In this document: positions 1-64,000 of the stretch, piece by piece
Position numbering within the stretch: position 1 is the first letter of the stretch
Layout: every line of letters begins with the position of its first letter
Assembly (NCBI GenBank): GCA_963625935.1
Contig: CAVFVD010000009.1
Location: forward strand, 4,094-68,093
Length of the DNA: 64,000 bases
Source: an uncultured Oscillospiraceae bacterium
GTDB taxonomy: Bacteria; Bacteroidota; Bacteroidia; Bacteroidales; Bacteroidaceae
Direction: 5' to 3'
The notes under the pieces: generated by a model
Seen by the model: only the letters and a program-made list of their open reading frames with translations
The model's database searches: none
What the model was told of the DNA's origin: nothing
Made by a program: the position numbers and the translations under genes

Positions 1-1042
1 TCAAAACCGAAGCGCATCTCTCCCGCCATGTGGTCGGGACGCTCAATGAAATACCCGTTGTAGTCCATTGGGAGACGCTTTGTCTTGCTCTCGCCTTTCT
101 CGCGATACTCCGCCGTGCGCTCCACGCCTACTGCGCTTGCGTCTATTGCCTGCGCGGACTTTTGCCCGTTCACGCGCTTGCGTATGACGATAATGTCGGA
201 CGTTACGGGCGTGCCGCCGAACGTCTTGTTGTTCAGTCTGAACGCGCCGATGAAGTCCGCGCCGCCCGCGCCCGTCACCCACTCGCGCAGGGCTTTGCCG
301 CTGTCAAGCGTGGCGTTGGACGTGATGAATATGCCTATGCCGCCCTCGCGCAGCTTGCGCACGTTCTTTGCGATGCAGAAGTCCTGTATCTTGCGGAATT
401 TCTTGGAAAGGTCGCCGTCGCCCGTGGTGTCGTTGACGCGCAAGTCCGCCACGAAAGGCACGTTGGTTATCGCCAAGTCCACGCTTCCGTTGGGGATGCG
501 CGTCTCCTCAAAGCCTTGTATCTCCACTTGCGCGTCGGGGTAGAGCAGGGAGAGGATGCCGCCCGACGTGCTGTCTATCTCTATGGCGCGGATGTCGCTC
601 CGCCCGCTCATCTCCGTGGGCATCTGCCCCAAGATGTTGCCTATGCCAGCCGAACCCTCCAAGACGCTGCCGCCCTTGAAGCCGAGCTTCGCCGCGATGT
701 CCCAAAGCGTGTCCACAACGCTCGCGGGGGTGTAGTACGCGCTCTTTGAGCTAAGCACGGCTTGCCCGTAGGCTTCCTCCCCGAGAAGCTCGCGTATCCT
801 TTTGTTGCGCTCGCGCTGCTTCCAGTCGCGGCTCGCTTCGTTGAACGCCGCGCCCAAGCCGCCCCAGCCGCTGAAGCGGCGAAGCACGCCCATCTGCTCG
901 GGCGTGGCGGTCTCGCCGCTCCCGAGCAACTCCTGCGCCAGCTCAATTGCCTTGATGTTGGCGTCAATGCGCGCGTCAACCGATTTCGGGGCGTGGTCTT
1001 CGCCGCGCTCCGAATGGTTGTTGCGTTTGTTCTTCCTTTCGC
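1..1042 (-). other. N6-adenine DNA methyltransferase module of the giant ORF (partial)
   Basis: Translation ...NIKAIELAQELLGSGETATPEQMGVLRRFSGWGGLG...VLEGSAGIGNILG (motif I, about 636-663) and DLAITNVPFVADL (motif IV, about 451-471). The frame is continuous with the giant ORF, and there is no ATG near its start. Confidence 0.75.
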
Positions 1043-4000
1043 TTAGTCCAGAAAGTCCGACTTGCAGAGACCCATTTTCCCGAGTGCCAAGTCCTCGTCC
1101 TCCAGCGTCAGCTCTTCCACTTTCTTGCCCAGTTCCTTGGCTACGGCTTCTTTCGCCGCCGCGTAGTCCTTGTTGTTGTCCACTTCCGTCGGTTGGCAGT
1201 CCTTCGGGGCGTACTCCCGCATGATGTCGTTCCAGTCCATTGTCTTGCTCTTTATTTGTTTCTGATGTGTCGGTCAAGCCTGCGAACAAGTCGCCCGCAG
1301 CCTGCCCCTCTTTTTCTTTTTTGCCGCCGTTCGCTTTCTTGTCAGAGGATTTTGGCGTTACTTTGCCACGCGGTTTGTCAGTGTGCCGCGCAGCTTGCAC
1401 TTCATTCGTCGGAGCTATAGCGCTTACGCCTCCGTCAGCTGACATCTCGTCGTACGCCGTCAAGACCCAGTTCTTGGCGGCTATTTTCTTGCCGCCCTCT
1501 CTGACGTTCTTGCGGATGGTGACGACCTTGCCGTCTTTCTTGAACACGACTTTGTCGCCGTTCTCAAACGAGACTTCGCCCGTCTTGATGATTTCGTCAA
1601 TGGCGCGCGCGGCTTCGCTCGCCGTGGGGAAGCTTTTCCCCTCCCCGACGTGCTTGCCCAGAATGTGGGCGAAACCGCCGCGCTCGTCTCCCCATACGAC
1701 ATCAATCTCGCCCACTCCGTCACGCGAGAACACCCCGAGCAAGTCTCCGCCTTTGCGTGAGGTCAAGAATGCAGCCGCTTCCTGCGGCTTTCCCTTGAAT
1801 TGGTCGTACACGTCGCCGAACGTTCCTTTGCCTACGGGTTTAATGCCCTCCGGGGCGGGAACGGCCTCCGGCTTCGTGGAATATTTGTATCCTGCAAACG
1901 CATCACTTCCTATATACGGGAAGAATACATTTTCCGCCCACTTGTTGGCTCTTTCAGCATCGCCGCCAAATGTATTGCGGATGATGTCACCCAGTGCGTG
2001 ATACCATTTATACGCTTCTTCCGTATCGCCCTTGTCAATGGCTTCTTTGTAGAACTTAGCCCAATTGTGTCCGTTCCCTTTCAAAACTTCCCCAATCAGC
2101 TCATCGTCCGTTCTCCTCTTTCCTTTTGCCGCGTTTGCTTCACGCTCTGCCTTGGCTTCCTCGTTATGCTTCGTCGCGGCTTCATCGGCAAAAGTAGCGT
2201 CTGCGCCCGTTTGGGCAAAGCCCGTGTCCGTCTGCTTCTGCTTCTCCTGCTCCTTGCGCCGCTCGTTGCGCTTGTCCTTGATAGCCTTTCCAGCCTTTTC
2301 CGCTTCGGCTTCCGCCTTGCTCTCCGCAGCGACCATCTCCGCTTGGGCGAAAACGTCCTTGCTCGGCTTGTCAAAGTTGGCGGTGTCAAAGGCTCGCACC
2401 TCGTCGTAAGGGGTAAGCCCCTCCGCATACTCTGCCATCTCGGGCAGGTCACGCGCCCCGTTGTAGAAAGCTTTGAGGTACGGGCGTACCGCTTCGCCCA
2501 AGTCGGCAATCATATCCTTTGCAAACTCGGCAAACTTACGCGCCCCCTTTTCTATGTGGTACACCGCCATCTCCGTGCCGATAGCGAGTATCTCGGGGTC
2601 AACGCCCATATTGAGCTGCCCGCGCAGCTTGGCTCTCATCCGCTTCTTCAGCTCCTCGTAACGCTCGTCCGTCACAAGCTTGTTGCCGCTCGGGTTTTCC
2701 TTGAGCTGCTCCGCCTTGGGCTGCTCCGCCTTGGTTTCGGACGTGTTCCCCTCTGCGGAATGCTCCGTTTTGGGCGCGTCCTTGGGCGCGGGGCCGTTCT
2801 TTGAAAGGTACTCCGCGTAGTCGTACGCCGTCTTTCCGAGGAAATACCCGTTTACCACATAGTCCACCTTGCGCGGGTGCGTCTCCTCCCAACGCCGCTG
2901 CTCCGCCCCGGACATGGCGTTCCACCTGCGCGGGTGCGGCTGGTCATAGGGTTTCTTCTCAAAGACGAGGTCGCCCGCCGCGTGGTGCTTCTCTATGTAC
3001 TCGGCGATGGTCATCGCGCCCTCTTCGCCAAATTTTACGGATTTCCCCAGTGCTTTGTCCGCAGACGACGCCTGCAGCGCGGTCTTCCCTTTGAGGAAAC
3101 CGTTGTGCTTCCGCTCAAGTTCCTTTTTCCTCTGCGCCTTGGCTTCCTCCGCCTCCTTGCGCTGCTGGTTGTCCTTGGCAGCCAAGAGGGTGAACCGCAA
3201 GTCGCTCAACTCCTCTGCGGCTTGGTTGACGCGCTTAATGTAGTCCGAGTATTCCGTCCGCAGTTCTTCGCCTGCCTGCTGTTCGCTCATCTCGCCCGCA
3301 GCCACCTTTTTGAGGAGCGCGTCGCGCTTCGCCCTGAACGCCGCGGCTTCGGGGAAGAGTTCCGCTTCCTCCGCCGTGTTGTAGTGCAAGGCATTGTCAA
3401 GGAGTTTCTCGCGCTTCTCCATCTCGCTGATGTCCGAATCCGCCGTCCATTCTTTGCGCTCGTACGCGGGCTTCTTCCCGCCGTCCTCCTCCTCGTGCGT
3501 CTCCGTCTTCACCGCGTCGCGCATGTCCTTGGCAGAGAGCGGCTGGTTGTCCGCCACGGCTTCCGGGTTCGCCGCTATCTCGGCGGCTTTCCGCGCGTCC
3601 TCTTCCGTGCGGAACATCCACCCGCCGCTCTTGCGGTCTTTCCATCCGCGTGCGGGGGCGAAACGCCCCTTGCCAGTCCGCTCCTTGGCAAACTCGCTGA
3701 CGGCGCGTGCCTGCTCCTCCGTCAGCTCCTTTTCAAAGGTGAGCAAATGCACATCGCTCGTCTTGCCTTTCTTGTTGGTGTAGGTCGCGGGAGCGATGGT
3801 GTAGCCCTTGCCCTCGGTTTGCTTGACCCCATCTTTTGCAGGAGATTTCTCGGAAATTTCTTGCACTTTTGGGGAATTATGGTCACTTTTGCCATCGGAT
3901 ATATCAGACGAATTGATACCGTGCAAGGCAAGCTGATTGTCGTCAGAGGTAGGCTTGTTCGAATCGTCAAGAGGTAATGACTCCTCGCTCTGCGCAACGG

Positions 4001-7000
4001 ATGCAGACTGATTTTCCACAGAAGTACTTCTATCTAAGACATTCGCGAGAATGTCACGATAAAGGGCAATACCTCCGTGAGGCTGAAACGCTGCGGTTTG
4101 AAGGGTATTGCCCTTCTTTATTTTGTCGGCCACAAATACCTCATGCACATACAAACGATTTTTGTTTGTATCTTGCATAGCTCTACAAAATACATAACAA
4201 CGTTCCCCTTTATAATTTATCGGGTATGCGAAATAATGGTTGTTTACTCCTTCTTGACGAACAAAGTCAGGTAATGTTCCGAGATATACAGCATTCTCAA
4301 AACCATCAACCAAAGACGTAATCGCATCAAGTTTTGCTTGCCCATAACGATGAGCAAGTGAGTCTTCCATTGATGTGTTGTTTATTTCCACCTCTCCTGC
4401 CTCCGTGTCGTAGAACACTGGTTCCGGGACATTTTCGTTCCACCATTTCTCTGCGGCTTTTCTTGCAGACATTTCGGCAGTAGCTACGATTTGTCCTTCT
4501 GCCACGTCAACGGCATAGGCATCGCGCAGCATTTCTCCACGACGTTCCTTTTCCTCGTCTGACATAGTACGAGGGTCATGCAGCGTTACTGTCTGTCTGG
4601 GTTCGGTATTCTGTGAGGATAGCGAATGTTCGCCAGCTTCCTCTGTTTCTCCACTGCGCCCATCAGCGTCTGCAGCTTCCACAGCTTCTTCTGCGCGTCG
4701 CTTCCGTTCTGCGACTGCATTGCTGACTGCGTCCTGTTGTTCTTTTCCTGTTGCATTTCTGAAATATTCGTTTACACCTTTGAGTATTTCCTCCTTTGAG
4801 CGCAAGCCGCCGCTGAACATATCGGTCTGACCGCTTGCGGGGGCTTCCGCCTCGTTGTTGTAGAGAGCGAAGACCTTGCGCAAGTCGCTCGGCTTGCCGC
4901 TGTTCAGCACATCGGCAAGGAGAAGCACTGTCGCGTCCGTCACGCGGCTGTCGCCGTACTCCTCGTCAAACAGCCCCTGCTCCCGCCCGTAGGGGGACAC
5001 AGCCACGCCGTCGCGGTATATTCCGGGGTGCGCCGTCCTCGCGCGGTACACAAGGTCAACCGCCGCGCCCAGCTCTGCGCCCAAGTCATACCCGCTCGCG
5101 GCAAATGCGCGGTTGTGCGCAATCTCCCCAAGGGCAAGCGTCACGCTCTGGCGCAGAACGGGCGTGCTTATAATCTGCCGCACCGCGTCGGGCGAGGACT
5201 GAAACACCTTGCCTATAAGCGTGTTCTCTATCAGCTCGCGCCCCGCCGCGCTTAGCGAGTTGCCCGTGCGCAGCGCGGGAAGCTCCATCTCGTTGATTAC
5301 CCCCGCTTCGAGCAATAGCTGCAAGGCGGAGTTAGCCGCCGCCCCGTCCGCGTAATAGTCCGAAAGGCGGTCATAACGGCTGATGTCGCCCACAATGCGG
5401 GCGAACACGTTGTCCGGGACGACCTTTCCGAGCTTCACGGCGTGTTCGGGCTTGCTCTGCGCTTTCTTGTCCTGCGCGTTGAAACGTGCAAAAGTCGCCG
5501 CGTCGTAAGGCAACGCCTCGTCCGGGACAAACACCACGCGCGGATGCTCCATCCCGTCCACCTGCTCGGGCGTGAAGCCGTACATCGCGCCGTACTCCTT
5601 AAGGTGCGCCACATACGCGCCGTCCGTGCCTTGGCGTGCCGCGAGGTCGCCCGACATTGTGCGGTTGTTTCCAGAAAGCACAATGCCGTCTCCGCTCACC
5701 ACGACGGGGGACTGCAACGCACGCCCGTCATACGCGTCCGCCATCTCGCGCACCCTGCGCTGCGCGTCCGCATCGCGCTTGTAGTCGCGGTCGTTCACGC
5801 TGCCGCCGTTCTCGTCCACGGGGAAGCCCTCCGTCTGCTCAAAGCCGTTTTCCACGTCGTGGCTCGCAGTAGCCGCGCCAGCTTCCGTGAGGACATAATG
5901 CCCGCGCAATACCGTTCCGTCCTCAAGCGTGACTGCATGCGCGTTGCCCACAGCCTTGCGCGACTTGTCCCATTTCTCCTTAATTTTCGGGTTTACCGCG
6001 TGCGTGCCGACCTCGGCTTGCTCGGCGGCTTGCTCGGCGGCAATGCGCTTGTCCTCCGCAAGCTGCTCTTTCGCCGCTTCCACGCGCTCATCGAACTTCT
6101 TTCTCTGCTCCTCGCGCTCCGCCACGACGACCTTGTCCTGCTGGCGTTTCACTTCTTCCCAGTAGGCAAGCTCTGCTTCCGCTTCCTTTTTCGCCGCTTC
6201 GTACCGCGCTTTCTCCGCCTTGTACTTCTCAATGTCTGTCCCCATTTTGGGCTTGCGCAGACCCTTGCCTTTCGCCTTTGCTTCCGCCTCCTTGCGCTTG
6301 GCTTCCACAAAAGCGTCGGCCTCCTCCCTGTCAAGCCCGCTGTCCTTGTACACATAGCGGTGCGTCCGCTCGGGCGTTGCGGCGGAAAAATCCGGCGTCA
6401 TACGCCCGTCCTTTTCCTGCTTCATCGGCATAGCGTCCTCTTCGGGCTGCGGAGTTTCCTCCGTGTCCGCTGCTGGCGCGGCGGCTTCGCCGTTCTCCTC
6501 GCCTTGGGCAATTGGTGCTTCCTCCGGCACGCTTTCGCCGTTTTCCGCAACGGCGGGCGTGTTTCCCTCCGCCTGCACGCCGTTCCCGTCTGCCGCGCTC
6601 TCGTCCGCGCGTTCCCAGTAAAGGTTGCCGTCCTCGTCCGTCACGCGCTGCAAAGCCGCGTCAAAGTCCGCTTTCTCCATACGCGCGGACATGCGCCCGT
6701 CTGCCATCGGCTCTTCGGTGTTCACCACCACGCCACCGTCCTCGTCTATGTCCACAATCTCTCCGCTCGTGCCGTCGGCGAGGACAAACGTCTGACCTTT
6801 CTTGTAGCGCGGCTGCCCGTGCACGGCGGCGGCTTCTTGGCTCTCCGCCGCTTTCTTCTCCTCGTCGCGCTGGCGCGTGGCTTCCTTGCGGGACTTGTCC
6901 GCCGCCTGCTCTATCTCGTCACGGCTTACGCGCTCTATGGTGTTCCCGCCATCGGCGGACACGTTCACGGTGCCGTCGGCGTTCTCCGTGTTGCCGTCTT

Positions 7001-9959
7001 TGTCGGCGGTCACCGTCACTTGCCGCGTGTTGCCGTCCTTGTCCGTCAGAGTGTAGGTCGCGCCCGCCGACAAGTCCGCCGTTCCGTCTATCATCCCCGC
7101 CGTGCGCTCGGCGTACTCCTTGCGCGTCTCGTCCGCCACACGGGCTTTTTCCTGCGCCGCGTCAATCGGCGTGTCCACCTTTGCAAGCGCGTCGGGCGAA
7201 ACCATCATCTTCTCGCCCGTGGCGCGGTCAACTACAATAAGCGACTGCGAACTCTTGTCCTTGTCAATCGTCCCGTCCGCGTTAAGCGCGACACTGCCGC
7301 CGATTACATACACGCCGCGTTCCGTCCCGTCCGGGTTGCGCTCGCGGAGCGTGCCGCCTATAATCGTGCCTGTGTCCTTGTTGGTCACCGCGTCCGTCTC
7401 CGCAGTGCGGGCGGCAACCTCGCGCTTCATTCCGTCTTTCGCGCGGGAAACCATCCCGTCAAAGCGTTTCTTGGCAAGCCCGTACTCCATCGCCGCGTTG
7501 AGCGCGGCTTCCTCCGCGCTGTCAATGTGGCTCGTCACCCATTTCTCCGCGTCGCCGATAAAGCCGTCCACGTCCTCCGCGTTGATGCCGAAAGCCTGCG
7601 CCACCTTGGCGCGTGCGTCGTCAAGGCGGTTCTTCGCGTCGTTCATCCCCTCTGCGCCCTCCGTGAGATAGCCCGCGTCTCCCGCGTCCTGCATATCGCA
7701 AAGCCACTCTGTGGCGCGGGTCGTCATGTCTTTCGCGCTCTCGCGCTGCTGCTCGCGCTCGGCTGCTTCCTTGCGCTCGGCTGCCACCGTGCCTCTGTAC
7801 ACTTGGGCGCGGATGCCGTATTTCGCGGCGGTGTTGCGCACCGCAAACGGAATGCTCTCGTCCGCCATAAAACTGTTGAGGGCGGCTGTCGCTTCCTCGT
7901 CCGTCCCACGCAGGAGTTTCTCGCGCACGTCCGTCCAGCGCGTTGCAAGAGCCGGGAACGCGCCTTTATATATAGCGTCGTCCATTCGTGAGAGGTCGCG
8001 CAACGCTTCCCGTCTGCGACCCCGGTAACCCGCCACGCTTAACGCGGAGCAGAAACCGCTCATCAAGCCCACGCCAAGGAACGTGTCTATGTTTATGTCC
8101 TTGTTGAAAACACCCGTGTTCTCCGCGCTGTCAAGCGTCATGTCGCCGACGGTCAGCGCGTTCTCTATGTTGCCGACAACCTCCTCGGCATACTCGCCTA
8201 TCGTGCCGTTGAACTTCGCACGTTTGAGGATTTCGTCCACGTTCTGTTTCCAATTGGAGCTGTTCACGTCACGGATAAAGTCCGCCACGGAGGAAAGGCG
8301 CATCTTGTCAGACAGCTTGCTGAGGGGCTTCACCTTGCCCAACACGCGTCCCGCCGTCTTGCCCGCCGCGCCAATCAGCGGGGCGAAATACTCGCCCACC
8401 ATCTCGCTGTGGTTCTCTATCGTCTGCGCCCCGAAAGCCTTTGCGTAGGCTGCGAAAGCGTTGTCCTCCGCGCCCTCCGTCCCTTTGAACACGATGTCGC
8501 CCTCAGGGGATATGTCGGGCTGTATCTCGCCCGTCATTCTGCCCATCGTGTCGCCCGCGACGCGCATCTGCCCCGTTGTCGCGGTCATCGTTGCTGCACT
8601 TGCCAAGTCGCCCGCCACTCTCGCGCCGAGCTTCTTCGCCATATACTTCTTTGTGGCTTTCTTCACGGCGGCTTTGCCGTACTTCCTCACAAGGTTGCGC
8701 ACCACCTTGCGCTGCAGCCCGTGTCCCAAGCCGCTCGCGGGGTTCAGTATCATTTCCACCATAAACGGCAGACTCTCCGCCGTCACGCCGCCCGCCTTGT
8801 AGCCGCGCCCTATCTTGCTCCCGTACGTGCCTTGCACATAGGCGTTGTAAGCCGCCGCGTCAAGCAGCTTGCGCTCATCGTCCGTGTATTCGTCCGTGCC
8901 TGCGTGTCGCACTGCGGAAAGAGTGGCACTCGCGCTCCTCGCGTCGCTCTCGCCCGCGTCATAGAATGACTTTTTCTTCAACGTGTCTACAATGCCGCGT
9001 CCCGCGCCCTTGAAAAAGCCGCGCGTCTCTCCGGCTTGCTTCGCCCCCCATTGCGCGGCGCGTCCCAACAAGCCGTCGCCAAACGTTTGCTTTGCCCCGC
9101 TCACGGCTCTTGCGGTGAACTTGTCGTCCTCTGCCGCCGCTTTCACTTCCCGGATGGTGTTGAGCGCGTCCTCCAATTCGGAAATGCGGGCTTCCACTTG
9201 CTGCATGTCGCTGCGTGCGCTCTTCTCAATCTCATCTCGCATTAATCCGGCGCGTACCGAGCTGCCGCCCCTCACCCGCTGCCACCACGGGCGGCTGTCT
9301 TGCTCCTTGTCTATCTCGTCGCTGATGCGTTCGCGGTCCTTGTAGGCGCGTGCAAGGCGTGCGCGCACGTCCTCCTCCGTGCCAAGGCGTGCGATGGCCC
9401 TTTCGGCGGCTTCACGCCTGTCAATGTCGCCCTGCGCCCAGTCCGCCGCAGCCGCGCTATCGTAGGTGTAGCCGTCCGTGTCCGCGTATCTTCGGGAAAT
9501 CTGCGGCTTGCCGTCGTTCCACGTCACGCCGTAGCCGTCCTCTTCCACGCGCTTGTTGGCGGGCTTGGAGCTGCTTGGGAAGCCGAGCGTGGTCTTCGCC
9601 ACGCCAAGCGGGTTGCGCTTGACGGCGGACAGCTTCTTGTCTGCCCGCTTGAAAACATCTCGCCCCTGGTCTATCGTGGCTTGTATGCTGCCGACGCTGA
9701 ACGGCACGGTCTCCTTTCTCGGCGTGCGCAGACGCTGCATGAACTCCGCGTAGGTGCTGCCTACGTCCGCGCCGCCCTCTTTGAACGTGTCGTAAACTCT
9801 CTTACGGTTGGCGTAATTGGCGTTCCCCAAAAAACCTTTTGTGAACTCCTCATAGGTTTGTTCGTATCCCCCGTCAGCCATTGCGTCATACAAACGCTTG
9901 AGCTGGCTTATTTGAATTCCCCCTCTCTTGTTCGGCGTTCCGCCGTTCTCGCTTCCCAT
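1..9959 (-). CDS. Giant polyvalent protein, at least 3,319 codons in window, 3' end off the left edge (ParB-like, barnase/EndoU-like and N6-adenine methyltransferase modules plus large unknown regions)
   Basis: ATG at 9959-9957. The reverse frame with codon low coordinate divisible by 3 stays open to position 1 in my manual translation. The track lists no ORF in that frame, as expected when there is no in-window stop. Motifs seen: VVVSGDGIVLSGNNRTMSGDLAARQG, GVFSRDGVGEIDVVWGDERGGFAHILGKH, EGSAGIGN, ITNVPF. Confidence 0.8.
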   Translation of the reverse strand, partial: MGSENGGTPNKRGGIQISQLKRLYDAMADGGYEQTYEEFTKGFLGNANYANRKRVYDTFKEGGADVGSTYAEFMQRLRTPRKETVPFSVGSIQATIDQGRDVFKRADKKLSAVKRNPLGVAKTTLGFPSSSKPANKRVEEDGYGVTWNDGKPQISRRYADTDGYTYDSAAAADWAQGDIDRREAAERAIARLGTEEDVRARLARAYKDRERISDEIDKEQDSRPWWQRVRGGSSVRAGLMRDEIEKSARSDMQQVEARISELEDALNTIREVKAAAEDDKFTARAVSGAKQTFGDGLLGRAAQWGAKQAGETRGFFKGAGRGIVDTLKKKSFYDAGESDARSASATLSAVRHAGTDEYTDDERKLLDAAAYNAYVQGTYGSKIGRGYKAGGVTAESLPFMVEMILNPASGLGHGLQRKVVRNLVRKYGKAAVKKATKKYMAKKLGARVAGDLASAATMTATTGQMRVAGDTMGRMTGEIQPDISPEGDIVFKGTEGAEDNAFAAYAKAFGAQTIENHSEMVGEYFAPLIGAAGKTAGRVLGKVKPLSKLSDKMRLSSVADFIRDVNSSNWKQNVDEILKRAKFNGTIGEYAEEVVGNIENALTVGDMTLDSAENTGVFNKDINIDTFLGVGLMSGFCSALSVAGYRGRRREALRDLSRMDDAIYKGAFPALATRWTDVREKLLRGTDEEATAALNSFMADESIPFAVRNTAAKYGIRAQVYRGTVAAERKEAAEREQQRESAKDMTTRATEWLCDMQDAGDAGYLTEGAEGMNDAKNRLDDARAKVAQAFGINAEDVDGFIGDAEKWVTSHIDSAEEAALNAAMEYGLAKKRFDGMVSRAKDGMKREVAARTAETDAVTNKDTGTIIGGTLRERNPDGTERGVYVIGGSVALNADGTIDKDKSSQSLIVVDRATGEKMMVSPDALAKVDTPIDAAQEKARVADETRKEYAERTAGMIDGTADLSAGATYTLTDKDGNTRQVTVTADKDGNTENADGTVNVSADGGNTIERVSRDEIEQAADKSRKEATRQRDEEKKAAESQEAAAVHGQPRYKKGQTFVLADGTSGEIVDIDEDGGVVVNTEEPMADGRMSARMEKADFDAALQRVTDEDGNLYWERADESAADGNGVQAEGNTPAVAENGESVPEEAPIAQGEENGEAAAPAADTEETPQPEEDAMPMKQEKDGRMTPDFSAATPERTHRYVYKDSGLDREEADAFVEAKRKEAEAKAKGKGLRKPKMGTDIEKYKAEKARYEAAKKEAEAELAYWEEVKRQQDKVVVAEREEQRKKFDERVEAAKEQLAEDKRIAAEQAAEQAEVGTHAVNPKIKEKWDKSRKAVGNAHAVTLEDGTVLRGHYVLTEAGAATASHDVENGFEQTEGFPVDENGGSVNDRDYKRDADAQRRVREMADAYDGRALQSPVVVSGDGIVLSGNNRTMSGDLAARQGTDGAYVAHLKEYGAMYGFTPEQVDGMEHPRVVFVPDEALPYDAATFARFNAQDKKAQSKPEHAVKLGKVVPDNVFARIVGDISRYDRLSDYYADGAAANSALQLLLEAGVINEMELPALRTGNSLSAAGRELIENTLIGKVFQSSPDAVRQIISTPVLRQSVTLALGEIAHNRAFAASGYDLGAELGAAVDLVYRARTAHPGIYRDGVAVSPYGREQGLFDEEYGDSRVTDATVLLLADVLNSGKPSDLRKVFALYNNEAEAPASGQTDMFSGGLRSKEEILKGVNEYFRNATGKEQQDAVSNAVAERKRRAEEAVEAADADGRSGETEEAGEHSLSSQNTEPRQTVTLHDPRTMSDEEKERRGEMLRDAYAVDVAEGQIVATAEMSARKAAEKWWNENVPEPVFYDTEAGEVEINNTSMEDSLAHRYGQAKLDAITSLVDGFENAVYLGTLPDFVRQEGVNNHYFAYPINYKGERCYVFCRAMQDTNKNRLYVHEVFVADKIKKGNTLQTAAFQPHGGIALYRDILANVLDRSTSVENQSASVAQSEESLPLDDSNKPTSDDNQLALHGINSSDISDGKSDHNSPKVQEISEKSPAKDGVKQTEGKGYTIAPATYTNKKGKTSDVHLLTFEKELTEEQARAVSEFAKERTGKGRFAPARGWKDRKSGGWMFRTEEDARKAAEIAANPEAVADNQPLSAKDMRDAVKTETHEEEDGGKKPAYERKEWTADSDISEMEKREKLLDNALHYNTAEEAELFPEAAAFRAKRDALLKKVAAGEMSEQQAGEELRTEYSDYIKRVNQAAEELSDLRFTLLAAKDNQQRKEAEEAKAQRKKELERKHNGFLKGKTALQASSADKALGKSVKFGEEGAMTIAEYIEKHHAAGDLVFEKKPYDQPHPRRWNAMSGAEQRRWEETHPRKVDYVVNGYFLGKTAYDYAEYLSKNGPAPKDAPKTEHSAEGNTSETKAEQPKAEQLKENPSGNKLVTDERYEELKKRMRAKLRGQLNMGVDPEILAIGTEMAVYHIEKGARKFAEFAKDMIADLGEAVRPYLKAFYNGARDLPEMAEYAEGLTPYDEVRAFDTANFDKPSKDVFAQAEMVAAESKAEAEAEKAGKAIKDKRNERRKEQEKQKQTDTGFAQTGADATFADEAATKHNEEAKAEREANAAKGKRRTDDELIGEVLKGNGHNWAKFYKEAIDKGDTEEAYKWYHALGDIIRNTFGGDAERANKWAENVFFPYIGSDAFAGYKYSTKPEAVPAPEGIKPVGKGTFGDVYDQFKGKPQEAAAFLTSRKGGDLLGVFSRDGVGEIDVVWGDERGGFAHILGKHVGEGKSFPTASEAARAIDEIIKTGEVSFENGDKVVFKKDGKVVTIRKNVREGGKKIAAKNWVLTAYDEMSADGGVSAIAPTNEVQAARHTDKPRGKVTPKSSDKKANGGKKEKEGQAAGDLFAGLTDTSETNKEQDNGLERHHAGVRPEGLPTDGSGQQQGLRGGERSRSQGTGQESGRADAGGRGLGTRENGSLQVGLSGLSERKNKRNNHSERGEDHAPKSVDARIDANIKAIELAQELLGSGETATPEQMGVLRRFSGWGGLGAAFNEASRDWKQRERNKRIRELLGEEAYGQAVLSSKSAYYTPASVVDTLWDIAAKLGFKGGSVLEGSAGIGNILGQMPTEMSGRSDIRAIEIDSTSGGILSLLYPDAQVEIQGFEETRIPNGSVDLAITNVPFVADLRVNDTTGDGDLSKKFRKIQDFCIAKNVRKLREGGIGIFITSNATLDSGKALREWVTGAGGADFIGAFRLNNKTFGGTPVTSDIIVIRKRVNGQKSAQAIDASAVGVERTAEYREKGESKTKRLPMDYNGYFIERPDHMAGEMRFGF
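1043..1240 (-). CDS. 65-aa ORF in the +1 frame inside the giant ORF (possible overprinted or recoded gene)
   Basis: ATG at 1240 with an A-rich leader and TAA at 1043. Its third codon positions are strongly G/C, like the other genes here, whereas the giant-ORF frame over the same bases is A/T-rich at third positions and Gly/Arg/Ser/Gln-rich. Confidence 0.45.
   Translation of the reverse strand: MDWNDIMREYAPKDCQPTEVDNNKDYAAAKEAVAKELGKKVEELTLEDEDLALGKMGLCKSDFLD
1450..1830 (-). other. Barnase/EndoU-like (PBECR/DUF3519-looking) module of the giant ORF
   Basis: FGDVYDQFKGKPQEAAAFLTSRKGGDLLGVFSRDGVGEIDVVWGDERGGFAHILGKHVGEGKSF...VVFKKDGKVVTIRKN. The family assignment is from memory of polyvalent-protein domains and has not been searched. 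Confidence 0.45.
3825..4805 (-). other. AT-richer in-frame domain cassette inside the giant ORF
   Basis: Composition drops visibly compared with the flanks. The segment encodes ...WWNENVPEPVFYDTEAGEVEINNTSMEDSLAHRYGQAKLDAITSLVDGFENAVYLG...GERCYVFCRAMQDTNKNRLYVHEVFVADKI... Confidence 0.6.
5520..5960 (-). other. DdrB/ParB-like nuclease-fold domain of the giant ORF
   Basis: ASHDVENGF...VNDRDYKRDADAQRRVREMADAYDGRALQSPVVVSGDGIVLSGNNRTMSGDLAARQG. Confidence 0.6.
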
Positions 9960-9983
9960 ATTGCTCTTTGTCCGTTTCTTTTG

Positions 9984-11462
9984 TTACAAGTGAAAACCTC
10001 TGAAATCCGGCTTTCCGTTTCCCTTTCCCGCGCCCTTTCCCGCGCCCTTTCCGCTATTGCGCTGCTGCTTGCGCTTCCTCTCCTGCTCGCCGAGCTTGGC
10101 GGGCGTGGAGCGGCTCTGCGTGCGCGTCACCACCTTTTGGTGGGTGTTCGCGTCATAGCCCGAGGACGTGCTTACGGGGTCGGGGGTGAGGTCGTAGCCC
10201 AACTCTGACGCGCGTTTGTTGCGCTCGCTCTCGTTGTTGAACGTTTCGTATTCCCCCGTCTGGTCGTTGTACACGGTGTACGTCTTCTTGCCGCCGCGTC
10301 CTCCGCCGCTTGCCGTGCCGCCGTTGTTGATGCTGTTCGCGCTGGCTCTGTCCTTTGCCGCCTTGGCATTGGCTGCCGCCGCTTTCGCCGCGTTCAGAGC
10401 CGCTTCTGAGCTTGCTCCCATCAGACGGGCGTTCGCGTACGCGTCATAGTACGCCGCTTTAGACGTTTCACCCGCCGCGCGTGCTTTGAGCAATTCCGTC
10501 TGCGCCGCTGCGATGTCGTCCTTTCTCCTCTGCTCGTTCGCTTCCTTTTCCGCCTTTTGCTTGTCAAGGGCTGCTTGCCGCTCCTCCGCTTTGTCCGCCG
10601 CTTCTTTCGCGTCGTCGTACTGCTGCGCCCTGAAAAGCCCGTCATAGTATTCTTTGCGCTTGCTCTCGCGCTCTTTCGCAATCTTGTCCCAACGGTCTCT
10701 CGCCTGTTGCGTGGATGTGTTCTTCCCCGTGTAGGAGTTGAGCGCGCCCTTGCCCGTGAAATAAAGGTTTGCCAAGGCGGAGATGGCGTCGCCCACTGAC
10801 GTGATGATAAGCTCGCGCTTCTTTTTCTTCCGCTCCTCTTCTGTCAGTTCTTCGTCACCGCTGTCTTTCATCATTTCCCGGTACATTTCCGCCCAAGACT
10901 TCTTCACGGGCTTCGTGTCCGCGCCGTACATTGGCGCGGCGGTTTGCGGCGCGTTGTTGTCTGCGGGCGGCGTTTGCGCGGCGGGTATCTGCTCTTCGCC
11001 CGCGCCCTCGTATCCTCTTGCCGCGCGTCCCGTCAATACGGGCGCGGGCGTGTTGTCTGCGGGCTGCGTTTGCGCGGCGGGTATCTGCTCTTCGCCCGCG
11101 CCCTCGTATCCTCTTGCCGCGCGTCCCGTCAATACGGGCGCGGGCGTGTTGTCTGCGGGCTGCGTTTGCGCGGCGGGTATCTGCTCTTCGCCCGCGCCCT
11201 CGTATCCTCTTGCCGCGCGTCCCGTCAATACGGGCGCGGGCGTGTTGTCTGCGGGCTGCGTTTGCGCGGCGGGTATCTGCTCTTCGCCCGCGCCCTCGTA
11301 TCCTCTTGCCGCGCGTCCCGTCAATGCGGGCTGCGGCGCGTTGTTGTCTGCGGGCTGCGTTTGCGCGGCTTCTGCGGGAAGCTGCGGCGTTGCAGCCGCG
11401 CTCCCGCCGTTGTTGTCGTCCTCGTTCGTGCCGAGTATGAGGTCTTTCGTGCTTGTTCCCAT
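9984..11462 (-). CDS. Repeat-bearing Lys/Glu/Ala-rich protein (492 aa), function unknown, possibly virion or ejected
   Basis: Track ORF. The N-terminus has four 32-aa repeats, followed by a coiled-coil-like charged region. It sits immediately upstream of, and co-oriented with, the giant ORF. Confidence 0.8.
   Translation of the reverse strand: MGTSTKDLILGTNEDDNNGGSAAATPQLPAEAAQTQPADNNAPQPALTGRAARGYEGAGEEQIPAAQTQPADNTPAPVLTGRAARGYEGAGEEQIPAAQTQPADNTPAPVLTGRAARGYEGAGEEQIPAAQTQPADNTPAPVLTGRAARGYEGAGEEQIPAAQTPPADNNAPQTAAPMYGADTKPVKKSWAEMYREMMKDSGDEELTEEERKKKKRELIITSVGDAISALANLYFTGKGALNSYTGKNTSTQQARDRWDKIAKERESKRKEYYDGLFRAQQYDDAKEAADKAEERQAALDKQKAEKEANEQRRKDDIAAAQTELLKARAAGETSKAAYYDAYANARLMGASSEAALNAAKAAAANAKAAKDRASANSINNGGTASGGGRGGKKTYTVYNDQTGEYETFNNESERNKRASELGYDLTPDPVSTSSGYDANTHQKVVTRTQSRSTPAKLGEQERKRKQQRNSGKGAGKGAGKGNGKPDFRGFHL
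10944..11366 (-). repeat. 96-bp tandem repeat, 4 copies plus a partial copy (three identical), coding for AAQTQPADNTPAPVLTGRAARGYEGAGEEQIP
   Basis: Direct reading of the DNA and the translated protein. Confidence 0.9.
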
Positions 11463-11476
11463 AGTTCCGTCCCCCG

Positions 11477-11956
11477 TTAAAATGGCATGCTGCTTGCCGC
11501 TTGCGACACTCCCTGCGTCGCGCCTTGTATCTGCTGCTGACGCTGCTGCTCGTTTTGCAGCAACTGCTGGTCATACGCTTGGTCTTGGGCGCGGTAAGTG
11601 TTTTCTATCTGGTCTTTGCGGCTGTCGGCCTGCTGGTTAATCTGCGCCATCGTGTCGCTTATCACCTTGTTGTTGTTGGCTTTCGCCGCAGCCACGCTCT
11701 CCTCCGAGCCGCCGCCCACAGCCGCCGCGCCCGCCGCGCTCTTGTTCTGCTGGCTTATAAGCTCGCGCGTCTGCGTGAGCAAGGCTTGCGCGTCAGCCCG
11801 CTGCGTTGCGTCCTCGTTGTACCTCGCATCGTACCAGTCTTGGTTCTTCTGCTTGGCCTCTTCTATCATTTTCTTCTGCTTCTTCGCGGACTTCGCGCCC
11901 ATTATGCCGCCCGCGATGCTGCCGACTGCGGCGACAGCGCTGCCTATCATTCCCAT
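11477..11956 (-). CDS. 159-aa protein with N-terminal glycine-zipper hydrophobic segment and Gln-rich tail
   Basis: MGMIGSAVAAVGSIAGGIMGAKSAKK...QQLLQNEQQRQQQIQG. Track ORF, co-oriented with the next two genes. Confidence 0.7.
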   Translation of the reverse strand: MGMIGSAVAAVGSIAGGIMGAKSAKKQKKMIEEAKQKNQDWYDARYNEDATQRADAQALLTQTRELISQQNKSAAGAAAVGGGSEESVAAAKANNNKVISDTMAQINQQADSRKDQIENTYRAQDQAYDQQLLQNEQQRQQQIQGATQGVSQAASSMPF

Positions 11957-11971
11957 GTCTGTTCCGTTTAT

Positions 11972-12025
11972 ACTTATAACTTGTCTGCGAATGTAGCCCG
12001 CTATCTTCGCGCTTGAGTTATAAGT
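11972..12025. promoter_or_regulatory. 10-bp perfect inverted repeat (ACTTATAACT ... AGTTATAAGT) in a divergent intergenic region
   Basis: Arms at 11972-11981 and 12016-12025, between the 11956 (-) and 12045 (+) gene starts. Confidence 0.5.
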
Positions 12026-12044
12026 TTAGACGCACGGACACGCT

Positions 12045-12395
12045 ATGGCAATAGGAAAGAAGACGGGCGGGCGCAAGAAAGGCACGCCCAACAAGCTTAC
12101 CTCCGTGGCACGCGGGATGATTAAGACTTGGCTCAACGCGCACAACAGCCCTGCGGGCGAGGACGGGGAAACCCTGCTTATGAGGGACTTCAACGAGCTT
12201 GACGCTCGCGAGAGGGTGCGCGTCTCCGCCGAGTTCGTCCGCATCGTGATGCCGCACAACCTCAACATTGACAAGGAGGACTGCGACATGACCACGGAGC
12301 GCAGGCTCGCAATGCTCGCGGGGGAGACTGAGGAAAACGAAAAAGAGGACAACTATGGAGATGACACTGACTGCGACGAGGACGAATGTCTTTGA
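12045..12395 (+). CDS. Small basic/acidic protein with GGRKKGTPNK N-terminus (DUF5681-like or small-terminase-like guess)
   Basis: MAIGKKTGGRKKGTPNKLTS... with an acidic C-terminal tail. Confidence 0.6.
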   Translation: MAIGKKTGGRKKGTPNKLTSVARGMIKTWLNAHNSPAGEDGETLLMRDFNELDARERVRVSAEFVRIVMPHNLNIDKEDCDMTTERRLAMLAGETEENEKEDNYGDDTDCDEDECL

Positions 12396-12804
12396 GGAGG
12401 TCGCGAAGACAACAGCGTACACGGGGAGCAAAGCCGTGGGGGACGAGACCGCCTACGAGCGCATGCTCGCAAAGGACGCTGACCGCGAGATGCTCGCCCG
12501 TTTCTGGGAGGAGACCTGCGCGGACGCGTGCGACACGCTGCGGCGGCTTGTCGTGACGGACGAGGACGACGGCGAGACGTTCTCACTCACGCTCGCCCTT
12601 TCCGCTTCGTTTGACACGGCGTTGGAGAAGAGCATACAAAAGGACTTCTTCTCCTATTTCGTGCTTAGCGTCACGGGAAAGTGGTTCGCGATAGCAAACA
12701 AGGAGGAAGCGGGCGGGTACGGAAAGGCGGCGGCTGACACGCTTCTCGGGCTGCACCGCAAGGCACTCCTCAAACGCCGCCCGCAAAGGCCTGAATACAA
12801 CTGA
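12355..12804 (+). CDS. Acidic protein, paralogue A of a triplet, unknown function
   Basis: C-terminal pattern FSLTLAL...WFAIANKEEA...RRPQRP is shared with the next two ORFs. Confidence 0.65.
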   Translation: MEMTLTATRTNVFEEVAKTTAYTGSKAVGDETAYERMLAKDADREMLARFWEETCADACDTLRRLVVTDEDDGETFSLTLALSASFDTALEKSIQKDFFSYFVLSVTGKWFAIANKEEAGGYGKAAADTLLGLHRKALLKRRPQRPEYN

Positions 12805-12824
12805 CAACTTAAAAGGAAAAAGAA

Positions 12825-13340
12825 ATGGCAGAACAGAAGAAGACGTTGACTTGCACGCTCGAGGTTAAGGAGCTGATGTATGACGTGATGAACAAGGCGT
12901 ACCTTACGGGACAGGCGCGCGAAGCGGAGGGGACGGGCTATGAGGCCGCGTCCAATATGCAGGCAAGCGAGGACAACGAGAACAGCTACCAGCTGCGCCG
13001 CTCGCTCGCCAACGCGTTCTCCGCGCTCAAGTCGCTCCTCGGGGAGTACCTTGACGAGGACAGCACAACGACAACCAACAAAATCCAGTCGTCCATTGAC
13101 AACAACAAGCAGCTGACCCTCGCTTTCAAGCTCCCGTCAAACTACAACAACGCGTCCGCCGACAGCCTTGGCAACGGCATACACGCCTACCTTGTGGACA
13201 CCACGCTTTCAGAGTGGTTCTCCATCACCAACAAGGCTGACGCGGAACAGTACGCTTCCCATTCGGCGGCAAGCCTTGAAATCGTGAAACGCGCCCTCTA
13301 CAAGCGCAGCCGCCCAACCCGCCCAATCTATGAGGTGTGA
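12825..13340 (+). CDS. Acidic protein, paralogue B of a triplet, unknown function
   Basis: LTLAFKLP...WFSITNKADAEQY...RSRPTRP. Confidence 0.7.
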   Translation: MAEQKKTLTCTLEVKELMYDVMNKAYLTGQAREAEGTGYEAASNMQASEDNENSYQLRRSLANAFSALKSLLGEYLDEDSTTTTNKIQSSIDNNKQLTLAFKLPSNYNNASADSLGNGIHAYLVDTTLSEWFSITNKADAEQYASHSAASLEIVKRALYKRSRPTRPIYEV

Positions 13341-13872
13341 TATGGAATGCGGATGCGCCACGGGCGTGGAAACGCGCAAGAGCGCGACAATAACGCTCCT
13401 GCGCTCCGAGCTGCTCTACGACATCGGCAACAGCGCGTATGTCACGGGCGAGCTGGTTGGCGAGGAGAACGAACACGCGCACCACCTCGTCACGGACGTG
13501 ACGCAGGACGGCAACATTGACCGCGTCACGCGGATGCTTGACCTCGCGTTCGCCGACTTGGAGGAGAAGCTCTACCCCTACACCAAGGGGGACGTTGAGG
13601 ACGGGGCGGAAGCGGACGACAAGATGGGGGAGACGGATAAATACGTCTTGTCGCTTTCGCTCCCCGAAACGTTCTCCGCCACCACGCTGCGCCTTGTCGC
13701 GAAGCTCGCCCACGAGTTCCTCGTCTGCCGCGTGCTGAACGACTGGCTCGGGGTGACAAGCCCCGAAAACGCCGCAGTATGGGCGGAGAGGGCGGAAAGC
13801 ATGGGGGAAAGGCTGCGCACCGCGCTCACCTCGCGCTCCAAGGCTTTCAGACGCAAGATGAAGCCTTTCTAA
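13330..13872 (+). CDS. Acidic protein, paralogue C of a triplet, unknown function
   Basis: YVLSLSLP...WLGVTSPENAAVW...; start codon uncertain (13330 or 13342). Confidence 0.65.
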   Translation: MRCDMECGCATGVETRKSATITLLRSELLYDIGNSAYVTGELVGEENEHAHHLVTDVTQDGNIDRVTRMLDLAFADLEEKLYPYTKGDVEDGAEADDKMGETDKYVLSLSLPETFSATTLRLVAKLAHEFLVCRVLNDWLGVTSPENAAVWAERAESMGERLRTALTSRSKAFRRKMKPF

Positions 13873-13875
13873 GAC

Positions 13876-13917
13876 AACGGCGGCTCTGGTTTTCGTGCCA
13901 GAGCCGCCGTTCTTTTT
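13876..13917 (+). terminator. Rho-independent terminator between convergent genes
   Basis: AACGGCGGCTCTGG-TTTTCGTG-CCAGAGCCGCCGTT followed by CTTTTTG. Confidence 0.8.
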
Positions 13918-13933
13918 GCACCTATACAAGCGG

Positions 13934-16717
13934 TCACCTCATCTTGCCGCCGAACCTCGGCAGCACCTCCGCCGAAAAGCCCGACAAGGTCTCGTCTATG
14001 CAGAGCCAAGTGGTGTACAGCAAGCGGAAATACTTGTACGGCGTGCCGCTGAAGCCGCGCATATAATGCCCCTCCGCCGCCCAAACCGGGTGCCAGTCCC
14101 TGCCGCGCAGGTCGTTCGTCCCGTAAAGCACTTGCTTCTGCTCTCTGCCGTTCGCCTCGTTCCACCCGATGGCGCGGAAATCGCCGCGCTGCGCCAACTC
14201 CGATATGGTCTTGCGCGTGTCGGGCGCGCCGAACTTGAACGGGCGCGTCAAGAGGAACATCCTGCTCTGCGCGTTTATGGGGACATCCCTGTCTTGGTCA
14301 ACGCTCAGGTTAAGCACCACGCCGTCCCTTTTCTGCGCGATACATTCCGGGTAGGAGTTGATGTCAAACAAATACGGGTTGTCGCACATTCCCCAAGAGC
14401 GCGTCCGCAGCGAATACACATAGGCGTACTGGTGTTTTGTGTTGTACACCGTCACGCGCTGGTGCGCGTAGTCGTACATAAGGTTGCAGTCCGTGAGGTA
14501 GTCGGCGAACGCCGCTATTTGGAAGCTGTCCTTGCCGAGGAGCTTGCACGCTCCGGGCATTTCGCCCAAGTCAAGCGTCCCGAAGTTGTCAAGCATTTCG
14601 CTCACGCATTCCACGCTTGACCCGCTGACGTGCATAATGCCGCGCTCCGTGGCGAAAAGCACGCTCCCGTCAAGCTGCGCCACCGCGTCTTGCCCAAGGC
14701 ACACGTCACGCGCGAACGGCTGCTTTGACGAGAAGCCGCCAGTTGACGAGGTCTCCAACGCCCACACGCCGTCCGAACACAAGGCGTATAGCGGGAACTG
14801 TCCGAACTGCCCTTGCGACAACGCCTTTGCAGCCGATGTCACGCTGATGATTTCTCCCGCGCCGATGGTGTTGATGTTCGTCACGGGGAACATAAACGGG
14901 TTGTTCACCTCGGACGTGTACAGCTTGTTCGGGACGCTCATCTCCACGCTTGCGGAAATCACCTCCGGCTCTTGGGTCGTCCCCGGTATCGGCCTGTCCC
15001 CTACGTTCTGCGCTTCGTCCGCCCATCCGTCCATGCGCCCGTGCAGCCCGTCAAAGAAATACGAGCCGTTGAGGAATTTGTGGCGCGTCAGTTTCGCACA
15101 ACGGGAGCGCGTGTGTTGCACGTTGCCGTCCTTGTCCATCATCTCCTCAACCACCATCACTTTCTTCGCGTACGGGCTGTGGTGGTAGAACCACACAAGC
15201 GGAGTGTACCACCCCGCATTCGTCCAAGTGCCGCACTGCACAAGTTGCTCCGCCCCGCCGTCCGGCTCTATCCACACATACACGCTCACGCGGCACGGGT
15301 CGTTGTAATTGTCCGGGGCGTGCAGCGGTGTTTCCGCGCCGCCGTTGTAATGCACGCACCCGTCCGTGTGCGGGAAAAGGCATCGCGCGGACGCGCCCTT
15401 GTATATGCTCTTCTCTATGTTGTAAAGGTTCATCCGCGAGTTGTACGCCACCGCCCCTCTCGGGCGCAGCTCATCGTGGCTGTCGTAGTCGTCCGTCATG
15501 ACCTCGCGGTTCAGCAAAGACTGCAAATAGTCGTCCGCCACATCCACTTCCACCCTCTCGCCCTGCTTCAAGTCGTCAAGGGATATGCTGCTCAAAAGGA
15601 AGAAATTGGATGCTTCCGTAAAGCCCTTTTTCACCTCATCGTCACCCTTCTGCGGAAGCGAGCAATATGTGCCTGTCGGCGCATAAGGTATGTGCCGCGC
15701 GTAAACGACCTCTTGCTTGGTACTCGTGTTGCCGCTCGCGCTTGTCGTCTGCACGAGTGCGGAAGCCCTGTACACGCCGTAGTGCATGCGTTGCGAGTCC
15801 CACCCGTTGGTCAAAGGCTCAACGCGGTTCGTGAACTCGCCGCCTTGGTCATAGTACCTGATGCCCTCGGTGACGAAAATGTCCACGCTCTGCACGATGT
15901 CCGCCCATTCTTTCAGCTTGGCAAGACCGTCTGTAACCTGCATATCCAGTTTCGCCACCACGGCACTTGTGGTGAATGTCAGGAACTGGTAGCCATCGTC
16001 TTTTTTCCTCCACTCCCCCTTGACCATCGGCACGAAGCCCGCGTTCGGTATCATAAGCACGGGCGCGGAGTGCATTGTCAGCGTGCCGTCAAAAAGCCGG
16101 AATGCATAGCGCACAAAGAAAGGGAACATGAATTTCCCTTTCTTCGTAGCGTAATTGGCAATAAACTTGTTCGCAGCCGATTGCGCGGCGAGCTTTCCCT
16201 CGTCTATAACTACCGAAGCAAAGTAAGTGCCTTTGTCATAATATTTATACGGATTTTCCTCTATCTGCTGCTCCACCGTTCCGCGCAGCCCGAACGATAT
16301 GCCCAGCTCCGGCAGATGGCTGCCAAGAGCTTTGTACGCATCGCTCTTCCAAAGGTAGTAGTACGGCTTGTGCGTGGTGTCCTCAATAAAGAGGAGCGTG
16401 TTACCAAGCACCGTGATGCGCCCCGGACCGCCGACTTGCCCTATCACGTTAAGCACCGCCCTGCTCCCGTCCTCCGTTTCCGTCCAGCAAAGCTCAAAAT
16501 TCCCGTTGACGACAATGTAGTGCTTGAATTTCGCGGTCTCGTGCACCGCCAATATTTTGCAGTCGCTGTCTAACCTCATGACGCACTCCCCCTTCAGCAC
16601 GGGGCGCAGCCCGCCAACGTCCGGGACGGCGTTCATGCACACCGACAGCTCGCCGTCCGTGCAGAGCCTGTCGGGCGTGGCGGACGTGACCCCGCCGTAA
16701 CCCACCTCTTGTCTCAT
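13934..16717 (-). CDS. Large hypothetical protein (927 aa), possibly virion-associated
   Basis: Long clean track ORF. I recognise no catalytic motifs. Confidence 0.85.
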   Translation of the reverse strand: MRQEVGYGGVTSATPDRLCTDGELSVCMNAVPDVGGLRPVLKGECVMRLDSDCKILAVHETAKFKHYIVVNGNFELCWTETEDGSRAVLNVIGQVGGPGRITVLGNTLLFIEDTTHKPYYYLWKSDAYKALGSHLPELGISFGLRGTVEQQIEENPYKYYDKGTYFASVVIDEGKLAAQSAANKFIANYATKKGKFMFPFFVRYAFRLFDGTLTMHSAPVLMIPNAGFVPMVKGEWRKKDDGYQFLTFTTSAVVAKLDMQVTDGLAKLKEWADIVQSVDIFVTEGIRYYDQGGEFTNRVEPLTNGWDSQRMHYGVYRASALVQTTSASGNTSTKQEVVYARHIPYAPTGTYCSLPQKGDDEVKKGFTEASNFFLLSSISLDDLKQGERVEVDVADDYLQSLLNREVMTDDYDSHDELRPRGAVAYNSRMNLYNIEKSIYKGASARCLFPHTDGCVHYNGGAETPLHAPDNYNDPCRVSVYVWIEPDGGAEQLVQCGTWTNAGWYTPLVWFYHHSPYAKKVMVVEEMMDKDGNVQHTRSRCAKLTRHKFLNGSYFFDGLHGRMDGWADEAQNVGDRPIPGTTQEPEVISASVEMSVPNKLYTSEVNNPFMFPVTNINTIGAGEIISVTSAAKALSQGQFGQFPLYALCSDGVWALETSSTGGFSSKQPFARDVCLGQDAVAQLDGSVLFATERGIMHVSGSSVECVSEMLDNFGTLDLGEMPGACKLLGKDSFQIAAFADYLTDCNLMYDYAHQRVTVYNTKHQYAYVYSLRTRSWGMCDNPYLFDINSYPECIAQKRDGVVLNLSVDQDRDVPINAQSRMFLLTRPFKFGAPDTRKTISELAQRGDFRAIGWNEANGREQKQVLYGTNDLRGRDWHPVWAAEGHYMRGFSGTPYKYFRLLYTTWLCIDETLSGFSAEVLPRFGGKMR

Positions 16718-16740
16718 TCCCTTTCCATTTGGTTAGCGTT

Positions 16741-16956
16741 TCAGTATTCTTTCCGCGAGCGGAACGACACCGTTTCAACGTGCAAAAATGACATTGTCCC
16801 CGCTATCTCGTCCTTATGTTGCTCCGCCTCCTCCTTGGTGCGGAAGATGGTGGCGCAGATTTCCGTCCGCGCCGTGCCTTTGGTCGCTATGATGTTGGCG
16901 TAGTACTTGCGCCCGAGGATGAAAGCGACTATCTCCTCAAATACCGTTGTGTTCAT
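16741..16956 (-). CDS. Hypothetical 71-aa protein
   Basis: ATG at 16956 (MNTTVFEEIVAFILGRKYY...). The track version starts at an upstream GTG. Confidence 0.5.
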   Translation of the reverse strand: MNTTVFEEIVAFILGRKYYANIIATKGTARTEICATIFRTKEEAEQHKDEIAGTMSFLHVETVSFRSRKEY

Positions 16957-16982
16957 TGTTCTCTTGTTTGTTGGTTGTTTGC

Positions 16983-17147
16983 CTACGTCCACACATGCAC
17001 GATGTGCGGCACCGTGTTGCTAAGCCCGTCCGCGCCCTTGAAGCCGCCCATGAACGATGTGACCGCATTGGCTATATCCTTGCGCGGGCGGGCTGAAACT
17101 CCGCCAGTGCCGTCCCGCACCCATCCTATGTAGTGCTTCCTATTCAT
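16983..17147 (-). CDS. Micro-ORF 6 (54 aa)
   Basis: MNRKHYIGWVRDGTGGVSARPRKDIANAVTSFMGGFKGADGLSNTVPHIVHVWT. Its ATG overlaps the preceding stop (TATGAATAG). Below the track length cutoff. Confidence 0.4.
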   Translation of the reverse strand: MNRKHYIGWVRDGTGGVSARPRKDIANAVTSFMGGFKGADGLSNTVPHIVHVWT

Positions 17148-17289
17148 AAGCCACCAGCACTATTGTGTGCTGCCCGTGGTTGTCACGCAGCCCACCCCAA
17201 GCGTCATAGCGCGAGGAGAGTGCCGTGGTGTACAGCTCCCGCGCGTGGAGCTGCATGTACCTTTTCACGAAAGGTGTCTGTCTCTTCAT
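17140..17289 (-). CDS. Micro-ORF 5 (49 aa)
   Basis: MKRQTPFVKRYMQLHARELYTTALSSRYDAWGGLRDNHGQHTIVLVAYE. ATGA overlap with micro-ORF 4. Confidence 0.4.
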   Translation of the reverse strand: MKRQTPFVKRYMQLHARELYTTALSSRYDAWGGLRDNHGQHTIVLVAYE

Positions 17290-17453
17290 AACTCTACTGC
17301 GACATAATAATGGTTTCTTGAACTCACTCCCGCGAGTATCGTGTATATAACGCCCGTCCCGCTCCTGCGGTTGTATGTGTCCACCCACACCGCGTGCGCG
17401 GGGCGGAAGCCGTCAGCGTACATTCGTTCCAGCCTTGCGTTCTTCCTTAGCAT
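17286..17453 (-). CDS. Micro-ORF 4 (55 aa)
   Basis: MLRKNARLERMYADGFRPAHAVWVDTYNRRSGTGVIYTILAGVSSRNHYYVAVEL. Starts two codons after the stop of micro-ORF 3. Confidence 0.4.
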   Translation of the reverse strand: MLRKNARLERMYADGFRPAHAVWVDTYNRRSGTGVIYTILAGVSSRNHYYVAVEL

Positions 17454-17459
17454 ATTCAG

Positions 17460-17582
17460 TCAGTATGTACCCCCCCCGTTGCGCGTTGTGACAGTTTGCG
17501 ACACGCCGCCAACGCCCATCACGTTGCCGTCAAAACCCGCACGCCACACGGGGTAAAAGATGTTGCCAATCTTCTCCGTCAT
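17460..17582 (-). CDS. Micro-ORF 3 (40 aa), ends just after a G8 tract
   Basis: MTEKIGNIFYPVWRAGFDGNVMGVGGVSQTVTTRNGGGTY. ATGA overlap with the G7-frame stop of micro-ORF 2. Confidence 0.4.
   Translation of the reverse strand: MTEKIGNIFYPVWRAGFDGNVMGVGGVSQTVTTRNGGGTY
17470..17477 (-). repeat. G8 homopolymer (C8 on plus strand), tract 3
   Basis: Read directly: AACGGGGGGGGTACATAC on the coding strand. Confidence 0.95.
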
Positions 17583-17729
17583 GCGAACTCCACAATTACG
17601 CAGGTCGCGCTGAAGCCGTCCGCCTTGGTGAAGAGGAAATTCCGCGTCCCCATCTTGAAATACCCCGCCCTGACGGTCTTGCTCGCCCCCCCCTATGGCG
17701 GGGTTTATCACGCTCTTCTTAGTACTCAT
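17579..17729 (-). pseudogene. Micro-ORF 2, out of frame at a G8 tract (in frame with G7 or G10): frameshifted, phase-variable, or a homopolymer assembly error
   Basis: ATG at 17729 gives MSTKKSVINPAIGGG. After the tract, the G/C-third-position frame reads ASKTVRAGYFKMGTRNFLFTKADGFSATCVIVEFA-stop, but it is closed by a TAG just upstream of the tract. Confidence 0.35.
17686..17693 (-). repeat. G8 homopolymer, tract 2
   Basis: Read directly: CCATAGGGGGGGGCGAGC on the coding strand. Confidence 0.95.
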
Positions 17730-17907
17730 ACAAAACAACAGTCATAGGGTAATGCGCCAATGTGAGAATGTTGGTCGCGCCGCAAAACTCGTACCGCGTG
17801 GTGATTGTAGCGGCGCACATTCCGTTCGTCACATTCACCGCCCTCCGCGTACCCCCCCCATTGTCAAGCGGTTGCGGCGGTGCTACGCGTGTCAGTCGGA
17901 AGTACAT
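17719..17907 (-). CDS. Micro-ORF 1 (62 aa), contains a G8 tract and overlaps the methyltransferase stop
   Basis: MYFRLTRVAPPQPLDNGGGTRRAVNVTNGMCAATITTRYEFCGATNILTLAHYPMTVVLYEY. Confidence 0.4.
   Translation of the reverse strand: MYFRLTRVAPPQPLDNGGGTRRAVNVTNGMCAATITTRYEFCGATNILTLAHYPMTVVLYEY
17852..17859 (-). repeat. G8 homopolymer, tract 1
   Basis: Read directly: GACAATGGGGGGGGTACGCGG on the coding strand. Confidence 0.95.
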
Positions 17908-19217
17908 TCCTTGCGGTTTAGGTTGTCGTAGTACTCATAGTGGAAGCCCTCGCCGACTTTCAGCGCGCCGCCCTCCTTGAACCGCGCGTAAGCCAAGCGG
18001 AACTCGCCGTCCATAAGAAGAGACAAAGCCGCCTGCGCTTCCGCCGCAGTCTTGTCCCAAAGCCCGTACCCGCTCATTGCCCTTTGCAGCCACGTTTTGA
18101 GGAACATCGCGTCCTCGTGGCGCGGCGGTATGTCGTATTCCACAAACAGCGCATCGTCCTTGTCGTTCGCTTTGAGGAACTTTTCCACCGCCTTGTCTTT
18201 GAGGAAAAACCGCTCTTCCACGTTGTCCTCCAACACGTCCGCAAGACGTTTGTCAAGCGCAAAAGGCTCGGGGAACTTGTAGTCAAACGCCACATCCTTG
18301 CGCATTGACACGCAGAATACACGGTCCCTGTTCTGCGGCACGCCGTAGTCCTTTGCGTTGAGCTTCGCCCATCTGTTGACGTAGCCGAGACTTTCAAGGC
18401 GTTTCAGCCACAATTGGAAGTCGGGCATGAACTTTGCGCTGACCAGCGCGGCAACGTTCTCTTGCAAAAGGAACTTTGGCTTCAAGGCTTCCACCGCGTC
18501 CGCCACGTTCCAAAGCAAGGCGGAGCGCGTGCCTGCGCCCTCTGCCATTCCCATTTGCTTGCCCGCTTGGCTGATGTCTTGGCACGGCGAGGAATAGGTG
18601 AACAAGTCCACCTCGCGCCCGCCAAGGCTTTCCTTGACCGCGTTCCAGTCTATCTGCGTGATGTCGCCGAGAGCCTTGTCCGCGAACTGCGGGAAAACAA
18701 GGTCGTGCATTTGGCACGCGTACTTGTCTATCTCGCTCCACCCCGCGCACGTCCATTTGAAATCGGGGTGTTTCTCTCGCAGCGCGTCCGCCGCCATCAG
18801 TTGCGAGTCGTAGCCGCTGAACGTGGTGAGGAACACCTTTTCGCCCTTGTTGCCGTCAACGGGCATTGGCGGAAGCGCGTCTTCCGGGTAGAGCGCGTCA
18901 AGCAAGGACATTTGCCCTTGCGGCGCGTTCTCTTTCGGATACCACAGCTGTTCGTAGATAGCCGCAAGCACGTCCACTACGATAGAGTTTCCCGCCATCT
19001 TGTACTGCTGCGAGACGGAAACCGCCAAGTCCCCCTCCTTGCCTTTGCCAACGGGCTTGCAGTCCGCCAGCCTTTCGCGTGCTTGGCGCACGCTGCTCTG
19101 CATAGTGGCTATGACATCGTCCCGCACGCCCATAAGCCGGAAGCACTCTTTTGGCGTGAGCTTGCGCACGGCGTAGCTCTTAATCGTGCGGTCTTTGAAG
19201 TTGATTTTCGTCACCAT
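17892..19217 (-). CDS. DNA (cytosine-5) methyltransferase with permuted motif order (IX-X before I-VIII)
   Basis: RKLTPKECFRLMGV and MAGNSIVVDV lie near the N-terminus. FSGYDSQ, SSPCQDISQAGK, LLQENV and PQNRDRVF follow. Confidence 0.9.
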   Translation of the reverse strand: MVTKINFKDRTIKSYAVRKLTPKECFRLMGVRDDVIATMQSSVRQARERLADCKPVGKGKEGDLAVSVSQQYKMAGNSIVVDVLAAIYEQLWYPKENAPQGQMSLLDALYPEDALPPMPVDGNKGEKVFLTTFSGYDSQLMAADALREKHPDFKWTCAGWSEIDKYACQMHDLVFPQFADKALGDITQIDWNAVKESLGGREVDLFTYSSPCQDISQAGKQMGMAEGAGTRSALLWNVADAVEALKPKFLLQENVAALVSAKFMPDFQLWLKRLESLGYVNRWAKLNAKDYGVPQNRDRVFCVSMRKDVAFDYKFPEPFALDKRLADVLEDNVEERFFLKDKAVEKFLKANDKDDALFVEYDIPPRHEDAMFLKTWLQRAMSGYGLWDKTAAEAQAALSLLMDGEFRLAYARFKEGGALKVGEGFHYEYYDNLNRKECTSD

Positions 19218-19232
19218 AGTTATCCGCCCTTT

Positions 19233-19616
19233 TCATCTCTCGTCCCCCTCTCCGATTATCTTCCCGCGTTCCTTTCGGTCAGCGAGTTTCTCTATGTTGC
19301 GTGCCATCACGTCAGAGAGCTGCACGCCCATCCAGTCCGCGAGATTCGCGCAGAACCACAGCACGTCCCCCAGCTCTTTCACCGCCGCGTCAGAGAACTC
19401 CTTTGGCGTATTGCTGCTCGGCGTAAAGTCCGCGTCAAGCGTGCCGTTGCGCACCGCCTTGGCGAACTTGCCGCAAAGCTCGCCCGTCTCCTCCGCGATG
19501 CCCGCAATGAGGTACGCGGGGTTCTTCGCGTTCTCCGTTATGAATGTGAACGCGTCCTCTTGGTACTTGTCCGCGTCCGCGTAACGCTCTTTTCCTGTCT
19601 GTGTTAAGTTGTTCAT
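19233..19616 (-). CDS. MazG-like nucleoside triphosphate pyrophosphohydrolase
   Basis: EETGELCGKFAKAVRNG...ELGDVLWFCANLADWMGVQLSDVMARNIEKLADR. Confidence 0.8.
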   Translation of the reverse strand: MNNLTQTGKERYADADKYQEDAFTFITENAKNPAYLIAGIAEETGELCGKFAKAVRNGTLDADFTPSSNTPKEFSDAAVKELGDVLWFCANLADWMGVQLSDVMARNIEKLADRKERGKIIGEGDER

Positions 19617-19655
19617 TGTCCCTATTGATTTGCAAATAATTCAACTTATTGTGCG

Positions 19656-20075
19656 TCACACCAACTCAAAGCAAACCGCGAACGACTCCACTTTGCTGTC
19701 GGGGTGCGCAATTTTCATCCTGTCCAGCTTGTTGCAGTTAAAGCCCTCCCTCTTGTTCCAGCACCCCACGGTGTAGCAAGTGCGCCCTCTCTGCGTGCCG
19801 CCCCGCGTCCCGAAACGTATTCGCAGGAGCAAGGGCTTGTTTACCGCCCATTCGCCCGCCGCGCGTGCCTCGTGCCAAAGGCTCTCAATCCGCGTGTAGC
19901 GCGTCCTGCGCTCATCGTTCTCGTCCCTGCGCGGGTAAGGCGTTACCGAGGTGTAGACCTCGCGCCCCGTGTGCAGCTCCGACACGTCATCGTTCGGGAT
20001 ATAGACGCAGTCGCCCGGCCATTCGCACCCGCGCACTCCGTCCGGAAGCTCATCCTTGCTCTTGTACATAATCAC
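19656..20075 (-). CDS. Hypothetical protein (139 aa)
   Basis: Track ORF, co-oriented in the early operon. Confidence 0.55.
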   Translation of the reverse strand: MIMYKSKDELPDGVRGCEWPGDCVYIPNDDVSELHTGREVYTSVTPYPRRDENDERRTRYTRIESLWHEARAAGEWAVNKPLLLRIRFGTRGGTQRGRTCYTVGCWNKREGFNCNKLDRMKIAHPDSKVESFAVCFELV

Positions 20076-20421
20076 TCTTTGTTTGCTTGTTCAACATTCT
20101 CCAAACCACTCTGTAAACCGCCGCAAGGGCGAAGTACGCCGCCGCTTTCGCTTTGCCCGTGTTCGTCTCAAAGTCCACGTCCGCCGTGCGCTCCCGCTGT
20201 ATGTGCAGCCCGTGCAGCAAGTTGTGCGCCATCCACTCGCGGCGGAGCGACTGCAAGGAGCGCGTCCGCAGGGTGCTGCCCTCGGGCGACTCATTTCTGA
20301 AACGGCGTAAGCATTGGTCTATCGTTCTCGGACTGCGCACGCGCCACGAGCCTTGCACTTGCGTGTCGCCGTCCGCAAACCGCACCTTGATGCGGCACGC
20401 CTCAATAACCACACGCACCAT
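20050..20421 (-). CDS. Hypothetical protein (123 aa)
   Basis: Track ORF with small overlaps to both neighbours. Confidence 0.5.
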   Translation of the reverse strand: MVRVVIEACRIKVRFADGDTQVQGSWRVRSPRTIDQCLRRFRNESPEGSTLRTRSLQSLRREWMAHNLLHGLHIQRERTADVDFETNTGKAKAAAYFALAAVYRVVWRMLNKQTKSDYVQEQG

Positions 20422-20767
20422 CCTCGTCCTCCTCCTCGTTAAACTCGTCCCCGTCCGGGGTGAATTTGATTTCCTTGTGCTTGTGCGCGTATTCCAGCTG
20501 CATCTCCCCGTTCTCGTCCGCCAAATAGCGGTATTTGATGTTCGGGTGTCCTCCTTGCAGCGACCTGCGGGTAAGGAGTATCGTCTTCACCACTCCGTGC
20601 CGTATGTCGTCTCGGAAGTTCATCGCGTCTTTCAGCCATCCGCCGAAATTGGCTATCGGCACGAAGTGTCTCGGCGAGCCGTCCAAGTGCCATCCTCTTG
20701 CCAGCACCATATAGCCGCGCGAGGTGCTTTCCACGATTGCTTGCGTGTTTTGTCTCTCTTCACTCAT
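20402..20767 (-). CDS. Hypothetical protein (121 aa)
   Basis: Track ORF with an acidic C-terminus. Confidence 0.55.
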   Translation of the reverse strand: MSEERQNTQAIVESTSRGYMVLARGWHLDGSPRHFVPIANFGGWLKDAMNFRDDIRHGVVKTILLTRRSLQGGHPNIKYRYLADENGEMQLEYAHKHKEIKFTPDGDEFNEEEDEDGACGY

Positions 20768-20782
20768 CTATTTCCCTCTACT

Positions 20783-21262
20783 TTAGATAAAATCCTCTTG
20801 TCTTGCAGTGTCTCGGAACATATTTATCGCCCTTTCCATCTCGGGCGTTATACCTGTTCTTCTCCAATATTCCACGTTGCGTATATTCCAGCCGTTGTAA
20901 TCCACCGCGCGTCCTTTGTCCACGATATGCCCGAAACTTACGCGCCCCGCTCTCGTAAGCACAATGACCTCAACGTCCGTGTCGGGCAAAAGTTCTTCCA
21001 CGGAGACCCAGTCGGGGGCGTTCTGCACGGTCTGCAATTGCGCTTTAAGAACTTCCCTATCTCTTCGAGCATTCGCAAGCTCCGCTTTCAGCCGTTCGCA
21101 GAGGTAGTCCTTGCACGTTATCTTGTACCCGTTTTCTATCTCTTCCACGGTGCATTTGCAGCCAAGCCCCGTCATTGCGTGAACGACAGGAAGCAAGTCC
21201 TCGCGTTCTATCTCCACCGACCTTTCGGGGTTGATGTGATTATCCAAATTGAATTCTTCCAT
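20783..21262 (-). CDS. Hypothetical protein (159 aa), C-terminus DUF551-like (guess)
   Basis: WVSVEELLPDTDVEVIVLTRAGRVSFGHIV... Confidence 0.55.
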   Translation of the reverse strand: MEEFNLDNHINPERSVEIEREDLLPVVHAMTGLGCKCTVEEIENGYKITCKDYLCERLKAELANARRDREVLKAQLQTVQNAPDWVSVEELLPDTDVEVIVLTRAGRVSFGHIVDKGRAVDYNGWNIRNVEYWRRTGITPEMERAINMFRDTARQEDFI

Positions 21263-21502
21263 TGCTTCGTTTTTTGTTGCCGCCGCGCATTAAGCACTCT
21301 GCAGCGTGCTTGTTCTGCGTTGCGGTTTTCTTGTTGTGGGGCGCGGGGAATTGAACCCCGTCTGCGCCTTATCGCCGCCCCTTAGCCGCGTCCCCGTGCG
21401 GACTTTTTGTGAACGTCAGTGACAAGAAATTTACATTTGTGTTGCTATGTGCGCCGCACGGGGCGGGACGCGCCGCTGCGCGTGCCGTTGCGGTTGTCGG
21501 TG

Positions 21503-21673
21503 TCACGCTCTGCGCGTGCTGTTCTCTCTGACGTACGTCTTGCATACCACCTTGAACCAGTGGCAGAACTCGTCCTTGTCAAGGTCGCTCATGACGTACA
21601 CCGTGTGAATTGCCCTAAACTCCTCATTGCGCGGTCTGATGCCCGTGCGCTCCTCAAACTCTTGTGCTGTCAT
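21503..21673 (-). CDS. Hypothetical 56-aa protein (below track cutoff)
   Basis: ATG at 21673, TGA at 21503. MTAQEFEERTGIRPRNEEFRAIHTVYVMSDLDKDEFCHWFKVVCKTYVRENSTRRA, with G/C-rich third positions. Confidence 0.4.
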   Translation of the reverse strand: MTAQEFEERTGIRPRNEEFRAIHTVYVMSDLDKDEFCHWFKVVCKTYVRENSTRRA

Positions 21674-21692
21674 TGCTTTTGTCGGTTAAGGG

Positions 21693-22205
21693 TTAGAACG
21701 GGAGGTCGCTCTCGGTCGGCTGCGGGCTTCCGAACAGCTGTTGCTGCTGCACGGGCTGTGCCGCTTGTGGCTGCTGTTGCGGTTGCGCCGCTTGCTGCAC
21801 GGGCGCGGCGGGCTGCTGCGGGGCAAAGCTCGTTTGCGCCTGCGGTTGCGCGGGTGCTTGCCCTTGTGTTTGCGCTTGCCCTTGCTCCGCGTTGTCCCGC
21901 CCTCCGCAGAACTCCAAGTCCCAAACTCGCAGTTCAAGGTTGGCGTGTGGTTGCCCTTGTCGGTCTATCCACGCGCGGCACGATACGCGTCCCGTCACCG
22001 CTACTTTCTTGCCCTTGGTGAGGTACGGGACAACTCCCGCCGTGTTGCCGCCCATCACGCAGTCAACGTAGGTTGTCTCTTCCGCTCCGTTTCTTGCTTT
22101 GCGGTTCACCGCCACGGAGAATGTGACGTAAGTTGCCGCTCCGTCCGCTGTGGCTCTCTGCACGGCGTTCGCCGTGAGGTTGCCGATAAATGTTGCTTGG
22201 TTCAT
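21693..22205 (-). CDS. ssb: Single-stranded DNA-binding protein
   Basis: MNQATFIGNLTANAV...YVDCVMGGNTAGVV...VAVTGRVSCRAWIDRQG, a Gln/Pro-rich linker and a DLPF C-terminal tip. Start taken at the internal ATG. Confidence 0.9.
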   Translation of the reverse strand: MNQATFIGNLTANAVQRATADGAATYVTFSVAVNRKARNGAEETTYVDCVMGGNTAGVVPYLTKGKKVAVTGRVSCRAWIDRQGQPHANLELRVWDLEFCGGRDNAEQGQAQTQGQAPAQPQAQTSFAPQQPAAPVQQAAQPQQQPQAAQPVQQQQLFGSPQPTESDLPF

Positions 22206-22325
22206 ATTGTCGTCTTGTTTATGTTTTCTCGCATTTAACGCGTTCTTTTTGCTTCGTTCGGTAAAGTGTACGCCTTTCGCTTTTGCGTGCGGCATTCGCG
22301 CGGAAAACCGCCAAATTCGCCGCGT

Positions 22326-23135
22326 TTACTTGCGCACCACGATTTGTCGTTTCTCTTCGTACTCCATCAGCGCGGGGATTTGGTCTTTCGCGATGTCCAC
22401 GGTCGCCCACCCGTTCACCCCGTAGCCTTTCGGGTTAAGCGCGGCGCGGAGTTCCTCCGTGTCCTTGATGATGCGGATGTCAAACTGCACGCGCTCCATC
22501 TTGTTGTACGCCTCGCGGGTGCAGCACCCCGTCCTGTCCTCTTCGGCTGCTCTCGCCGCCCTCGCCTTTTCCTCGGCTCGGCTTATAAGGTCATTTCGGT
22601 ATTTGAGGAACTTTTTCATCGCCTCGCCTATCATCATCAAGTCCACCGTCCCGTAAAACTTCCCGTACGCCCCGCCTTTGAGTTTCGCGAAGAAGAGCAA
22701 CAGCTCTCCGAGCTTCAAATGGTAGCACTGCGAGTAAAGCGTCCTTGCGCACTCGTCCATCTCGTATGTCGTTGCTTTTGCCGCCGCTCCGCCATACTCG
22801 TTGATGTCGCGCAGCTCTATCGCGAGCCACAATTCCGCCGCGTCCTGCCCGTACATGTTCCGCACGTCCACGAGGGTGGGGCAGTCTTTAAGCACGCAAT
22901 ATTCGGGAAACTTGGCGCAGACGGCTTGCTTGTCGGGCGCGAACGCCGCGAGGAGACTGTCCTTTGCCCCGTACTTAGAAAGGAAACTCCTCAACCTTGC
23001 CTGGGTCGCTGCTGGCAAGCTTTGCCGCCGCGTAGGCCTCAAACTCCCTTGTCCGCTGCTCGTAGGCATCTGCGTCCCTGCCGTAAATGTCTTTTCGTCC
23101 GCCTTGGTAGTTTTGCCGTTGTGGGTAAGTTCCAT
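22326..23135 (-). CDS. Hypothetical phage protein (start uncertain; listed start overlaps the upstream gene by about 160 nt)
   Basis: Track ORF. No ATG between 22975 and the NMYGQD region. Confidence 0.55.
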   Translation of the reverse strand: MELTHNGKTTKADEKTFTAGTQMPTSSGQGSLRPTRRQSLPAATQARLRSFLSKYGAKDSLLAAFAPDKQAVCAKFPEYCVLKDCPTLVDVRNMYGQDAAELWLAIELRDINEYGGAAAKATTYEMDECARTLYSQCYHLKLGELLLFFAKLKGGAYGKFYGTVDLMMIGEAMKKFLKYRNDLISRAEEKARAARAAEEDRTGCCTREAYNKMERVQFDIRIIKDTEELRAALNPKGYGVNGWATVDIAKDQIPALMEYEEKRQIVVRK

Positions 23136-23982
23136 TTTGCGTGTTGTTGGTTGTTGTGGTTGTTGTTGGGCGGTTGTCGTAGTTGCCCTCCATCACTTTC
23201 AGAAAGTTTGTCGGGCGCATCACCCAGTCAAATGACGCGAGGAAGCCGCGCCCGTTGCCCCCGTTGAGGAAGCTGCTCGCCGCCGCCTTTTGTATCACGT
23301 CCAGCACCGCCGCCTCTCCGTGCTGCGCCGCCCGCGCCGCGACCGCCCTCTTGCGGATGTCTGTCATTTTCGCTATCATCGGGATTTTCGCTTTTGACAC
23401 AGCGAGGTTCCACGAGACTTTCACCTTTGCGAAGAACTCCGCAGTCTCCGCCGCCGTCTCCCTCTTCGCCTTAAACGCGTTTTTCTCCTCCTCAGAATTT
23501 TCTTCCTCGCGTGCGCGTGACAACCTCTGAGGGTCAATTGAACTTGTTTCAATTGACGAAGAAAAAGGTTTATCCTTTTTCTCTTCTATCTCTTCCTTGT
23601 TCTTCGTTCCTTGTTCCTTGTTCCTTGTTTCTATTCCTTGTTCCTTGTTATTGTATCCGCTCGTATTACGCTCGTATTCGCTCGTATTATCCGTATCGTC
23701 TAATTCTACGTTCGTATTCTTCTGCTTAGCCCATCTTGATTTTATCGCGTTCCTGCGCTGCTCAATGAACGCGTCCTGCTTCCTCTCGTTCGCGTCAATG
23801 GTCTGCCGAATGTTCATCATTATGCTTTCAAGGTAGTAGGCCATCTCCGTCAAGACGTGGTTGAACGCGTAGTCGCAAATGCTTTCGTACACGAGGAGCT
23901 TCTCCTCGTTCGGCAGCAGCCTCATCTGCTCGTACCACCTGCGGTAGAACAGGAAGTTAAGTCTTTCCTTATCCTCGTCCAT
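22975..23982 (-). CDS. Replication-organiser-like protein (DUF6291/Lin1244-like N-terminus, guess)
   Basis: MDEDKERLNFLFYRRWYEQMRLLPNEEKLLVYESICDYAF..., a low-complexity NKEQG linker and a conserved-looking C-terminal domain. Confidence 0.6.
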   Translation of the reverse strand: MDEDKERLNFLFYRRWYEQMRLLPNEEKLLVYESICDYAFNHVLTEMAYYLESIMMNIRQTIDANERKQDAFIEQRRNAIKSRWAKQKNTNVELDDTDNTSEYERNTSGYNNKEQGIETRNKEQGTKNKEEIEEKKDKPFSSSIETSSIDPQRLSRAREEENSEEEKNAFKAKRETAAETAEFFAKVKVSWNLAVSKAKIPMIAKMTDIRKRAVAARAAQHGEAAVLDVIQKAAASSFLNGGNGRGFLASFDWVMRPTNFLKVMEGNYDNRPTTTTTTNNTQNGTYPQRQNYQGGRKDIYGRDADAYEQRTREFEAYAAAKLASSDPGKVEEFPF

Positions 23983-24093
23983 ATCTCAAAATCTCTTTGC
24001 ACCCCGCCCCGCGCCCGCCGCGAGACAACAACAATCACTTTTCCAATAAAACCTAACCTTTGGGCGCGGGGCGCGTCTGTGTGCGTATGTGTG

Positions 24094-25038
24094 TTATTTC
24101 ACGAGGAACGTCCTGTTCCCCTTTGATACCTTGATGTAGTCCATATAGTCCTCGGGATGCTCGCTCTTGAAACGCTTGGTGTCAAACGTCTCGCGGTCCT
24201 TGCCCGTCTTCCAAGTGAACAGCGTCTGCCCGTTGTAGGTCGCTTTCTGCGCCGCGCCCATCGCGAGCTTCACTTGCTCCTTCATCCCGTTCGCCTCGGC
24301 TTCCAGCCGCTTTATCTCCTCCATCTTGCAGGCAAGCTCGGAGTGCAAGTGGTACAAGTCCTCGTCCACCTCTATGCTCGTGCCGTCATCGGCGCGGTAC
24401 TTGGCCACCACGTCCGCTTCGCTCCGCATCTCGGGTTCTTTCCCGCCTATCACGTTCTCTTGCCAAAAGCGCGTCACCTCGCCTATCATGTAGCGGAAGA
24501 ACTCGGGGTTGAACTCCACCTCGGCGTAGCCGAACTCCCTGCCGCTCATCAGCCAAGCTATGTTGCAGTGGTCTTTCTGCCCGATGCCCATTTGGTATTG
24601 CACTTGGCAAAACCAATATTCGGGAAGCGTCTCCGCGTCAACTTTCAGCTGCGTGCTTTTGCATTCCAGTATCCCGCCGCCCTCAAACTCTCTGTCGGGG
24701 CTTGCCCGTAAAAAGTCGTATTCGGGGTGGACGTACATATACTCCGCTTCGCTCCACGGTTCCACGCGCTTGCCCGTCTCCTCTTGCCAAAGGTCGGCGA
24801 TTACGGGCTCCAGCTTGTGTCCCATCTTCATCAGGAAGTTCTCGCTCTCCTTTTGCGCCTCGCCCCTCTTTGAGAGCCAAAGCTGGTAGGGGGACGACCA
24901 CTTGTTGCAGCCGAGTATCGTTGCCACGTCCGAGCTTCCTATGCCGCTTCTGCGGTTTTGCAGCCATTCCGCGTGGTTGCTCCCTGCGTTGAGGAGTATC
25001 GGCTTCTTGTCCGTGAGGAAAATTCCGTTGCTTGCCAT
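24094..25038 (-). CDS. YqaJ-like (lambda Exo-type) recombination exonuclease
   Basis: GIGSSDVATILGCNKWSSPYQLWLSKRGE...LECKST..., directly downstream of recT. Confidence 0.85.
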   Translation of the reverse strand: MASNGIFLTDKKPILLNAGSNHAEWLQNRRSGIGSSDVATILGCNKWSSPYQLWLSKRGEAQKESENFLMKMGHKLEPVIADLWQEETGKRVEPWSEAEYMYVHPEYDFLRASPDREFEGGGILECKSTQLKVDAETLPEYWFCQVQYQMGIGQKDHCNIAWLMSGREFGYAEVEFNPEFFRYMIGEVTRFWQENVIGGKEPEMRSEADVVAKYRADDGTSIEVDEDLYHLHSELACKMEEIKRLEAEANGMKEQVKLAMGAAQKATYNGQTLFTWKTGKDRETFDTKRFKSEHPEDYMDYIKVSKGNRTFLVK

Positions 25039-25074
25039 CTGATGTGTCTTGTTTGTTGGTTTGTTGTTATGTCG

Positions 25075-25977
25075 TTATTCTGAAAGTATCTCGCCCGTGG
25101 TCTCGTCTACGTTCATCACGCCGTCTGCGCTGTTCCCGCTCTCTGTCGCGGGTGCTGCCGCCATTTCCTCGGCTTCCCTCACTGGCTCGTAGACCGCGTC
25201 CTCTATCTTGTACGCGCCGTCCTTTGAGAAATTGTCGGGCGTTATCACCGCTTCGTCACTCTGTATCGCGCTCATCGTGTCTATGTTCAGCGGGAGGTAC
25301 TTGGAAAGCTGCTTCAAGGCTTTCGCTTTCGCCATCGCTTCGTAGTCGGTCAGCCACGCGCCCTTTACGCCCTTTGCCTGCATTTGGTTTCTCAGCCGCA
25401 GCCGCTCCACCTCTTGGCGGGAAAGCACCACGAAGTTGCAGCCGCCGTCCGCGAAGTGGCACACGGCGTAGACGTGCGTCATAGGCTTTGAGGGGTCAAG
25501 CTTGGGCTTGTGGGTCAGCTTGGGTTCAAGCCCGTACTCGCACTCGAAGTCGTCCCCCTCGCGCACCACCTCGGCGTATATCATCTTCACGCGCCCGCTG
25601 CGGCGTGCAAGCTCTATCATTCCCCGGTAGCCAATTTGGAACTGAACTTGGTTGCCGTAGGGGACGAAGTAGCAATAGCCCAGCGCGTCCACGGGCGGGA
25701 AGCCCAGCACGCTCGCTTGCATCACCGAGCCGAGCAAGCTCGCGGGGGTGCATTTCGCGATGTTCGGGTTGCGTGCTATTGTGGTCGCCGCCATCTGTAT
25801 GATGCGCTCCGCCGTGAGGTGCTTGGGAAGCACCGCCGCAAGGCGGCTCTTCATCGGCGCGAGGTAGCTCGCAATGTCGCCCTGCGTCATTCCCGAAAGG
25901 CTGTTCTGCTCTTTCGCGCGGGTTGACACGCTCTTGCGCATCGCTTCTTTCACTTGCAGGTTGGTGTTGGTCTCCAT
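25075..25977 (-). CDS. recT: RecT-family single-strand annealing protein
   Basis: Typical RecT sequence (SLLGSVMQASVLGFPPVDALGYCYFVPYGNQVQFQIGYRGMIELARRSG). Confidence 0.9.
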   Translation of the reverse strand: METNTNLQVKEAMRKSVSTRAKEQNSLSGMTQGDIASYLAPMKSRLAAVLPKHLTAERIIQMAATTIARNPNIAKCTPASLLGSVMQASVLGFPPVDALGYCYFVPYGNQVQFQIGYRGMIELARRSGRVKMIYAEVVREGDDFECEYGLEPKLTHKPKLDPSKPMTHVYAVCHFADGGCNFVVLSRQEVERLRLRNQMQAKGVKGAWLTDYEAMAKAKALKQLSKYLPLNIDTMSAIQSDEAVITPDNFSKDGAYKIEDAVYEPVREAEEMAAAPATESGNSADGVMNVDETTGEILSE

Positions 25978-26031
25978 ACTCTCTTTTTCTTTGATTGTTT
26001 GAATTTGTTGCTTGTCGTTCTCTGCCCGCCG

Positions 26032-26232
26032 TCAGAACATTGATATGCGCCAACAGTCGTGTATTGCCTTGCCCGTGTAGTAGGGGCGCAAGTTTGACAT
26101 TCTGCGGTTCTCCTTGATTAGCCCGTTTTGCGCGTATCGGCGCAGGGTGTTCCTGCATATTCCAAGTATCGCGCAAGTCTGCTTCACGCTAAATCGCGCA
26201 GTGGGCGGCACGTTGGGTTCTTTCGCTTTCAT
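26032..26232 (-). CDS. Excisionase/MerR-type helix-turn-helix protein
   Basis: FSVKQTCAILGICRNTLRRYAQNGLI. Confidence 0.65.
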   Translation of the reverse strand: MKAKEPNVPPTARFSVKQTCAILGICRNTLRRYAQNGLIKENRRMSNLRPYYTGKAIHDCWRISMF

Positions 26233-26465
26233 ACTCGTTCGGTTTGGGTGGAGGTTTGCGGTTGTTTCTTTTCTACAAGCCCAGCCTTTATCACTACGTC
26301 CCGCACTGTCGGAACGCTCACGCCTACGCTCCTTGCGACAACATTGTATATCCGGTAATTAGGGGCGGTGGTGTATTCTTCCCGCAATTCCTTGAATTCC
26401 TCTCTTATCCGTGCGTGGCGTTCTTTCAGCCTCTTCTCATATTTCGTCTGTAGTTCGTTCTCCAT
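26229..26465 (-). CDS. Small HTH-like protein, paralogue 2
   Basis: MENELQTKYEKRLKERHARIREEFKELREE...NYRIYNVVARSVGVSVPTVRDVVIKAGLV. Confidence 0.55.
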   Translation of the reverse strand: MENELQTKYEKRLKERHARIREEFKELREEYTTAPNYRIYNVVARSVGVSVPTVRDVVIKAGLVEKKQPQTSTQTERV

Positions 26466-26709
26466 TGTCTTTCCTCCTGTTTTTAGTTTGTGCCTTGCGT
26501 TTTCTTTCCACCACAAGCCCTGCGTCAATTACCGCCTTGCGAACTGTTGCGCAACTTATTCCCGCGTGCGCCGCGATAAGGGCGTACAGCCCATAATTGG
26601 AACGCGTTTTGTGGGTCTTGCGCAGCTCTGCGAATTGGGCGACTATCCGCTCGTTTCTCCCCTTGACGTACGCTTTCAGCTCTGCGAGCCATTTCTCGTT
26701 TGCTGCCAT
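26437..26709 (-). CDS. Small HTH-like protein, paralogue 1
   Basis: MAANEKWLAELKAYVKGRNERIVAQFAELRKT...NYGLYALIAAHAGISCATVRKAVIDAGLV. The ATG follows the upstream stop (TAAGGAGATG). Confidence 0.55.
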   Translation of the reverse strand: MAANEKWLAELKAYVKGRNERIVAQFAELRKTHKTRSNYGLYALIAAHAGISCATVRKAVIDAGLVVERKRKAQTKNRRKDNGERTTDEI

Positions 26710-26713
26710 CTCC

Positions 26714-26965
26714 TTACTCCATTTTGTAGTCCATAACTGTGTCGCGCATTTTGTGCAGAATGGATATGCAGTCCTGTTGCAGTATGTCCGCCCGCACCAT
26801 CGGCACGCCGTCAACGGCTATGTAGGTCGTGGCGTTCCACTCCTTGAGCTGTATGCGCTCCGCAAGCTCGCTCCGCAGCTGCTTGCGCCGCCGCTCCGTC
26901 TTGCGCCATCTGCGCTCCGTCTTGATGTTTTTAAGCCATTGGCTTATGTCGCTTATCGTTTTCAT
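26714..26965 (-). CDS. Hypothetical protein (83 aa)
   Basis: Internal ATG of a track ORF (MKTISDISQWLKNIK...). Confidence 0.5.
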   Translation of the reverse strand: MKTISDISQWLKNIKTERRWRKTERRRKQLRSELAERIQLKEWNATTYIAVDGVPMVRADILQQDCISILHKMRDTVMDYKME

Positions 26966-26979
26966 ACTCTCTGTTTTTG

Positions 26980-27405
26980 TCAGTCTATAAAGTCCGTGAA
27001 TTCCTCCACCTCTTCCCCGCCGAGGAGAAACGGCTTCTTGTGGCACACATAGCCTTTCCAGCCGCCGTCCGTCTCTACCTTGAACATGTGGTATCCCGCG
27101 CCGCGCAGGGCTTTGAATGCTGCCGCCATCTCGCAGCCGCGTATCCGCACAAAGTCTTCGCCCGTCCGCTTGTACCCGCAGAACAAGGGGCTTACAGTGC
27201 TGATGTGGGTGTGCGCCTCGTAGAACTTTGGCTCGTTGCTGAACCAGTTGTGCGGGTGGTAAACCTTGCAGTAGTTGTTGTCGGTCAAGAATGCGTATAT
27301 AAGTGCCTGTACCACCTCCACCCGCGCTTCCGTGGGCTGCACATAGTCGTTTTCCGGGACGTAGAGCGTCATTCCGCTTTCCGCCTTGTTCGTGTTGTCT
27401 TCCAT
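26980..27405 (-). CDS. Hypothetical protein (141 aa)
   Basis: Internal ATG at 27405 (MEDNTNKAESGMTLYVPENDY...). The upstream part of the track ORF looks off-frame. Confidence 0.55.
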   Translation of the reverse strand: MEDNTNKAESGMTLYVPENDYVQPTEARVEVVQALIYAFLTDNNYCKVYHPHNWFSNEPKFYEAHTHISTVSPLFCGYKRTGEDFVRIRGCEMAAAFKALRGAGYHMFKVETDGGWKGYVCHKKPFLLGGEEVEEFTDFID

Positions 27406-27430
27406 CGTGATTGTTTTATGTGGTTTGTGG

Positions 27431-27739
27431 TTATTCGCTTTCAAGTTCAAGCCATCTCTGCGTGTAGTACACCTTGCACAACAGCGCGTCCCCGTATATC
27501 GGCATATCTGCGAACAGCGAAGCGGTCTTGTTGAACTCGTCCTTGCTCGCGTCTTTGTCGTAGCAAACCACGATGTCGCTGTTTTCGGGGAGCGCAACCG
27601 CGTAGTCCTTGGTGTTCAATAGCCCGTTGATTTCCTCGTCCGTGAACGCCTTTCCGTTGGCGGGCGTTTCTCTGCGTATCTTGCCGCCGCGCTTGGCGAA
27701 TGCCGCGCTTACGGCTTCCTTTCTTGCAGTCTGTTCCAT
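27431..27739 (-). CDS. Hypothetical protein (102 aa)
   Basis: Track ORF. Confidence 0.55.
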   Translation of the reverse strand: MEQTARKEAVSAAFAKRGGKIRRETPANGKAFTDEEINGLLNTKDYAVALPENSDIVVCYDKDASKDEFNKTASLFADMPIYGDALLCKVYYTQRWLELESE

Positions 27740-27779
27740 CGTGGTTGTCGCTTGTTTTAGTTGTTACTTGTTGTTTGTT

Positions 27780-27992
27780 TTATTCTGTCTCTTCGCCAAA
27801 GGCGGCGTTGTAGAAATCGTTTGCCCGCTTGGGGAGGATGCCCAGCTCGCCCGCCGTGATGAAAAGCACGCTCGCTGTGGTGGTCAGTGCAAGCCCCGCG
27901 AGCATTGCGCCAGCTTCGCCGCCGCTTGTCAGTATGCGCCCCGCGCCCGTTGCAAGCACGGCGAGTATTGAGATGAAATTGAGTGTCTTCAT
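27780..27992 (-). CDS. Small membrane protein (70 aa)
   Basis: MKTLNFISILAVLATGAGRILTSGGEAGAMLAGLALTTTASVLFITAG... Confidence 0.5.
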   Translation of the reverse strand: MKTLNFISILAVLATGAGRILTSGGEAGAMLAGLALTTTASVLFITAGELGILPKRANDFYNAAFGEETE

Positions 27993-28045
27993 TGTTTCTT
28001 TGTATTGTGGGCGGGCGGCGGTTCTGCCGCCCTGCCCGTGTTGTT

Positions 28046-28438
28046 TTATGCTATCTCTAAGTAGTTTTGCCCGAATTGCGTGCAGCACTCAACGTGCTTG
28101 CCGAAGCGGTCTTTGTTGTAGCTTATGCCTTTCAGCCATTGCCCAACTTGGTACGCGCCGCATTTCAAGACCTCTGCAACCGCCCAAGTCGTTTCGCGGA
28201 AGCGGGTGCAGCCGCCTTTCTGTGCTTTTCCGCCGAAGTAAACCAGCAATGCCTTTACCGCCGTCCCTGCAATCGTGGCGCAGTCCGCGTTCAAGAGGAG
28301 CAACTGGAAGTTGTTATAGTTCGGGTCGGTCTCCACATTGATTTCCTTGGCAATGAGCTTCAATGCGAACTCCTCTTCCTCGTTGAGGTTGAATTTCTTT
28401 ACCATTGCCTTGATGTCTGCTGCCTTGATTGCTTTCAT
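28046..28438 (-). CDS. First gene of the leftward early operon (130 aa), unknown function
   Basis: Track ORF immediately downstream of the leftward promoter. Confidence 0.6.
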   Translation of the reverse strand: MKAIKAADIKAMVKKFNLNEEEEFALKLIAKEINVETDPNYNNFQLLLLNADCATIAGTAVKALLVYFGGKAQKGGCTRFRETTWAVAEVLKCGAYQVGQWLKGISYNKDRFGKHVECCTQFGQNYLEIA

Positions 28439-28446
28439 TTGAGTGT

Positions 28447-28477
28447 TTTGTTTGTTTTCTTTATAATGTTATCTTTG
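28447..28477 (+). promoter_or_regulatory. Rightward Bacteroidetes-type promoter (TTTG, 19-nt spacer, TATCTTTG) reading toward the repressor gene
   Basis: TTTG at 28447-28450; TATCTTTG at 28470-28477. Confidence 0.6.
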
Positions 28478-28479
28478 CG

Positions 28480-28545
28480 CTAAGGTTTTCTCTAAGGCTT
28501 AGGCTAAGGCTTGGGCTAAGGCTTAGCCTTTGTCTTTCCCTAAGT
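28480..28545. promoter_or_regulatory. 12-bp-periodic CTAAGGCTT(A/G)GG array (putative operators)
   Basis: CTAAGG at 28480, 28492, 28504 and 28516, and CTAAGT at 28540. Units 2-4 contain the near-palindrome CTAAGGCTTAG. Confidence 0.55.
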
Positions 28546-28551
28546 GCAGTG

Positions 28552-28583
28552 CAAAGATATTACTAAAAGGGAATATTACCAAA
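28552..28583 (-). promoter_or_regulatory. Leftward Bacteroidetes-type promoter (TTTG, 20-nt spacer, TATCTTTG) reading toward the early operon
   Basis: Plus-strand CAAAGATA at 28552-28559 and CAAA at 28580-28583. Confidence 0.6.
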
Positions 28584-28645
28584 TAGAAATGTGGGAATTT
28601 TTTACCATTGGGTGATATTTTCCTCTAATCTATTGATTTTCAGAT

Positions 28646-29398
28646 ATGCAAGTTTACAAGTCTTTAAACGAGTTTCTAAAGAGCAATAATGTAGGACAGC
28701 AAGAGGTCGCCCAGCTTTTGGGCATCGGGCAGTCGTATGTAAGTCAAATGCTGAACGGGAAGAAACCTATCGGGAAAAGCAAGGCGGATATCCTCTCAAA
28801 AAAATATGGGCTTTCCAAATTGTGGCTTCTAACCGGCGAGGGCGAAATGTTAGCCAACCCCACGGAACAGGACAAAGTCCTTATCGCGAGCAACAACACC
28901 TACGGGGATAATGCGAGCGGCAACAACAATGTGACAATAAATAATAATGCCCCTCGCGCGGAGAAGAGAGAGACGGGCGCGGGCGTGCAGCTCCGCCCAG
29001 TGGTTACAAAGGAGCTGGCTTCGCGCCCCGACACAGACGTGTATATGGTGGTCAAGGACGGCGCGGCGGGAAATCTTAACACGATGGTTTCAATCCCGCC
29101 TTACAACAACTTTGATTTTTACTACCAAGTAAGGCAGGACGCAATGGAACCGTTGTACCGACAAGGCGAGGTCGTGGCACTCGCGCACCTTGACCCCGAC
29201 GCGGACATTATACAAGGCGCGGCAATGGTGGTTGACACCAAGGACTTCGGCTTCGTCCTCCGCAACGTGTACGACCGTGGGGACTACTACGAGTGCCGCT
29301 GCGTCAATAAGGATAGCAAGTTTGAGTCGCAGAATATCAGCAAGGAAAAGGTTATCCGCCTTTACCGAATTGTGTACACCGTCAGATTGGGGGACTGA
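28646..29398 (+). CDS. Phage repressor: XRE-type HTH plus S24/LexA-like C-terminal domain (catalytic residues apparently substituted)
   Basis: QQEVAQLLGIGQSYVSQMLNGKK at the N-terminus. The C-terminus has VRQDAMEPLYRQGEVVAL in place of the usual GDSMEP motif. Confidence 0.8.
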   Translation: MQVYKSLNEFLKSNNVGQQEVAQLLGIGQSYVSQMLNGKKPIGKSKADILSKKYGLSKLWLLTGEGEMLANPTEQDKVLIASNNTYGDNASGNNNVTINNNAPRAEKRETGAGVQLRPVVTKELASRPDTDVYMVVKDGAAGNLNTMVSIPPYNNFDFYYQVRQDAMEPLYRQGEVVALAHLDPDADIIQGAAMVVDTKDFGFVLRNVYDRGDYYECRCVNKDSKFESQNISKEKVIRLYRIVYTVRLGD

Positions 29399-29599
29399 AT
29401 TATGACAAAGCAACTGCAAGAGCTTCTCGCGCGTGCGTACGCGCAAAGCATTAAAAAGGTGGTCGTGGTGCAGGGCGGCGGAGAGCCGACTTGTTGACGG
29501 AAACAAAATGTTTCCCTCGCGCGTGCGCGCCCACGCGTATATATAAACAAGGCGTGCAGACCTCAACCCGCACGCCTTTCCCGTTTCCCGCCCTGCGAA

Positions 29600-29944
29600 T
29601 TAGAATGACTGCATATAGAGCCAAATCTTACCGCACAGCGCATCCTCGTCCTCAAAGAAAAACGCCGTCGCCGTCTCTACGATGTCGGCTTCTGACAGCA
29701 CTTTGTTCAAGTCCGCATAAGCGGCATTGTATGCCACCCACTTGTCGTAGGGCGTTACGCACTCTTTGAATTGCACGCCCGCCGTAAGGCTCTCAACCTC
29801 TTCAAGCGACCAGTGCGCTCCCTTATGCTCCATGCCCGCCTTGTCGGTGTAGTATATCCGCGCAACGGCGCGTTCCGCGTCCTCTTTGCTGAAATGCCTG
29901 CACGCGCCCGCGTCCGCATTTCCGATAATGTAAATCGTCCTCAT
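29600..29944 (-). CDS. Hypothetical protein (114 aa)
   Basis: Track ORF. Confidence 0.55.
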   Translation of the reverse strand: MRTIYIIGNADAGACRHFSKEDAERAVARIYYTDKAGMEHKGAHWSLEEVESLTAGVQFKECVTPYDKWVAYNAAYADLNKVLSEADIVETATAFFFEDEDALCGKIWLYMQSF

Positions 29945-29950
29945 AGCGCG

Positions 29951-30427
29951 TCATTTCTTGAACTCGTTAATGAAATCCCGCAGCTGCTGCCCGATGCTGC
30001 GCACCTCGCTCTCTATCCCCTCAATGCGCCTGTCTTGCGCCTTGCGCTCCGCAAGCGCGGGGTTCAGCTCTTCCAGCAACGCTGCCGCGCGTCCCGCGAC
30101 TTCCTTGTGCCGCTCCGTCTGCGCAAGTGCTTCCTCGGCGGCGGTCTTTATCGCTTCAAGCTCGCGCGTCACTCCGTCCTTGTCGGTTGAAAGCACCAGC
30201 TGCCCCGCGTAAGTCACCGCGCCCGTTTCGGGTATTGCGTAGGTGCGGGTCGCGCCCTCCGCCTGTATCGTAACGTCCACCACCATCTGCGAGCTGGCAA
30301 AGCCCGCCCCGCCCGCCATCTCTATGCGCGGCGGCGAAACACTCACAACCTTTCCCGTGTAGTGCCGCACTCTCTCCTTGTCAAGAAAATGCACAATGTA
30401 ATTCGGTTTCGTGTCTTTGAACAGCAT
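29951..30427 (-). CDS. Hypothetical protein with coiled-coil C-terminus
   Basis: Internal ATG (MLFKDTKPNYIVHFLDKERV...). Confidence 0.5.
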   Translation of the reverse strand: MLFKDTKPNYIVHFLDKERVRHYTGKVVSVSPPRIEMAGGAGFASSQMVVDVTIQAEGATRTYAIPETGAVTYAGQLVLSTDKDGVTRELEAIKTAAEEALAQTERHKEVAGRAAALLEELNPALAERKAQDRRIEGIESEVRSIGQQLRDFINEFKK

Positions 30428-30510
30428 ATTCCGTGTGTTTAGGTAAAACAAAAAAGCGGCATCCCTCAATCGTGGGATGCCGCTTTAATCTTTTGTCTGT
30501 GCGCGGGCGT

Positions 30511-30933
30511 TCAATCGTAAAAGAAACGCCGTTTGATGTTCTTTGAGAACAGCCTTGACCCGCGCACGCTGTCAAGTATTTCTTGCAGATGCTCGTCTTT
30601 CAAATTGTCAACAAGCTCAGTCTCGTTGCGCTCAAATTCGCCAGCAAAGTCACTTATACTCTTTGTGTGTATGTCAGACGCGCACACAAACGAGTCGTGG
30701 TGCAGGAACGAATAATCCCGCTTCCTCAAAAGGTATTGCATTGCAAATTGTTCGGGCTTGCGTTCAAGCACTGGATTTATGCGTGAGTTTATAAAGAAGA
30801 AGCCTGCAACCTCGTCCCCGTCCACGCCCATCACAACAAAGAACTTTCCGTGGTCTATTTCGCTAAATGCGTATGAGTGAAGCACCGCGCCGCGTCTGAC
30901 GCCAAGTCGAACTAATATTTCATTCGGTTTCAT
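30511..30933 (-). CDS. Candidate toxin partner of the Panacea antitoxin (140 aa, family not recognised)
   Basis: The ATG at 30933 overlaps the upstream stop in ATGA. MKPNEILVRLGVRRGAVLHSYAFSEIDHGKFFVVMGVDGDEV... Confidence 0.5.
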   Translation of the reverse strand: MKPNEILVRLGVRRGAVLHSYAFSEIDHGKFFVVMGVDGDEVAGFFFINSRINPVLERKPEQFAMQYLLRKRDYSFLHHDSFVCASDIHTKSISDFAGEFERNETELVDNLKDEHLQEILDSVRGSRLFSKNIKRRFFYD

Positions 30934-31514
30934 CCGTGCGCCATCTGCTTTTTGAGTCTCACCCCGTCCGCCACATATTGCGCGTATTCCTCGGTGTCCC
31001 CGCACTCCATTACCATATCCTCAACGGTCATGCAAGAGTTAAGCCCCGTGTTTTCCCACGCAAAGCCATGCGACCTGTCTGTCAGTTGCGCAAAATTCAA
31101 TCCTGCATACTTGTCGAATACCTCATCAAGGCACTCCGTGTCAGTCTCCGAGAGATAGTCCTCGTCGCAAGCCGCTTTCGCTTTTATAAGGCTCTTGTTT
31201 ATATAAAGGAACAAACTCCCCGCCTCTGCAAGGCTTTCTTTCGGAAAGAAGAAAGACGCGCCATTAAGTGCCTTAAACATATCGTACACGTTGGACGGGA
31301 CTGGCCCGTACCGCATCGCAATATAATCGTCCCCCGTAATGGAACGCCCATACCTTGACAATGAAAGTTGGTCTGCAAAATAGAGCAACTTGCAAAGTTT
31401 GTGAATGTCGCAGGTGTTATCCTTGAACTTTCCCAAAAGGTAAAGCAAAGCGTTGTACGCTTCGTTCTTCTTGAAAATCGTTGCCATATTCCTTGCGTTA
31501 AATAATTCCGCCAC
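30930..31514 (-). CDS. Panacea (DUF4065, SocA/GepA-like) domain antitoxin
   Basis: LYLLGKFKDNTCDIHKLCKLLYFADQLSLSRYGRSITGDDYIAMRYGPVPSNVYD. The start may instead be the second ATG at 31487. Confidence 0.7.
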   Translation of the reverse strand: MAELFNARNMATIFKKNEAYNALLYLLGKFKDNTCDIHKLCKLLYFADQLSLSRYGRSITGDDYIAMRYGPVPSNVYDMFKALNGASFFFPKESLAEAGSLFLYINKSLIKAKAACDEDYLSETDTECLDEVFDKYAGLNFAQLTDRSHGFAWENTGLNSCMTVEDMVMECGDTEEYAQYVADGVRLKKQMAHG

Positions 31515-31818
31515 AAAGGTATTGTTTATTTTGCAGTTTTCCCCAAATAGCCTTTTAAGGTAATTTTTAATCGGCAGCCCGCGATGTCAAATTTACGCCT
31601 TGACATTCCCGCCGCTTGCGTTTCGTTGCAAATATGGTAGCTATTCACCGCGCCGCGAAGCGCGTTTCTTGTTTCTTCTTTGTTGGTTCTTTGTAGCCTG
31701 TTTTATCCCCTTTCAAAGGGTGGAAATTCGCCCTAAATCGTGCAAGTTTCGTGCAGTAAAAATCAGCACTATTGTATCCGCTTTTGTGTCAGAGCTTTAC
31801 AAATACGTCAGAATACCC

Positions 31819-31904
31819 CAAAGATAATACATTTCCGCCCGTTTTCCAAATGGGCATTAACCAATTTTGCAAGTTCGGGCATAAGAAATGAACCCACTTT
31901 TCGG
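31819..31904 (-). promoter_or_regulatory. 86-bp promoter cassette, copy 1 of 3 (TTTG, 20-nt spacer, TATCTTTG plus an upstream conserved box), firing leftward into the phage end
   Basis: CAAAGATA at 31819-31826 and CAAA at 31847-31850. Collinear with 45749-45834 and with the reverse complement of 56044-56129. Confidence 0.6.
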
Positions 31905-32144
31905 AACTTTACGCGCCTTGGAGGCAATACGGGCGAGAGCGTACGCTCTTAAAAATTGCGAGGACTAAGCCCGAGGGGCAGAACGCGCAGCAAGTGTCCC
32001 GCTCTCCCGTTCGGCATAATGGCTGCGTTGTTGTAATTTTGCAGAGCTTTAACGCCCTTTTCGGGCGCTAAGGCAAACACAAAACGCCCCCGCAGGGCGG
32101 CGGCAAACAGACTTAACCAACAACACCTCTACATCGCTTTTCCC

Positions 32145-33314
32145 ATGGATGGCAAGCTATCCCTGAAAGGCTGGCTCGCACTCGCCGGCCTGGCCTGCTC
32201 GGCTTTCGTCTTCAACACCTCGGAGTTTATACCCATCGGACTGCTCACCGACATCGCGGCCGACTTTCACGTCACCGAAGCCCGCGCCGGTCTGCTCATC
32301 TCCGTATACGCGTGGATGGTGGCGCTGCTTTCCCTGCCGCTCATGCTCGCCTGCTCGAAGATGAACCTCCGCACGCTGCTGCTTTGGGTGGTTTTTCTCT
32401 TCGCCTTTTTCCAAGTGTGCTCCGCCCTCGCGCCGGGCTACTACGCCCTAATGTTTGCCCGCATCGGCGTGGCCTGCACCCACTCCATCTTTTGGTCAAT
32501 CGTCTCCCCTCTTGGCGTGCGCATCGTGCCGCCGCGCAACAAAGCGCTCGCCCTGAGCGTCATTGTCACGGGCTCCGCCATAGCGATGATATTCGGGATG
32601 CCGCTCGGACGCGTGATAGGTCTGCACATCGGCTGGCGTGCCACGTTTATGAGCATCGGCGGCGTGTCGCTGCTCACCTTCCTCTACCTGCGCCACGCGC
32701 TTCCCTCCGTCCCCAGCCGCGGCGGCTTCGCGCTGAAAAAGCTGCCCTCTATGGTTTTCGACCCGCTCTTGCTGCGCATCTACCTTTTCACGCTGCTCAT
32801 AGCCACGGCGTACTTCACGGGGTACAGCTACATAGAGCCATTTCTCAAACAGACCGCCGGATTTGCCGACAGCCTCGTCACCGCCACGCTTATGGTGTTT
32901 GGCGCGGCGGGCCTGGTGGGCAGCGCGCTCTTTTCCAAGCTCTACACGAAAGCCCCGGGGCTTTTCGTCACGCTCTGCACGCTCGCGCTGTGCCTGTGCC
33001 TGCTGGCTCTGCTTCCGCTTTCGGGAAGTATGCCCGCCGAGGTGGCGGCCTGCGCGGTATGGGGCGCGGCAGCGACAGCGTTCAACGTGGCTCTGCAGTC
33101 GCAAATTATAGCCTGCACGCCGCCCGAAGGCACGGCGGTGTCTATGTCCGTATACTCCGGCATCTTCAACCTCGGCATAGGCAGCGGCACGCTCTTCGGC
33201 GGCATTGTCTGCACCTGCGCCTCCATCTCCTACATAGGCGTGGCCGGCGCGGTGATAGGTCTGCCCGCCGTGCTTTACTGGCATCTGCGCACGTCGCGTA
33301 TGCTTGTGCGCTGA
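32145..33314 (+). CDS. MFS transporter, sugar-efflux (SotB/SetB-like)
   Basis: About 12 predicted TM segments; N-terminal FNTSEFIPIGLLTDIAADFHVTEARAGLLISVYAW. Confidence 0.8.
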   Translation: MDGKLSLKGWLALAGLACSAFVFNTSEFIPIGLLTDIAADFHVTEARAGLLISVYAWMVALLSLPLMLACSKMNLRTLLLWVVFLFAFFQVCSALAPGYYALMFARIGVACTHSIFWSIVSPLGVRIVPPRNKALALSVIVTGSAIAMIFGMPLGRVIGLHIGWRATFMSIGGVSLLTFLYLRHALPSVPSRGGFALKKLPSMVFDPLLLRIYLFTLLIATAYFTGYSYIEPFLKQTAGFADSLVTATLMVFGAAGLVGSALFSKLYTKAPGLFVTLCTLALCLCLLALLPLSGSMPAEVAACAVWGAAATAFNVALQSQIIACTPPEGTAVSMSVYSGIFNLGIGSGTLFGGIVCTCASISYIGVAGAVIGLPAVLYWHLRTSRMLVR

Positions 33315-33370
33315 CAAAAACGGAAGGCGGCGGCACGCAATGGGACGGACTTTCCGCTGTTTAAGGAAGG

Positions 33371-33725
33371 CTTGCACTATCTCTACATAAGACAGGCGGC
33401 GGCTCGGCGCTTGAAAGTCAGAAGTCTGCGACTTTTGCCTTTCAAGTGCACTCGCCTTGCACTATCTCTACATAAGATAGGCGGCGGCTCGGCGCTTGAA
33501 AGTCAGAAGTCTGCGACTTTTGCCTTTCAAGTGCACTCGCCTTGCACTATCTCTACATAAGATAGGCGGCGGCTCGGCGCTTGAAAGTCAGAAGTCTGCG
33601 ACTTTTGCCTTTCAAGTGCACTCGCCTTGCACTATCTCTACATAAGATAGGCGGCGGCTCGGCGCTTGAAAGTCAGAAGTCTGCGACTTTTGCCTTTCAA
33701 GTGCACTCGCCTTGCACTATCTTTG
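33371..33725. repeat. 85-bp tandem repeat, 4 full copies plus about 15 bp; each unit contains a strong hairpin
   Basis: Units start at 33371, 33456, 33541, 33626 and 33711. Only one substitution (gacagg vs gatagg). Hairpin: CTTGAAAG..AAGTC-TGC-GACTT..CTTTCAAG. Confidence 0.95.
33718..33725 (+). promoter_or_regulatory. -7 box TATCTTTG 13 nt upstream of the tamB ATG (in the last, partial repeat unit)
   Basis: Full repeat units carry TATCTCTA at the same place. The -33 position reads TTTC. Confidence 0.4.
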
Positions 33726-33737
33726 CATACCTAAGCT

Positions 33738-36700
33738 ATGAAAAAGGAAACCGTAAAGGCGACAAAGTGGATCGCGGGCGTGATATGCGCCCCCTTCGCG
33801 CTCTTTCTGCTGCTCGCCATACTGCTTTATATACCCCCCGTACAAAATTTCGCCGTGCAACGGGTAGCCTCCGCGCTCTCCTCCTCAACTGGGACGGACT
33901 TCAGCGTGGAGCGCGTGCGCCTGGCCTTCCCCCTCGACCTTGCCATACACGGCGCGAGGGCGACAGAGAAAGGCGACACGCTGCTCGACGCGAAAAGCCT
34001 TAGGCTGAGCGTGCGGCTGCTGCCGCTCTTCGAGGGACGCGCCGACGTGGACGGCTTCGAGCTGCGCGGAGTGAAGATAGACAGCAAGAGCTACGTTAGC
34101 GACACGCACATTAAGGGACACGCCGACTGTCTCAGCGCCACCGCGCACGCCATAGAATGGGCGAAAGAGAGCGTGCGGCTTGACAAGGTGCAGCTGAGCG
34201 GGGCGGACTTTGACATCGCGCTCAGCGACACGGCGAAGAAAGACACGACGGAAAGCACGGCGAAGTGGGTCATAGCCTTGGGCACGGCAGATTTGAGCAA
34301 CTCCGCAGTGAGGCTGTCTATGCCCGGAGACTCTATGCGCATAGCGGCGCAGATAGGCCAAGCGAAACTGCGCGGCGGCTTGTTTGACACGGGCAAAAAC
34401 GCCTATTCGCTCAAAAGCCTCGCCCTGCGCGACTGCGCCGTGAGCTACGACCTGCCCTACGAGAAACCGGAAACGGGCTTAGACGCTAACCACATCTCCC
34501 TCACAGACCTTTCGCTCGTAGCCGACACCCTCTCATACAGTGGCGAGGGCGGCATGCGCGTCGCGGCGGGCATAAGGAAAGCCGCGCTGAAAGAGAAATG
34601 CGGACTGCACGTGACGGACTTCGGCGGCGGGGTTGCGCTCCGCGACTCGCTGCTCTGCCTTTCCAAGCTGCGGCTATACACCCCCCACTCAAAGATAACC
34701 GCTGACGCGTCCGTGCCGTTTGACGCGTTTACCCCGAAAGGCAAAGGCGTGTGCAAGGCGGACATCGGCGCGGAGATAGGAATGGAGGACGTGCGCACGC
34801 TTGGGAAAGGATTTCTTCCCAAGCAGTATCTGAAAGCGCTTCCCCCAACGCCCGCCACGCTGCAGGCCAAGGCGCACGGCAATTTGCGCCGCGCCGCAAT
34901 CGAGCAGCTTAGCCTCGCGCTGCCCGGTGTAGTAAAACTCACGGCAGAGGGTTACGCCGCGTCACCATTAGAAGACTGGCGGCGCGGCGAAGCCACGTTT
35001 GCGCTCACCACGGGACGGCTTGCGCCGCTGCGCCGCCTGATGCCGTCCGCCCTGCGCCGCTCTTTTGACATCCCCGACGGGACGGCGGCAAAAGGCAAAA
35101 TAAGCTTCAACGGCTCATACTACGCCACCGACCTGCGCCTTACGGCACGCGGCGGCTCGCTCGCGGCGAAAGCGCACGCCGACACACGCAAGGAGACATA
35201 CAGCGCCAACATCGCGGCAAAAGCGTTCCCCGTAGCCGCCTTTGTGCGCGGCTTGGACGCGACGGCGTTCAGCGGGCGCGCCACGGCGGAGGGCATTGGC
35301 TTCGACCCGCTATCAAGCCGCTGCCGCCTGACGGCGGACGCGCAAGTCACGCGCTTTGCCTACGCCAAATACGACCTTTCCGGACTGTCGCTGCAAGCGC
35401 GGCTGCGCGACGGACAAGCGAAGTGTGTTTTCCACTCCCCCAACGAGACTCTCCGCGCGGACGGCACGCTGCTGGCCACAATAGGCAAACGGCGGATAGA
35501 CGTAGGGCTGCAAGCCGACATCCCCGGCATTGACCTGAGGGAAATAGGCGCGACGAAAGATTCGCTCGTCTTCGGCACCAGCATAGACCTGCAAGGACAC
35601 ACCGACCGCGCCTTCACGGCATACGGCGTAAGCGGCAGCCTGCGGGCAAACCACTTCACCACGCCGAAGCGCAGCATGATGGCGAAAGACCTTGACTTCG
35701 CTTTCGAGACTTCGCGCGACACTACCACAGCGCGTATTGCGGCCGGCGACCTCACCCTGCGCCTCGGCGCGGAAGGCGGACTTACGCGCATCACGGAGGC
35801 TTGCGGCCGCATCGCCACCGAACTCACGGCTCAGGCCGAACGGCGCTCAATCGACCAAGAGCGGCTCAAAGAGCTGCTGCCCGCCGCCTCGCTCTACCTC
35901 GAAGCGGGACAGGACAACCCGCTCTACAACGTTGCACGCTTCAAAGGCTACTCGTTCTCCTCGGCTTACCTCAACCTGAACACCGACCCGCACACCGGCA
36001 TGACGGGAGCGGCACGCGTGGGCAGCATAGACCTCGGCAACCTGATGCTTGACACCATCGACGCCCACATCGTGCAGGACACGACGGGCGTGCAGCTTTA
36101 CGGCGTGGTGAAGAACTACAAAAAGACCAACCCCACGCCTTTGGAGGTGCGGCTCAAATCGTACATCCTCTCCTCGGGCGCGGGCGTGGACCTCACATAC
36201 CTTGACGAAGAGGGAGAAACGGGCGTGAACCTCGGGCTGCAAGCAAACGTGGTGGAAGACGGACTGAGCCTGCATCTCTATCCCGAACACCCCGTGCTGG
36301 CTTACCGCAACTTCCGCGTGAACACCGACAACTACATTTTCCTCGGAAAGGACAAAAGCATAAAGGCAAACATCGATCTGCTGGCAGATGACGGCACCGG
36401 GCTGCAGATATACGACACTCCCAACGACAGCCTTAACGACATCACCGTGAGCGTAAGGCAAGTGAACCTCGCCGAGCTTTCCACCGTGATGCCCTACCTG
36501 CCGCACCTCGGCGGAAAGCTGGACGGCGACATTCACGTCACGGCAAATCCGCGCACGGAGCAAATCTCGGCAATGGCGTCGCTTGACGCAGAGGGCTTCA
36601 AGTATGAGGGCACGGATCTGGGCAACGTGGGCGTGGAGGCGATATACCTCCCGAAAGGCGGGGGAGAGCATCACGCCTCGGCTTTCATAAGCTCCAACGG

Positions 36701-38330
36701 CGAGGAAGTGCTCGCCTGCAACGGCACATACCACGACACGCCGGGAGACGGGGACGGCACGTTTGAGGGTAACGCGCAGCTGCACGACTTCCCCCTGCAA
36801 ATGCTCAACGGGATGCTCAACGGCACGGACGTTGCGCTCAACGGCATCGCGAAAGGCGACCTCAGCGTGAACGGGACGCTCGCAAAGCCTGTCCTGAACG
36901 GCAGTCTCGACCTCGACGAGGCGCACATTTACTCGGACGTGTACGGCTTCGACTTCCGCACCGACGAGCGGGCGGTAGAGATAAAGGACAGCCGCTTGCT
37001 TTTCAAGGAATACAACCTCTACTCCACGGGCAAGCAGCCGCTTGTGCTGGACGGAGAGCTGGACATGGCGGACTTCAGCCGCATTGGGCTGGACTTCACG
37101 ATGAGGGCGCATAACTTTGAGCTTATCAACACGAAGAAGAAAGCCAAGTCGATGGTCTTCGGCAAAGTGTACGCCAACTACAACGGCACGATGAAAGGCA
37201 CGGCGGACAACATCTATATGCGCGGCAAACTGGAAGTGCTCGACCGCACGGATGTGACTTATATCCTCAAAGATTCGCCCCTCTCCGTCGACGACCGCTT
37301 GCACGACCTTGTGCAATTCGTAGACTTCGCCGACACTACCGCCATGGAAGAGGCGAAGACTGCGGCTGAAGGCGGCTTTGACATGACGCTCGGTATCTCG
37401 GTAAGCGACGCCGCGCAGTTCCACTGCAACCTCAGCGAGGACGGGCAGAGCTACGTCAACATTGAAGGCGGCGGCGACCTCACCATGCGTATGACGCAGC
37501 AGGGAGACACGCGCCTCACGGGCCGCTTCACCGTCAACAGCGGCGAAATGAAGTACGCCCTGCCGGTCATTCCCTTAAAGACTTTCCAGCTGGTGCAGGG
37601 AAGCTACGTGGAGTTTACGGGCGACATGATGAATCCTACGCTTAACATCACGGCGAAAGAGCGCACGAAAGCCGTTGTCACCGAAAACGACCAGCAGCGC
37701 TCGGTAAACTTCGACGTGGGCGTACAACTGACGCAACCGCTTGACAAGATGGGGCTGGAGTTCACCATCGACGCGCCCGAGGACCTAAACGTGCAGAACC
37801 AGCTCGCGGCAATGTCGAAAGAGCAACGCGGAAAGGCTGCCGTGGCAATGATGGCCACGGGCATGTATATGACGGACGAAAGCACAATGTCGGGCTCGGG
37901 CTTCAAGGCAAGCAACGCACTGAACGCTTTCCTGCAAAGCGAGATACAGAACATAGCGGGCACCGCGCTGAAGACTATTGACATTAGCCTCGGCGTAGAG
38001 AACGGCACGTCGGAGACCGGCACAAGCACGACGGACTACTCTTTCCAATTTGCCAAGCGCTTTTGGGGCAACCGCATCAGCGTGATACTCGGCGGAAAGG
38101 TCAGCACCGGAGCCGACGCGCAGAACACTGCGGGCAGTTTCATAAACAACGTCTCCGTAGAGTACCGCCTCGACCAAGGAGCGTCGCGCTACGTCAAGGT
38201 GTTCTACGACCGCGACACGCAGGACCCGTTGGAAGGTCAGCTGACAAAGGGCGGCGCGGGACTTGTGCTGCGGCGCAAGACCGACCGTCTGGGTGAGTTG
38301 TTCCTCTTCAAAAGGAAAAGCGGGAAATGA
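33738..38330 (+). CDS. tamB: Translocation and assembly module protein TamB (DUF490 family)
   Basis: 1,530 aa with an N-terminal TM anchor and a C-terminal YRLDQGASRYVKVFYDRDTQDPLEG segment, followed by an Omp85 gene. Confidence 0.8.
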   Translation: MKKETVKATKWIAGVICAPFALFLLLAILLYIPPVQNFAVQRVASALSSSTGTDFSVERVRLAFPLDLAIHGARATEKGDTLLDAKSLRLSVRLLPLFEGRADVDGFELRGVKIDSKSYVSDTHIKGHADCLSATAHAIEWAKESVRLDKVQLSGADFDIALSDTAKKDTTESTAKWVIALGTADLSNSAVRLSMPGDSMRIAAQIGQAKLRGGLFDTGKNAYSLKSLALRDCAVSYDLPYEKPETGLDANHISLTDLSLVADTLSYSGEGGMRVAAGIRKAALKEKCGLHVTDFGGGVALRDSLLCLSKLRLYTPHSKITADASVPFDAFTPKGKGVCKADIGAEIGMEDVRTLGKGFLPKQYLKALPPTPATLQAKAHGNLRRAAIEQLSLALPGVVKLTAEGYAASPLEDWRRGEATFALTTGRLAPLRRLMPSALRRSFDIPDGTAAKGKISFNGSYYATDLRLTARGGSLAAKAHADTRKETYSANIAAKAFPVAAFVRGLDATAFSGRATAEGIGFDPLSSRCRLTADAQVTRFAYAKYDLSGLSLQARLRDGQAKCVFHSPNETLRADGTLLATIGKRRIDVGLQADIPGIDLREIGATKDSLVFGTSIDLQGHTDRAFTAYGVSGSLRANHFTTPKRSMMAKDLDFAFETSRDTTTARIAAGDLTLRLGAEGGLTRITEACGRIATELTAQAERRSIDQERLKELLPAASLYLEAGQDNPLYNVARFKGYSFSSAYLNLNTDPHTGMTGAARVGSIDLGNLMLDTIDAHIVQDTTGVQLYGVVKNYKKTNPTPLEVRLKSYILSSGAGVDLTYLDEEGETGVNLGLQANVVEDGLSLHLYPEHPVLAYRNFRVNTDNYIFLGKDKSIKANIDLLADDGTGLQIYDTPNDSLNDITVSVRQVNLAELSTVMPYLPHLGGKLDGDIHVTANPRTEQISAMASLDAEGFKYEGTDLGNVGVEAIYLPKGGGEHHASAFISSNGEEVLACNGTYHDTPGDGDGTFEGNAQLHDFPLQMLNGMLNGTDVALNGIAKGDLSVNGTLAKPVLNGSLDLDEAHIYSDVYGFDFRTDERAVEIKDSRLLFKEYNLYSTGKQPLVLDGELDMADFSRIGLDFTMRAHNFELINTKKKAKSMVFGKVYANYNGTMKGTADNIYMRGKLEVLDRTDVTYILKDSPLSVDDRLHDLVQFVDFADTTAMEEAKTAAEGGFDMTLGISVSDAAQFHCNLSEDGQSYVNIEGGGDLTMRMTQQGDTRLTGRFTVNSGEMKYALPVIPLKTFQLVQGSYVEFTGDMMNPTLNITAKERTKAVVTENDQQRSVNFDVGVQLTQPLDKMGLEFTIDAPEDLNVQNQLAAMSKEQRGKAAVAMMATGMYMTDESTMSGSGFKASNALNAFLQSEIQNIAGTALKTIDISLGVENGTSETGTSTTDYSFQFAKRFWGNRISVILGGKVSTGADAQNTAGSFINNVSVEYRLDQGASRYVKVFYDRDTQDPLEGQLTKGGAGLVLRRKTDRLGELFLFKRKSGK

Positions 38331-38368
38331 CATAAGTCTCGCATCCGTTTAATCCGAATTTCTCCGCA

Positions 38369-40882
38369 ATGAGCCTCATATTCTCACACAAGAAACCGTT
38401 TTCCGCCGCCCCCTCTGCGGCTTTGGCAATATTGTGCGGCGTTTTGTGCGCCGGCTGTTCCACCACCTCCGCGCTGCCTGAGGGCGAGCAGCTTTATACC
38501 GGCATATCAGACATCACATACACCGACACGCCCGCCCTGCGCAAGAAACTGCTGAAGCGCGACTCGGTGGGAGTCATCACCGCCGTAGGCAACGCAATCG
38601 AGGCGGTAAGCGATGCGTTGAGCGGAAAGGGCACGGGGAAGATTGGCGACGTTTTGACTAAAAGCAAACAGCAGACTGCCGCCGAGAAGAAAGCGGAGAA
38701 GGAGACGCAAAAGCGCGAAGAGGCGGACTTTGCCACAGCCCGCGAGGAGGTGGAAGCGGTACTCGCCTACCCGCCCAACAACGCGCTCTTCGGCTCGTCC
38801 AAGTACCGCAGCCCGTTGCAGATTGGACTGTGGATACACAACGGGCTGGCGGACAGCAAAGGCAAGATAGGGAAATGGGTGTACCGCACCTTCGGCACGG
38901 AGCCCGTCCTCATAAGCACGGTAAGCCCGGAGATGCGCACGAAAGTCGCCACCAACACGCTGCACAACTACGGATATTTTCAAGGGAAAGTAGGCTACGA
39001 GCTGCTGACACAGACCAACCCGAAAAAGGCAAAGGTGCGCTACGACGTGCGTGCGGGCAAGCTCTACCGACTTGACAGCGTGGAGTACAAGGGCTTCCCT
39101 TCCTACATGCGCGAAGTGTTGCAAGCAAACGCGGGTGGCGGAAAGCTGCACTCGGGTGACGCTTTCAGCGTAGTGAACCTGTCCGCCGAGCAGTCAAGAA
39201 TAGAGGAGCTGATGCGCGGAAACGGCTTCTATTACTACAACTCGGCTTACACCACCTTCCGCGCGGACACAGTGGCTCGCCCCGGCTATGTGCAGCTGCA
39301 AGTAGTACCCGCCGCACAGCTGCCCGCAAAGGCCGAGCATCCGTGGTACATAGGGCGCACGTACGTGAATATGCGCCGGACGGAAGACGAAGTATTGGAC
39401 AAGAGCCTCAAACGCCGCTCGTACACATACAACTACTCGGGCGAGAAAATGCCCCTGAAGCCGGGGATGTGGCGACACGCCATCGTGCACCGCAAAGGGG
39501 AAGTGTACCGTCTGAAAGACCAGGAGACGACACTGGAAAAGCTGAGCGCGATGGGAGTCTTAGGACAGATGGACGTGAGCTATGTGCCGCGCGACACGTC
39601 CGCCACCTGCGACACGCTGGACGTAGTGGTGTCCGCACTGATGGATAAGCTCTACGACTCAACCTTTGAGATGAACGCCACGATGAAGAGCAACCAGCAG
39701 ATTGGGCCGGGCGTGTCGTACGAGCTCGCCAAGCGCAACGCTTTCCGGGGCGGGGAAAAGGTGTCGTTCAAGATTTTCGGCTCGTACGAATGGCAGACAG
39801 GGGCGGGGGCAAAAGGCCACAACTCGCTGCTCAACTCTTACGAGCTGGGCACAAAGCTTTCGCTCAGTTTCCCGCGCTTTGTCTTCCCCGGCGTAAGCAA
39901 GCGCAGGCTGCGTTTCCCCGGCTCTACGCAGTTTTCCTTGGACGCTGACTGGCGCAACCGCTCGAATTTCTACAATATGATAAGCACTGGGCTGAGCGTG
40001 ACGTACGACTGGCACAGACGCACCAACGCCGAGCACTCGCTGACGCTTTTCAGTCTTGACTTCGACAAGCTGCTGCACACGACTTCGGCTTTCGACTCCA
40101 TCATGAACGCAAACCCTGCGCTCTACCTCTCTATGCGCGACCAGTTTGTCCCTTCGCTGAGCTACACGTTTACTTACCAGACAAGCTCTACCGCCCGCAA
40201 CCCGCTCTGGGTGCAGCTCTTCGCAAAGGAAGCGGGCAACGTGACCTCCGCAATATACGCCGCAGCGGGACAGAAATTCGGGAAGCGTGACAAAAACCTA
40301 TTCGGGAACCCCTTTGCGCAGTTCGTAAAGGTGACGGCAGAGCTTCACAAGACGTTCAAGCTATCGAGCGACCTGAAACTCGCCACGCGCTTTTTCGGCG
40401 GCATTATTTACACTTACGGCAACAGCCAGTCCGCGCCCTACGCCGACCAATTCTACGCCGGCGGAGCTAACAGCATACGCGCCTTCACCGTACGCTCGCT
40501 CGGTCCGGGAGCATACCACGCGGGAAAGTCCAAGTACTCATACATGGACCAAACCGGCGACATCAAACTCGAAGCCAACGCAGAGCTTCGTGCCCACCTC
40601 TTCGGCAGTCTGTACGGCGCGGTGTTCCTCGACGCGGGCAACGTGTGGCTGATGCGTGACGACCCCAAACGCCCCGGCGGGCAGCTCACTGCCTCTACAA
40701 TAAAGAACATCGCGCTCGGAACGGGTCTTGGCATCCGCTACGACCTTGACTTCCTCGTCCTGCGCCTTGACTGCGGCATCGGGCTGCACGCCCCTTACGC
40801 CACAAGCCGCTCAGGCTTCTACAACATCGAACGCTTCAAGGACGGCTTAGGCATCCACTTCGCCATAGGTTACCCGTTCTAA
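38369..40882 (+). CDS. Omp85-family outer-membrane protein (TamA/BamA-like)
   Basis: 837 aa with a lipoprotein-like signal and a C-terminal beta-barrel ending GIHFAIGYPF. Confidence 0.8.
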   Translation: MSLIFSHKKPFSAAPSAALAILCGVLCAGCSTTSALPEGEQLYTGISDITYTDTPALRKKLLKRDSVGVITAVGNAIEAVSDALSGKGTGKIGDVLTKSKQQTAAEKKAEKETQKREEADFATAREEVEAVLAYPPNNALFGSSKYRSPLQIGLWIHNGLADSKGKIGKWVYRTFGTEPVLISTVSPEMRTKVATNTLHNYGYFQGKVGYELLTQTNPKKAKVRYDVRAGKLYRLDSVEYKGFPSYMREVLQANAGGGKLHSGDAFSVVNLSAEQSRIEELMRGNGFYYYNSAYTTFRADTVARPGYVQLQVVPAAQLPAKAEHPWYIGRTYVNMRRTEDEVLDKSLKRRSYTYNYSGEKMPLKPGMWRHAIVHRKGEVYRLKDQETTLEKLSAMGVLGQMDVSYVPRDTSATCDTLDVVVSALMDKLYDSTFEMNATMKSNQQIGPGVSYELAKRNAFRGGEKVSFKIFGSYEWQTGAGAKGHNSLLNSYELGTKLSLSFPRFVFPGVSKRRLRFPGSTQFSLDADWRNRSNFYNMISTGLSVTYDWHRRTNAEHSLTLFSLDFDKLLHTTSAFDSIMNANPALYLSMRDQFVPSLSYTFTYQTSSTARNPLWVQLFAKEAGNVTSAIYAAAGQKFGKRDKNLFGNPFAQFVKVTAELHKTFKLSSDLKLATRFFGGIIYTYGNSQSAPYADQFYAGGANSIRAFTVRSLGPGAYHAGKSKYSYMDQTGDIKLEANAELRAHLFGSLYGAVFLDAGNVWLMRDDPKRPGGQLTASTIKNIALGTGLGIRYDLDFLVLRLDCGIGLHAPYATSRSGFYNIERFKDGLGIHFAIGYPF

Positions 40883-40944
40883 GATTACGCACAGACTCCC
40901 TCGGCACGCTCACCGACTTCGTAAGCAGTATCCCTACAAAGCAG

Positions 40945-41125
40945 CAAGCTCACACCACAAACGCGCAAGCGCTCTCCGCGAAACTGCGAGCACACACCGC
41001 GAACCCGCAAGCACACCTTGCGAACCCGCAAGCACTCTCCGCGAAGCTGCGAGCACACACCGCGAAACCGCAAGCACACCTCGCGAAACCGCAAGCACTC
41101 TCCGCGAAGCCGCGAGCACACGCCC
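40945..41125. repeat. Imperfect 21-bp repeats with 63-bp higher-order period (CGCGAAnnnGCnAGCACnCnC)
   Basis: Read directly. The repetitive ORFs listed on both strands here are artefacts of the repeat. Confidence 0.85.
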
Positions 41126-41309
41126 CAAAGTTGGAAAGCACGCCCGCGCCACAGCTTACGCGCGAGCCCAAGACAAGGCATACAAAAAGCCCCCGCACGG
41201 ACAACTCCGCTCGGAGGCTTATACTTTTTCCCTATTCGTCTCTCCCCAAAAAGTTTCTCCCAAAGAAGAGGAGCGAACCTACAAGGAAGAAATAGCGGGA
41301 AGCTTCAAA

Positions 41310-41615
41310 CTAGACCTTGATCTCAACCTCTACGCCGCAGGGCAGCTCGAGCTTCATCAGAGCGTCCACAGTCTTGGCCGTAGAGCTGTAGATGTCGATA
41401 AGGCGCTTGTAGGAAGAAATCTGGAACTGCTCGCGGCTCTTCTTATTTACGAAGGTAGAGCGGTTAACAGTGATGATGCGCTTGTGCGTGGGAAGGGGGA
41501 TGGGACCGCTTACGATGGCACCAGTCGCCTTTACGTTCTTCACGATCTTCTCTGCGGATTTCTCCACGAGCGTGTGGTCGTAGCTTTTCAGCTTGATACG
41601 GATTTTCTGACTCAT
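41310..41615 (-). CDS. rpsJ: 30S ribosomal protein S10
   Basis: [25 protein letters not shown]... Confidence 0.97.
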
Positions 41616-41707
41616 TGTGTTTTGTTGTTGTGATTATTCCCCCGTCCCCTTTCGCCATAAGAGTCATTCGTTATGCGCGGGGTTGGCGGAGGGATGTTGT
41701 AGTTTCT

Positions 41708-41776
41708 TGGAAAAATTCCGTAGGAGAACACGGCTTCGCCCTATCCCAGCCGGGACAAGCCGCGGCTGTGTTCTCC
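41708..41776 (-). terminator. Large hairpin with U-run between fusA and rpsJ (terminator or attenuator)
   Basis: GGAGAACAC ... GTGTTCTCC stem, followed on the minus strand by UACGGAAUUUUU. Confidence 0.4.
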
Positions 41777-41792
41777 GTAAGAAGTTTTGTCT

Positions 41793-43913
41793 TTATTTGA
41801 CAAGGTCTACGCGGCCCTTGATCTCCTCAAGCACGCTGCGAGCAATGCTGGAAGAAACGGGAGCGTGGTGATCGTACTGCATGGAGCTCGTTGCACGGCC
41901 GGAAGTAATGGTACGAAGTGCCGTCACATAACCGAACATCTCAGCCAGAGGCACCATTGCCTTGACAATGCGCGCACCGCTGCGGCTGCTCTCCATACCC
42001 TCAACCTGACCACGACGCTTGTTGAGGTCGCCGATCACGTCACCCATGTTCTCCTCGGGGGTTACTACCTCGAGCTTCATTATGGGCTCCATAAGCACAG
42101 GACCTGCCTGAGCGCACGCGTTCTTGTATGCCTGGAGCGCGGCTATTTCGAAGGACAACTGGTCGGAGTCCACGGGGTGGAACGAACCGTCGAGCAGCTC
42201 TACCTTCAGGCTGTCCAAGGGGAAGCCGCCGAGCACGCCGCTCTTCATTGCGTTCTCAAAGCCCTTCTGTACGGAGGGGATGAACTCCTTGGGGATGTTA
42301 CCGCCAGTCACCTTATTGATGAACTGCAGACCACCCTCCTTGAAGTCCTCGTCAACGGGACCTACGTTCACGATAATATCTGCAAACTTACCGCGACCAC
42401 CGGACTGCTTCTTGTAAACCTCGCGGAGGTTGACCGTCTTAGTCACGGCCTCCTTGTAGTTAACCTGAGGCTTGCCCTGGTTGCACTCTACCTTAAATTC
42501 GCGCTTGAGTCGATCGATGATGATATCGAGGTGCAGCTCGCCCATACCGCTGATGACGGTCTGTCCGCTCTGCTCGTCGGTCTTAACCGTGAAGGTCGGG
42601 TCCTCCTCAGCCAGTTTGGCGAGACCCTGAGAAAGCTTGTCGAGGTCCTTCTGCGTCTTGGGCTCAACGGCGATACCGATAACGGGATCGGGGAAGTCCA
42701 TAGACTCGAGCACGATGGGTGCGTCCTCGTCGCAGAGGGTGTCGCCCGTGTGGATGTCCTTGAAACCTACGCCTGCGCCTATGTCGCCTGCGCCGATCAC
42801 CTCAACAGGGTTTTGGTGGTTGGAGTGCATCTGGAAGAGACGGCTCACACGCTCCTTCTTGCGGGAACGGCTGTTGTACACATACGAGCCTGCCTCAACC
42901 TTGCCCGAGTATACGCGGAAGAAGGTCAGACGACCTACATACGGGTCGGTAGCGATCTTGAACGCGAGCGCGGACGTGTGCTCGTCCTCGCTGGGCTTGC
43001 GGTCTTCCTCCTCGCCCGTGTCGGGGTTTGTGCCGACGATGTTGGGCGTGTCAAGGGGAGAGGGCAGGAACATGCATACATAGTCGAGCAGCGTCTGCAC
43101 GCCCTTGTTCTTGAACGAAGAACCCTGCGTCATCGGAACAATGTCCATGGCGAGCGTGCCCTTGCGGATAGCGGCGATAAGCTCCTCCTCCGTGATGGTA
43201 GAGGGGTCATCGAAGAATTTGTCCATCAGCGACTCGTCGCACTCGGCTGCCGTCTCCAGCAGCTTATCGTGCCACTCCTGAGCCTCGGCTTGGAGGTCGG
43301 CGGGGATATCGTCCACCTCGTACTCCGCGCCCATCGTCTCGTCGTGCCAGTAGATGGCCTTCATCTTGATGAGGTCCACGATGCCCTTGAACTTTTCCTC
43401 TGCGCCGATAGGTATGGAGAGGACGCAAGGGGTTGCGCCGAGGATGTCCTTCATCTGGCGCACGACCTCGAAGAAGTCAGCGCCGGAGCGGTCCATCTTG
43501 TTCACGTAGCCGATACGGGGTACGTTGTACTTGTCGGCCTGACGCCACACGGTCTCCGACTGGGGCTCTACGCCGCCCACTGCACAGTAGGTTGCCACAG
43601 CGCCGTCGAGTACGCGGAGCGAACGCTCAACCTCGGCGGTGAAGTCCACGTGCCCCGGGGTGTCAATAAGGTTTATCTTGAACTGGTTGTTGTTCCAGTG
43701 CCAGAAACAGGTCGTGGCAGCGGAGGTGATGGTGATACCGCGCTCCTGCTCCTGGGCCATCCAGTCCATGGTTGCGCCGCCATCGTGCACCTCGCCTATC
43801 TTGTGGGTCTTACCCGTATAGAAGAGGATACGCTCCGAGGTCGTTGTCTTGCCGGCATCGATATGCGCCATGATACCGATGTTTCGGGTCAAATGTAAAT
43901 CGTTCTTAGCCAT
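41793..43913 (-). CDS. fusA: Elongation factor G
   Basis: [24 protein letters not shown]...; 706 aa. Confidence 0.98.
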
Positions 43914-43935
43914 CTTTTGTTACCTGCTCAGGGGG

Positions 43936-44412
43936 TTAGAATCTGAAGTGTGCGAAAGCGCGGTTAGCCTCGGCCATGCGGTGCATGTCCTCCTTGCGCT
44001 TGTACGCGCCGCCCTGCTCGTTGTAAGCGTCCATAATCTCGGCTGCGAGCTTGTCGGCCATGGTCTTGCCGCCGCGCTTGCGTGCGTAGCCAATCATGTT
44101 CTTCATCGAAACGGACTCCTTGCGGTCGGGGCGTATCTCCGTAGGCACCTGGAAGGTTGCGCCACCGATGCGGCGGCTCTTAACCTCCACCAGCGGGGTG
44201 ATCTTCTCGAGTGCGGTCTTCCATATTTCGAGCGCGCTCTTTTCCTGATCCTTCATCTTCTCTCCTACAATCTCGAGGGCCTTGTAGAAGATGGAGTACG
44301 ATATGGACTTCTTGCCGTCGTACATAAGGTGGTTAACGAACTTGGAAACCTTCTGGTCTCCGAAGACGGGATCGGGGAGGATCACACGCTTCTTAGGCTT
44401 TGCTTTTCTCAT
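43936..44412 (-). CDS. rpsG: 30S ribosomal protein S7
   Basis: [30 protein letters not shown]... Confidence 0.97.
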
Positions 44413-44620
44413 TTGTTTGTTGGTTTGGTTGTTTGGGGCTGCGCTCAGTCTTCAACCTCCCGCTCTCGCAGGCGTTTACTCAACCGCGGCAACCAAAGTT
44501 TCTTTTCCTGTGTCGCCCGCCCGTGGCGGACTTTCCGGCGCGAGGGCTTTACACGGAGTTTGGGAATCGCCCTGCGGCCGCACAGCCATTCCCAAACTCC
44601 TTAACCCTCATTCCGCCTTT

Positions 44621-45004
44621 TTACTTCTTGCCAGCCTTGGGGCGCTTTGCTCCGTACTTGGAGCGGCGCTGCGTGCGGTTAGCCACGCCGGCGGTATCAA
44701 GCGTACCGCGCACGATGTGGTAGCGCACACCCGGAAGATCCTTCACACGACCGCCGCGCACCAGCACAATGCTGTGCTCCTGCAAGTTGTGACCTTCTCC
44801 GGGGATGTAGGAGTTAACCTCCTTGGAGTTGGTCAGGCGCACACGCGCCACCTTACGCATAGCGGAGTTAGGCTTCTTAGGCGTGGTGGTATACACACGC
44901 ACGCACACCCCGCGTCGCTGGGGGCAGGAATCCAAGGCCGGCGACTTGCTCTTGTCAGCCGCAACCTGTCTGCCCTTTCTTACCAATTGCTGAATAGTAG
45001 GCAT
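44621..45004 (-). CDS. rpsL: 30S ribosomal protein S12
   Basis: [12 protein letters not shown]...[13 protein letters not shown]... Confidence 0.97.
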
Positions 45005-45460
45005 TTAGTTTTGATTTTGATTTATGTTGTATGTATTTTTATTTCTGCTTTTAGCGGTGCGAAAAGTATACACTACACCTTTCGGGCGGCAAAGTTAGTC
45101 TTTTTTATCCTAACCCGCAAGCATCCCCGCGCTTATTACGGAAAGAAAAGAGCAAGCTGCGGACGTATGCGAAACGCCGGACAAAATCGGCGAACGGGGT
45201 GCAAGCGCACGACGAAGTTAGGAATCGCCCCGAGCCCGCTTACATTACATTCTAAACGTATACGCATTATATATATTGCGTCGTTCGTTATTGGGAGGAA
45301 AACGTCTCCACAACCCCAAACCCACACGAAACGGAAACACTAAGCGCACCCCGGCCTACCATCCGCCAAACCGAGCGCAAGAAAAGTGTATTTATGCGGT
45401 ACGAATCCCGTTCTCCGCACCCCCAAGCCACACCCCGCGCCGTCAGGATACCGAGCGGCG

Positions 45461-45834
45461 GAAAGAGGAAAAATAGAACACTTTTGCGAGCCGCTCCCGA
45501 GGTGCATTTTTATGTAAGTTTAACTAAGCGGGATAGACGGAACGGGCAGTGGAAGGCACTTGCGAGGGGCAAACAGGCATCTTTTCGCGACGGGAATAGG
45601 CTCTGTAGCGACGGGAATACTTGGAGTTTTTCCGGGATGTACATACCGGCGGCGCTACATGTACATATAAAAGCCGCGTAAGTCGTTGATAGTCAACAAC
45701 GCAAAAGACGGGGTACGCACGCGGTGCATATCCCATCTTTTCTCTACACAAAGATAACACATTTTCCACCGTTTTCCAAATCTCCATTAACACTATTTAC
45801 CAAACCGAAAAGGGAAAAATAGAACACTTTTCGG
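45461..45834 (-). repeat. 374-bp repeat element, copy A (contains promoter cassette 45749-45834 firing leftward)
   Basis: Collinear with the reverse complement of 56044-56417. Internal direct repeat GGAAAAATAGAACACTT at both ends. Confidence 0.85.
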
Positions 45835-46089
45835 CGTTTCGGCTGTTGGAGAAACGCGCCGACAAGGCCTGCCGCACGGCAAGTGCCAGCACGTCCGGGC
45901 GCACACGCGGGAGCGTAGGACGCACTATATATAATAAGGCGTAGTGTGCGGGACGAACGCCACGCGGCGGGCGAGTGAAAGGTTTTTCGTACTTTTGCCG
46001 CCATACAAGAAAACTGACAAAAAACGGGGGCGGAAACGGCGGGAAACGCATTTCACGCGCTCTGCCCCGACACGAAAAAAACGAAAAAT

Positions 46090-46644
46090 ATGAGAAAAGC
46101 ACTGATACTCGCTGCCGCCGCGCTGACTGTGGCAACGGGCTGCGCCAAGCGCCCCGCTGCAGAGCCTGCAACCGCCGAAGCCGCCGCCGTGTCAACGACC
46201 GACTCCGCCGCATACACCGTGAAATCTATCCCCGAAAGCGTGCACGGCGCGGACATTCTGCCCGCCATTGCACAAAACTACAAAGGGAAAGTTGCGCTCA
46301 TAGACTTTTGGGCGACGTGGTGCGGCCCGTGCCGCATGGCTATGAAGCAAGTGGACGAAATAAAGCCGGAGCTTGCCAAGAAGGGCTGCGTCTTCGTCTA
46401 CGTGACGGGCGAGACATCGCCGCTGGCCGACTGGCAGCGCATGCTCCCGGGCATCTCGGGCGACCACTACCGCCTCACCGACAAACAGTGGGGCGAACTG
46501 TGCCGCGACCTCGGCATCTCGGGCATCCCCTCCTACCTGCTCCTTGGAAAGGACGGCAAGAAAGCGTATGACAACTTCGCCGAGGGCGGCTACCCCGGCA
46601 GTGAGAAGCTGCAAAACAATATTGAGGTTGCGCTGACAAAGTAA
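46090..46644 (+). CDS. TlpA-like thioredoxin-fold lipoprotein
   Basis: Lipobox LTVATGC; WATWCGPC active site. Confidence 0.85.
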   Translation: MRKALILAAAALTVATGCAKRPAAEPATAEAAAVSTTDSAAYTVKSIPESVHGADILPAIAQNYKGKVALIDFWATWCGPCRMAMKQVDEIKPELAKKGCVFVYVTGETSPLADWQRMLPGISGDHYRLTDKQWGELCRDLGISGIPSYLLLGKDGKKAYDNFAEGGYPGSEKLQNNIEVALTK

Positions 46645-46801
46645 GCGACGCCGCTGTTTGTGGCAAAATTCTCCTTCACAGAAAGCCGTTTTCCCGTTTT
46701 TGCAAACCACTTTGGCCGCTTTCACAGCGTGACTGACAGCCGTCCGCCGCACGACACGCGGCGGAAAGAGTGACGCTGCGCACGGGAAAACTATTACGCG
46801 T

Positions 46802-47731
46802 ATGGCAAGAAAGAAGCAAAATCTGACTCCAGCCGCCTTGCTGATGCTGGCTGCGTTTCTCGTCATCGGGTGGGCGGTTTCGTCCCCCGGCTGCAACGCG
46901 CGTCAGGGCCAAAACACCGCAAGCACCGACGCAGCGGACACCCCCTACGACACCGCCGCACTGCTTGCGGGAGACGGAAGCTATGCGGACACCGCAACGC
47001 GTCCGACACAGGCGGCAGCGGAAGAGAATGTGACGGAAGCGGCGGCAACTCCGCAAGGCATCGAAATACCGCGCTACGAAAGCAGCCGCGGCGGACAGAC
47101 GATACGCCATACGGGCTTCACGCTTTCCTACGACGCCGACTACAAAACGCCGCAATGGGTGGCGTGGACGCTTACGAGAGCCATGACGCTCGGCACGGAA
47201 AAGCGCAGCAACAAGTTTTGCCCCGACCCCGCCGTGCGCGGAGCGAAAGCCTACTCCACAGACTACACCCGCTCGGGATACGACCGAGGGCACATGGCTC
47301 CGGCGGGCGACATGAAATGGAGCAAGCAAGCCATGGAGGAGTCGTTTTACCTCAGCAATGTATGCCCGCAAAACCGCAACCTTAACCGGGGCGACTGGAA
47401 AGACCTTGAAGAGCTTACGCGCGAGTGGGCATCCACTTACGGCAGCGTGAGCGTTGCGGCGGGCCCCATATACGCCACGAAACACCCCGCCCGCATCGGC
47501 GCCAACAAGGTGGCTGTGCCGGACGCCTTCTTCAAGGTGGTGCTGGTGGGATACCCCAAGAGCCCGAAAGCGTACGGCTTTGTCTTCCGCAACGAAGCGG
47601 GCAGCCATCCCCTCTCCTACTACCAGCTGACAGTGGACGAGGTGGAAAGCCGCACGGGGATGGACTTTTTCTCCGCGCTCCCCGACAAGGTGGAAAAACG
47701 CATTGAGGCGCAGAAGCCCGCGCTGCATTGA
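46802..47731 (+). CDS. DNA/RNA non-specific endonuclease (Serratia nuclease family)
   Basis: SGYDRGHMAPAGD...SNVCPQNRNLNRGDW. Confidence 0.85.
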   Translation: MARKKQNLTPAALLMLAAFLVIGWAVSSPGCNARQGQNTASTDAADTPYDTAALLAGDGSYADTATRPTQAAAEENVTEAAATPQGIEIPRYESSRGGQTIRHTGFTLSYDADYKTPQWVAWTLTRAMTLGTEKRSNKFCPDPAVRGAKAYSTDYTRSGYDRGHMAPAGDMKWSKQAMEESFYLSNVCPQNRNLNRGDWKDLEELTREWASTYGSVSVAAGPIYATKHPARIGANKVAVPDAFFKVVLVGYPKSPKAYGFVFRNEAGSHPLSYYQLTVDEVESRTGMDFFSALPDKVEKRIEAQKPALH

Positions 47732-47778
47732 ACGACCACGCGCGACCGGAACAATACAGAACATACCATATATATAAT

Positions 47779-49218
47779 ATGAGCATAAAGCATTTCGTCC
47801 TTCTCCTCCTGCTTCCCCTTTGCGCCGTCAGCGCAGGGGCGCAGACCGAAGACACCGACACCGCCAGCGAAAGCGGAAGCGGGTACAAGAAAGTAGAACG
47901 CCTTTACCGCTTCCGCCTCAGTCTGACGGACAAGAAAGCAAACGGATTTTCCACCTCCCGCCCTCAGGAGTTTCTCTCTGAGAAGTCTGTCGCGAGGCGC
48001 AAGCGTTACGGACTGAAAGTTGACGAACGCGACCTGCCGCTCACGCAGTCTTATATAAAAGGCTTGGAGGGAAAGGGCTTCAAGATATGCGCAAAGAGCA
48101 AATGGAACAATACCGTCGTAGTGGAAACGGCGGACAGCGCGCTAGCAGCCCGTTCCACACAGCTGCCCTACGTACGCGAGAGCCGCTGCGTATGGGTGGG
48201 TCCCGACAGTGTGCCTGTCTATGCGTTTGACAACAAAGACCGCGCGAGCTACATGGCAAAGGACAGCGTGCCCGGAGATACGCTGAAAGACTACTACGGC
48301 GTGGCCGCGTCGCAGGTGCGCCAGCTCAATTTGCAGAAACTGCACGACAAGGGCTTGTGGGGCGAGGGCGTCACCATCGCGGTGCTTGACGGCGGCTTCC
48401 TCAATACGGACCTTGTGAAAGGGCTCGGCGCTGCCCGCATCCTCGGCACACGCAATTTCGTCCGCCCCGCCACCAGCGTCTACGCGGAGCTTAGCCACGG
48501 CACAATGGTGCTTTCCACCATCGCCGCCAATACGCCCCACTCTTTCGTGGGCACCGCGCCGAAGGCAAGCTTTTACTTGCTTGTGAGCGAGGACGGCGAG
48601 AGCGAGCAAGAAGTTGAGGAAGACTACTGGACAGCCGCCCTCGAGTACGCCGACAGCCTTGGCGCGGACATCGCCACAAGCTCACTCGGCTACACCACAT
48701 ACGACCACGAGTGGATGAACCGCAAGTACGCCGCCCTTGACGGGCACACGGCGTTCGTCAGCCGCACGGCTGCCCTCGCCGCAAGCCGCGGAATGCTGGT
48801 GGTGAACAGTGCCGGCAACAGCGGAATGGACAGTTGGAAAAAAATCGGCGTACCCGGCGACGCGGAAAACATATTGACCGTGGGCGCGGTAGACTGCGAC
48901 GGGCTGAACACGCCGTTCTCCTCCATCGGCAACACGGCGGACGGCCGCATAAAGCCGGACGTGATGGCGCAAGGCCTTGAATCGGCCGTCTACTACCCCG
49001 ACGGCGAAATAGGGGAAGCCAACGGAACATCGTTCTCCTGCCCCATTATGTGCGGCGCGGCCGCTTGCCTCGTGCAGGCGTTCCCCTCCGCGCGCCCCGA
49101 GAAAATAATAGACGCCCTGAGAAAAAGCGCGGACAACGCGCAGACTCCCGACAACATCTTCGGGTACGGCATCCCCGACCTTGAGAAAGCCTACAAGGTT
49201 CTCGAAGGAAAGAAATAA
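47779..49218 (+). CDS. S8 (subtilisin-family) serine peptidase, secreted
   Basis: Signal peptide MSIKHFVLLLLLPLCAVSAGA; VAVLDGG, SHGTMV and NGTSFSCP motifs. Confidence 0.85.
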   Translation: MSIKHFVLLLLLPLCAVSAGAQTEDTDTASESGSGYKKVERLYRFRLSLTDKKANGFSTSRPQEFLSEKSVARRKRYGLKVDERDLPLTQSYIKGLEGKGFKICAKSKWNNTVVVETADSALAARSTQLPYVRESRCVWVGPDSVPVYAFDNKDRASYMAKDSVPGDTLKDYYGVAASQVRQLNLQKLHDKGLWGEGVTIAVLDGGFLNTDLVKGLGAARILGTRNFVRPATSVYAELSHGTMVLSTIAANTPHSFVGTAPKASFYLLVSEDGESEQEVEEDYWTAALEYADSLGADIATSSLGYTTYDHEWMNRKYAALDGHTAFVSRTAALAASRGMLVVNSAGNSGMDSWKKIGVPGDAENILTVGAVDCDGLNTPFSSIGNTADGRIKPDVMAQGLESAVYYPDGEIGEANGTSFSCPIMCGAAACLVQAFPSARPEKIIDALRKSADNAQTPDNIFGYGIPDLEKAYKVLEGKK

Positions 49219-49298
49219 GAGACGCTGATCTCTGTTAGATTTTTCACAAAAAACGGCGGCAACGGAAGCCGCCGCAACCCATCAAACCGAAAAACGCA

Positions 49299-52166
49299 AT
49301 GAAGTGCCTCCTTTCGCTGCCGCCGCACGTCGTAGCAGCGTTTCACGACATAACGGGACTATCCCGAGACAAATTTTTCTGCACCTCCGACCCGCAAGAC
49401 AAGAAGCTCGGCTCCGGAGGCGGCACGGCGTGGCTGCTCGCCGCCGCGCACGAGGCCGAGGGCGCGGGCAAGACTTTCGCCGAATGGCTTTCCGCCGAAA
49501 AGCGCGTATTGCTGCACGCAGGCGGACAGAGCCGCCGTCTCCCGGCATACGCCCCGAGCGGAAAGATACTGACGCCCATCCCCGTTTTCCGCTGGGCTCG
49601 CGGACAGCGCATAGACCAAAGTCTGCTCGACCTCCAGCTTCCGCTCTACGAAGATATTATGAGCAAGGCTCCGTCCTCGCTCCACACGCTCATAGCAAGC
49701 GGCGACGTGCTGCTGCGAGCCACCGAGCCGCTGCAGGAAATACCCGAGGCGGACGTGGTTTGCTACGGGCTCTGGGCAGCCCCCCAGCAGGCGTCCCACC
49801 ACGGCATGTTCGCCATGAGCCGCCAAAGCCCGGGCAAACTGGACTTCATGCTGCAGAAGCCGTCCACCGAGCAGCAGGCGCAACTCGCCGCCACGCACTA
49901 CCTTCTTATGGACATCGGCGTTTGGCTTCTGTCGGACCGCGCCGTGGAAGTGCTTGCCAAGAAATGCGGGATGGACTTCAGCGCGGCGAAAGGCAAGGCT
50001 GAGATTCCTTCCTACTACGACCTTTACTCCGACTTCGGCTGCGCCCTCGGCTGCAACCCCTCCCGTCCCGACAAGGCGGCGGAGGGACTCACCGTGGCCA
50101 TACTCCCGCTGCCCGGAGGAGAGTTCTACCACTACGGCACAGGCTCGGACATGATTTCCTCAACGACCGCCGTGCAAAACCTCGTAAAGGACCAGCGCTT
50201 CATCATACAGCGAGGGATAAAACCCCAAAGCTCCGTCTTCACGCAAAACTGCACCATAGCCAACCGCCCCGGCCCCGACACGCACGAAGTATGGATAGAG
50301 AACTCGCGCCTTGGCGAGCATTTCCACTACACCAGTCACAATGTCGTCACCGGCGTTCCGCAGAACGACTGGCACGTTACCCTTGCCGACGGCGTCTGTC
50401 TTGACGTTGTGCCGGTCGGGGAGAAAGGCTACGCGCTGCGTCCCTACGGCTTCGACGACGCTTTCCGCGGCGACATCTCCGCCGAAAGCACGCTCTACCT
50501 CGGCAAGCCCGTGAGCCAATGGCTTGGCCTGCGCGGCATAAGTCCGGACGAGCTGGGGCGCACCGACGACCTGCAAGCCGCCGCGCTATTCCCCGTCACG
50601 GAAAGCATAGACGAGCTGGGGCAGCTGCTTACATGGTTTGTCTCCGACTCCCCCGACAAGCGCGTCACAGAGCTTTGGCGCAAGCTTCCGCGCTATTCGG
50701 CAGACGGACTCTCTGCGGTCGCCAACCTCGTGCGACTATTTGCGCAGCGCAAGGAAATAGAGGGCGAGACAATCCCCGCCTTGGCGAAAAACTGGCAAAG
50801 GAGCGTTTTCTACCAGACTAACCTCCAGCGCACGGCGCAAAAGTACTCGGAGGGCGAATGGACGCTCCCCGCGCCGCTGACAGAGGACGCGCCACTGATG
50901 TCCCGCATACACGATGCCATGTTCCGCGCGGAAGTGGCTCGCGCCACCGACAGCGAAGCGGCGGCAAAGCACGAAGCCGAGACTTTCGCCCTCCTGCGCG
51001 ACGGACTGACGCAGGGCGCGGCACGCCGCCCGTGCCACCCGCACGCCACGACCTACGCCGACCAGATTGTCTGGGGACGCAGCTCCGTGCGCATAGACCT
51101 CGCGGGCGGATGGACCGACACCCCGCCCTACTGCCTTACCGCCGGCGGCAACGTGGTCAATCTCGCCATCGAGCTAAACGGACAGCAGCCGCTGCAGGTG
51201 TACGTGAAGCCCTGCAAGGAGCCGGTCGTGATATGCCGCTCGATAGACCTCGGCGCGACAGAGCGCATAGAGACTTTTGACGAGCTGCGGCAGTACAACA
51301 AAGTGGGCTCGCCTTTCTCCATCCCCAAAGCGGCCCTCACGCTCGCAGGCTTCCTTCCGGAGTTCTGCACAGAGCGTTACGCCTCGCTGAAAGAGCAGCT
51401 CGAGGCTTTCGGGAGCGGCATCGAAATCACGCTCCTTGCCGCCATCCCGGCAGGGTCCGGCCTGGGCACGAGCAGCATACTCGCCGCCACGGTGCTTGGC
51501 GCAGTCAGCGACTTCTGCGGGCTGGGCTGGGACAAGAGCGAGGTTTGCAACCGCACGCTTGTGCTTGAACAGCTGCTCACCACCGGCGGGGGCTGGCAAG
51601 ACCAATACGGCGGCGTGCTGCACGGACTGAAACTCCTGCAAAGCGGCACGGGCTTCGACCAGAGCGCGTCGGCTCGCTGGCTGCCCGACACGCTTTTCAC
51701 CGCCCCCGACACCGCGCCCTGCCACCTGCTCTACTATACCGGCGTGACACGCACAGCAAAGAACATACTCGCGGAGATAGTGCGCGGCATGTTTCTCAAC
51801 AACTCGCGCCACCTGCGCCTGCTTGACGGGATGAAACAACACGCGCTCTCGCTCTTCGACACCATACAGACGGGCGACCTCGCCGCTTTCGGCCGCAAGG
51901 TGCGCGAGACTTGGGAGCAGAACAAAGCGCTTGACAGCGGCACCAACCCTCCCGTAATCGACGCGCTCTGCCAGCGCATCGACGACCTCTGTCTCGGCTA
52001 CAAGCTGCCCGGCGCGGGCGGCGGCGGCTTTATGTACATGGTGGCGAAAGACCCCGAAGCCGCAGCACGCATACGCAAGACACTGACGGAGAACCCGCTC
52101 ACGCCCAACTCGCGCTTCGTGGAAATGAGCGTTTCCCGCACGGGACTGCAAATCAGCCGCAGCTGA
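49299..52166 (+). CDS. fkp: Bifunctional L-fucokinase / fucose-1-phosphate guanylyltransferase
   Basis: 955 aa; C-terminal GHMP kinase motif PAGSGLGTSSILAATVLGAV; size and layout match Bacteroides Fkp. Confidence 0.85.
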   Translation: MKCLLSLPPHVVAAFHDITGLSRDKFFCTSDPQDKKLGSGGGTAWLLAAAHEAEGAGKTFAEWLSAEKRVLLHAGGQSRRLPAYAPSGKILTPIPVFRWARGQRIDQSLLDLQLPLYEDIMSKAPSSLHTLIASGDVLLRATEPLQEIPEADVVCYGLWAAPQQASHHGMFAMSRQSPGKLDFMLQKPSTEQQAQLAATHYLLMDIGVWLLSDRAVEVLAKKCGMDFSAAKGKAEIPSYYDLYSDFGCALGCNPSRPDKAAEGLTVAILPLPGGEFYHYGTGSDMISSTTAVQNLVKDQRFIIQRGIKPQSSVFTQNCTIANRPGPDTHEVWIENSRLGEHFHYTSHNVVTGVPQNDWHVTLADGVCLDVVPVGEKGYALRPYGFDDAFRGDISAESTLYLGKPVSQWLGLRGISPDELGRTDDLQAAALFPVTESIDELGQLLTWFVSDSPDKRVTELWRKLPRYSADGLSAVANLVRLFAQRKEIEGETIPALAKNWQRSVFYQTNLQRTAQKYSEGEWTLPAPLTEDAPLMSRIHDAMFRAEVARATDSEAAAKHEAETFALLRDGLTQGAARRPCHPHATTYADQIVWGRSSVRIDLAGGWTDTPPYCLTAGGNVVNLAIELNGQQPLQVYVKPCKEPVVICRSIDLGATERIETFDELRQYNKVGSPFSIPKAALTLAGFLPEFCTERYASLKEQLEAFGSGIEITLLAAIPAGSGLGTSSILAATVLGAVSDFCGLGWDKSEVCNRTLVLEQLLTTGGGWQDQYGGVLHGLKLLQSGTGFDQSASARWLPDTLFTAPDTAPCHLLYYTGVTRTAKNILAEIVRGMFLNNSRHLRLLDGMKQHALSLFDTIQTGDLAAFGRKVRETWEQNKALDSGTNPPVIDALCQRIDDLCLGYKLPGAGGGGFMYMVAKDPEAAARIRKTLTENPLTPNSRFVEMSVSRTGLQISRS

Positions 52167-52217
52167 GACGAGCCGGAGCGCGTTTCCGGCAGAAGAAAGA
52201 CTTTTCCAAAAACGGCA

Positions 52218-53831
52218 ATGAACAAGACTCTAAGACACCTCGCCGCGCCCGCACTTGCGGCGCTCGCTTTGTGCGCCGCTCCGCTTACGGTGTCGGCGCA
52301 GACCGAGGTGGCGATTTTCTCCATAAACGATTTCCACGGCTCCTTTGTGCGCAATGACGAGAAAGGGATAGTAGGCGCGCCCGCCATTTGGCAGACCCTC
52401 GACTCGCTGAAAGCCGTCTATCCGCACAACATCACCGTCTCCGCCGGCGACAACTTCGGCGGCAGCTACTTCTACAACGCCACGCACGGCACGCTTCTCC
52501 CTGTCTTCTTCAATGACCTCGGCATACGCCTCTCCGCCGTAGGCAACCACGAGTTTGACGACGGGCAGGACGCGCTCGCGAAAAAGTGGAACGGCACGCC
52601 CGGACGCCCTGCCGACTGGGACATCACCTATGTGTGCGCCAACACGCGCTATGCGAAAAGCGGCGAAGTGCCTCCCTATTTCGAGCCGTACGTAACTGTG
52701 CCGGTCGAACTTCCGAACGGCAAGGCCCTCACCGTAGGCTTCGCCGGACTGCTCACCTCCGCCACCCCGCTGCAAGCCAGCGCGCGCCGCCTCGTAGGGC
52801 TTTCGTTTGACGGAAGATACAACGCCGTGCTCGACTCCGTGCTGAGTTTGCCCCAAGCCGCCCCTTTGCGTGACGCCGATGTCAAGTTATTGCTCACGCA
52901 CATAGGCACGAAGACCGGCGCAGACGGCAAGCCATTGTGGTTTGACCGCGACAGCGCCGAGCTTGAAAAGATTGACACCGCTACGTGGAAAGGCTTTATA
53001 TCCTCACACACCCACGAAAGAGTGTGCGGGCTTATCAACGGCGGCACGCTCCCCGTGGTGCAGGGACGCTGGCACGGAGACTTCATAAGCTACCTTGTTT
53101 GCACCGTGGACACCGCCACTATGCGCGTCACGTCCGTAACTCCCCACTCGCAGCGCGTCACGCCCAAGGCGCACCTCGCCGCAGGCCCGGCAAAGCTGCA
53201 AGAGCAGATAGACTCGCTTCTGCGCAACACACGCACGGCGGGCGGCACACCCATCGGCGAGCAGCTTGCCGTCGCCACGCACACCCTGCGACATGACCGC
53301 AGCGAGAAGTTTTGCCAGACGGAACTCGGCGCGCTTGTGTGCAAAGCATACGCCGAGGCTTTCCGCGCCGCCGCGAAGAAGAGCGACAAGGAAGCCATCG
53401 TGGGATGCAGCCACTTCGGCAGCATACGCGCGGGACTTATAAAAGGAAAAGTCAGCGTGCTTGACGTGGGCGAAGCTCTGCCTTTCTCCAACCGTCTCAA
53501 CGTTTACCGCGTCACGGCAAAGCATTTGAAAGGCTTGGTAGACTTCGGTCTGCACAACACTCAGTACGGCTGGATTCAGACGGGAAACCTTGAAATCTCC
53601 AGCGACAAAGACGGCAACGTGACGCAGCTTGTCTACGTCAGTCCGCAAGGTAAGAAACGCACGCTCAAAGACACAGACACGTGCTACATCGTCGCGGACG
53701 AATTTATGACCAACGGCGGCGACGGCTACGACAAGGCGTACTTCCCGCAGGAAAACGCGGTGCAGGCGGACGGGGTGCCTGCCACGACGGACGCGTTTAT
53801 TGATTATCTGAAAAAGCTGAAGCAAATTTGA
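52218..53831 (+). CDS. Secreted 5'-nucleotidase / metallophosphoesterase (UshA-like)
   Basis: INDFHGS...SAGDNFGGS...GNHEFD motifs with a signal peptide. Confidence 0.8.
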   Translation: MNKTLRHLAAPALAALALCAAPLTVSAQTEVAIFSINDFHGSFVRNDEKGIVGAPAIWQTLDSLKAVYPHNITVSAGDNFGGSYFYNATHGTLLPVFFNDLGIRLSAVGNHEFDDGQDALAKKWNGTPGRPADWDITYVCANTRYAKSGEVPPYFEPYVTVPVELPNGKALTVGFAGLLTSATPLQASARRLVGLSFDGRYNAVLDSVLSLPQAAPLRDADVKLLLTHIGTKTGADGKPLWFDRDSAELEKIDTATWKGFISSHTHERVCGLINGGTLPVVQGRWHGDFISYLVCTVDTATMRVTSVTPHSQRVTPKAHLAAGPAKLQEQIDSLLRNTRTAGGTPIGEQLAVATHTLRHDRSEKFCQTELGALVCKAYAEAFRAAAKKSDKEAIVGCSHFGSIRAGLIKGKVSVLDVGEALPFSNRLNVYRVTAKHLKGLVDFGLHNTQYGWIQTGNLEISSDKDGNVTQLVYVSPQGKKRTLKDTDTCYIVADEFMTNGGDGYDKAYFPQENAVQADGVPATTDAFIDYLKKLKQI

Positions 53832-53877
53832 GACGCGCCCTGACACCCGCATCTGAAATACCAATTCACACACTGCC

Positions 53878-55014
53878 ATGTCCCTTTTCAGCCTGCCTCC
53901 CGCCTCTCCGCAAGCCGACCTCAACCTTTCTCTTTTTCTCGGCGGCAACGGCGGCGGCTCTTCCCATACGCTTGCCCGCACGCTCGCGGCGGAGTGGTTT
54001 CCGCAAAGCGGGGTGCAAATAGCCTGGCCGCACGCCAGCACCGACTGGGCGTACATGCTCGGCGAAATCACAGAGTGCTACCTGCGCCTGACCTACGAGA
54101 TAGCCACGCGCGAGCCGCTGCTTGTCGTCACGCCGCAGGCCGACGCGCTGCGCAAACTGTTTGAGGAAAAACTCCCCGCCCGCGCCACGGACCACATCAC
54201 GATACACGAATGCCCAACCAACGACACGTGGACGCGCGACTACGGACTGCTCTCCGTCACAGGCAGCGAGGGGACAAAACTCCTTGACTTCCGCTTCAAC
54301 GGATGGGGCGGAAAGTTTGAGGCCGGGCTCGACAACGCCGTAAGCCGCCGTCTCACGCAAGGCGAAACGCCCGTGCTGCGCGGAAAATACGTCGACTGCA
54401 ACGACTTTGAGCTTGAGGGCGGAAGCATAGAGACCGACGGGCAAGGCACATTGCTCACCACGGCGCAGTGCTTGCTCAACCCCAACCGCAACCCGCAGCT
54501 CGACCGCGCCGCCAAAGAGGCTCTTCTCTGCGAACGCCTCGGTGTGAAGCGCGTGCTGTGGCTCGAGCACGGCGCGCTGGCAGGCGACGACACCGACTCG
54601 CACATCGACACCCTCGCGCGCCTTTGCCCGCAAGACTCCATCGCATACACGCGCTGCGAAGACAAGCTGGACGAACACTATGACGGACTTCTCGCTATGG
54701 AGCAGCAACTGCGCTCATTCCGCACGGCGAAAGGCGAACCCTACCGCCTGCTTGCCCTGCCGCTTCCCGCCGCCATACACGACGAAAACGGCGAGCGGCT
54801 TCCCGCCACTTACGCCAACTATCTCGTGCTTAACGGCGCAGTGCTTTACCCCACCTACGCGCAGCCCGAAAACGACGCGACCGCCGCACGCGTCTTGCGC
54901 CAAGCCTTCCCCGACCGCGACATCGTGGGCGTGGACTGCCGCGCCCTCATACGCCAGCACGGCTCCCTGCACTGCGCAACCATGCAATACCCGCGCGGCG
55001 TGCTTTCTTTGTAA
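53878..55014 (+). CDS. aguA: Agmatine deiminase
   Basis: WTRDYG, DSHIDTLARL and GSLHCATMQ motifs, followed by the amidase gene. Confidence 0.8.
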   Translation: MSLFSLPPASPQADLNLSLFLGGNGGGSSHTLARTLAAEWFPQSGVQIAWPHASTDWAYMLGEITECYLRLTYEIATREPLLVVTPQADALRKLFEEKLPARATDHITIHECPTNDTWTRDYGLLSVTGSEGTKLLDFRFNGWGGKFEAGLDNAVSRRLTQGETPVLRGKYVDCNDFELEGGSIETDGQGTLLTTAQCLLNPNRNPQLDRAAKEALLCERLGVKRVLWLEHGALAGDDTDSHIDTLARLCPQDSIAYTRCEDKLDEHYDGLLAMEQQLRSFRTAKGEPYRLLALPLPAAIHDENGERLPATYANYLVLNGAVLYPTYAQPENDATAARVLRQAFPDRDIVGVDCRALIRQHGSLHCATMQYPRGVLSL

Positions 55015-55070
55015 AACAACTGCAAGGGATTTTTTCGCAAGAAAGAGACACACTTAGCCGAAGACACAAC

Positions 55071-55967
55071 ATGACCGAAAATAAAAGCACCCTGCGCGTG
55101 GCGCTCATACAACAGACCTGCTGCGCGGACACGGAGGAAAACAAGCGCAAGCTTGCCCACAACATCGCCGAAGCGGCGAAAGGCGGCGCAAAGCTTGTCG
55201 TCTTGCAGGAACTGCACAACTCGCTCTATTTCTGCCAGACGGAGGACACACGCAACTTTGACCTCGCCGAACCCATCCCCGGCCCTTCCACAGACTTCTT
55301 CGGCACGCTTGCCAAGACCTTCGGCATTGTGCTCGTCACGTCCCTCTTCGAGCGGCGAGCGGCGGGCCTCTACCACAACACGGCCGTAGTGTTTGAGTCT
55401 GACGGCAGCATTGCGGGCAAATACCGCAAAATGCACATCCCCGATGACCCTGCCTATTACGAGAAATTCTATTTCACCCCGGGCGACCTCGGCTTCCACC
55501 CCATCGACACCTCTGTGGGGCGGCTCGGCGTGCAGGTGTGCTGGGACCAGTGGTATCCCGAAGGAGCGCGACTGATGGCTCTGCAAGGCGCGGAAATGCT
55601 CATCTACCCCACGGCGATAGGCTACGAAAGCAGCGACACGCCCGAAGAGCAGGAGCGGCAGCGTGAGGCTTGGACGACGGTGCAGCGCGGCCACGCCGTG
55701 GCAAACGGCCTGCCGGTAATAGCCGCAAACCGCACGGGACACGAAGACGACCCGTCGGGACAGACAAACGGCATAGACTTCTGGGGCTCGAGCTTCGTGT
55801 GCGGCCCGCAGGGCGAAATGCTCGCACGCGCCGCGAAGGACAAGGAGGAAATACTCTTCGCCGACATCGACCTGCGCCGCTGCGAAAACGTCCGCCGCTG
55901 GTGGCCCTTCCTGCGCGACCGGCGCATCGAGGAGTTCGGCCCGCTCACGCGGCGCTTTATTGACTGA
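55071..55967 (+). CDS. aguB: N-carbamoylputrescine amidase (CN-hydrolase family)
   Basis: VVLQELH, YRKMHIPD and VCWDQWYPE motifs. Confidence 0.85.
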   Translation: MTENKSTLRVALIQQTCCADTEENKRKLAHNIAEAAKGGAKLVVLQELHNSLYFCQTEDTRNFDLAEPIPGPSTDFFGTLAKTFGIVLVTSLFERRAAGLYHNTAVVFESDGSIAGKYRKMHIPDDPAYYEKFYFTPGDLGFHPIDTSVGRLGVQVCWDQWYPEGARLMALQGAEMLIYPTAIGYESSDTPEEQERQREAWTTVQRGHAVANGLPVIAANRTGHEDDPSGQTNGIDFWGSSFVCGPQGEMLARAAKDKEEILFADIDLRRCENVRRWWPFLRDRRIEEFGPLTRRFID

Positions 55968-56043
55968 CCGCACGTCTTGTAAGAACACAAGAAAACACAC
56001 AGACCCCACACCTCCAAAGCAGCAATTACGCCGCCGCAGAAGC

Positions 56044-56417
56044 CCGAAAAGTGTTCTATTTTTCCCTTTTCGCTTTGGTAATTAGTGTTAATGGCGATTT
56101 GGAAAACGGGGAAAAATGTATTATCTTTGTGTATCGGAAAGCGGGGATGCGCATACAGTGCGTAGCCCCGCTTTCCTATTATTGACTATCAGCAAGTTAC
56201 GCAGTTCCTATATGTACATGTAGCGCCGCCGGGATGTACATGTAGGAGAAATTCCAAGTATTCCCGTCGCTACAGGGCCTATTTCCGTCGCAAGAAGATG
56301 CCTTTCAGTGCCTCATCGCCCCCTTTCACAGCCCACGTGCCCTATGTCTGTTAGTTAAACTTACATAAAAATGCACTCGGGGAACGGCTCACAGAAGTGT
56401 TCTATTTTTCCTCTTTC
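56044..56417 (+). repeat. 374-bp repeat element, copy B, inverted relative to copy A (promoter 56098-56129 firing rightward)
   Basis: The reverse complement aligns end to end with 45461-45834. Confidence 0.85.
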
Positions 56418-56574
56418 ACGACTCAATATTGCAGCGGTGAGAAACTCATTTTCCGCCGTATAAAAAGTGCTGCTTTTGCGGCGGGGAAACATTGCAGAAA
56501 TGCGTCAAAAGACGATTGAGCGGACGGAAGACCAATGCTGTTCTTCCCTGCGCCGACCTTCGTCCGGCGGCGCG

Positions 56575-57567
56575 TCACCGCCTTTTCAGCAAGATATAGA
56601 AAACCACCGGCACGCCTAAGAGCGGGGTTACGGCGGAAAGGGGCAGCAGTCCGCGCGTGCCGGGCAAGTGGGTCAAGACGAGGGAAAGCAGTGCCACGTC
56701 CGCGCCCCACACGCAAGTGGCGGGAAGCAGGCGGCGGTGCACCGCCGTGCGCGAGAAAAGGCGTGCGATGTGCGGCACTGCAAGTCCGACAAACGAGATA
56801 GGCCCGCAAAGCGCCGTCACCGAAGCCGTAAGCAGGCCCGTGAGCAAAAGCAAGAGCGTGCGCTCGCGCCGCACACGCACGCCAAGGTTTGCGGCATAGT
56901 CGTCGCCAAGTAGCAGGGCGTCGAGCAAATGCGGGCGAGACAGGACGGCGAGCGTGGGAAGAAGCGCCAGCGCGGCGTAGAGCGGGAGAAGCCTCATCCC
57001 CACGCCAGAGAAATCGCCCATACCCCACAAGAGATAGGAATGCAGTCCGTCCTCAGTGGCAAGGAAGCTCATCAGCGAAATGACCGCCGAGAGCGCGAAA
57101 CCTATCATCACTCCGGCTATAAGAAGGGCGAGATTTCCACGCAACAAGGCGCTACAAGCCAGCAGCAAAGCTATCACGCCCAACGCACCCGCAAAGGCCG
57201 CCACTACAGTCAGTAGCACGCCGCCCCAGCTCGCCAAGCCCACCGCCGCCGCGCCCGCGCCGCCGCACAGCAAAGCCACGGCGGCTCCGAAAGACGCGCC
57301 GCTGCTCACGCCAAGCAGGGAGGGGTCGGCCAGAGGGTTAGCAAAAAGGCTCTGCATCACAAGTCCCGACACGGCCAAAGCCATGCCCGACAGCACAGCC
57401 GTAAGTGCCTGCGGCAGACGAGCCTCCCACACGATGAAACGCGCCGTCTCGCCAGCCCTTTCGGGCGCAAACAGCGCGTCGCACACCTCCGCCGGCTCTA
57501 TCCACACGCTGCCCACAAGCAGAGCTGTGGGGAAAAGCAGGAGAAAGAGCAGGACGGAGGTCTTCAT
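56575..57567 (-). CDS. FecCD/BtuC-family ABC importer permease
   Basis: Typical FecCD sequence (LSGMALAVSGLVMQSLFANPLADPSLLGVSSGASFG). Confidence 0.85.
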   Translation of the reverse strand: MKTSVLLFLLLFPTALLVGSVWIEPAEVCDALFAPERAGETARFIVWEARLPQALTAVLSGMALAVSGLVMQSLFANPLADPSLLGVSSGASFGAAVALLCGGAGAAAVGLASWGGVLLTVVAAFAGALGVIALLLACSALLRGNLALLIAGVMIGFALSAVISLMSFLATEDGLHSYLLWGMGDFSGVGMRLLPLYAALALLPTLAVLSRPHLLDALLLGDDYAANLGVRVRRERTLLLLLTGLLTASVTALCGPISFVGLAVPHIARLFSRTAVHRRLLPATCVWGADVALLSLVLTHLPGTRGLLPLSAVTPLLGVPVVFYILLKRR

Positions 57568-57614
57568 AAGCAGGATTCTGGGGACGGGGACGGATTTTCC
57601 ACAAAGCGGAAAAC

Positions 57615-58730
57615 TTAGCCAAGCAGTTTGCGACTAAGCTCCAACGCCGCAAGCACCGTGTCGTCCATATCGGCATAGGTGTAGCAGGCAAGGCGTCCGC
57701 CAAACGACACGCGCTCTTCTTTGTCGGCCAAAGACTTATATTGTGCGTAAATGCGCGAATTTCGCTCGTCGTTTACCGGATAGTACGGCTCTTTTCCGGG
57801 AGCGAAGCTGTCGGGATGCTCGTACGTGACGACCGTGCAGGGAATGTCGGCGGGCGGCGTGTCAAGGTCGAAGTGCTTGTGCTCTATGACCCTCGTGTAA
57901 GGCACTTCGCGCTCCGTGTAGTTGATTACCGCGTTGCCTTGGAAATCGGCCAAGGGAAGCTCTTCCGTCTCAAAGCGCAGGCTGCGGTAGTCCAGTCTCC
58001 CCTCGCAGTAGCCGTAATACTCGTCAATGCAACCCGTGAAGACCACATGCTCGGCAAGAGACTCGAGCTCGGCGCGGCGGTCGAAGAAATTCACGCCCGT
58101 ACGCACCTCAATCCCGTCAAGGAGCGCGTCCGTCAGCTTGTTATATCCGCCCACAGGCACACCTTGGAAGCGGTCGTTGAAATAGTTGTTGTCGAAAGTG
58201 AGCCGCAGGGGTACTCGCTTTATGATGAACGGCGGGAGCTCGGTGGCGGCACAGCCCCACTGTTTCTCGGTATAGCCTTTTATGAGGGTCTCATAGATGT
58301 CGCGCCCGCATAGTTTGAGCGCCTGCTCTTCAAGGTTTGTGGGCGTGATACACGCATACTCGCCGCGCTGCTCTTCGAGCTTTTTCAGGGCCTCAGCGGG
58401 AGTGCGCACGCCCCAAAGCTCGTAGAAGGTCGTGAGATTGAAGGGCAAGTGGTAGAGCCGCCCCCGGTAGGAAGCAAGCGGGGAGTTGGTGAAACGGTTG
58501 AACTCTGCGAGGGCGTTGACATAGTCCCACACCTCGCGGTTTGACGTGTGGAAGATGTGCGCGCCGTACTGGTGGACGGCTATCCCCTTGACATCCTCGC
58601 AATGGATATTCCCTCCCGTGTGGGGGCGTTTCTCTATGACGAGGCAGCACTTTCCCGACTTCTTTGCCTCGTGGGCGAAGACCGCGCCAAACAGCCCCGC
58701 GCCTACTATAAGATAATCGTATTGTGCCAT
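57615..58730 (-). CDS. glf: UDP-galactopyranose mutase
   Basis: YDYLIVGAGLFGAVFAHEA...HQYGAHIFHT. Confidence 0.92.
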   Translation of the reverse strand: MAQYDYLIVGAGLFGAVFAHEAKKSGKCCLVIEKRPHTGGNIHCEDVKGIAVHQYGAHIFHTSNREVWDYVNALAEFNRFTNSPLASYRGRLYHLPFNLTTFYELWGVRTPAEALKKLEEQRGEYACITPTNLEEQALKLCGRDIYETLIKGYTEKQWGCAATELPPFIIKRVPLRLTFDNNYFNDRFQGVPVGGYNKLTDALLDGIEVRTGVNFFDRRAELESLAEHVVFTGCIDEYYGYCEGRLDYRSLRFETEELPLADFQGNAVINYTEREVPYTRVIEHKHFDLDTPPADIPCTVVTYEHPDSFAPGKEPYYPVNDERNSRIYAQYKSLADKEERVSFGGRLACYTYADMDDTVLAALELSRKLLG

Positions 58731-58858
58731 AATCGTTGATTGTTTTACCTATTACCGAAGTGCTTGCCCTGTCCTGCTTTTCTCAAGCCGTGGGATATGT
58801 ATGGAGCTCCGTGGGAAGGGCATGAAGCTCCACGTACAACGCCGTGCGCGGCGAGTGT

Positions 58859-59809
58859 CTAACTGATGTGCCCAAGACGCTCGCTCACTCCGTCAAGATA
58901 CGCCCGCCAAAGTTTCGCCACATCGCCCAACTGCCACGCCTTAGAGAAAGGGAAGGTGACGAGAGCCGGGACTATGTAGCCCAAGACGCAGAGCAAGCCG
59001 CGCCCGTAGCGCACAAAGACGTTACGCCCGTAATGGTGGTTGAGATACGTAGAGTTGCGCACCTGGTAAAAACGCTTCCACTTCTTCTTGCGGTTGCGCT
59101 CCGCCCATGTGTCGTCGCTGAAAAATTTTTCTTTGTCCATCAGCGCCGCCGGCACTGACAACAGACGGTAGCCTGCCTGCCCGAGCCGTATGCAGTAGTC
59201 GGTATCGTCGCAGAAGATGAAAAGGTCGCGGTTGGGGAGTCCCGCTTTCCTCACCGCCTCCGCGCGGATGAGCGGGCCTTCAAACGCCGTGCCGGCGATG
59301 GGGGTCGGCTCTGACGGCAGCGCCGCAAGTTTGGCGAGCTTGCCCGTATAGAGCGAGCGGAAAGGGTGAGTGAAGTCGTAGCCCGTGAAATCGTTGGTGA
59401 AGACCTGCCCCGCCATCAAGCGGCGCGGGGCAATAAGACCGACGCGCTCGTCCGACGTGTAGGGCAGCATCTGTTGCAGACAGTCGGCGCGGGGAAAGAC
59501 ATCGTCGTCCATGCACCAAACCCAGTCCGCACCGGCCTTGACCGCCTCGCCAATGCCCCTATGAAAGCCGCCCGAGCCGCCGACATTCTCCTGACGGACT
59601 ACACACAGCCGCTCGTCGCGCTCGCTTTCGAGCCATTCTGCCGTGCCGTCCGTGCTGCCGTTGTCCACGGCAATGATGCGGCTAACCGGCGCGTTGGCAC
59701 GCAGGCAAGCAATGTTGCGCCGCAAGAGCGGGAGGCGGTTGTAGGTGACAACCACTGCAATGACAATAAGTCCGTTTTCCATATCCACTGTGTCAGAATT
59801 CGCCCTCAA
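58859..59809 (-). CDS. Family-2 glycosyltransferase (likely galactofuranosyl or rhamnosyl type)
   Basis: VVVTYNR...DNGSTDGT...DDDVFP. Confidence 0.75.
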   Translation of the reverse strand: MRANSDTVDMENGLIVIAVVVTYNRLPLLRRNIACLRANAPVSRIIAVDNGSTDGTAEWLESERDERLCVVRQENVGGSGGFHRGIGEAVKAGADWVWCMDDDVFPRADCLQQMLPYTSDERVGLIAPRRLMAGQVFTNDFTGYDFTHPFRSLYTGKLAKLAALPSEPTPIAGTAFEGPLIRAEAVRKAGLPNRDLFIFCDDTDYCIRLGQAGYRLLSVPAALMDKEKFFSDDTWAERNRKKKWKRFYQVRNSTYLNHHYGRNVFVRYGRGLLCVLGYIVPALVTFPFSKAWQLGDVAKLWRAYLDGVSERLGHIS

Positions 59810-60536
59810 CCTGTCCGGGCTGCACGCTGCGGAAATGGCGCATCAGGCTATAGCATTGCTCTGCGTCGAAACCGCGAGCGGCGGCGTACGCCTCGGAAAG
59901 CACGCGGTGCATGTGCGCCGTAGCGGGGAGGCGCTCAAAATTCTTGCAGCCCGCCCGCATGTCAAGCTTTCCGACGGCCATCCTATTGAGGTCGACGATG
60001 TCAAGGCGCACCTGCCCGTCCGGGTCTATCGCGAAGAGGATGTTGGCGCGACCGTAGTCCTTGTGGGCTAAGCCGTGCTCGTGCAAAACCGCCGTCACGC
60101 GTCCCACTTCGCGCAGAACCTTGTCGGCTTGGCCGCTTTCAAAGGAAAACAAATCCTCATACCGGTAGGGACAGTCCGAGCGCAGCGTGACGAGGTAGCT
60201 TTCCCCGAAAGCCAAGCCGCGGCGCACGTTCATATACCCTACGGGCTCGGGCGTGCCGACTCCTATTTTCACATAAAGCAGGCCGTTGCGGTACGCCCTC
60301 AAAGCCTTTGACGGGCGAAGCAAGCCATAGACCCAGCGGTTGACAACGTGGGGGCGGCCGAAGCGCTTAACCACATAGTCCGTCCCCTCATAGCTGATGC
60401 GGCGCAGCTGGTTGCGCCCGTTGTGAATCACCTCGCCCTCTCCCGCCTCAAAACGGGACGGCAGGGAAAGCATAAAGTCACGCAGCCCGGCGAAACGGGG
60501 ATTGAGCACCAAGGTTCTATGATTCCAAAGAGACAT
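59793..60536 (-). CDS. Lipopolysaccharide (Kdo/WaaP-family) kinase-like protein
   Basis: HNGRNQLRRISYEGTDYVVKRF...GLAHKDYGRANILF...DLNRM. Confidence 0.65.
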   Translation of the reverse strand: MSLWNHRTLVLNPRFAGLRDFMLSLPSRFEAGEGEVIHNGRNQLRRISYEGTDYVVKRFGRPHVVNRWVYGLLRPSKALRAYRNGLLYVKIGVGTPEPVGYMNVRRGLAFGESYLVTLRSDCPYRYEDLFSFESGQADKVLREVGRVTAVLHEHGLAHKDYGRANILFAIDPDGQVRLDIVDLNRMAVGKLDMRAGCKNFERLPATAHMHRVLSEAYAAARGFDAEQCYSLMRHFRSVQPGQVEGEF

Positions 60537-60611
60537 TTCGTATTTCTGTATATATACATAAGCACGGAGCGGCCACTATGCGTTTCCACCTATGCTTTCG
60601 CCGCCTTTCCG

Positions 60612-61751
60612 TCACTCCGCCAAAGGGTGGTAGTAGCGGGTGGAAGCGGCTTTCCCGCTGAATATCCCGTGCCACTCGCGCAAGAGCCTTTCGGGGTGGA
60701 ACGGGGTTTCCTCGTAGAAGGGAACATCAAGGGTGTTGCACGCCCAGACACGGCGCGTCTGCCACGGGCGGAAGAGCTTGTACTGCGGACAATCACGCGC
60801 CATCGTCTTGTAAGTAAGCGTGACGGGCGAGGCGTATTTCACCAGCCAAATGTCCGCGTTTCGCGCTTTGGCGAAGACGGTCTCCAAATCCAAGGCAAGG
60901 CTTCCGCTTTCGCTTGTGCCCGACCAAGGATGGGCTGCCCCCGCGTCTGAGAGCATCTGCCCTATTGTGCTTTTCCCCGCCGGCTGATACCATACGGCGG
61001 AGGTCTTTAAGTCGCAAAGCACAACGGGGCGCGAAGCCTTGCTGCGTTGCTCTGAGGCTTTCTTGCGCAAGTCTTCGTACGCGCCCGCAACGGCTTTGAA
61101 AAGAGAGTCGCTTTTCTCGGCGCAACCGAAAAGGCGGCCGTAGAAGCGCATCCACTCGGCGCGCCCAAGGGGAGAGGTCTCGAGGTAGTCGGCGCACTGC
61201 ACCAAAGGCACGCCAAGCGTTGCCAATGCACCCGCGCCGGAGTTTTCCATCGGCGAAACCAACATCGCATCCGGTTTGGCCGCTCGCAGTAGCTCCAAAT
61301 CCGGACGGAACGCGCTGCCCAAGGCGGGCAGCAGGCCCGAGTGCACCTTTTCGCGGAGCGTGGGAGAAACTATGTACTCAAAGTCAGTGACACCCGCGAC
61401 ACGGGAAAGCACGCCCAGCTCCTCCAAAAGGGCCGCGTGCACCGCAGTCGTAACCACCGCCCTGCTGAGCGGCGTGCGCAGCACCATGCCCTCCGGCCTG
61501 ATATTGGGCACGGGGCGGCCCTGCGGCACGAGGATGTAAGCGGCGAGCTTCTCCTCCGCGCCCTTGCTCCACGGGTTGCGCACTACGGCGTATGTGAAAC
61601 TGTCCGCCTCCGCCATACTAAGGAGCGAGGCGTAGCGCACAGGGATTTCTTTGAGACTGGCCGCGTTTCCGCTTCGTCTTCCGCCGCAGCCGCACAAAAG
61701 GGAAAGCGACACACTGAGAAACAAAAGCGACAGAAAGGGCTGGAAAGACAT
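60612..61751 (-). CDS. ABC importer periplasmic binding lipoprotein (BtuF/FhuD-like)
   Basis: Lipobox SLLCGC, with the start taken at the internal ATG. Class III binding-protein pattern. Confidence 0.7.
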   Translation of the reverse strand: MSFQPFLSLLFLSVSLSLLCGCGGRRSGNAASLKEIPVRYASLLSMAEADSFTYAVVRNPWSKGAEEKLAAYILVPQGRPVPNIRPEGMVLRTPLSRAVVTTAVHAALLEELGVLSRVAGVTDFEYIVSPTLREKVHSGLLPALGSAFRPDLELLRAAKPDAMLVSPMENSGAGALATLGVPLVQCADYLETSPLGRAEWMRFYGRLFGCAEKSDSLFKAVAGAYEDLRKKASEQRSKASRPVVLCDLKTSAVWYQPAGKSTIGQMLSDAGAAHPWSGTSESGSLALDLETVFAKARNADIWLVKYASPVTLTYKTMARDCPQYKLFRPWQTRRVWACNTLDVPFYEETPFHPERLLREWHGIFSGKAASTRYYHPLAE

Positions 61752-61931
61752 TCGCCCTTCCGTCAAAATACCTTTCCGCGCTTTCAAGCCGCGTGTGCAG
61801 ACGTTGCAATCCATAATGTGTCAGCCAGCGGACGGCGTTACCGCCAAATTCCCTTACTCTGTTTTTCCTTTAAACCGCCGTCTTTCCCCCGAAAACGTAT
61901 TCCGGGACATTTTTCTTGCCTGATATTTCCG

Positions 61932-62972
61932 CTAAACAGTAATCTCGCCGCAAATGCTGGTATTGGTCATGCGGATAAGCTCCTCGCCCTTGTAGCCGTG
62001 CCCAAGGAGAAACATCAGCTTAGTAAGCATGCACTCGACGGTGCTATCATATCCGTTTACCACGCCCGCTTGCAGGAGCTGCAGGCCCGTTTCGTAGCGG
62101 TGCATCTCCACGGTTCCCTTGTAGCACTGAGTAATGTTCACAACCAGGACTCCGCGGTCGACGAGCTGGCGGATGCTTTCCACGAGCCACTGCTTCTGGG
62201 GCGCGTTGCCCGCTCCGTATGTTTTCAGTATGACGGCCTTTAAGCCGGGCACGGACAAGCAAGTGTCCACCACCTCGCGCCGTATCCCGGGGAACAGTGT
62301 GAGTATCATCACGTTGGTGTCAAGCAGGAAGTGGGGCGTGAACCTAACCCCAGGGGCAGGGCGCCGTATGAGGTGGGTCTCGTACTTAATGTGGATGCCC
62401 GCGTGAGCAAGCGAGGGCAGATTGAAACTACGGAAGGCGCTAAAGCCTTCGGCGTTGGTCTTCGTGGTGCGGTTTCCGCGCATCAGACGGCTCTCGAAAA
62501 AGATGCAGACCTCGGGCACAACCGGCCGTCCGTACGCGTCACGCGCGGCGGCAATCTCGATGCTGGTCAGGAGGTTCTCTTTTCCGTCCGTGCGGAGCTG
62601 TCCGATGGGAAGTTGCGAGCCGGTAATCACCACGGGCTTGCCTACATTTTCCAGCAGAAAGCTCAGAGCCGACGCGGTATACGCCATCGTGTCCGTGCCA
62701 TGCAGAAGCACGAAGCCGTCGTAGCGTTCGTAGTGGTCGGCGATGATGCGCGTCATCTTCACCCAATAGCGCGGCTCCATGTCGCTCGAATCTATGGGCG
62801 GGTCGAAAGCGAGCGCGTCTATATGGTAATTGAACCTCTTCAGCTCGGGCACGTAGTGGCGGAACTGCTCAAAGTCAAAGTTCTCCAGCGCGCCGGTCTC
62901 GGGGTTCTCAATCATGCCGATGGTGCCGCCCGTGTATATGATGAGTATGTTGGGGATATGCGGTTGCTCCAT
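61932..62972 (-). CDS. ansA: L-asparaginase, type I
   Basis: ILIIYTGGTIGM...LLHGTDTMAYTASAL. Confidence 0.9.
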   Translation of the reverse strand: MEQPHIPNILIIYTGGTIGMIENPETGALENFDFEQFRHYVPELKRFNYHIDALAFDPPIDSSDMEPRYWVKMTRIIADHYERYDGFVLLHGTDTMAYTASALSFLLENVGKPVVITGSQLPIGQLRTDGKENLLTSIEIAAARDAYGRPVVPEVCIFFESRLMRGNRTTKTNAEGFSAFRSFNLPSLAHAGIHIKYETHLIRRPAPGVRFTPHFLLDTNVMILTLFPGIRREVVDTCLSVPGLKAVILKTYGAGNAPQKQWLVESIRQLVDRGVLVVNITQCYKGTVEMHRYETGLQLLQAGVVNGYDSTVECMLTKLMFLLGHGYKGEELIRMTNTSICGEITV

Positions 62973-63088
62973 TAGCGTTGTTTCTCGTAAGATTGTGCAA
63001 GGTTGCCTGAGTGGCGGAGGGATACGTGCTGCCGCCGGATTGCGGCAAACTACGCCGCGCGGGGGATTCTCGCGGAAGCGGAAACGGC

Positions 63089-64000
63089 TTACCGCCCGAA
63101 GAGCTTGCGCAGTTTTCCGACTAAGCCGCCTTTGCGCCCGTCCTCCTTAAAGGTCCCGCTGCCGTAGCCGTACCCGTACCCATACCCGCAGCCTCCGCCG
63201 TAGCGCGAAAGCTTTACGTCGGCGTCGTTCACCACGGTGCAGATGTGCGTCAAACGCTTCTCCTGGTACATGCGTTCGAGTTTGGGCAGGAAATCCCTGC
63301 GCTCGCGTCCGGCGCGAACGACGAAGAGCGTAAGGTCGGCAAACTTGTCGAGCACGCTCGCGTCGGCGATGGAGAAGTAAGGGGTGCCGTCTACAAGCAC
63401 ATAGTCGTAGGTTTTCCTCAGCTGGGCGAAAACCTCCGCCAGGCGCGGCGACATAAGCAGCTCGGTGGGGTTGGGCGGCTGCGGGCCGGCGGGAAGCAGG
63501 TCCACGCCCTTTGCCAGTCCTTCTTTCCGTATGAAGGCGGACACGTCGTCCGCGTCTCCCGCGATGTAGGACGTAAGTCCGTGCCCTGAGGCAAAGCGCT
63601 TGCTGAGCGTGCGCTTGCGGATGTCTCCGTCCACCATTACGACTTTGTGCCCCGCCATTGCGAGTATCACCGCCATGTTGCGGACCACGAAGCTCTTTCC
63701 CTGCCCCGGCGTGGAGCTTGTGGTAAGCAGCACACGCGGGTCGCCGGGGATGAAGCCGAGCGAGAAGCGGAGTATGCGGAACGCCTCCACGAGCGGCGCG
63801 TCAGAGTGCATGCCGGTGATTATTTTGCCCGGCACGTTGTCGCTCATACGCGGTATCTCGCCGAGGATGGGCATTGTCGTGGCTTTCTCCAAGTCATGCC
63901 GCCCGTGCACAGTCACGTCTGAGGCTATCACAAGCCATACCACGGCGGAGGGGATTGCAATTCCGAGCAAAAGCGCAACAAGCATGATGACGCCACCTCG
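63089..64000 (-). CDS. Polysaccharide-export tyrosine autokinase (Wzc/EpsB-like), C-terminal part; N-terminus beyond window
   Basis: Walker A motif TSSTPGQGKSFV; C-terminal Tyr cluster YGGGCGYGYGYGYGSG. The frame is open to position 64000. Confidence 0.85.
   Translation of the reverse strand, partial: RGGVIMLVALLLGIAIPSAVVWLVIASDVTVHGRHDLEKATTMPILGEIPRMSDNVPGKIITGMHSDAPLVEAFRILRFSLGFIPGDPRVLLTTSSTPGQGKSFVVRNMAVILAMAGHKVVMVDGDIRKRTLSKRFASGHGLTSYIAGDADDVSAFIRKEGLAKGVDLLPAGPQPPNPTELLMSPRLAEVFAQLRKTYDYVLVDGTPYFSIADASVLDKFADLTLFVVRAGRERRDFLPKLERMYQEKRLTHICTVVNDADVKLSRYGGGCGYGYGYGYGSGTFKEDGRKGGLVGKLRKLFGR

Follow-up and report, generated by a model that had tools for sequence, protein, structure and literature searches.

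The locus described here raises a question: what are three runs of eight guanines (G8) doing within 390 bp of coding DNA, when one of them breaks a reading frame? In the window, that is, the whole 64-kb stretch of DNA that was analyzed, tract 1 lies at 17852..17859, tract 2 at 17686..17693, and tract 3 at 17470..17477, all of them G8 on the minus (coding) strand and C8 on the plus strand. Each encodes Gly-Gly-Gly, in the motif DNGGGT of mini-gene A (tract 1), in AIGGGA of mini-gene B (tract 2), and near the C-terminus of mini-gene C (tract 3), and their contexts are AAT-G8-TAC, ATA-G8-CGA, and AAC-G8-TAC. An earlier note, made from the sequence alone, had reported the three G8 runs within 390 bp at these positions, each coding for Gly-Gly-Gly and two sharing the context AA(T/C)-G8-TAC, all of which held when we scanned the window for runs; its statement that no run above about six occurs elsewhere held for G and C (none exceeds 6), and three A7 runs are present elsewhere.

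Tracts and reading frames in the window

The number of G8 runs is by itself not beyond chance, since dinucleotide shuffles of the window gave an expectation of 1.95 +/- 1.8 against 3 observed and reached 3 or more in 36 of 100 cases, and we dropped the count as a significant signal. The clustering of the runs, by contrast, does exceed chance, with an analytic estimate, 3(d/L)^2, of ~1e-4 for three G8 within 390 bp. It is unusual, too, that the three tracts share one strand and that each falls on a Gly-Gly-Gly motif in one of a set of paralogous mini-genes. We rejected a G-quadruplex reading, as 160 to 210 nt separate the tracts and every one of them is part of a Gly motif in phase with the codons.

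At tract 2, G8 splits MSTKKSVINPAIGGG from ASKTVRAGYFKMGTRNFLFTKADGFSATCVIVEFA, which is in a different frame; G7 or G10 yields an ORF of 49/50 aa whose stop overlaps the next ATG (ATGA), and with G8 the frame opened by the start codon of mini-gene B crosses a junk linker without a stop and enters that of mini-gene C (micro-ORF 3). One more G at tract 3 lengthens micro-ORF 3 by ~20 codons. The earlier note had claimed the broken frame at tract 2 with a ~49-aa peptide restored by G7 or G10, the fusion to micro-ORF 3, and the ~20-residue extension at tract 3, and all three claims held. Directly 5' of tract 1 there is an ATG at 17860-17862 that G9 would place in frame, giving a 47-aa short form of mini-gene A, and this short form is an intact ATG ORF in three relatives (L004-L006). 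The membership test for a contingency locus that asks for a frame-setting homopolymer inside a reading frame was met.

A circularly permuted methyltransferase core

The catalytic core is a 441-aa circularly permuted C5 DNA methyltransferase (17892..19217, minus strand) that matches Pfam PF00145 with E = 2.3e-52 over profile positions 22-217. Motifs IX and X are N-terminal and are followed by motifs I-VIII and then by a helical C-terminal extension of ~85 aa. When the core is de-permuted, the PF00145 match grows to positions 22-302 in a single stretch, which confirms the permutation. Diagnostic residues include FSGYDS, SPCQDIS, ENV, QNRDR, RKLTPKECFRLMGV, and AGNSIVV; both the C5 methyltransferase test (motifs I, IV [PCQ], VI [ENV], VIII [QxRxR], IX, and X) and the test for an M.BssHII-type permutation (IX-X ahead of I-VIII) were met. 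Homologues of ~438 aa number more than 7,900. In a model of a relative, Foldseek matched the structure to M.MpeI, M.HhaI, and M.HaeIII, reconfirming the C5 methylase fold.

What the core lacks is a recognizable TRD. Only 18 residues precede motif IX, the criterion of a TRD between motifs VIII and IX of the core chain is not met, the core gave no match to our TRD library, and the region after motif VIII is a helical extension without the T-[LIV] or Gly-loop signature of a TRD. The equivalent extension was also helical, at pLDDT >90, when a related natural fusion was modeled with AF2. We consider it likely, inferring this from sequence alone, that the core has no TRD of its own. As a separate observation, the core does hold a TRD-tail-like strand, ALFVEYD, in addition to the helical extension of unknown role, and it might act without partners.

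Six overlapping mini-genes

Directly downstream of the core lies a tandem array of six overlapping prophage mini-genes of 45-62 aa, all on the minus strand. Mini-gene A (17719..17907; 62 aa), whose first 16 nt are also the last 16 nt of the methylase gene, is ON with tract 1 at G8; it has a full-length orthologue in L007 (4298-4486; 70% amino acid identity; pN 0.20, pS 0.86), and its family comprises 27 representative clusters in which every member is free-standing, at 45-95 aa. Mini-gene B (17579..17729) is frameshifted and OFF in the window, and its G7/G10 product of 49/50 aa ends in ...VIVEFA. Its 50-aa ORF is intact in L004-L006, with a gene call in L005; in the ON frame, comparison with L007 gives pN 0.32 and pS 0.77. 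Mini-gene C (17413..17582) is also OFF in the window, being truncated at 17460, and a 9-nt tract restores a 56-aa ORF that includes the canonical tail YILTEYA; this ORF is called in six relatives, L001, L004, and L049 among them (pN 0.32, pS 0.63).

The other three mini-genes carry no tract in the window. Mini-gene D (17286..17453; 55 aa, ending in VAVEL) is intact and shares 80% amino acid identity with its orthologue in L009 (4944-5111; pN 0.16, pS 0.80). Mini-gene E (17140..17289; 49 aa, ending in LVAYE) overlaps D through ATGA and has orthologues in L007, L009, L014, L015, L021, and L024; it has no tract in the window lineage, and orthologues in L009, L012, and L020 have G7, G8, or G9 at codon ~18, the copy in L012 being frameshifted. 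Mini-gene F (16983..17147; 54 aa) is intact. The window state is, in short, A ON, B and C OFF, and D, E, and F without a switch.

In their ON frames all six show pN/pS of 0.2-0.5 with saturated pS: they are conserved protein-coding genes whose ON frames are under purifying selection. Junctions between consecutive mini-ORFs are stereotyped, with an 8-nt overlap in 26 of 34 and a 4-nt overlap in a further 5 of the 34. The modules fail the test for a single polypeptide of the SPR type, as each has its own ATG and stop, the junctions overlap by 4-8 nt, and the frame differs.

Homology of the mini-genes to TRD modules

The identity of the peptides as TRD modules of the adjacent methyltransferase went beyond what the earlier note had given. 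It rests on three kinds of homology. First, the mini-ORF families match TRD segments within methyltransferase coding regions (L025, L026, L027, L029, L040, and L045), with 62% identity (E = 9e-15) in the case of L040. In the canonical-order relative L026 the TRD modules share one reading frame with motifs IX-X, and in L025 N-terminal TRDs are in the same chain as the core, unlike in the window. Mini-gene B has 50% identity to a TRD segment of L045, where poly-G tracts interrupt the methylase region that contains it, and the family of mini-gene D matches a TRD segment in L039. Second, among 50,697 phage records ORF-C matches only multispecific methylases of the SPR/SPbeta type; the match is weak (E = 0.7), and ORF-C and the first M.SPRI TRD (aa 255-296) can be aligned end to end at 43% identity, including the tail AVEY. 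The TRDs of SPR end just ahead of motif IX in KIAVEY, AVVEV, and VAVGEY, and mini-ORF tails are similar (ILIEYD, VAVEL, and VLYEY). Third, L013 encodes a 486-aa protein in which the core continues in frame, at its C-terminus, into a TRD of the mini-gene F family, and ~30 clusters of 479-491 aa span the whole of this core-TRD fusion. The mini-genes share homology with the TRD modules of single-chain relatives, with the first TRD of SPR, and with the fused TRD of a sister subfamily. With six modules, the SPR-type test of several tandem TRD-homologous modules was met, and every permuted-core locus that we examined (the window, L001-L017, and L019-L024) has at least one TRD module beside the core.

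Other searches added little. A Pfam search of the mini-ORFs gave no match; real and shuffled mini-ORFs placed in the de-permuted core both scored 180-184 bits, PF00145 not modeling the TRD. Searching two mini-proteins against PDB sequences with phmmer returned spurious low-complexity matches only, tblastn of ORF-F against the phage records returned none, and a word-indexed protein search with ORF-F, a method unsuited to remote homology, found 3 close matches only. The locus itself gave a single 49-nt blastn match in the 50,697 phage records, in another methylase. An AF2 prediction of the natural core-TRD fusion from a 42-sequence alignment reached a mean pLDDT of 64.9, with the TRD below 50, and carries no information on docking.

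Tract length among close relatives

We compared the window with ~20 contigs that are 95-100% identical to it, using consensus assemblies only, without read-level data. Tract 1 occurs as G7 (6 relatives), G8 (7), G9 (4), and G10 (2). At tract 2 the length between anchors is 20 nt in 6 sequences (ON), 21 in 10 (OFF, window included), 22 in 1 (OFF), and 23 in 3 (ON). Tract 3 occurs as G5, G8, G9, G10, G11, GGGAGGGGG, and AG8/AG9, of which GGGAGGGGG is an interrupted ON allele present on several contigs. With four to seven alleles per tract, seven of the eight possible ON/OFF combinations were seen across these ~20 contigs: A alone is ON in the window and L059, A and B in L056, and B and C in L049. 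Different tract lengths occur on one flanking SNP haplotype, and the fraction of relatives that are ON is about one third to one half for each tract.

An indel scan of the 1.25-kb array in 17 aligned relatives found frameshifting indels at the three tracts only; other indels over 9.3 kb are in-frame, gene-sized, or short and unexamined, at a good distance upstream of the array. It is precisely the three tracts that differ in length, each independently of the others, which places each mini-gene in or out of frame, and the polymorphism test (ON and OFF alleles in near-identical genomes) was met. The comparison of tract lengths in relatives was a check that the earlier note had named, and its outcome was positive: the proposal of slipped-strand phase variation or expression slippage that switches peptides is supported in that lengths differ between relatives, with the limits that reversible switching inside one population is not demonstrated and slippage of RNA polymerase or the ribosome is not excluded.

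Tracts in diverged lineages and codon use

Tracts also recur far from the window lineage. G7-G9 is found at the tract 1 site of the diverged L011, L019, L020, and L023, a G8 homologous to tract 2 in L014, L015, L019, and L045, and one homologous to tract 3 in L024; overall, 12 of 18 TRD families have tracts at homologous positions, in lineages with 49-71% methylase identity. The codons involved are not those that the genome prefers. GGG makes up 10-18% of Gly codons in the large ORFs of the window genome, where none of 12 runs of three or more Gly is all GGG, and in such Gly runs of TRD ORFs it accounts for 45%, with GGC at 2%. Counting the window lineage once, runs of seven or more number 36 in 20.7 kb of TRD zones versus 22 in 343 kb outside, a ~27-fold difference, and 13 of the 22 outside runs lie in arrays missed by the TRD library used. 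The tracts are built of a disfavored Gly codon and recur at homologous Gly motifs despite saturated synonymous sites. Some relatives have up to eight or nine tracts, and the content of the array in the similar phages L007-L012 ranges from 2 to 9 modules.

Proposed mechanism

Our preferred reading, toward which we think the evidence leans without settling the matter, is that this region forms the specificity array of a split phage C5 methyltransferase with multiple specificities, in which three of the six modules are each turned ON or OFF by a hypermutable G8 run. Production of the mini-proteins, binding to the core, specificity, action in trans, and switching within populations are all inferred. 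The mini-proteins would be made by translational coupling, which we infer from the 8- or 4-nt overlaps between start and stop codons. Each would act in trans by docking on the core, where the conserved strand at its C-terminus (h-h-E-Y-D/E) would come to lie beside the N-terminal core strands running into motif IX, and the docked module would complete the DNA-binding small domain, each module conferring one sequence specificity. Slipped-strand mispairing in replication would shift tract length by ~1 nt at high frequency, and different methylation phasotypes would then coexist in populations of phage or lysogens, a hedge between escaping host restriction of unmethylated sites and avoiding methylation-dependent (Type IV) nucleases. 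Support for assembly of the subunits is indirect only, consisting of strict co-occurrence, natural fusions, and overlapping stop/start codons.

A bolder reading, which in our judgment could go either way, is that this is the first C5 DNA methyltransferase with dissociable specificity subunits, namely, a core without a TRD whose specificity would be set in trans by a library of TRD mini-proteins of ~50 aa, members of which would be gated by their own poly-G switch. Such a system would have a reversible, heritable, combinatorial repertoire of 2^3 states in this prophage and more in relatives, and it would be functionally like, and unrelated to, HsdS of Type I systems.

Alternative explanations

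The strongest rival, which remains possible, is that the mini-genes are, or once were, genes for TRDs in which poly-G is merely mutation-prone where it encodes a conserved Gly-Gly-Gly, so that OFF alleles are ordinary losses in dispensable modules and there is no evolved switch. In its favor, the ON fraction of about one third to one half per tract is near the expectation for drift on a mutational hotspot, conserved GG(G) protein motifs account for G-rich codons at these sites, and some relatives have stabilized, interrupted alleles such as GGGAGGGGG. Against it, GGG is a minor Gly codon genome-wide yet dominant in these Gly runs, where GGC is at 2%; in 12 of 18 families homopolymers have been retained, or have arisen again, at homologous sites despite saturated synonymous divergence; purifying selection still acts on the ON frames; and frame-restoring lengths (G7 and G10; G8 and G5/G11) recur without further decay.

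Recoding at the level of expression is a second alternative, and we regard it as unlikely. Here every allele would yield both frames through RNA polymerase slippage or ribosomal frameshifting, the DNA length would be of little consequence, and the tracts would serve to set the ratio of products or to create fusions, such as the N-terminus of B joined through the linker to C. Runs of 8-11 identical bases can provoke transcriptional slippage. The stop-free passage from the start of B into the frame of C with tract 2 at G8 is compatible with this, as are the tracts that the non-permuted L028, L029, and L045 carry between the catalytic half, the TRDs, and the C-terminal half. However, heritable variation in DNA length is observed directly and is enough to explain the frames, and the junk linker frames gave no conservation signal beyond the ON frames in an analysis that covered ON frames only.

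Homopolymer error in sequencing or assembly, with one true, frame-restoring length per tract, is very unlikely; the earlier note had raised assembly error as its mundane alternative, and recurring allele sets, the spread of lengths, and the exact match of L059 speak against it as the main cause. Several platforms are prone to errors in poly-G, the names of several contigs indicate low coverage (4-6x), and L059, identical to the window, may derive from the same reads. Nevertheless, the same allele triplet occurs in three different samples (L004, L005, and L006), lengths range from G5 to G11 and differ by up to 6 nt, 10-22x contigs with SPAdes-, MEGAHIT-, Logan-, and JGI-style names, that is, from different assemblers, still disagree, the interrupted alleles GGGAGGGGG and AG8 are substitutions and not length miscalls, the 1.25-kb array has no other frameshifting indel, and the second assembly, L059, reproduces the window exactly.

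It is likewise very unlikely that the mini-ORFs are not separate subunits but silent cassettes recombined into an expression site, or parts of one multi-TRD polypeptide made by +1 frameshifting at the stop/start junctions: the stereotyped 8-nt overlaps (26/34), the sharply different arrays of 2 to 9 modules in L007-L012, which suggest cassette exchange, and the existence of single-chain multi-TRD relatives all favor it, but each module has its own ATG and a selected N-terminal region, the families occur as free-standing ORFs of 45-95 aa, the junction codons of the window (TAC-TAA and GCA-TGA) are not slippery, and the window core ends at a stop codon of its own and lacks an expression-site TRD.

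Relation to known systems and significance

The reading as a split methyltransferase with switchable specificity modules has several partial precedents. The Bacillus phage enzymes M.SPRI, M.phi3TI, and M.rho11sI and that of SPbeta are likewise phage encoded, with tandem short TRDs, one per target, and they have in common with the window modules the hydrophobic-E-Y tail ahead of motif IX. They differ in that all their TRDs are in one polypeptide, between motifs VIII and IX, whereas those of the window are separate overlapping ORFs, the core has a circularly permuted motif order, and poly-G tracts are present in several modules; to our knowledge, no such tracts have been reported for the Bacillus multispecific methylases. 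The order of motifs IX-X before I-VIII is that of M.BssHII and the M.BssHII/M.Alw26I type; known permuted enzymes, however, keep the TRD at the N-terminus of the same chain, a criterion not met by the window core, which starts 18 aa before motif IX. Natural M.AquI and engineered fragments of M.SssI and M.MpeI are split in the variable region near the TRD and complement efficiently (PMC5944983). M.AquI alpha/beta is split once, into two large halves, whereas the TRD of the window would be detached on both sides, be ~50 aa long, and exist in six alternative copies.

Switching of methylation by repeat tracts is also known. In phase-variable methylation systems such as the Type III mod phasevarions, slipped-strand mispairing alters the length of a homopolymer or repeat tract within a gene and, with it, the sites methylated (PMC12707154). 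A poly-G tract in NgoAV, a Type I hsdS system, decides whether a TRD is included. These mod and hsdS systems are cellular, methylate adenine, and usually have one switch, whereas the window encodes a phage C5 methylase with several independent switches, each of which would gate a separate specificity subunit. In phage contingency loci, hypermutable homopolymers serve bet-hedging by generating frameshifted variants (bioRxiv 10.1101/2025.10.21.683753; Sorensen et al. 2021 cited there); examples are poly-G in receptor-binding proteins of Fletchervirus, poly-G in a methylase gene of Bordetella phage BPP-1, and loci in T2/T4. The loci studied concern host recognition or other functions, the tract in the BPP-1 methylase was noted and not studied, and none has an array of specificity mini-genes. 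We found no description of free-standing TRD arrays in the literature searched, and absence there is not proof of absence.

Thousands of core homologues suggest that the architecture is likely, by inference, to be widespread in gut and rumen phages. Arrays of this kind are systematically misannotated, as gene callers skip or fragment the mini-genes and the frameshifts resemble pseudogenes. If the proposal is true, it would provide a natural DNA-recognition domain of ~50 aa that acts in trans on a C5 methyltransferase, of relevance to programmable cytosine methylation, and it could explain part of the mosaic 5mC patterns in microbiome methylomes. Phage methyltransferases are a main route of escape from restriction, and how a phage keeps pace with the very diverse restriction repertoires of gut bacteria is poorly understood. 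A core with plug-in modules that are gained, lost, and individually switched would be a compact answer to that diversity: with modules put in and out of frame independently, a phage could vary which DNA sequences get methylated.

Results

A circularly permuted methyltransferase and the short ORFs behind it

Directly upstream of the mini-ORFs, the minus strand encodes a 441-aa C5 cytosine DNA methyltransferase (17892-19217; PF00145, E = 2.3e-52), the core, whose Pfam match is limited to profile positions 22-217, that is, to motifs I-VIII. Motifs IX (RKLTPKECFRLMGV) and X (AGNSIVV) are at its N-terminus, and joining residues 123-441 to residues 2-95 yields a single PF00145 stretch (positions 22-302), which shows that the core is circularly permuted. 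Motif IX begins after only 18 residues, and we found no target-recognition domain (TRD) in the 441 aa; in the AF2-predicted structure of a related, naturally fused protein, the counterpart of the ~85-residue segment after motif VIII is helical (pLDDT above 90). With >7,900 hits of ~438 aa, the core family is very large; most hits come from gut metagenomes, and some are labelled Caudoviricetes.

Core residues ~355-441 (17892-18150) include a TRD-tail-like strand of the core's own, ALFVEYD, followed by the ~85-aa extension, which is conserved across the family as MFLKTWL...; the role of the extension is not established, and it could provide a platform for docking or stand in for the TRD tail as an autoinhibitory placeholder. 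In two relatives, a poly-C run lies inside the core gene at the Thr-Pro-Pro of motif IX (L014:3062-3069, an in-frame C8; L015:3062-3070, C7 then AC, one base longer and frameshifted) and might serve as a master ON/OFF switch for the entire enzyme. The homologue P0225, an 843-aa fused core-TRD protein, is an intein-interrupted phage methylase, given its Hint, LAGLIDADG, and intein-splicing domains.

Six short minus-strand ORFs, A (17719-17907), B (17579-17729), C (17413-17582), D (17286-17453), E (17140-17289), and F (16983-17147), lie between the core gene and a conserved gene for a 927-aa protein of unknown function (13934-16717; phrog_32516, E = 1e-195), which comes next after the array in every close relative. 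Every start overlaps the prior stop, and consecutive modules overlap by 8 nt at 26 of 34 junctions and by 4 nt at 5, the arrangement expected under translational coupling. A 71-aa ORF (MNTTVFEEIVAF...; 16741-16956) separates module F from the 927-aa gene; it is conserved in close relatives, not TRD-like, and of unknown function. The 927-aa gene itself varies in length by 3 nt at an A-run near 16004. Module F is extended to 60 aa in one relative contig (L051) by an 18-nt in-frame insertion at the 3′ end of ORF-F (~17000 in the window). A Devosia EAL-domain protein of 711 aa is listed in the 90%-identity cluster of module D (55 aa), probably an artefact of how the protein collection was clustered.

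Phage-like genes (RecE, RecT, replication initiator, MazG, HTH repressor) occupy the left part of the window, and the genes from ~32 kb onward (32145-49218) are bacterial (MFS transporter, TamB, Omp85, EF-G, subtilase), so the region is a prophage in a diderm host. Genes for an HTH (cI-like) repressor and a SocA/Panacea antitoxin-domain protein (28646-29398, 30930-31514) lie close to the apparent prophage-host boundary; no tRNA gene was found in the window.

Mini-ORFs resemble target-recognition domains

At the same position, relatives whose methylase is 58-71% identical to the window's (loci L007-L024) carry as many as nine intact ORFs, each 45-63 aa long, which fall into 18 families, bear T-[LIV]-T, GN[IL], and Gly-loop signatures, and nearly all end in hydrophobic-hydrophobic-E-Y-D/E or VAVEL. 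In tblastn searches, this family library matches TRD segments inside the methyltransferase coding regions of canonical-order relatives: L026 has three different mini-ORF families in one reading frame with motifs IX-X, and further TRD-segment matches occur in L027, L029, L040 (62% identity, E = 9e-15), and L045 (B-type, 50%), while in L025 the TRDs are N-terminal of a permuted core. In L029 and L045, poly-G tracts break the methylase reading frame itself. Among 50,697 phage records, the in-frame form of ORF-C matches only the multispecific SPR/SPbeta methylases, weakly (E = 0.7) and at 42% identity over 98% of the query, and it aligns pairwise, end to end, with M.SPRI residues 255-296, terminal AVEY included. 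The three tandem TRDs of M.SPRI have the tails KIAVEY, AVVEV, and VAVGEY right before motif IX, a tail that the mini-ORFs share. In a sister subfamily, core and F-type module are fused in one protein of 479-491 aa (L013; ~30 clusters of that length), and at least one module adjoins the core in every permuted-core locus examined (the window, L001-L017, and L019-L024). Taken together, the homology to TRD segments, the ORF-C/M.SPRI alignment, the fusion, and the co-occurrence with the core make it likely that the mini-ORFs are TRD modules.

Some loci also have modules just upstream of the core, the other topologically sensible site for a domain whose place is between motifs VIII and IX. These lie immediately 5′ of the permuted core (L014:1620-1754, L019:3533-3979, L020:1394-1540, L021:2723-2857, L022:3832-3978); several end ~10-20 nt before the core start, and several contain G7-G9.

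That the mini-ORFs are genuine coding sequences is shown by the comparison of their ON frames (those that read through intact) between the window and L007 lineages, where pN is 0.16-0.38 against a saturated pS of 0.63-0.86 for all six; B and C, disrupted in the window, are no exception. A-family proteins account for 27 of 1.84 billion cluster representatives (50% identity); every one is free-standing, 45-95 aa long, and matched end to end. Loci L007-L012 combine similar cores with differing sets of two to nine modules, which suggests that cassettes are gained and lost fast, perhaps through recombination at the stereotyped 8-nt stop/start junction (...GAATATGATTGA...).

Tract lengths vary independently and set the reading frame

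Tracts 1 (17852-17859), 2 (17686-17693), and 3 (17470-17477), in A, B, and C, respectively, are G8 runs on the minus strand, each encoding Gly-Gly-Gly; no other G or C run exceeds 6 in the 64-kb window, which has three A7 runs elsewhere. Tract 2 separates MSTKKSVINPAIGGG from ASKTVRAGYFKMG...VEFA, two segments in different frames; with G7 or G10 they would form one ORF of 49/50 aa, its stop overlapping the following ATG, whereas with G8 the N-terminus enters the frame of the next micro-ORF. One additional G in tract 3 adds ~20 codons to its ORF. These frame relationships had all been described in the earlier note, and all held. The number of G8 runs is in itself not beyond chance (3 observed versus 1.95 expected in dinucleotide shuffles, with 36/100 shuffles reaching 3). 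Their clustering within 390 bp is unusual (~1e-4 by analytic estimate), as are their common strand and codon context.

We compared tract alleles, measured as exact inter-anchor lengths, among ~20 contigs from different samples and assemblers that are 95-100% identical to the window over this region. Across 17 aligned sequences, the only indels in the 1.25-kb array are the three tracts and one 18-nt in-frame insertion; the remaining indels over 9.3 kb have lengths divisible by three, span gene-sized blocks, or are short unexamined differences well upstream of the array. Tract 1 occurs as G7 (6 contigs), G8 (7), G9 (4), and G10 (2), with G8 being ON; tract 2 as 20 nt (6), 21 nt (10), 22 nt (1), and 23 nt (3), ON at 20 or 23 nt; and tract 3 as 16 nt (1), 19 nt (6), 20 nt (12), 21 nt (2), and 22 nt (1), ON at 20 nt, in forms that include G5, G8-G11, GGGAGGGGG, and AG8/AG9. 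At G9, an ATG abutting tract 1 comes in frame and gives a 47-aa short form of A, which is an intact ATG ORF in L004-L006 and resembles short A-family members. The tracts vary independently: seven of the eight ON/OFF combinations (phasotypes) occur, the window itself being ON/OFF/OFF, and different lengths are found on one flanking SNP haplotype.

Homopolymer length error in the assembly, the alternative raised alongside phase variation when the tracts were noticed, is a poor explanation, because three separate samples (L004-L006) share one and the same allele triplet and a second assembly (L059) reproduces the window exactly. We consider the tracts very likely to be hypermutable frame-switching elements. 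The proposal of slipped-strand phase variation has held up, in that lengths differ and set the frame among relatives, as the suggested comparison showed; switching within a population is inferred.

Selection on mutability or drift

Large ORFs of this genome use GGC for 53-70% of Gly codons and GGG for 10-18%, and none of their 12 runs of three or more Gly is all GGG; in such runs of TRD mini-ORFs, GGG accounts for 45% and GGC for 2%. Runs of >=7 G (rarely C) are ~27-fold denser inside recognised TRD zones than outside (36 in 20.7 kb versus 22 in 343 kb, counting the window lineage once), and 13 of the 22 outside runs fall in arrays of more distant relatives that the TRD library does not recognise. 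Within a family, tracts recur at one particular Gly motif across lineages whose methylases are 49-71% identical, namely B-type at codon ~13 in L014, L015, L019, and L045, A-type in L011, L019, L020, and L023, and C-type in L024; 12 of 18 TRD families have a tract in at least one lineage, and L022 reaches G13. Poly-G tracts also occur in L028 (42% GC), where eight G7-G9 tracts in 1.2 kb lie between the N-terminal catalytic half and the C-terminal half of a non-permuted enzyme. At L028:3944-6399, and likewise in L029 and L045, a motif I-VIII half is followed by tract-broken TRD modules (up to eight G7-G9) and then by a IX-X half, and tract lengths decide which pieces are fused.

That a disfavoured and mutable arrangement of codons has been kept while synonymous divergence reached saturation argues for selection on mutability. 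This is not proof, since drift, too, would give the observed ON fractions of roughly one third to one half.

Discussion

In the model that we propose, the catalytic core would be produced without a recognition domain, and the mini-proteins, whose translation is inferred, would be made by coupling off its transcript. Each would bring recognition loops and the C-terminal beta-strand that precedes motif IX in single-chain enzymes and would dock on the core's N-terminal strands; such binding in trans is likewise inferred. As a precedent, fragments of C5 methyltransferases split beside the TRD complement one another, in nature (M.AquI) as well as in engineered enzymes (PMC5944983). The cell would then hold mixed holoenzymes, with one inferred specificity for each ON module, and slipped-strand mispairing would flip single modules at a rate within populations that we can only infer. 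On whether the modules are trans-acting subunits under adaptive phase variation, the evidence leaves us close to undecided, with at most a slight lean in favour; the combined proposal of switching tracts, TRD modules, trans-acting subunits, and adaptive phase variation we favour by a modest margin.

Known systems share parts of this arrangement. Multispecific Bacillus phage methylases also have tandem short TRDs, yet in one chain; in permuted C5 enzymes found in nature, M.BssHII for example, the TRD is N-terminal in the same chain (PMC5944983); and M.AquI has a single split into two halves. Repeat tracts alter methylation in phase-variable Type I/Type III systems, but these are cellular and adenine-specific (PMC12707154). 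Phage poly-G contingency tracts are known in Fletchervirus receptor-binding proteins, a poly-G tract has been noted in the Bordetella phage BPP-1 methylase gene, and recent work describes contingency loci of T2 and T4 (bioRxiv 10.1101/2025.10.21.683753). As we found no description of free-standing TRD mini-gene arrays or of their homopolymer gating in the literature searched, we regard the locus as a combination of known kinds in a new form.

The finding is real, and its biology is richer than could be seen from sequence alone. The outcome of the proposed switching would be phage or lysogen subpopulations with differing methylation repertoires, which may, as an inferred selective rationale, hedge between methylation-blocked restriction enzymes and methylation-attacking Type IV nucleases. 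If the trans-acting subunit model is confirmed, the finding could exceed a recombination of known kinds.
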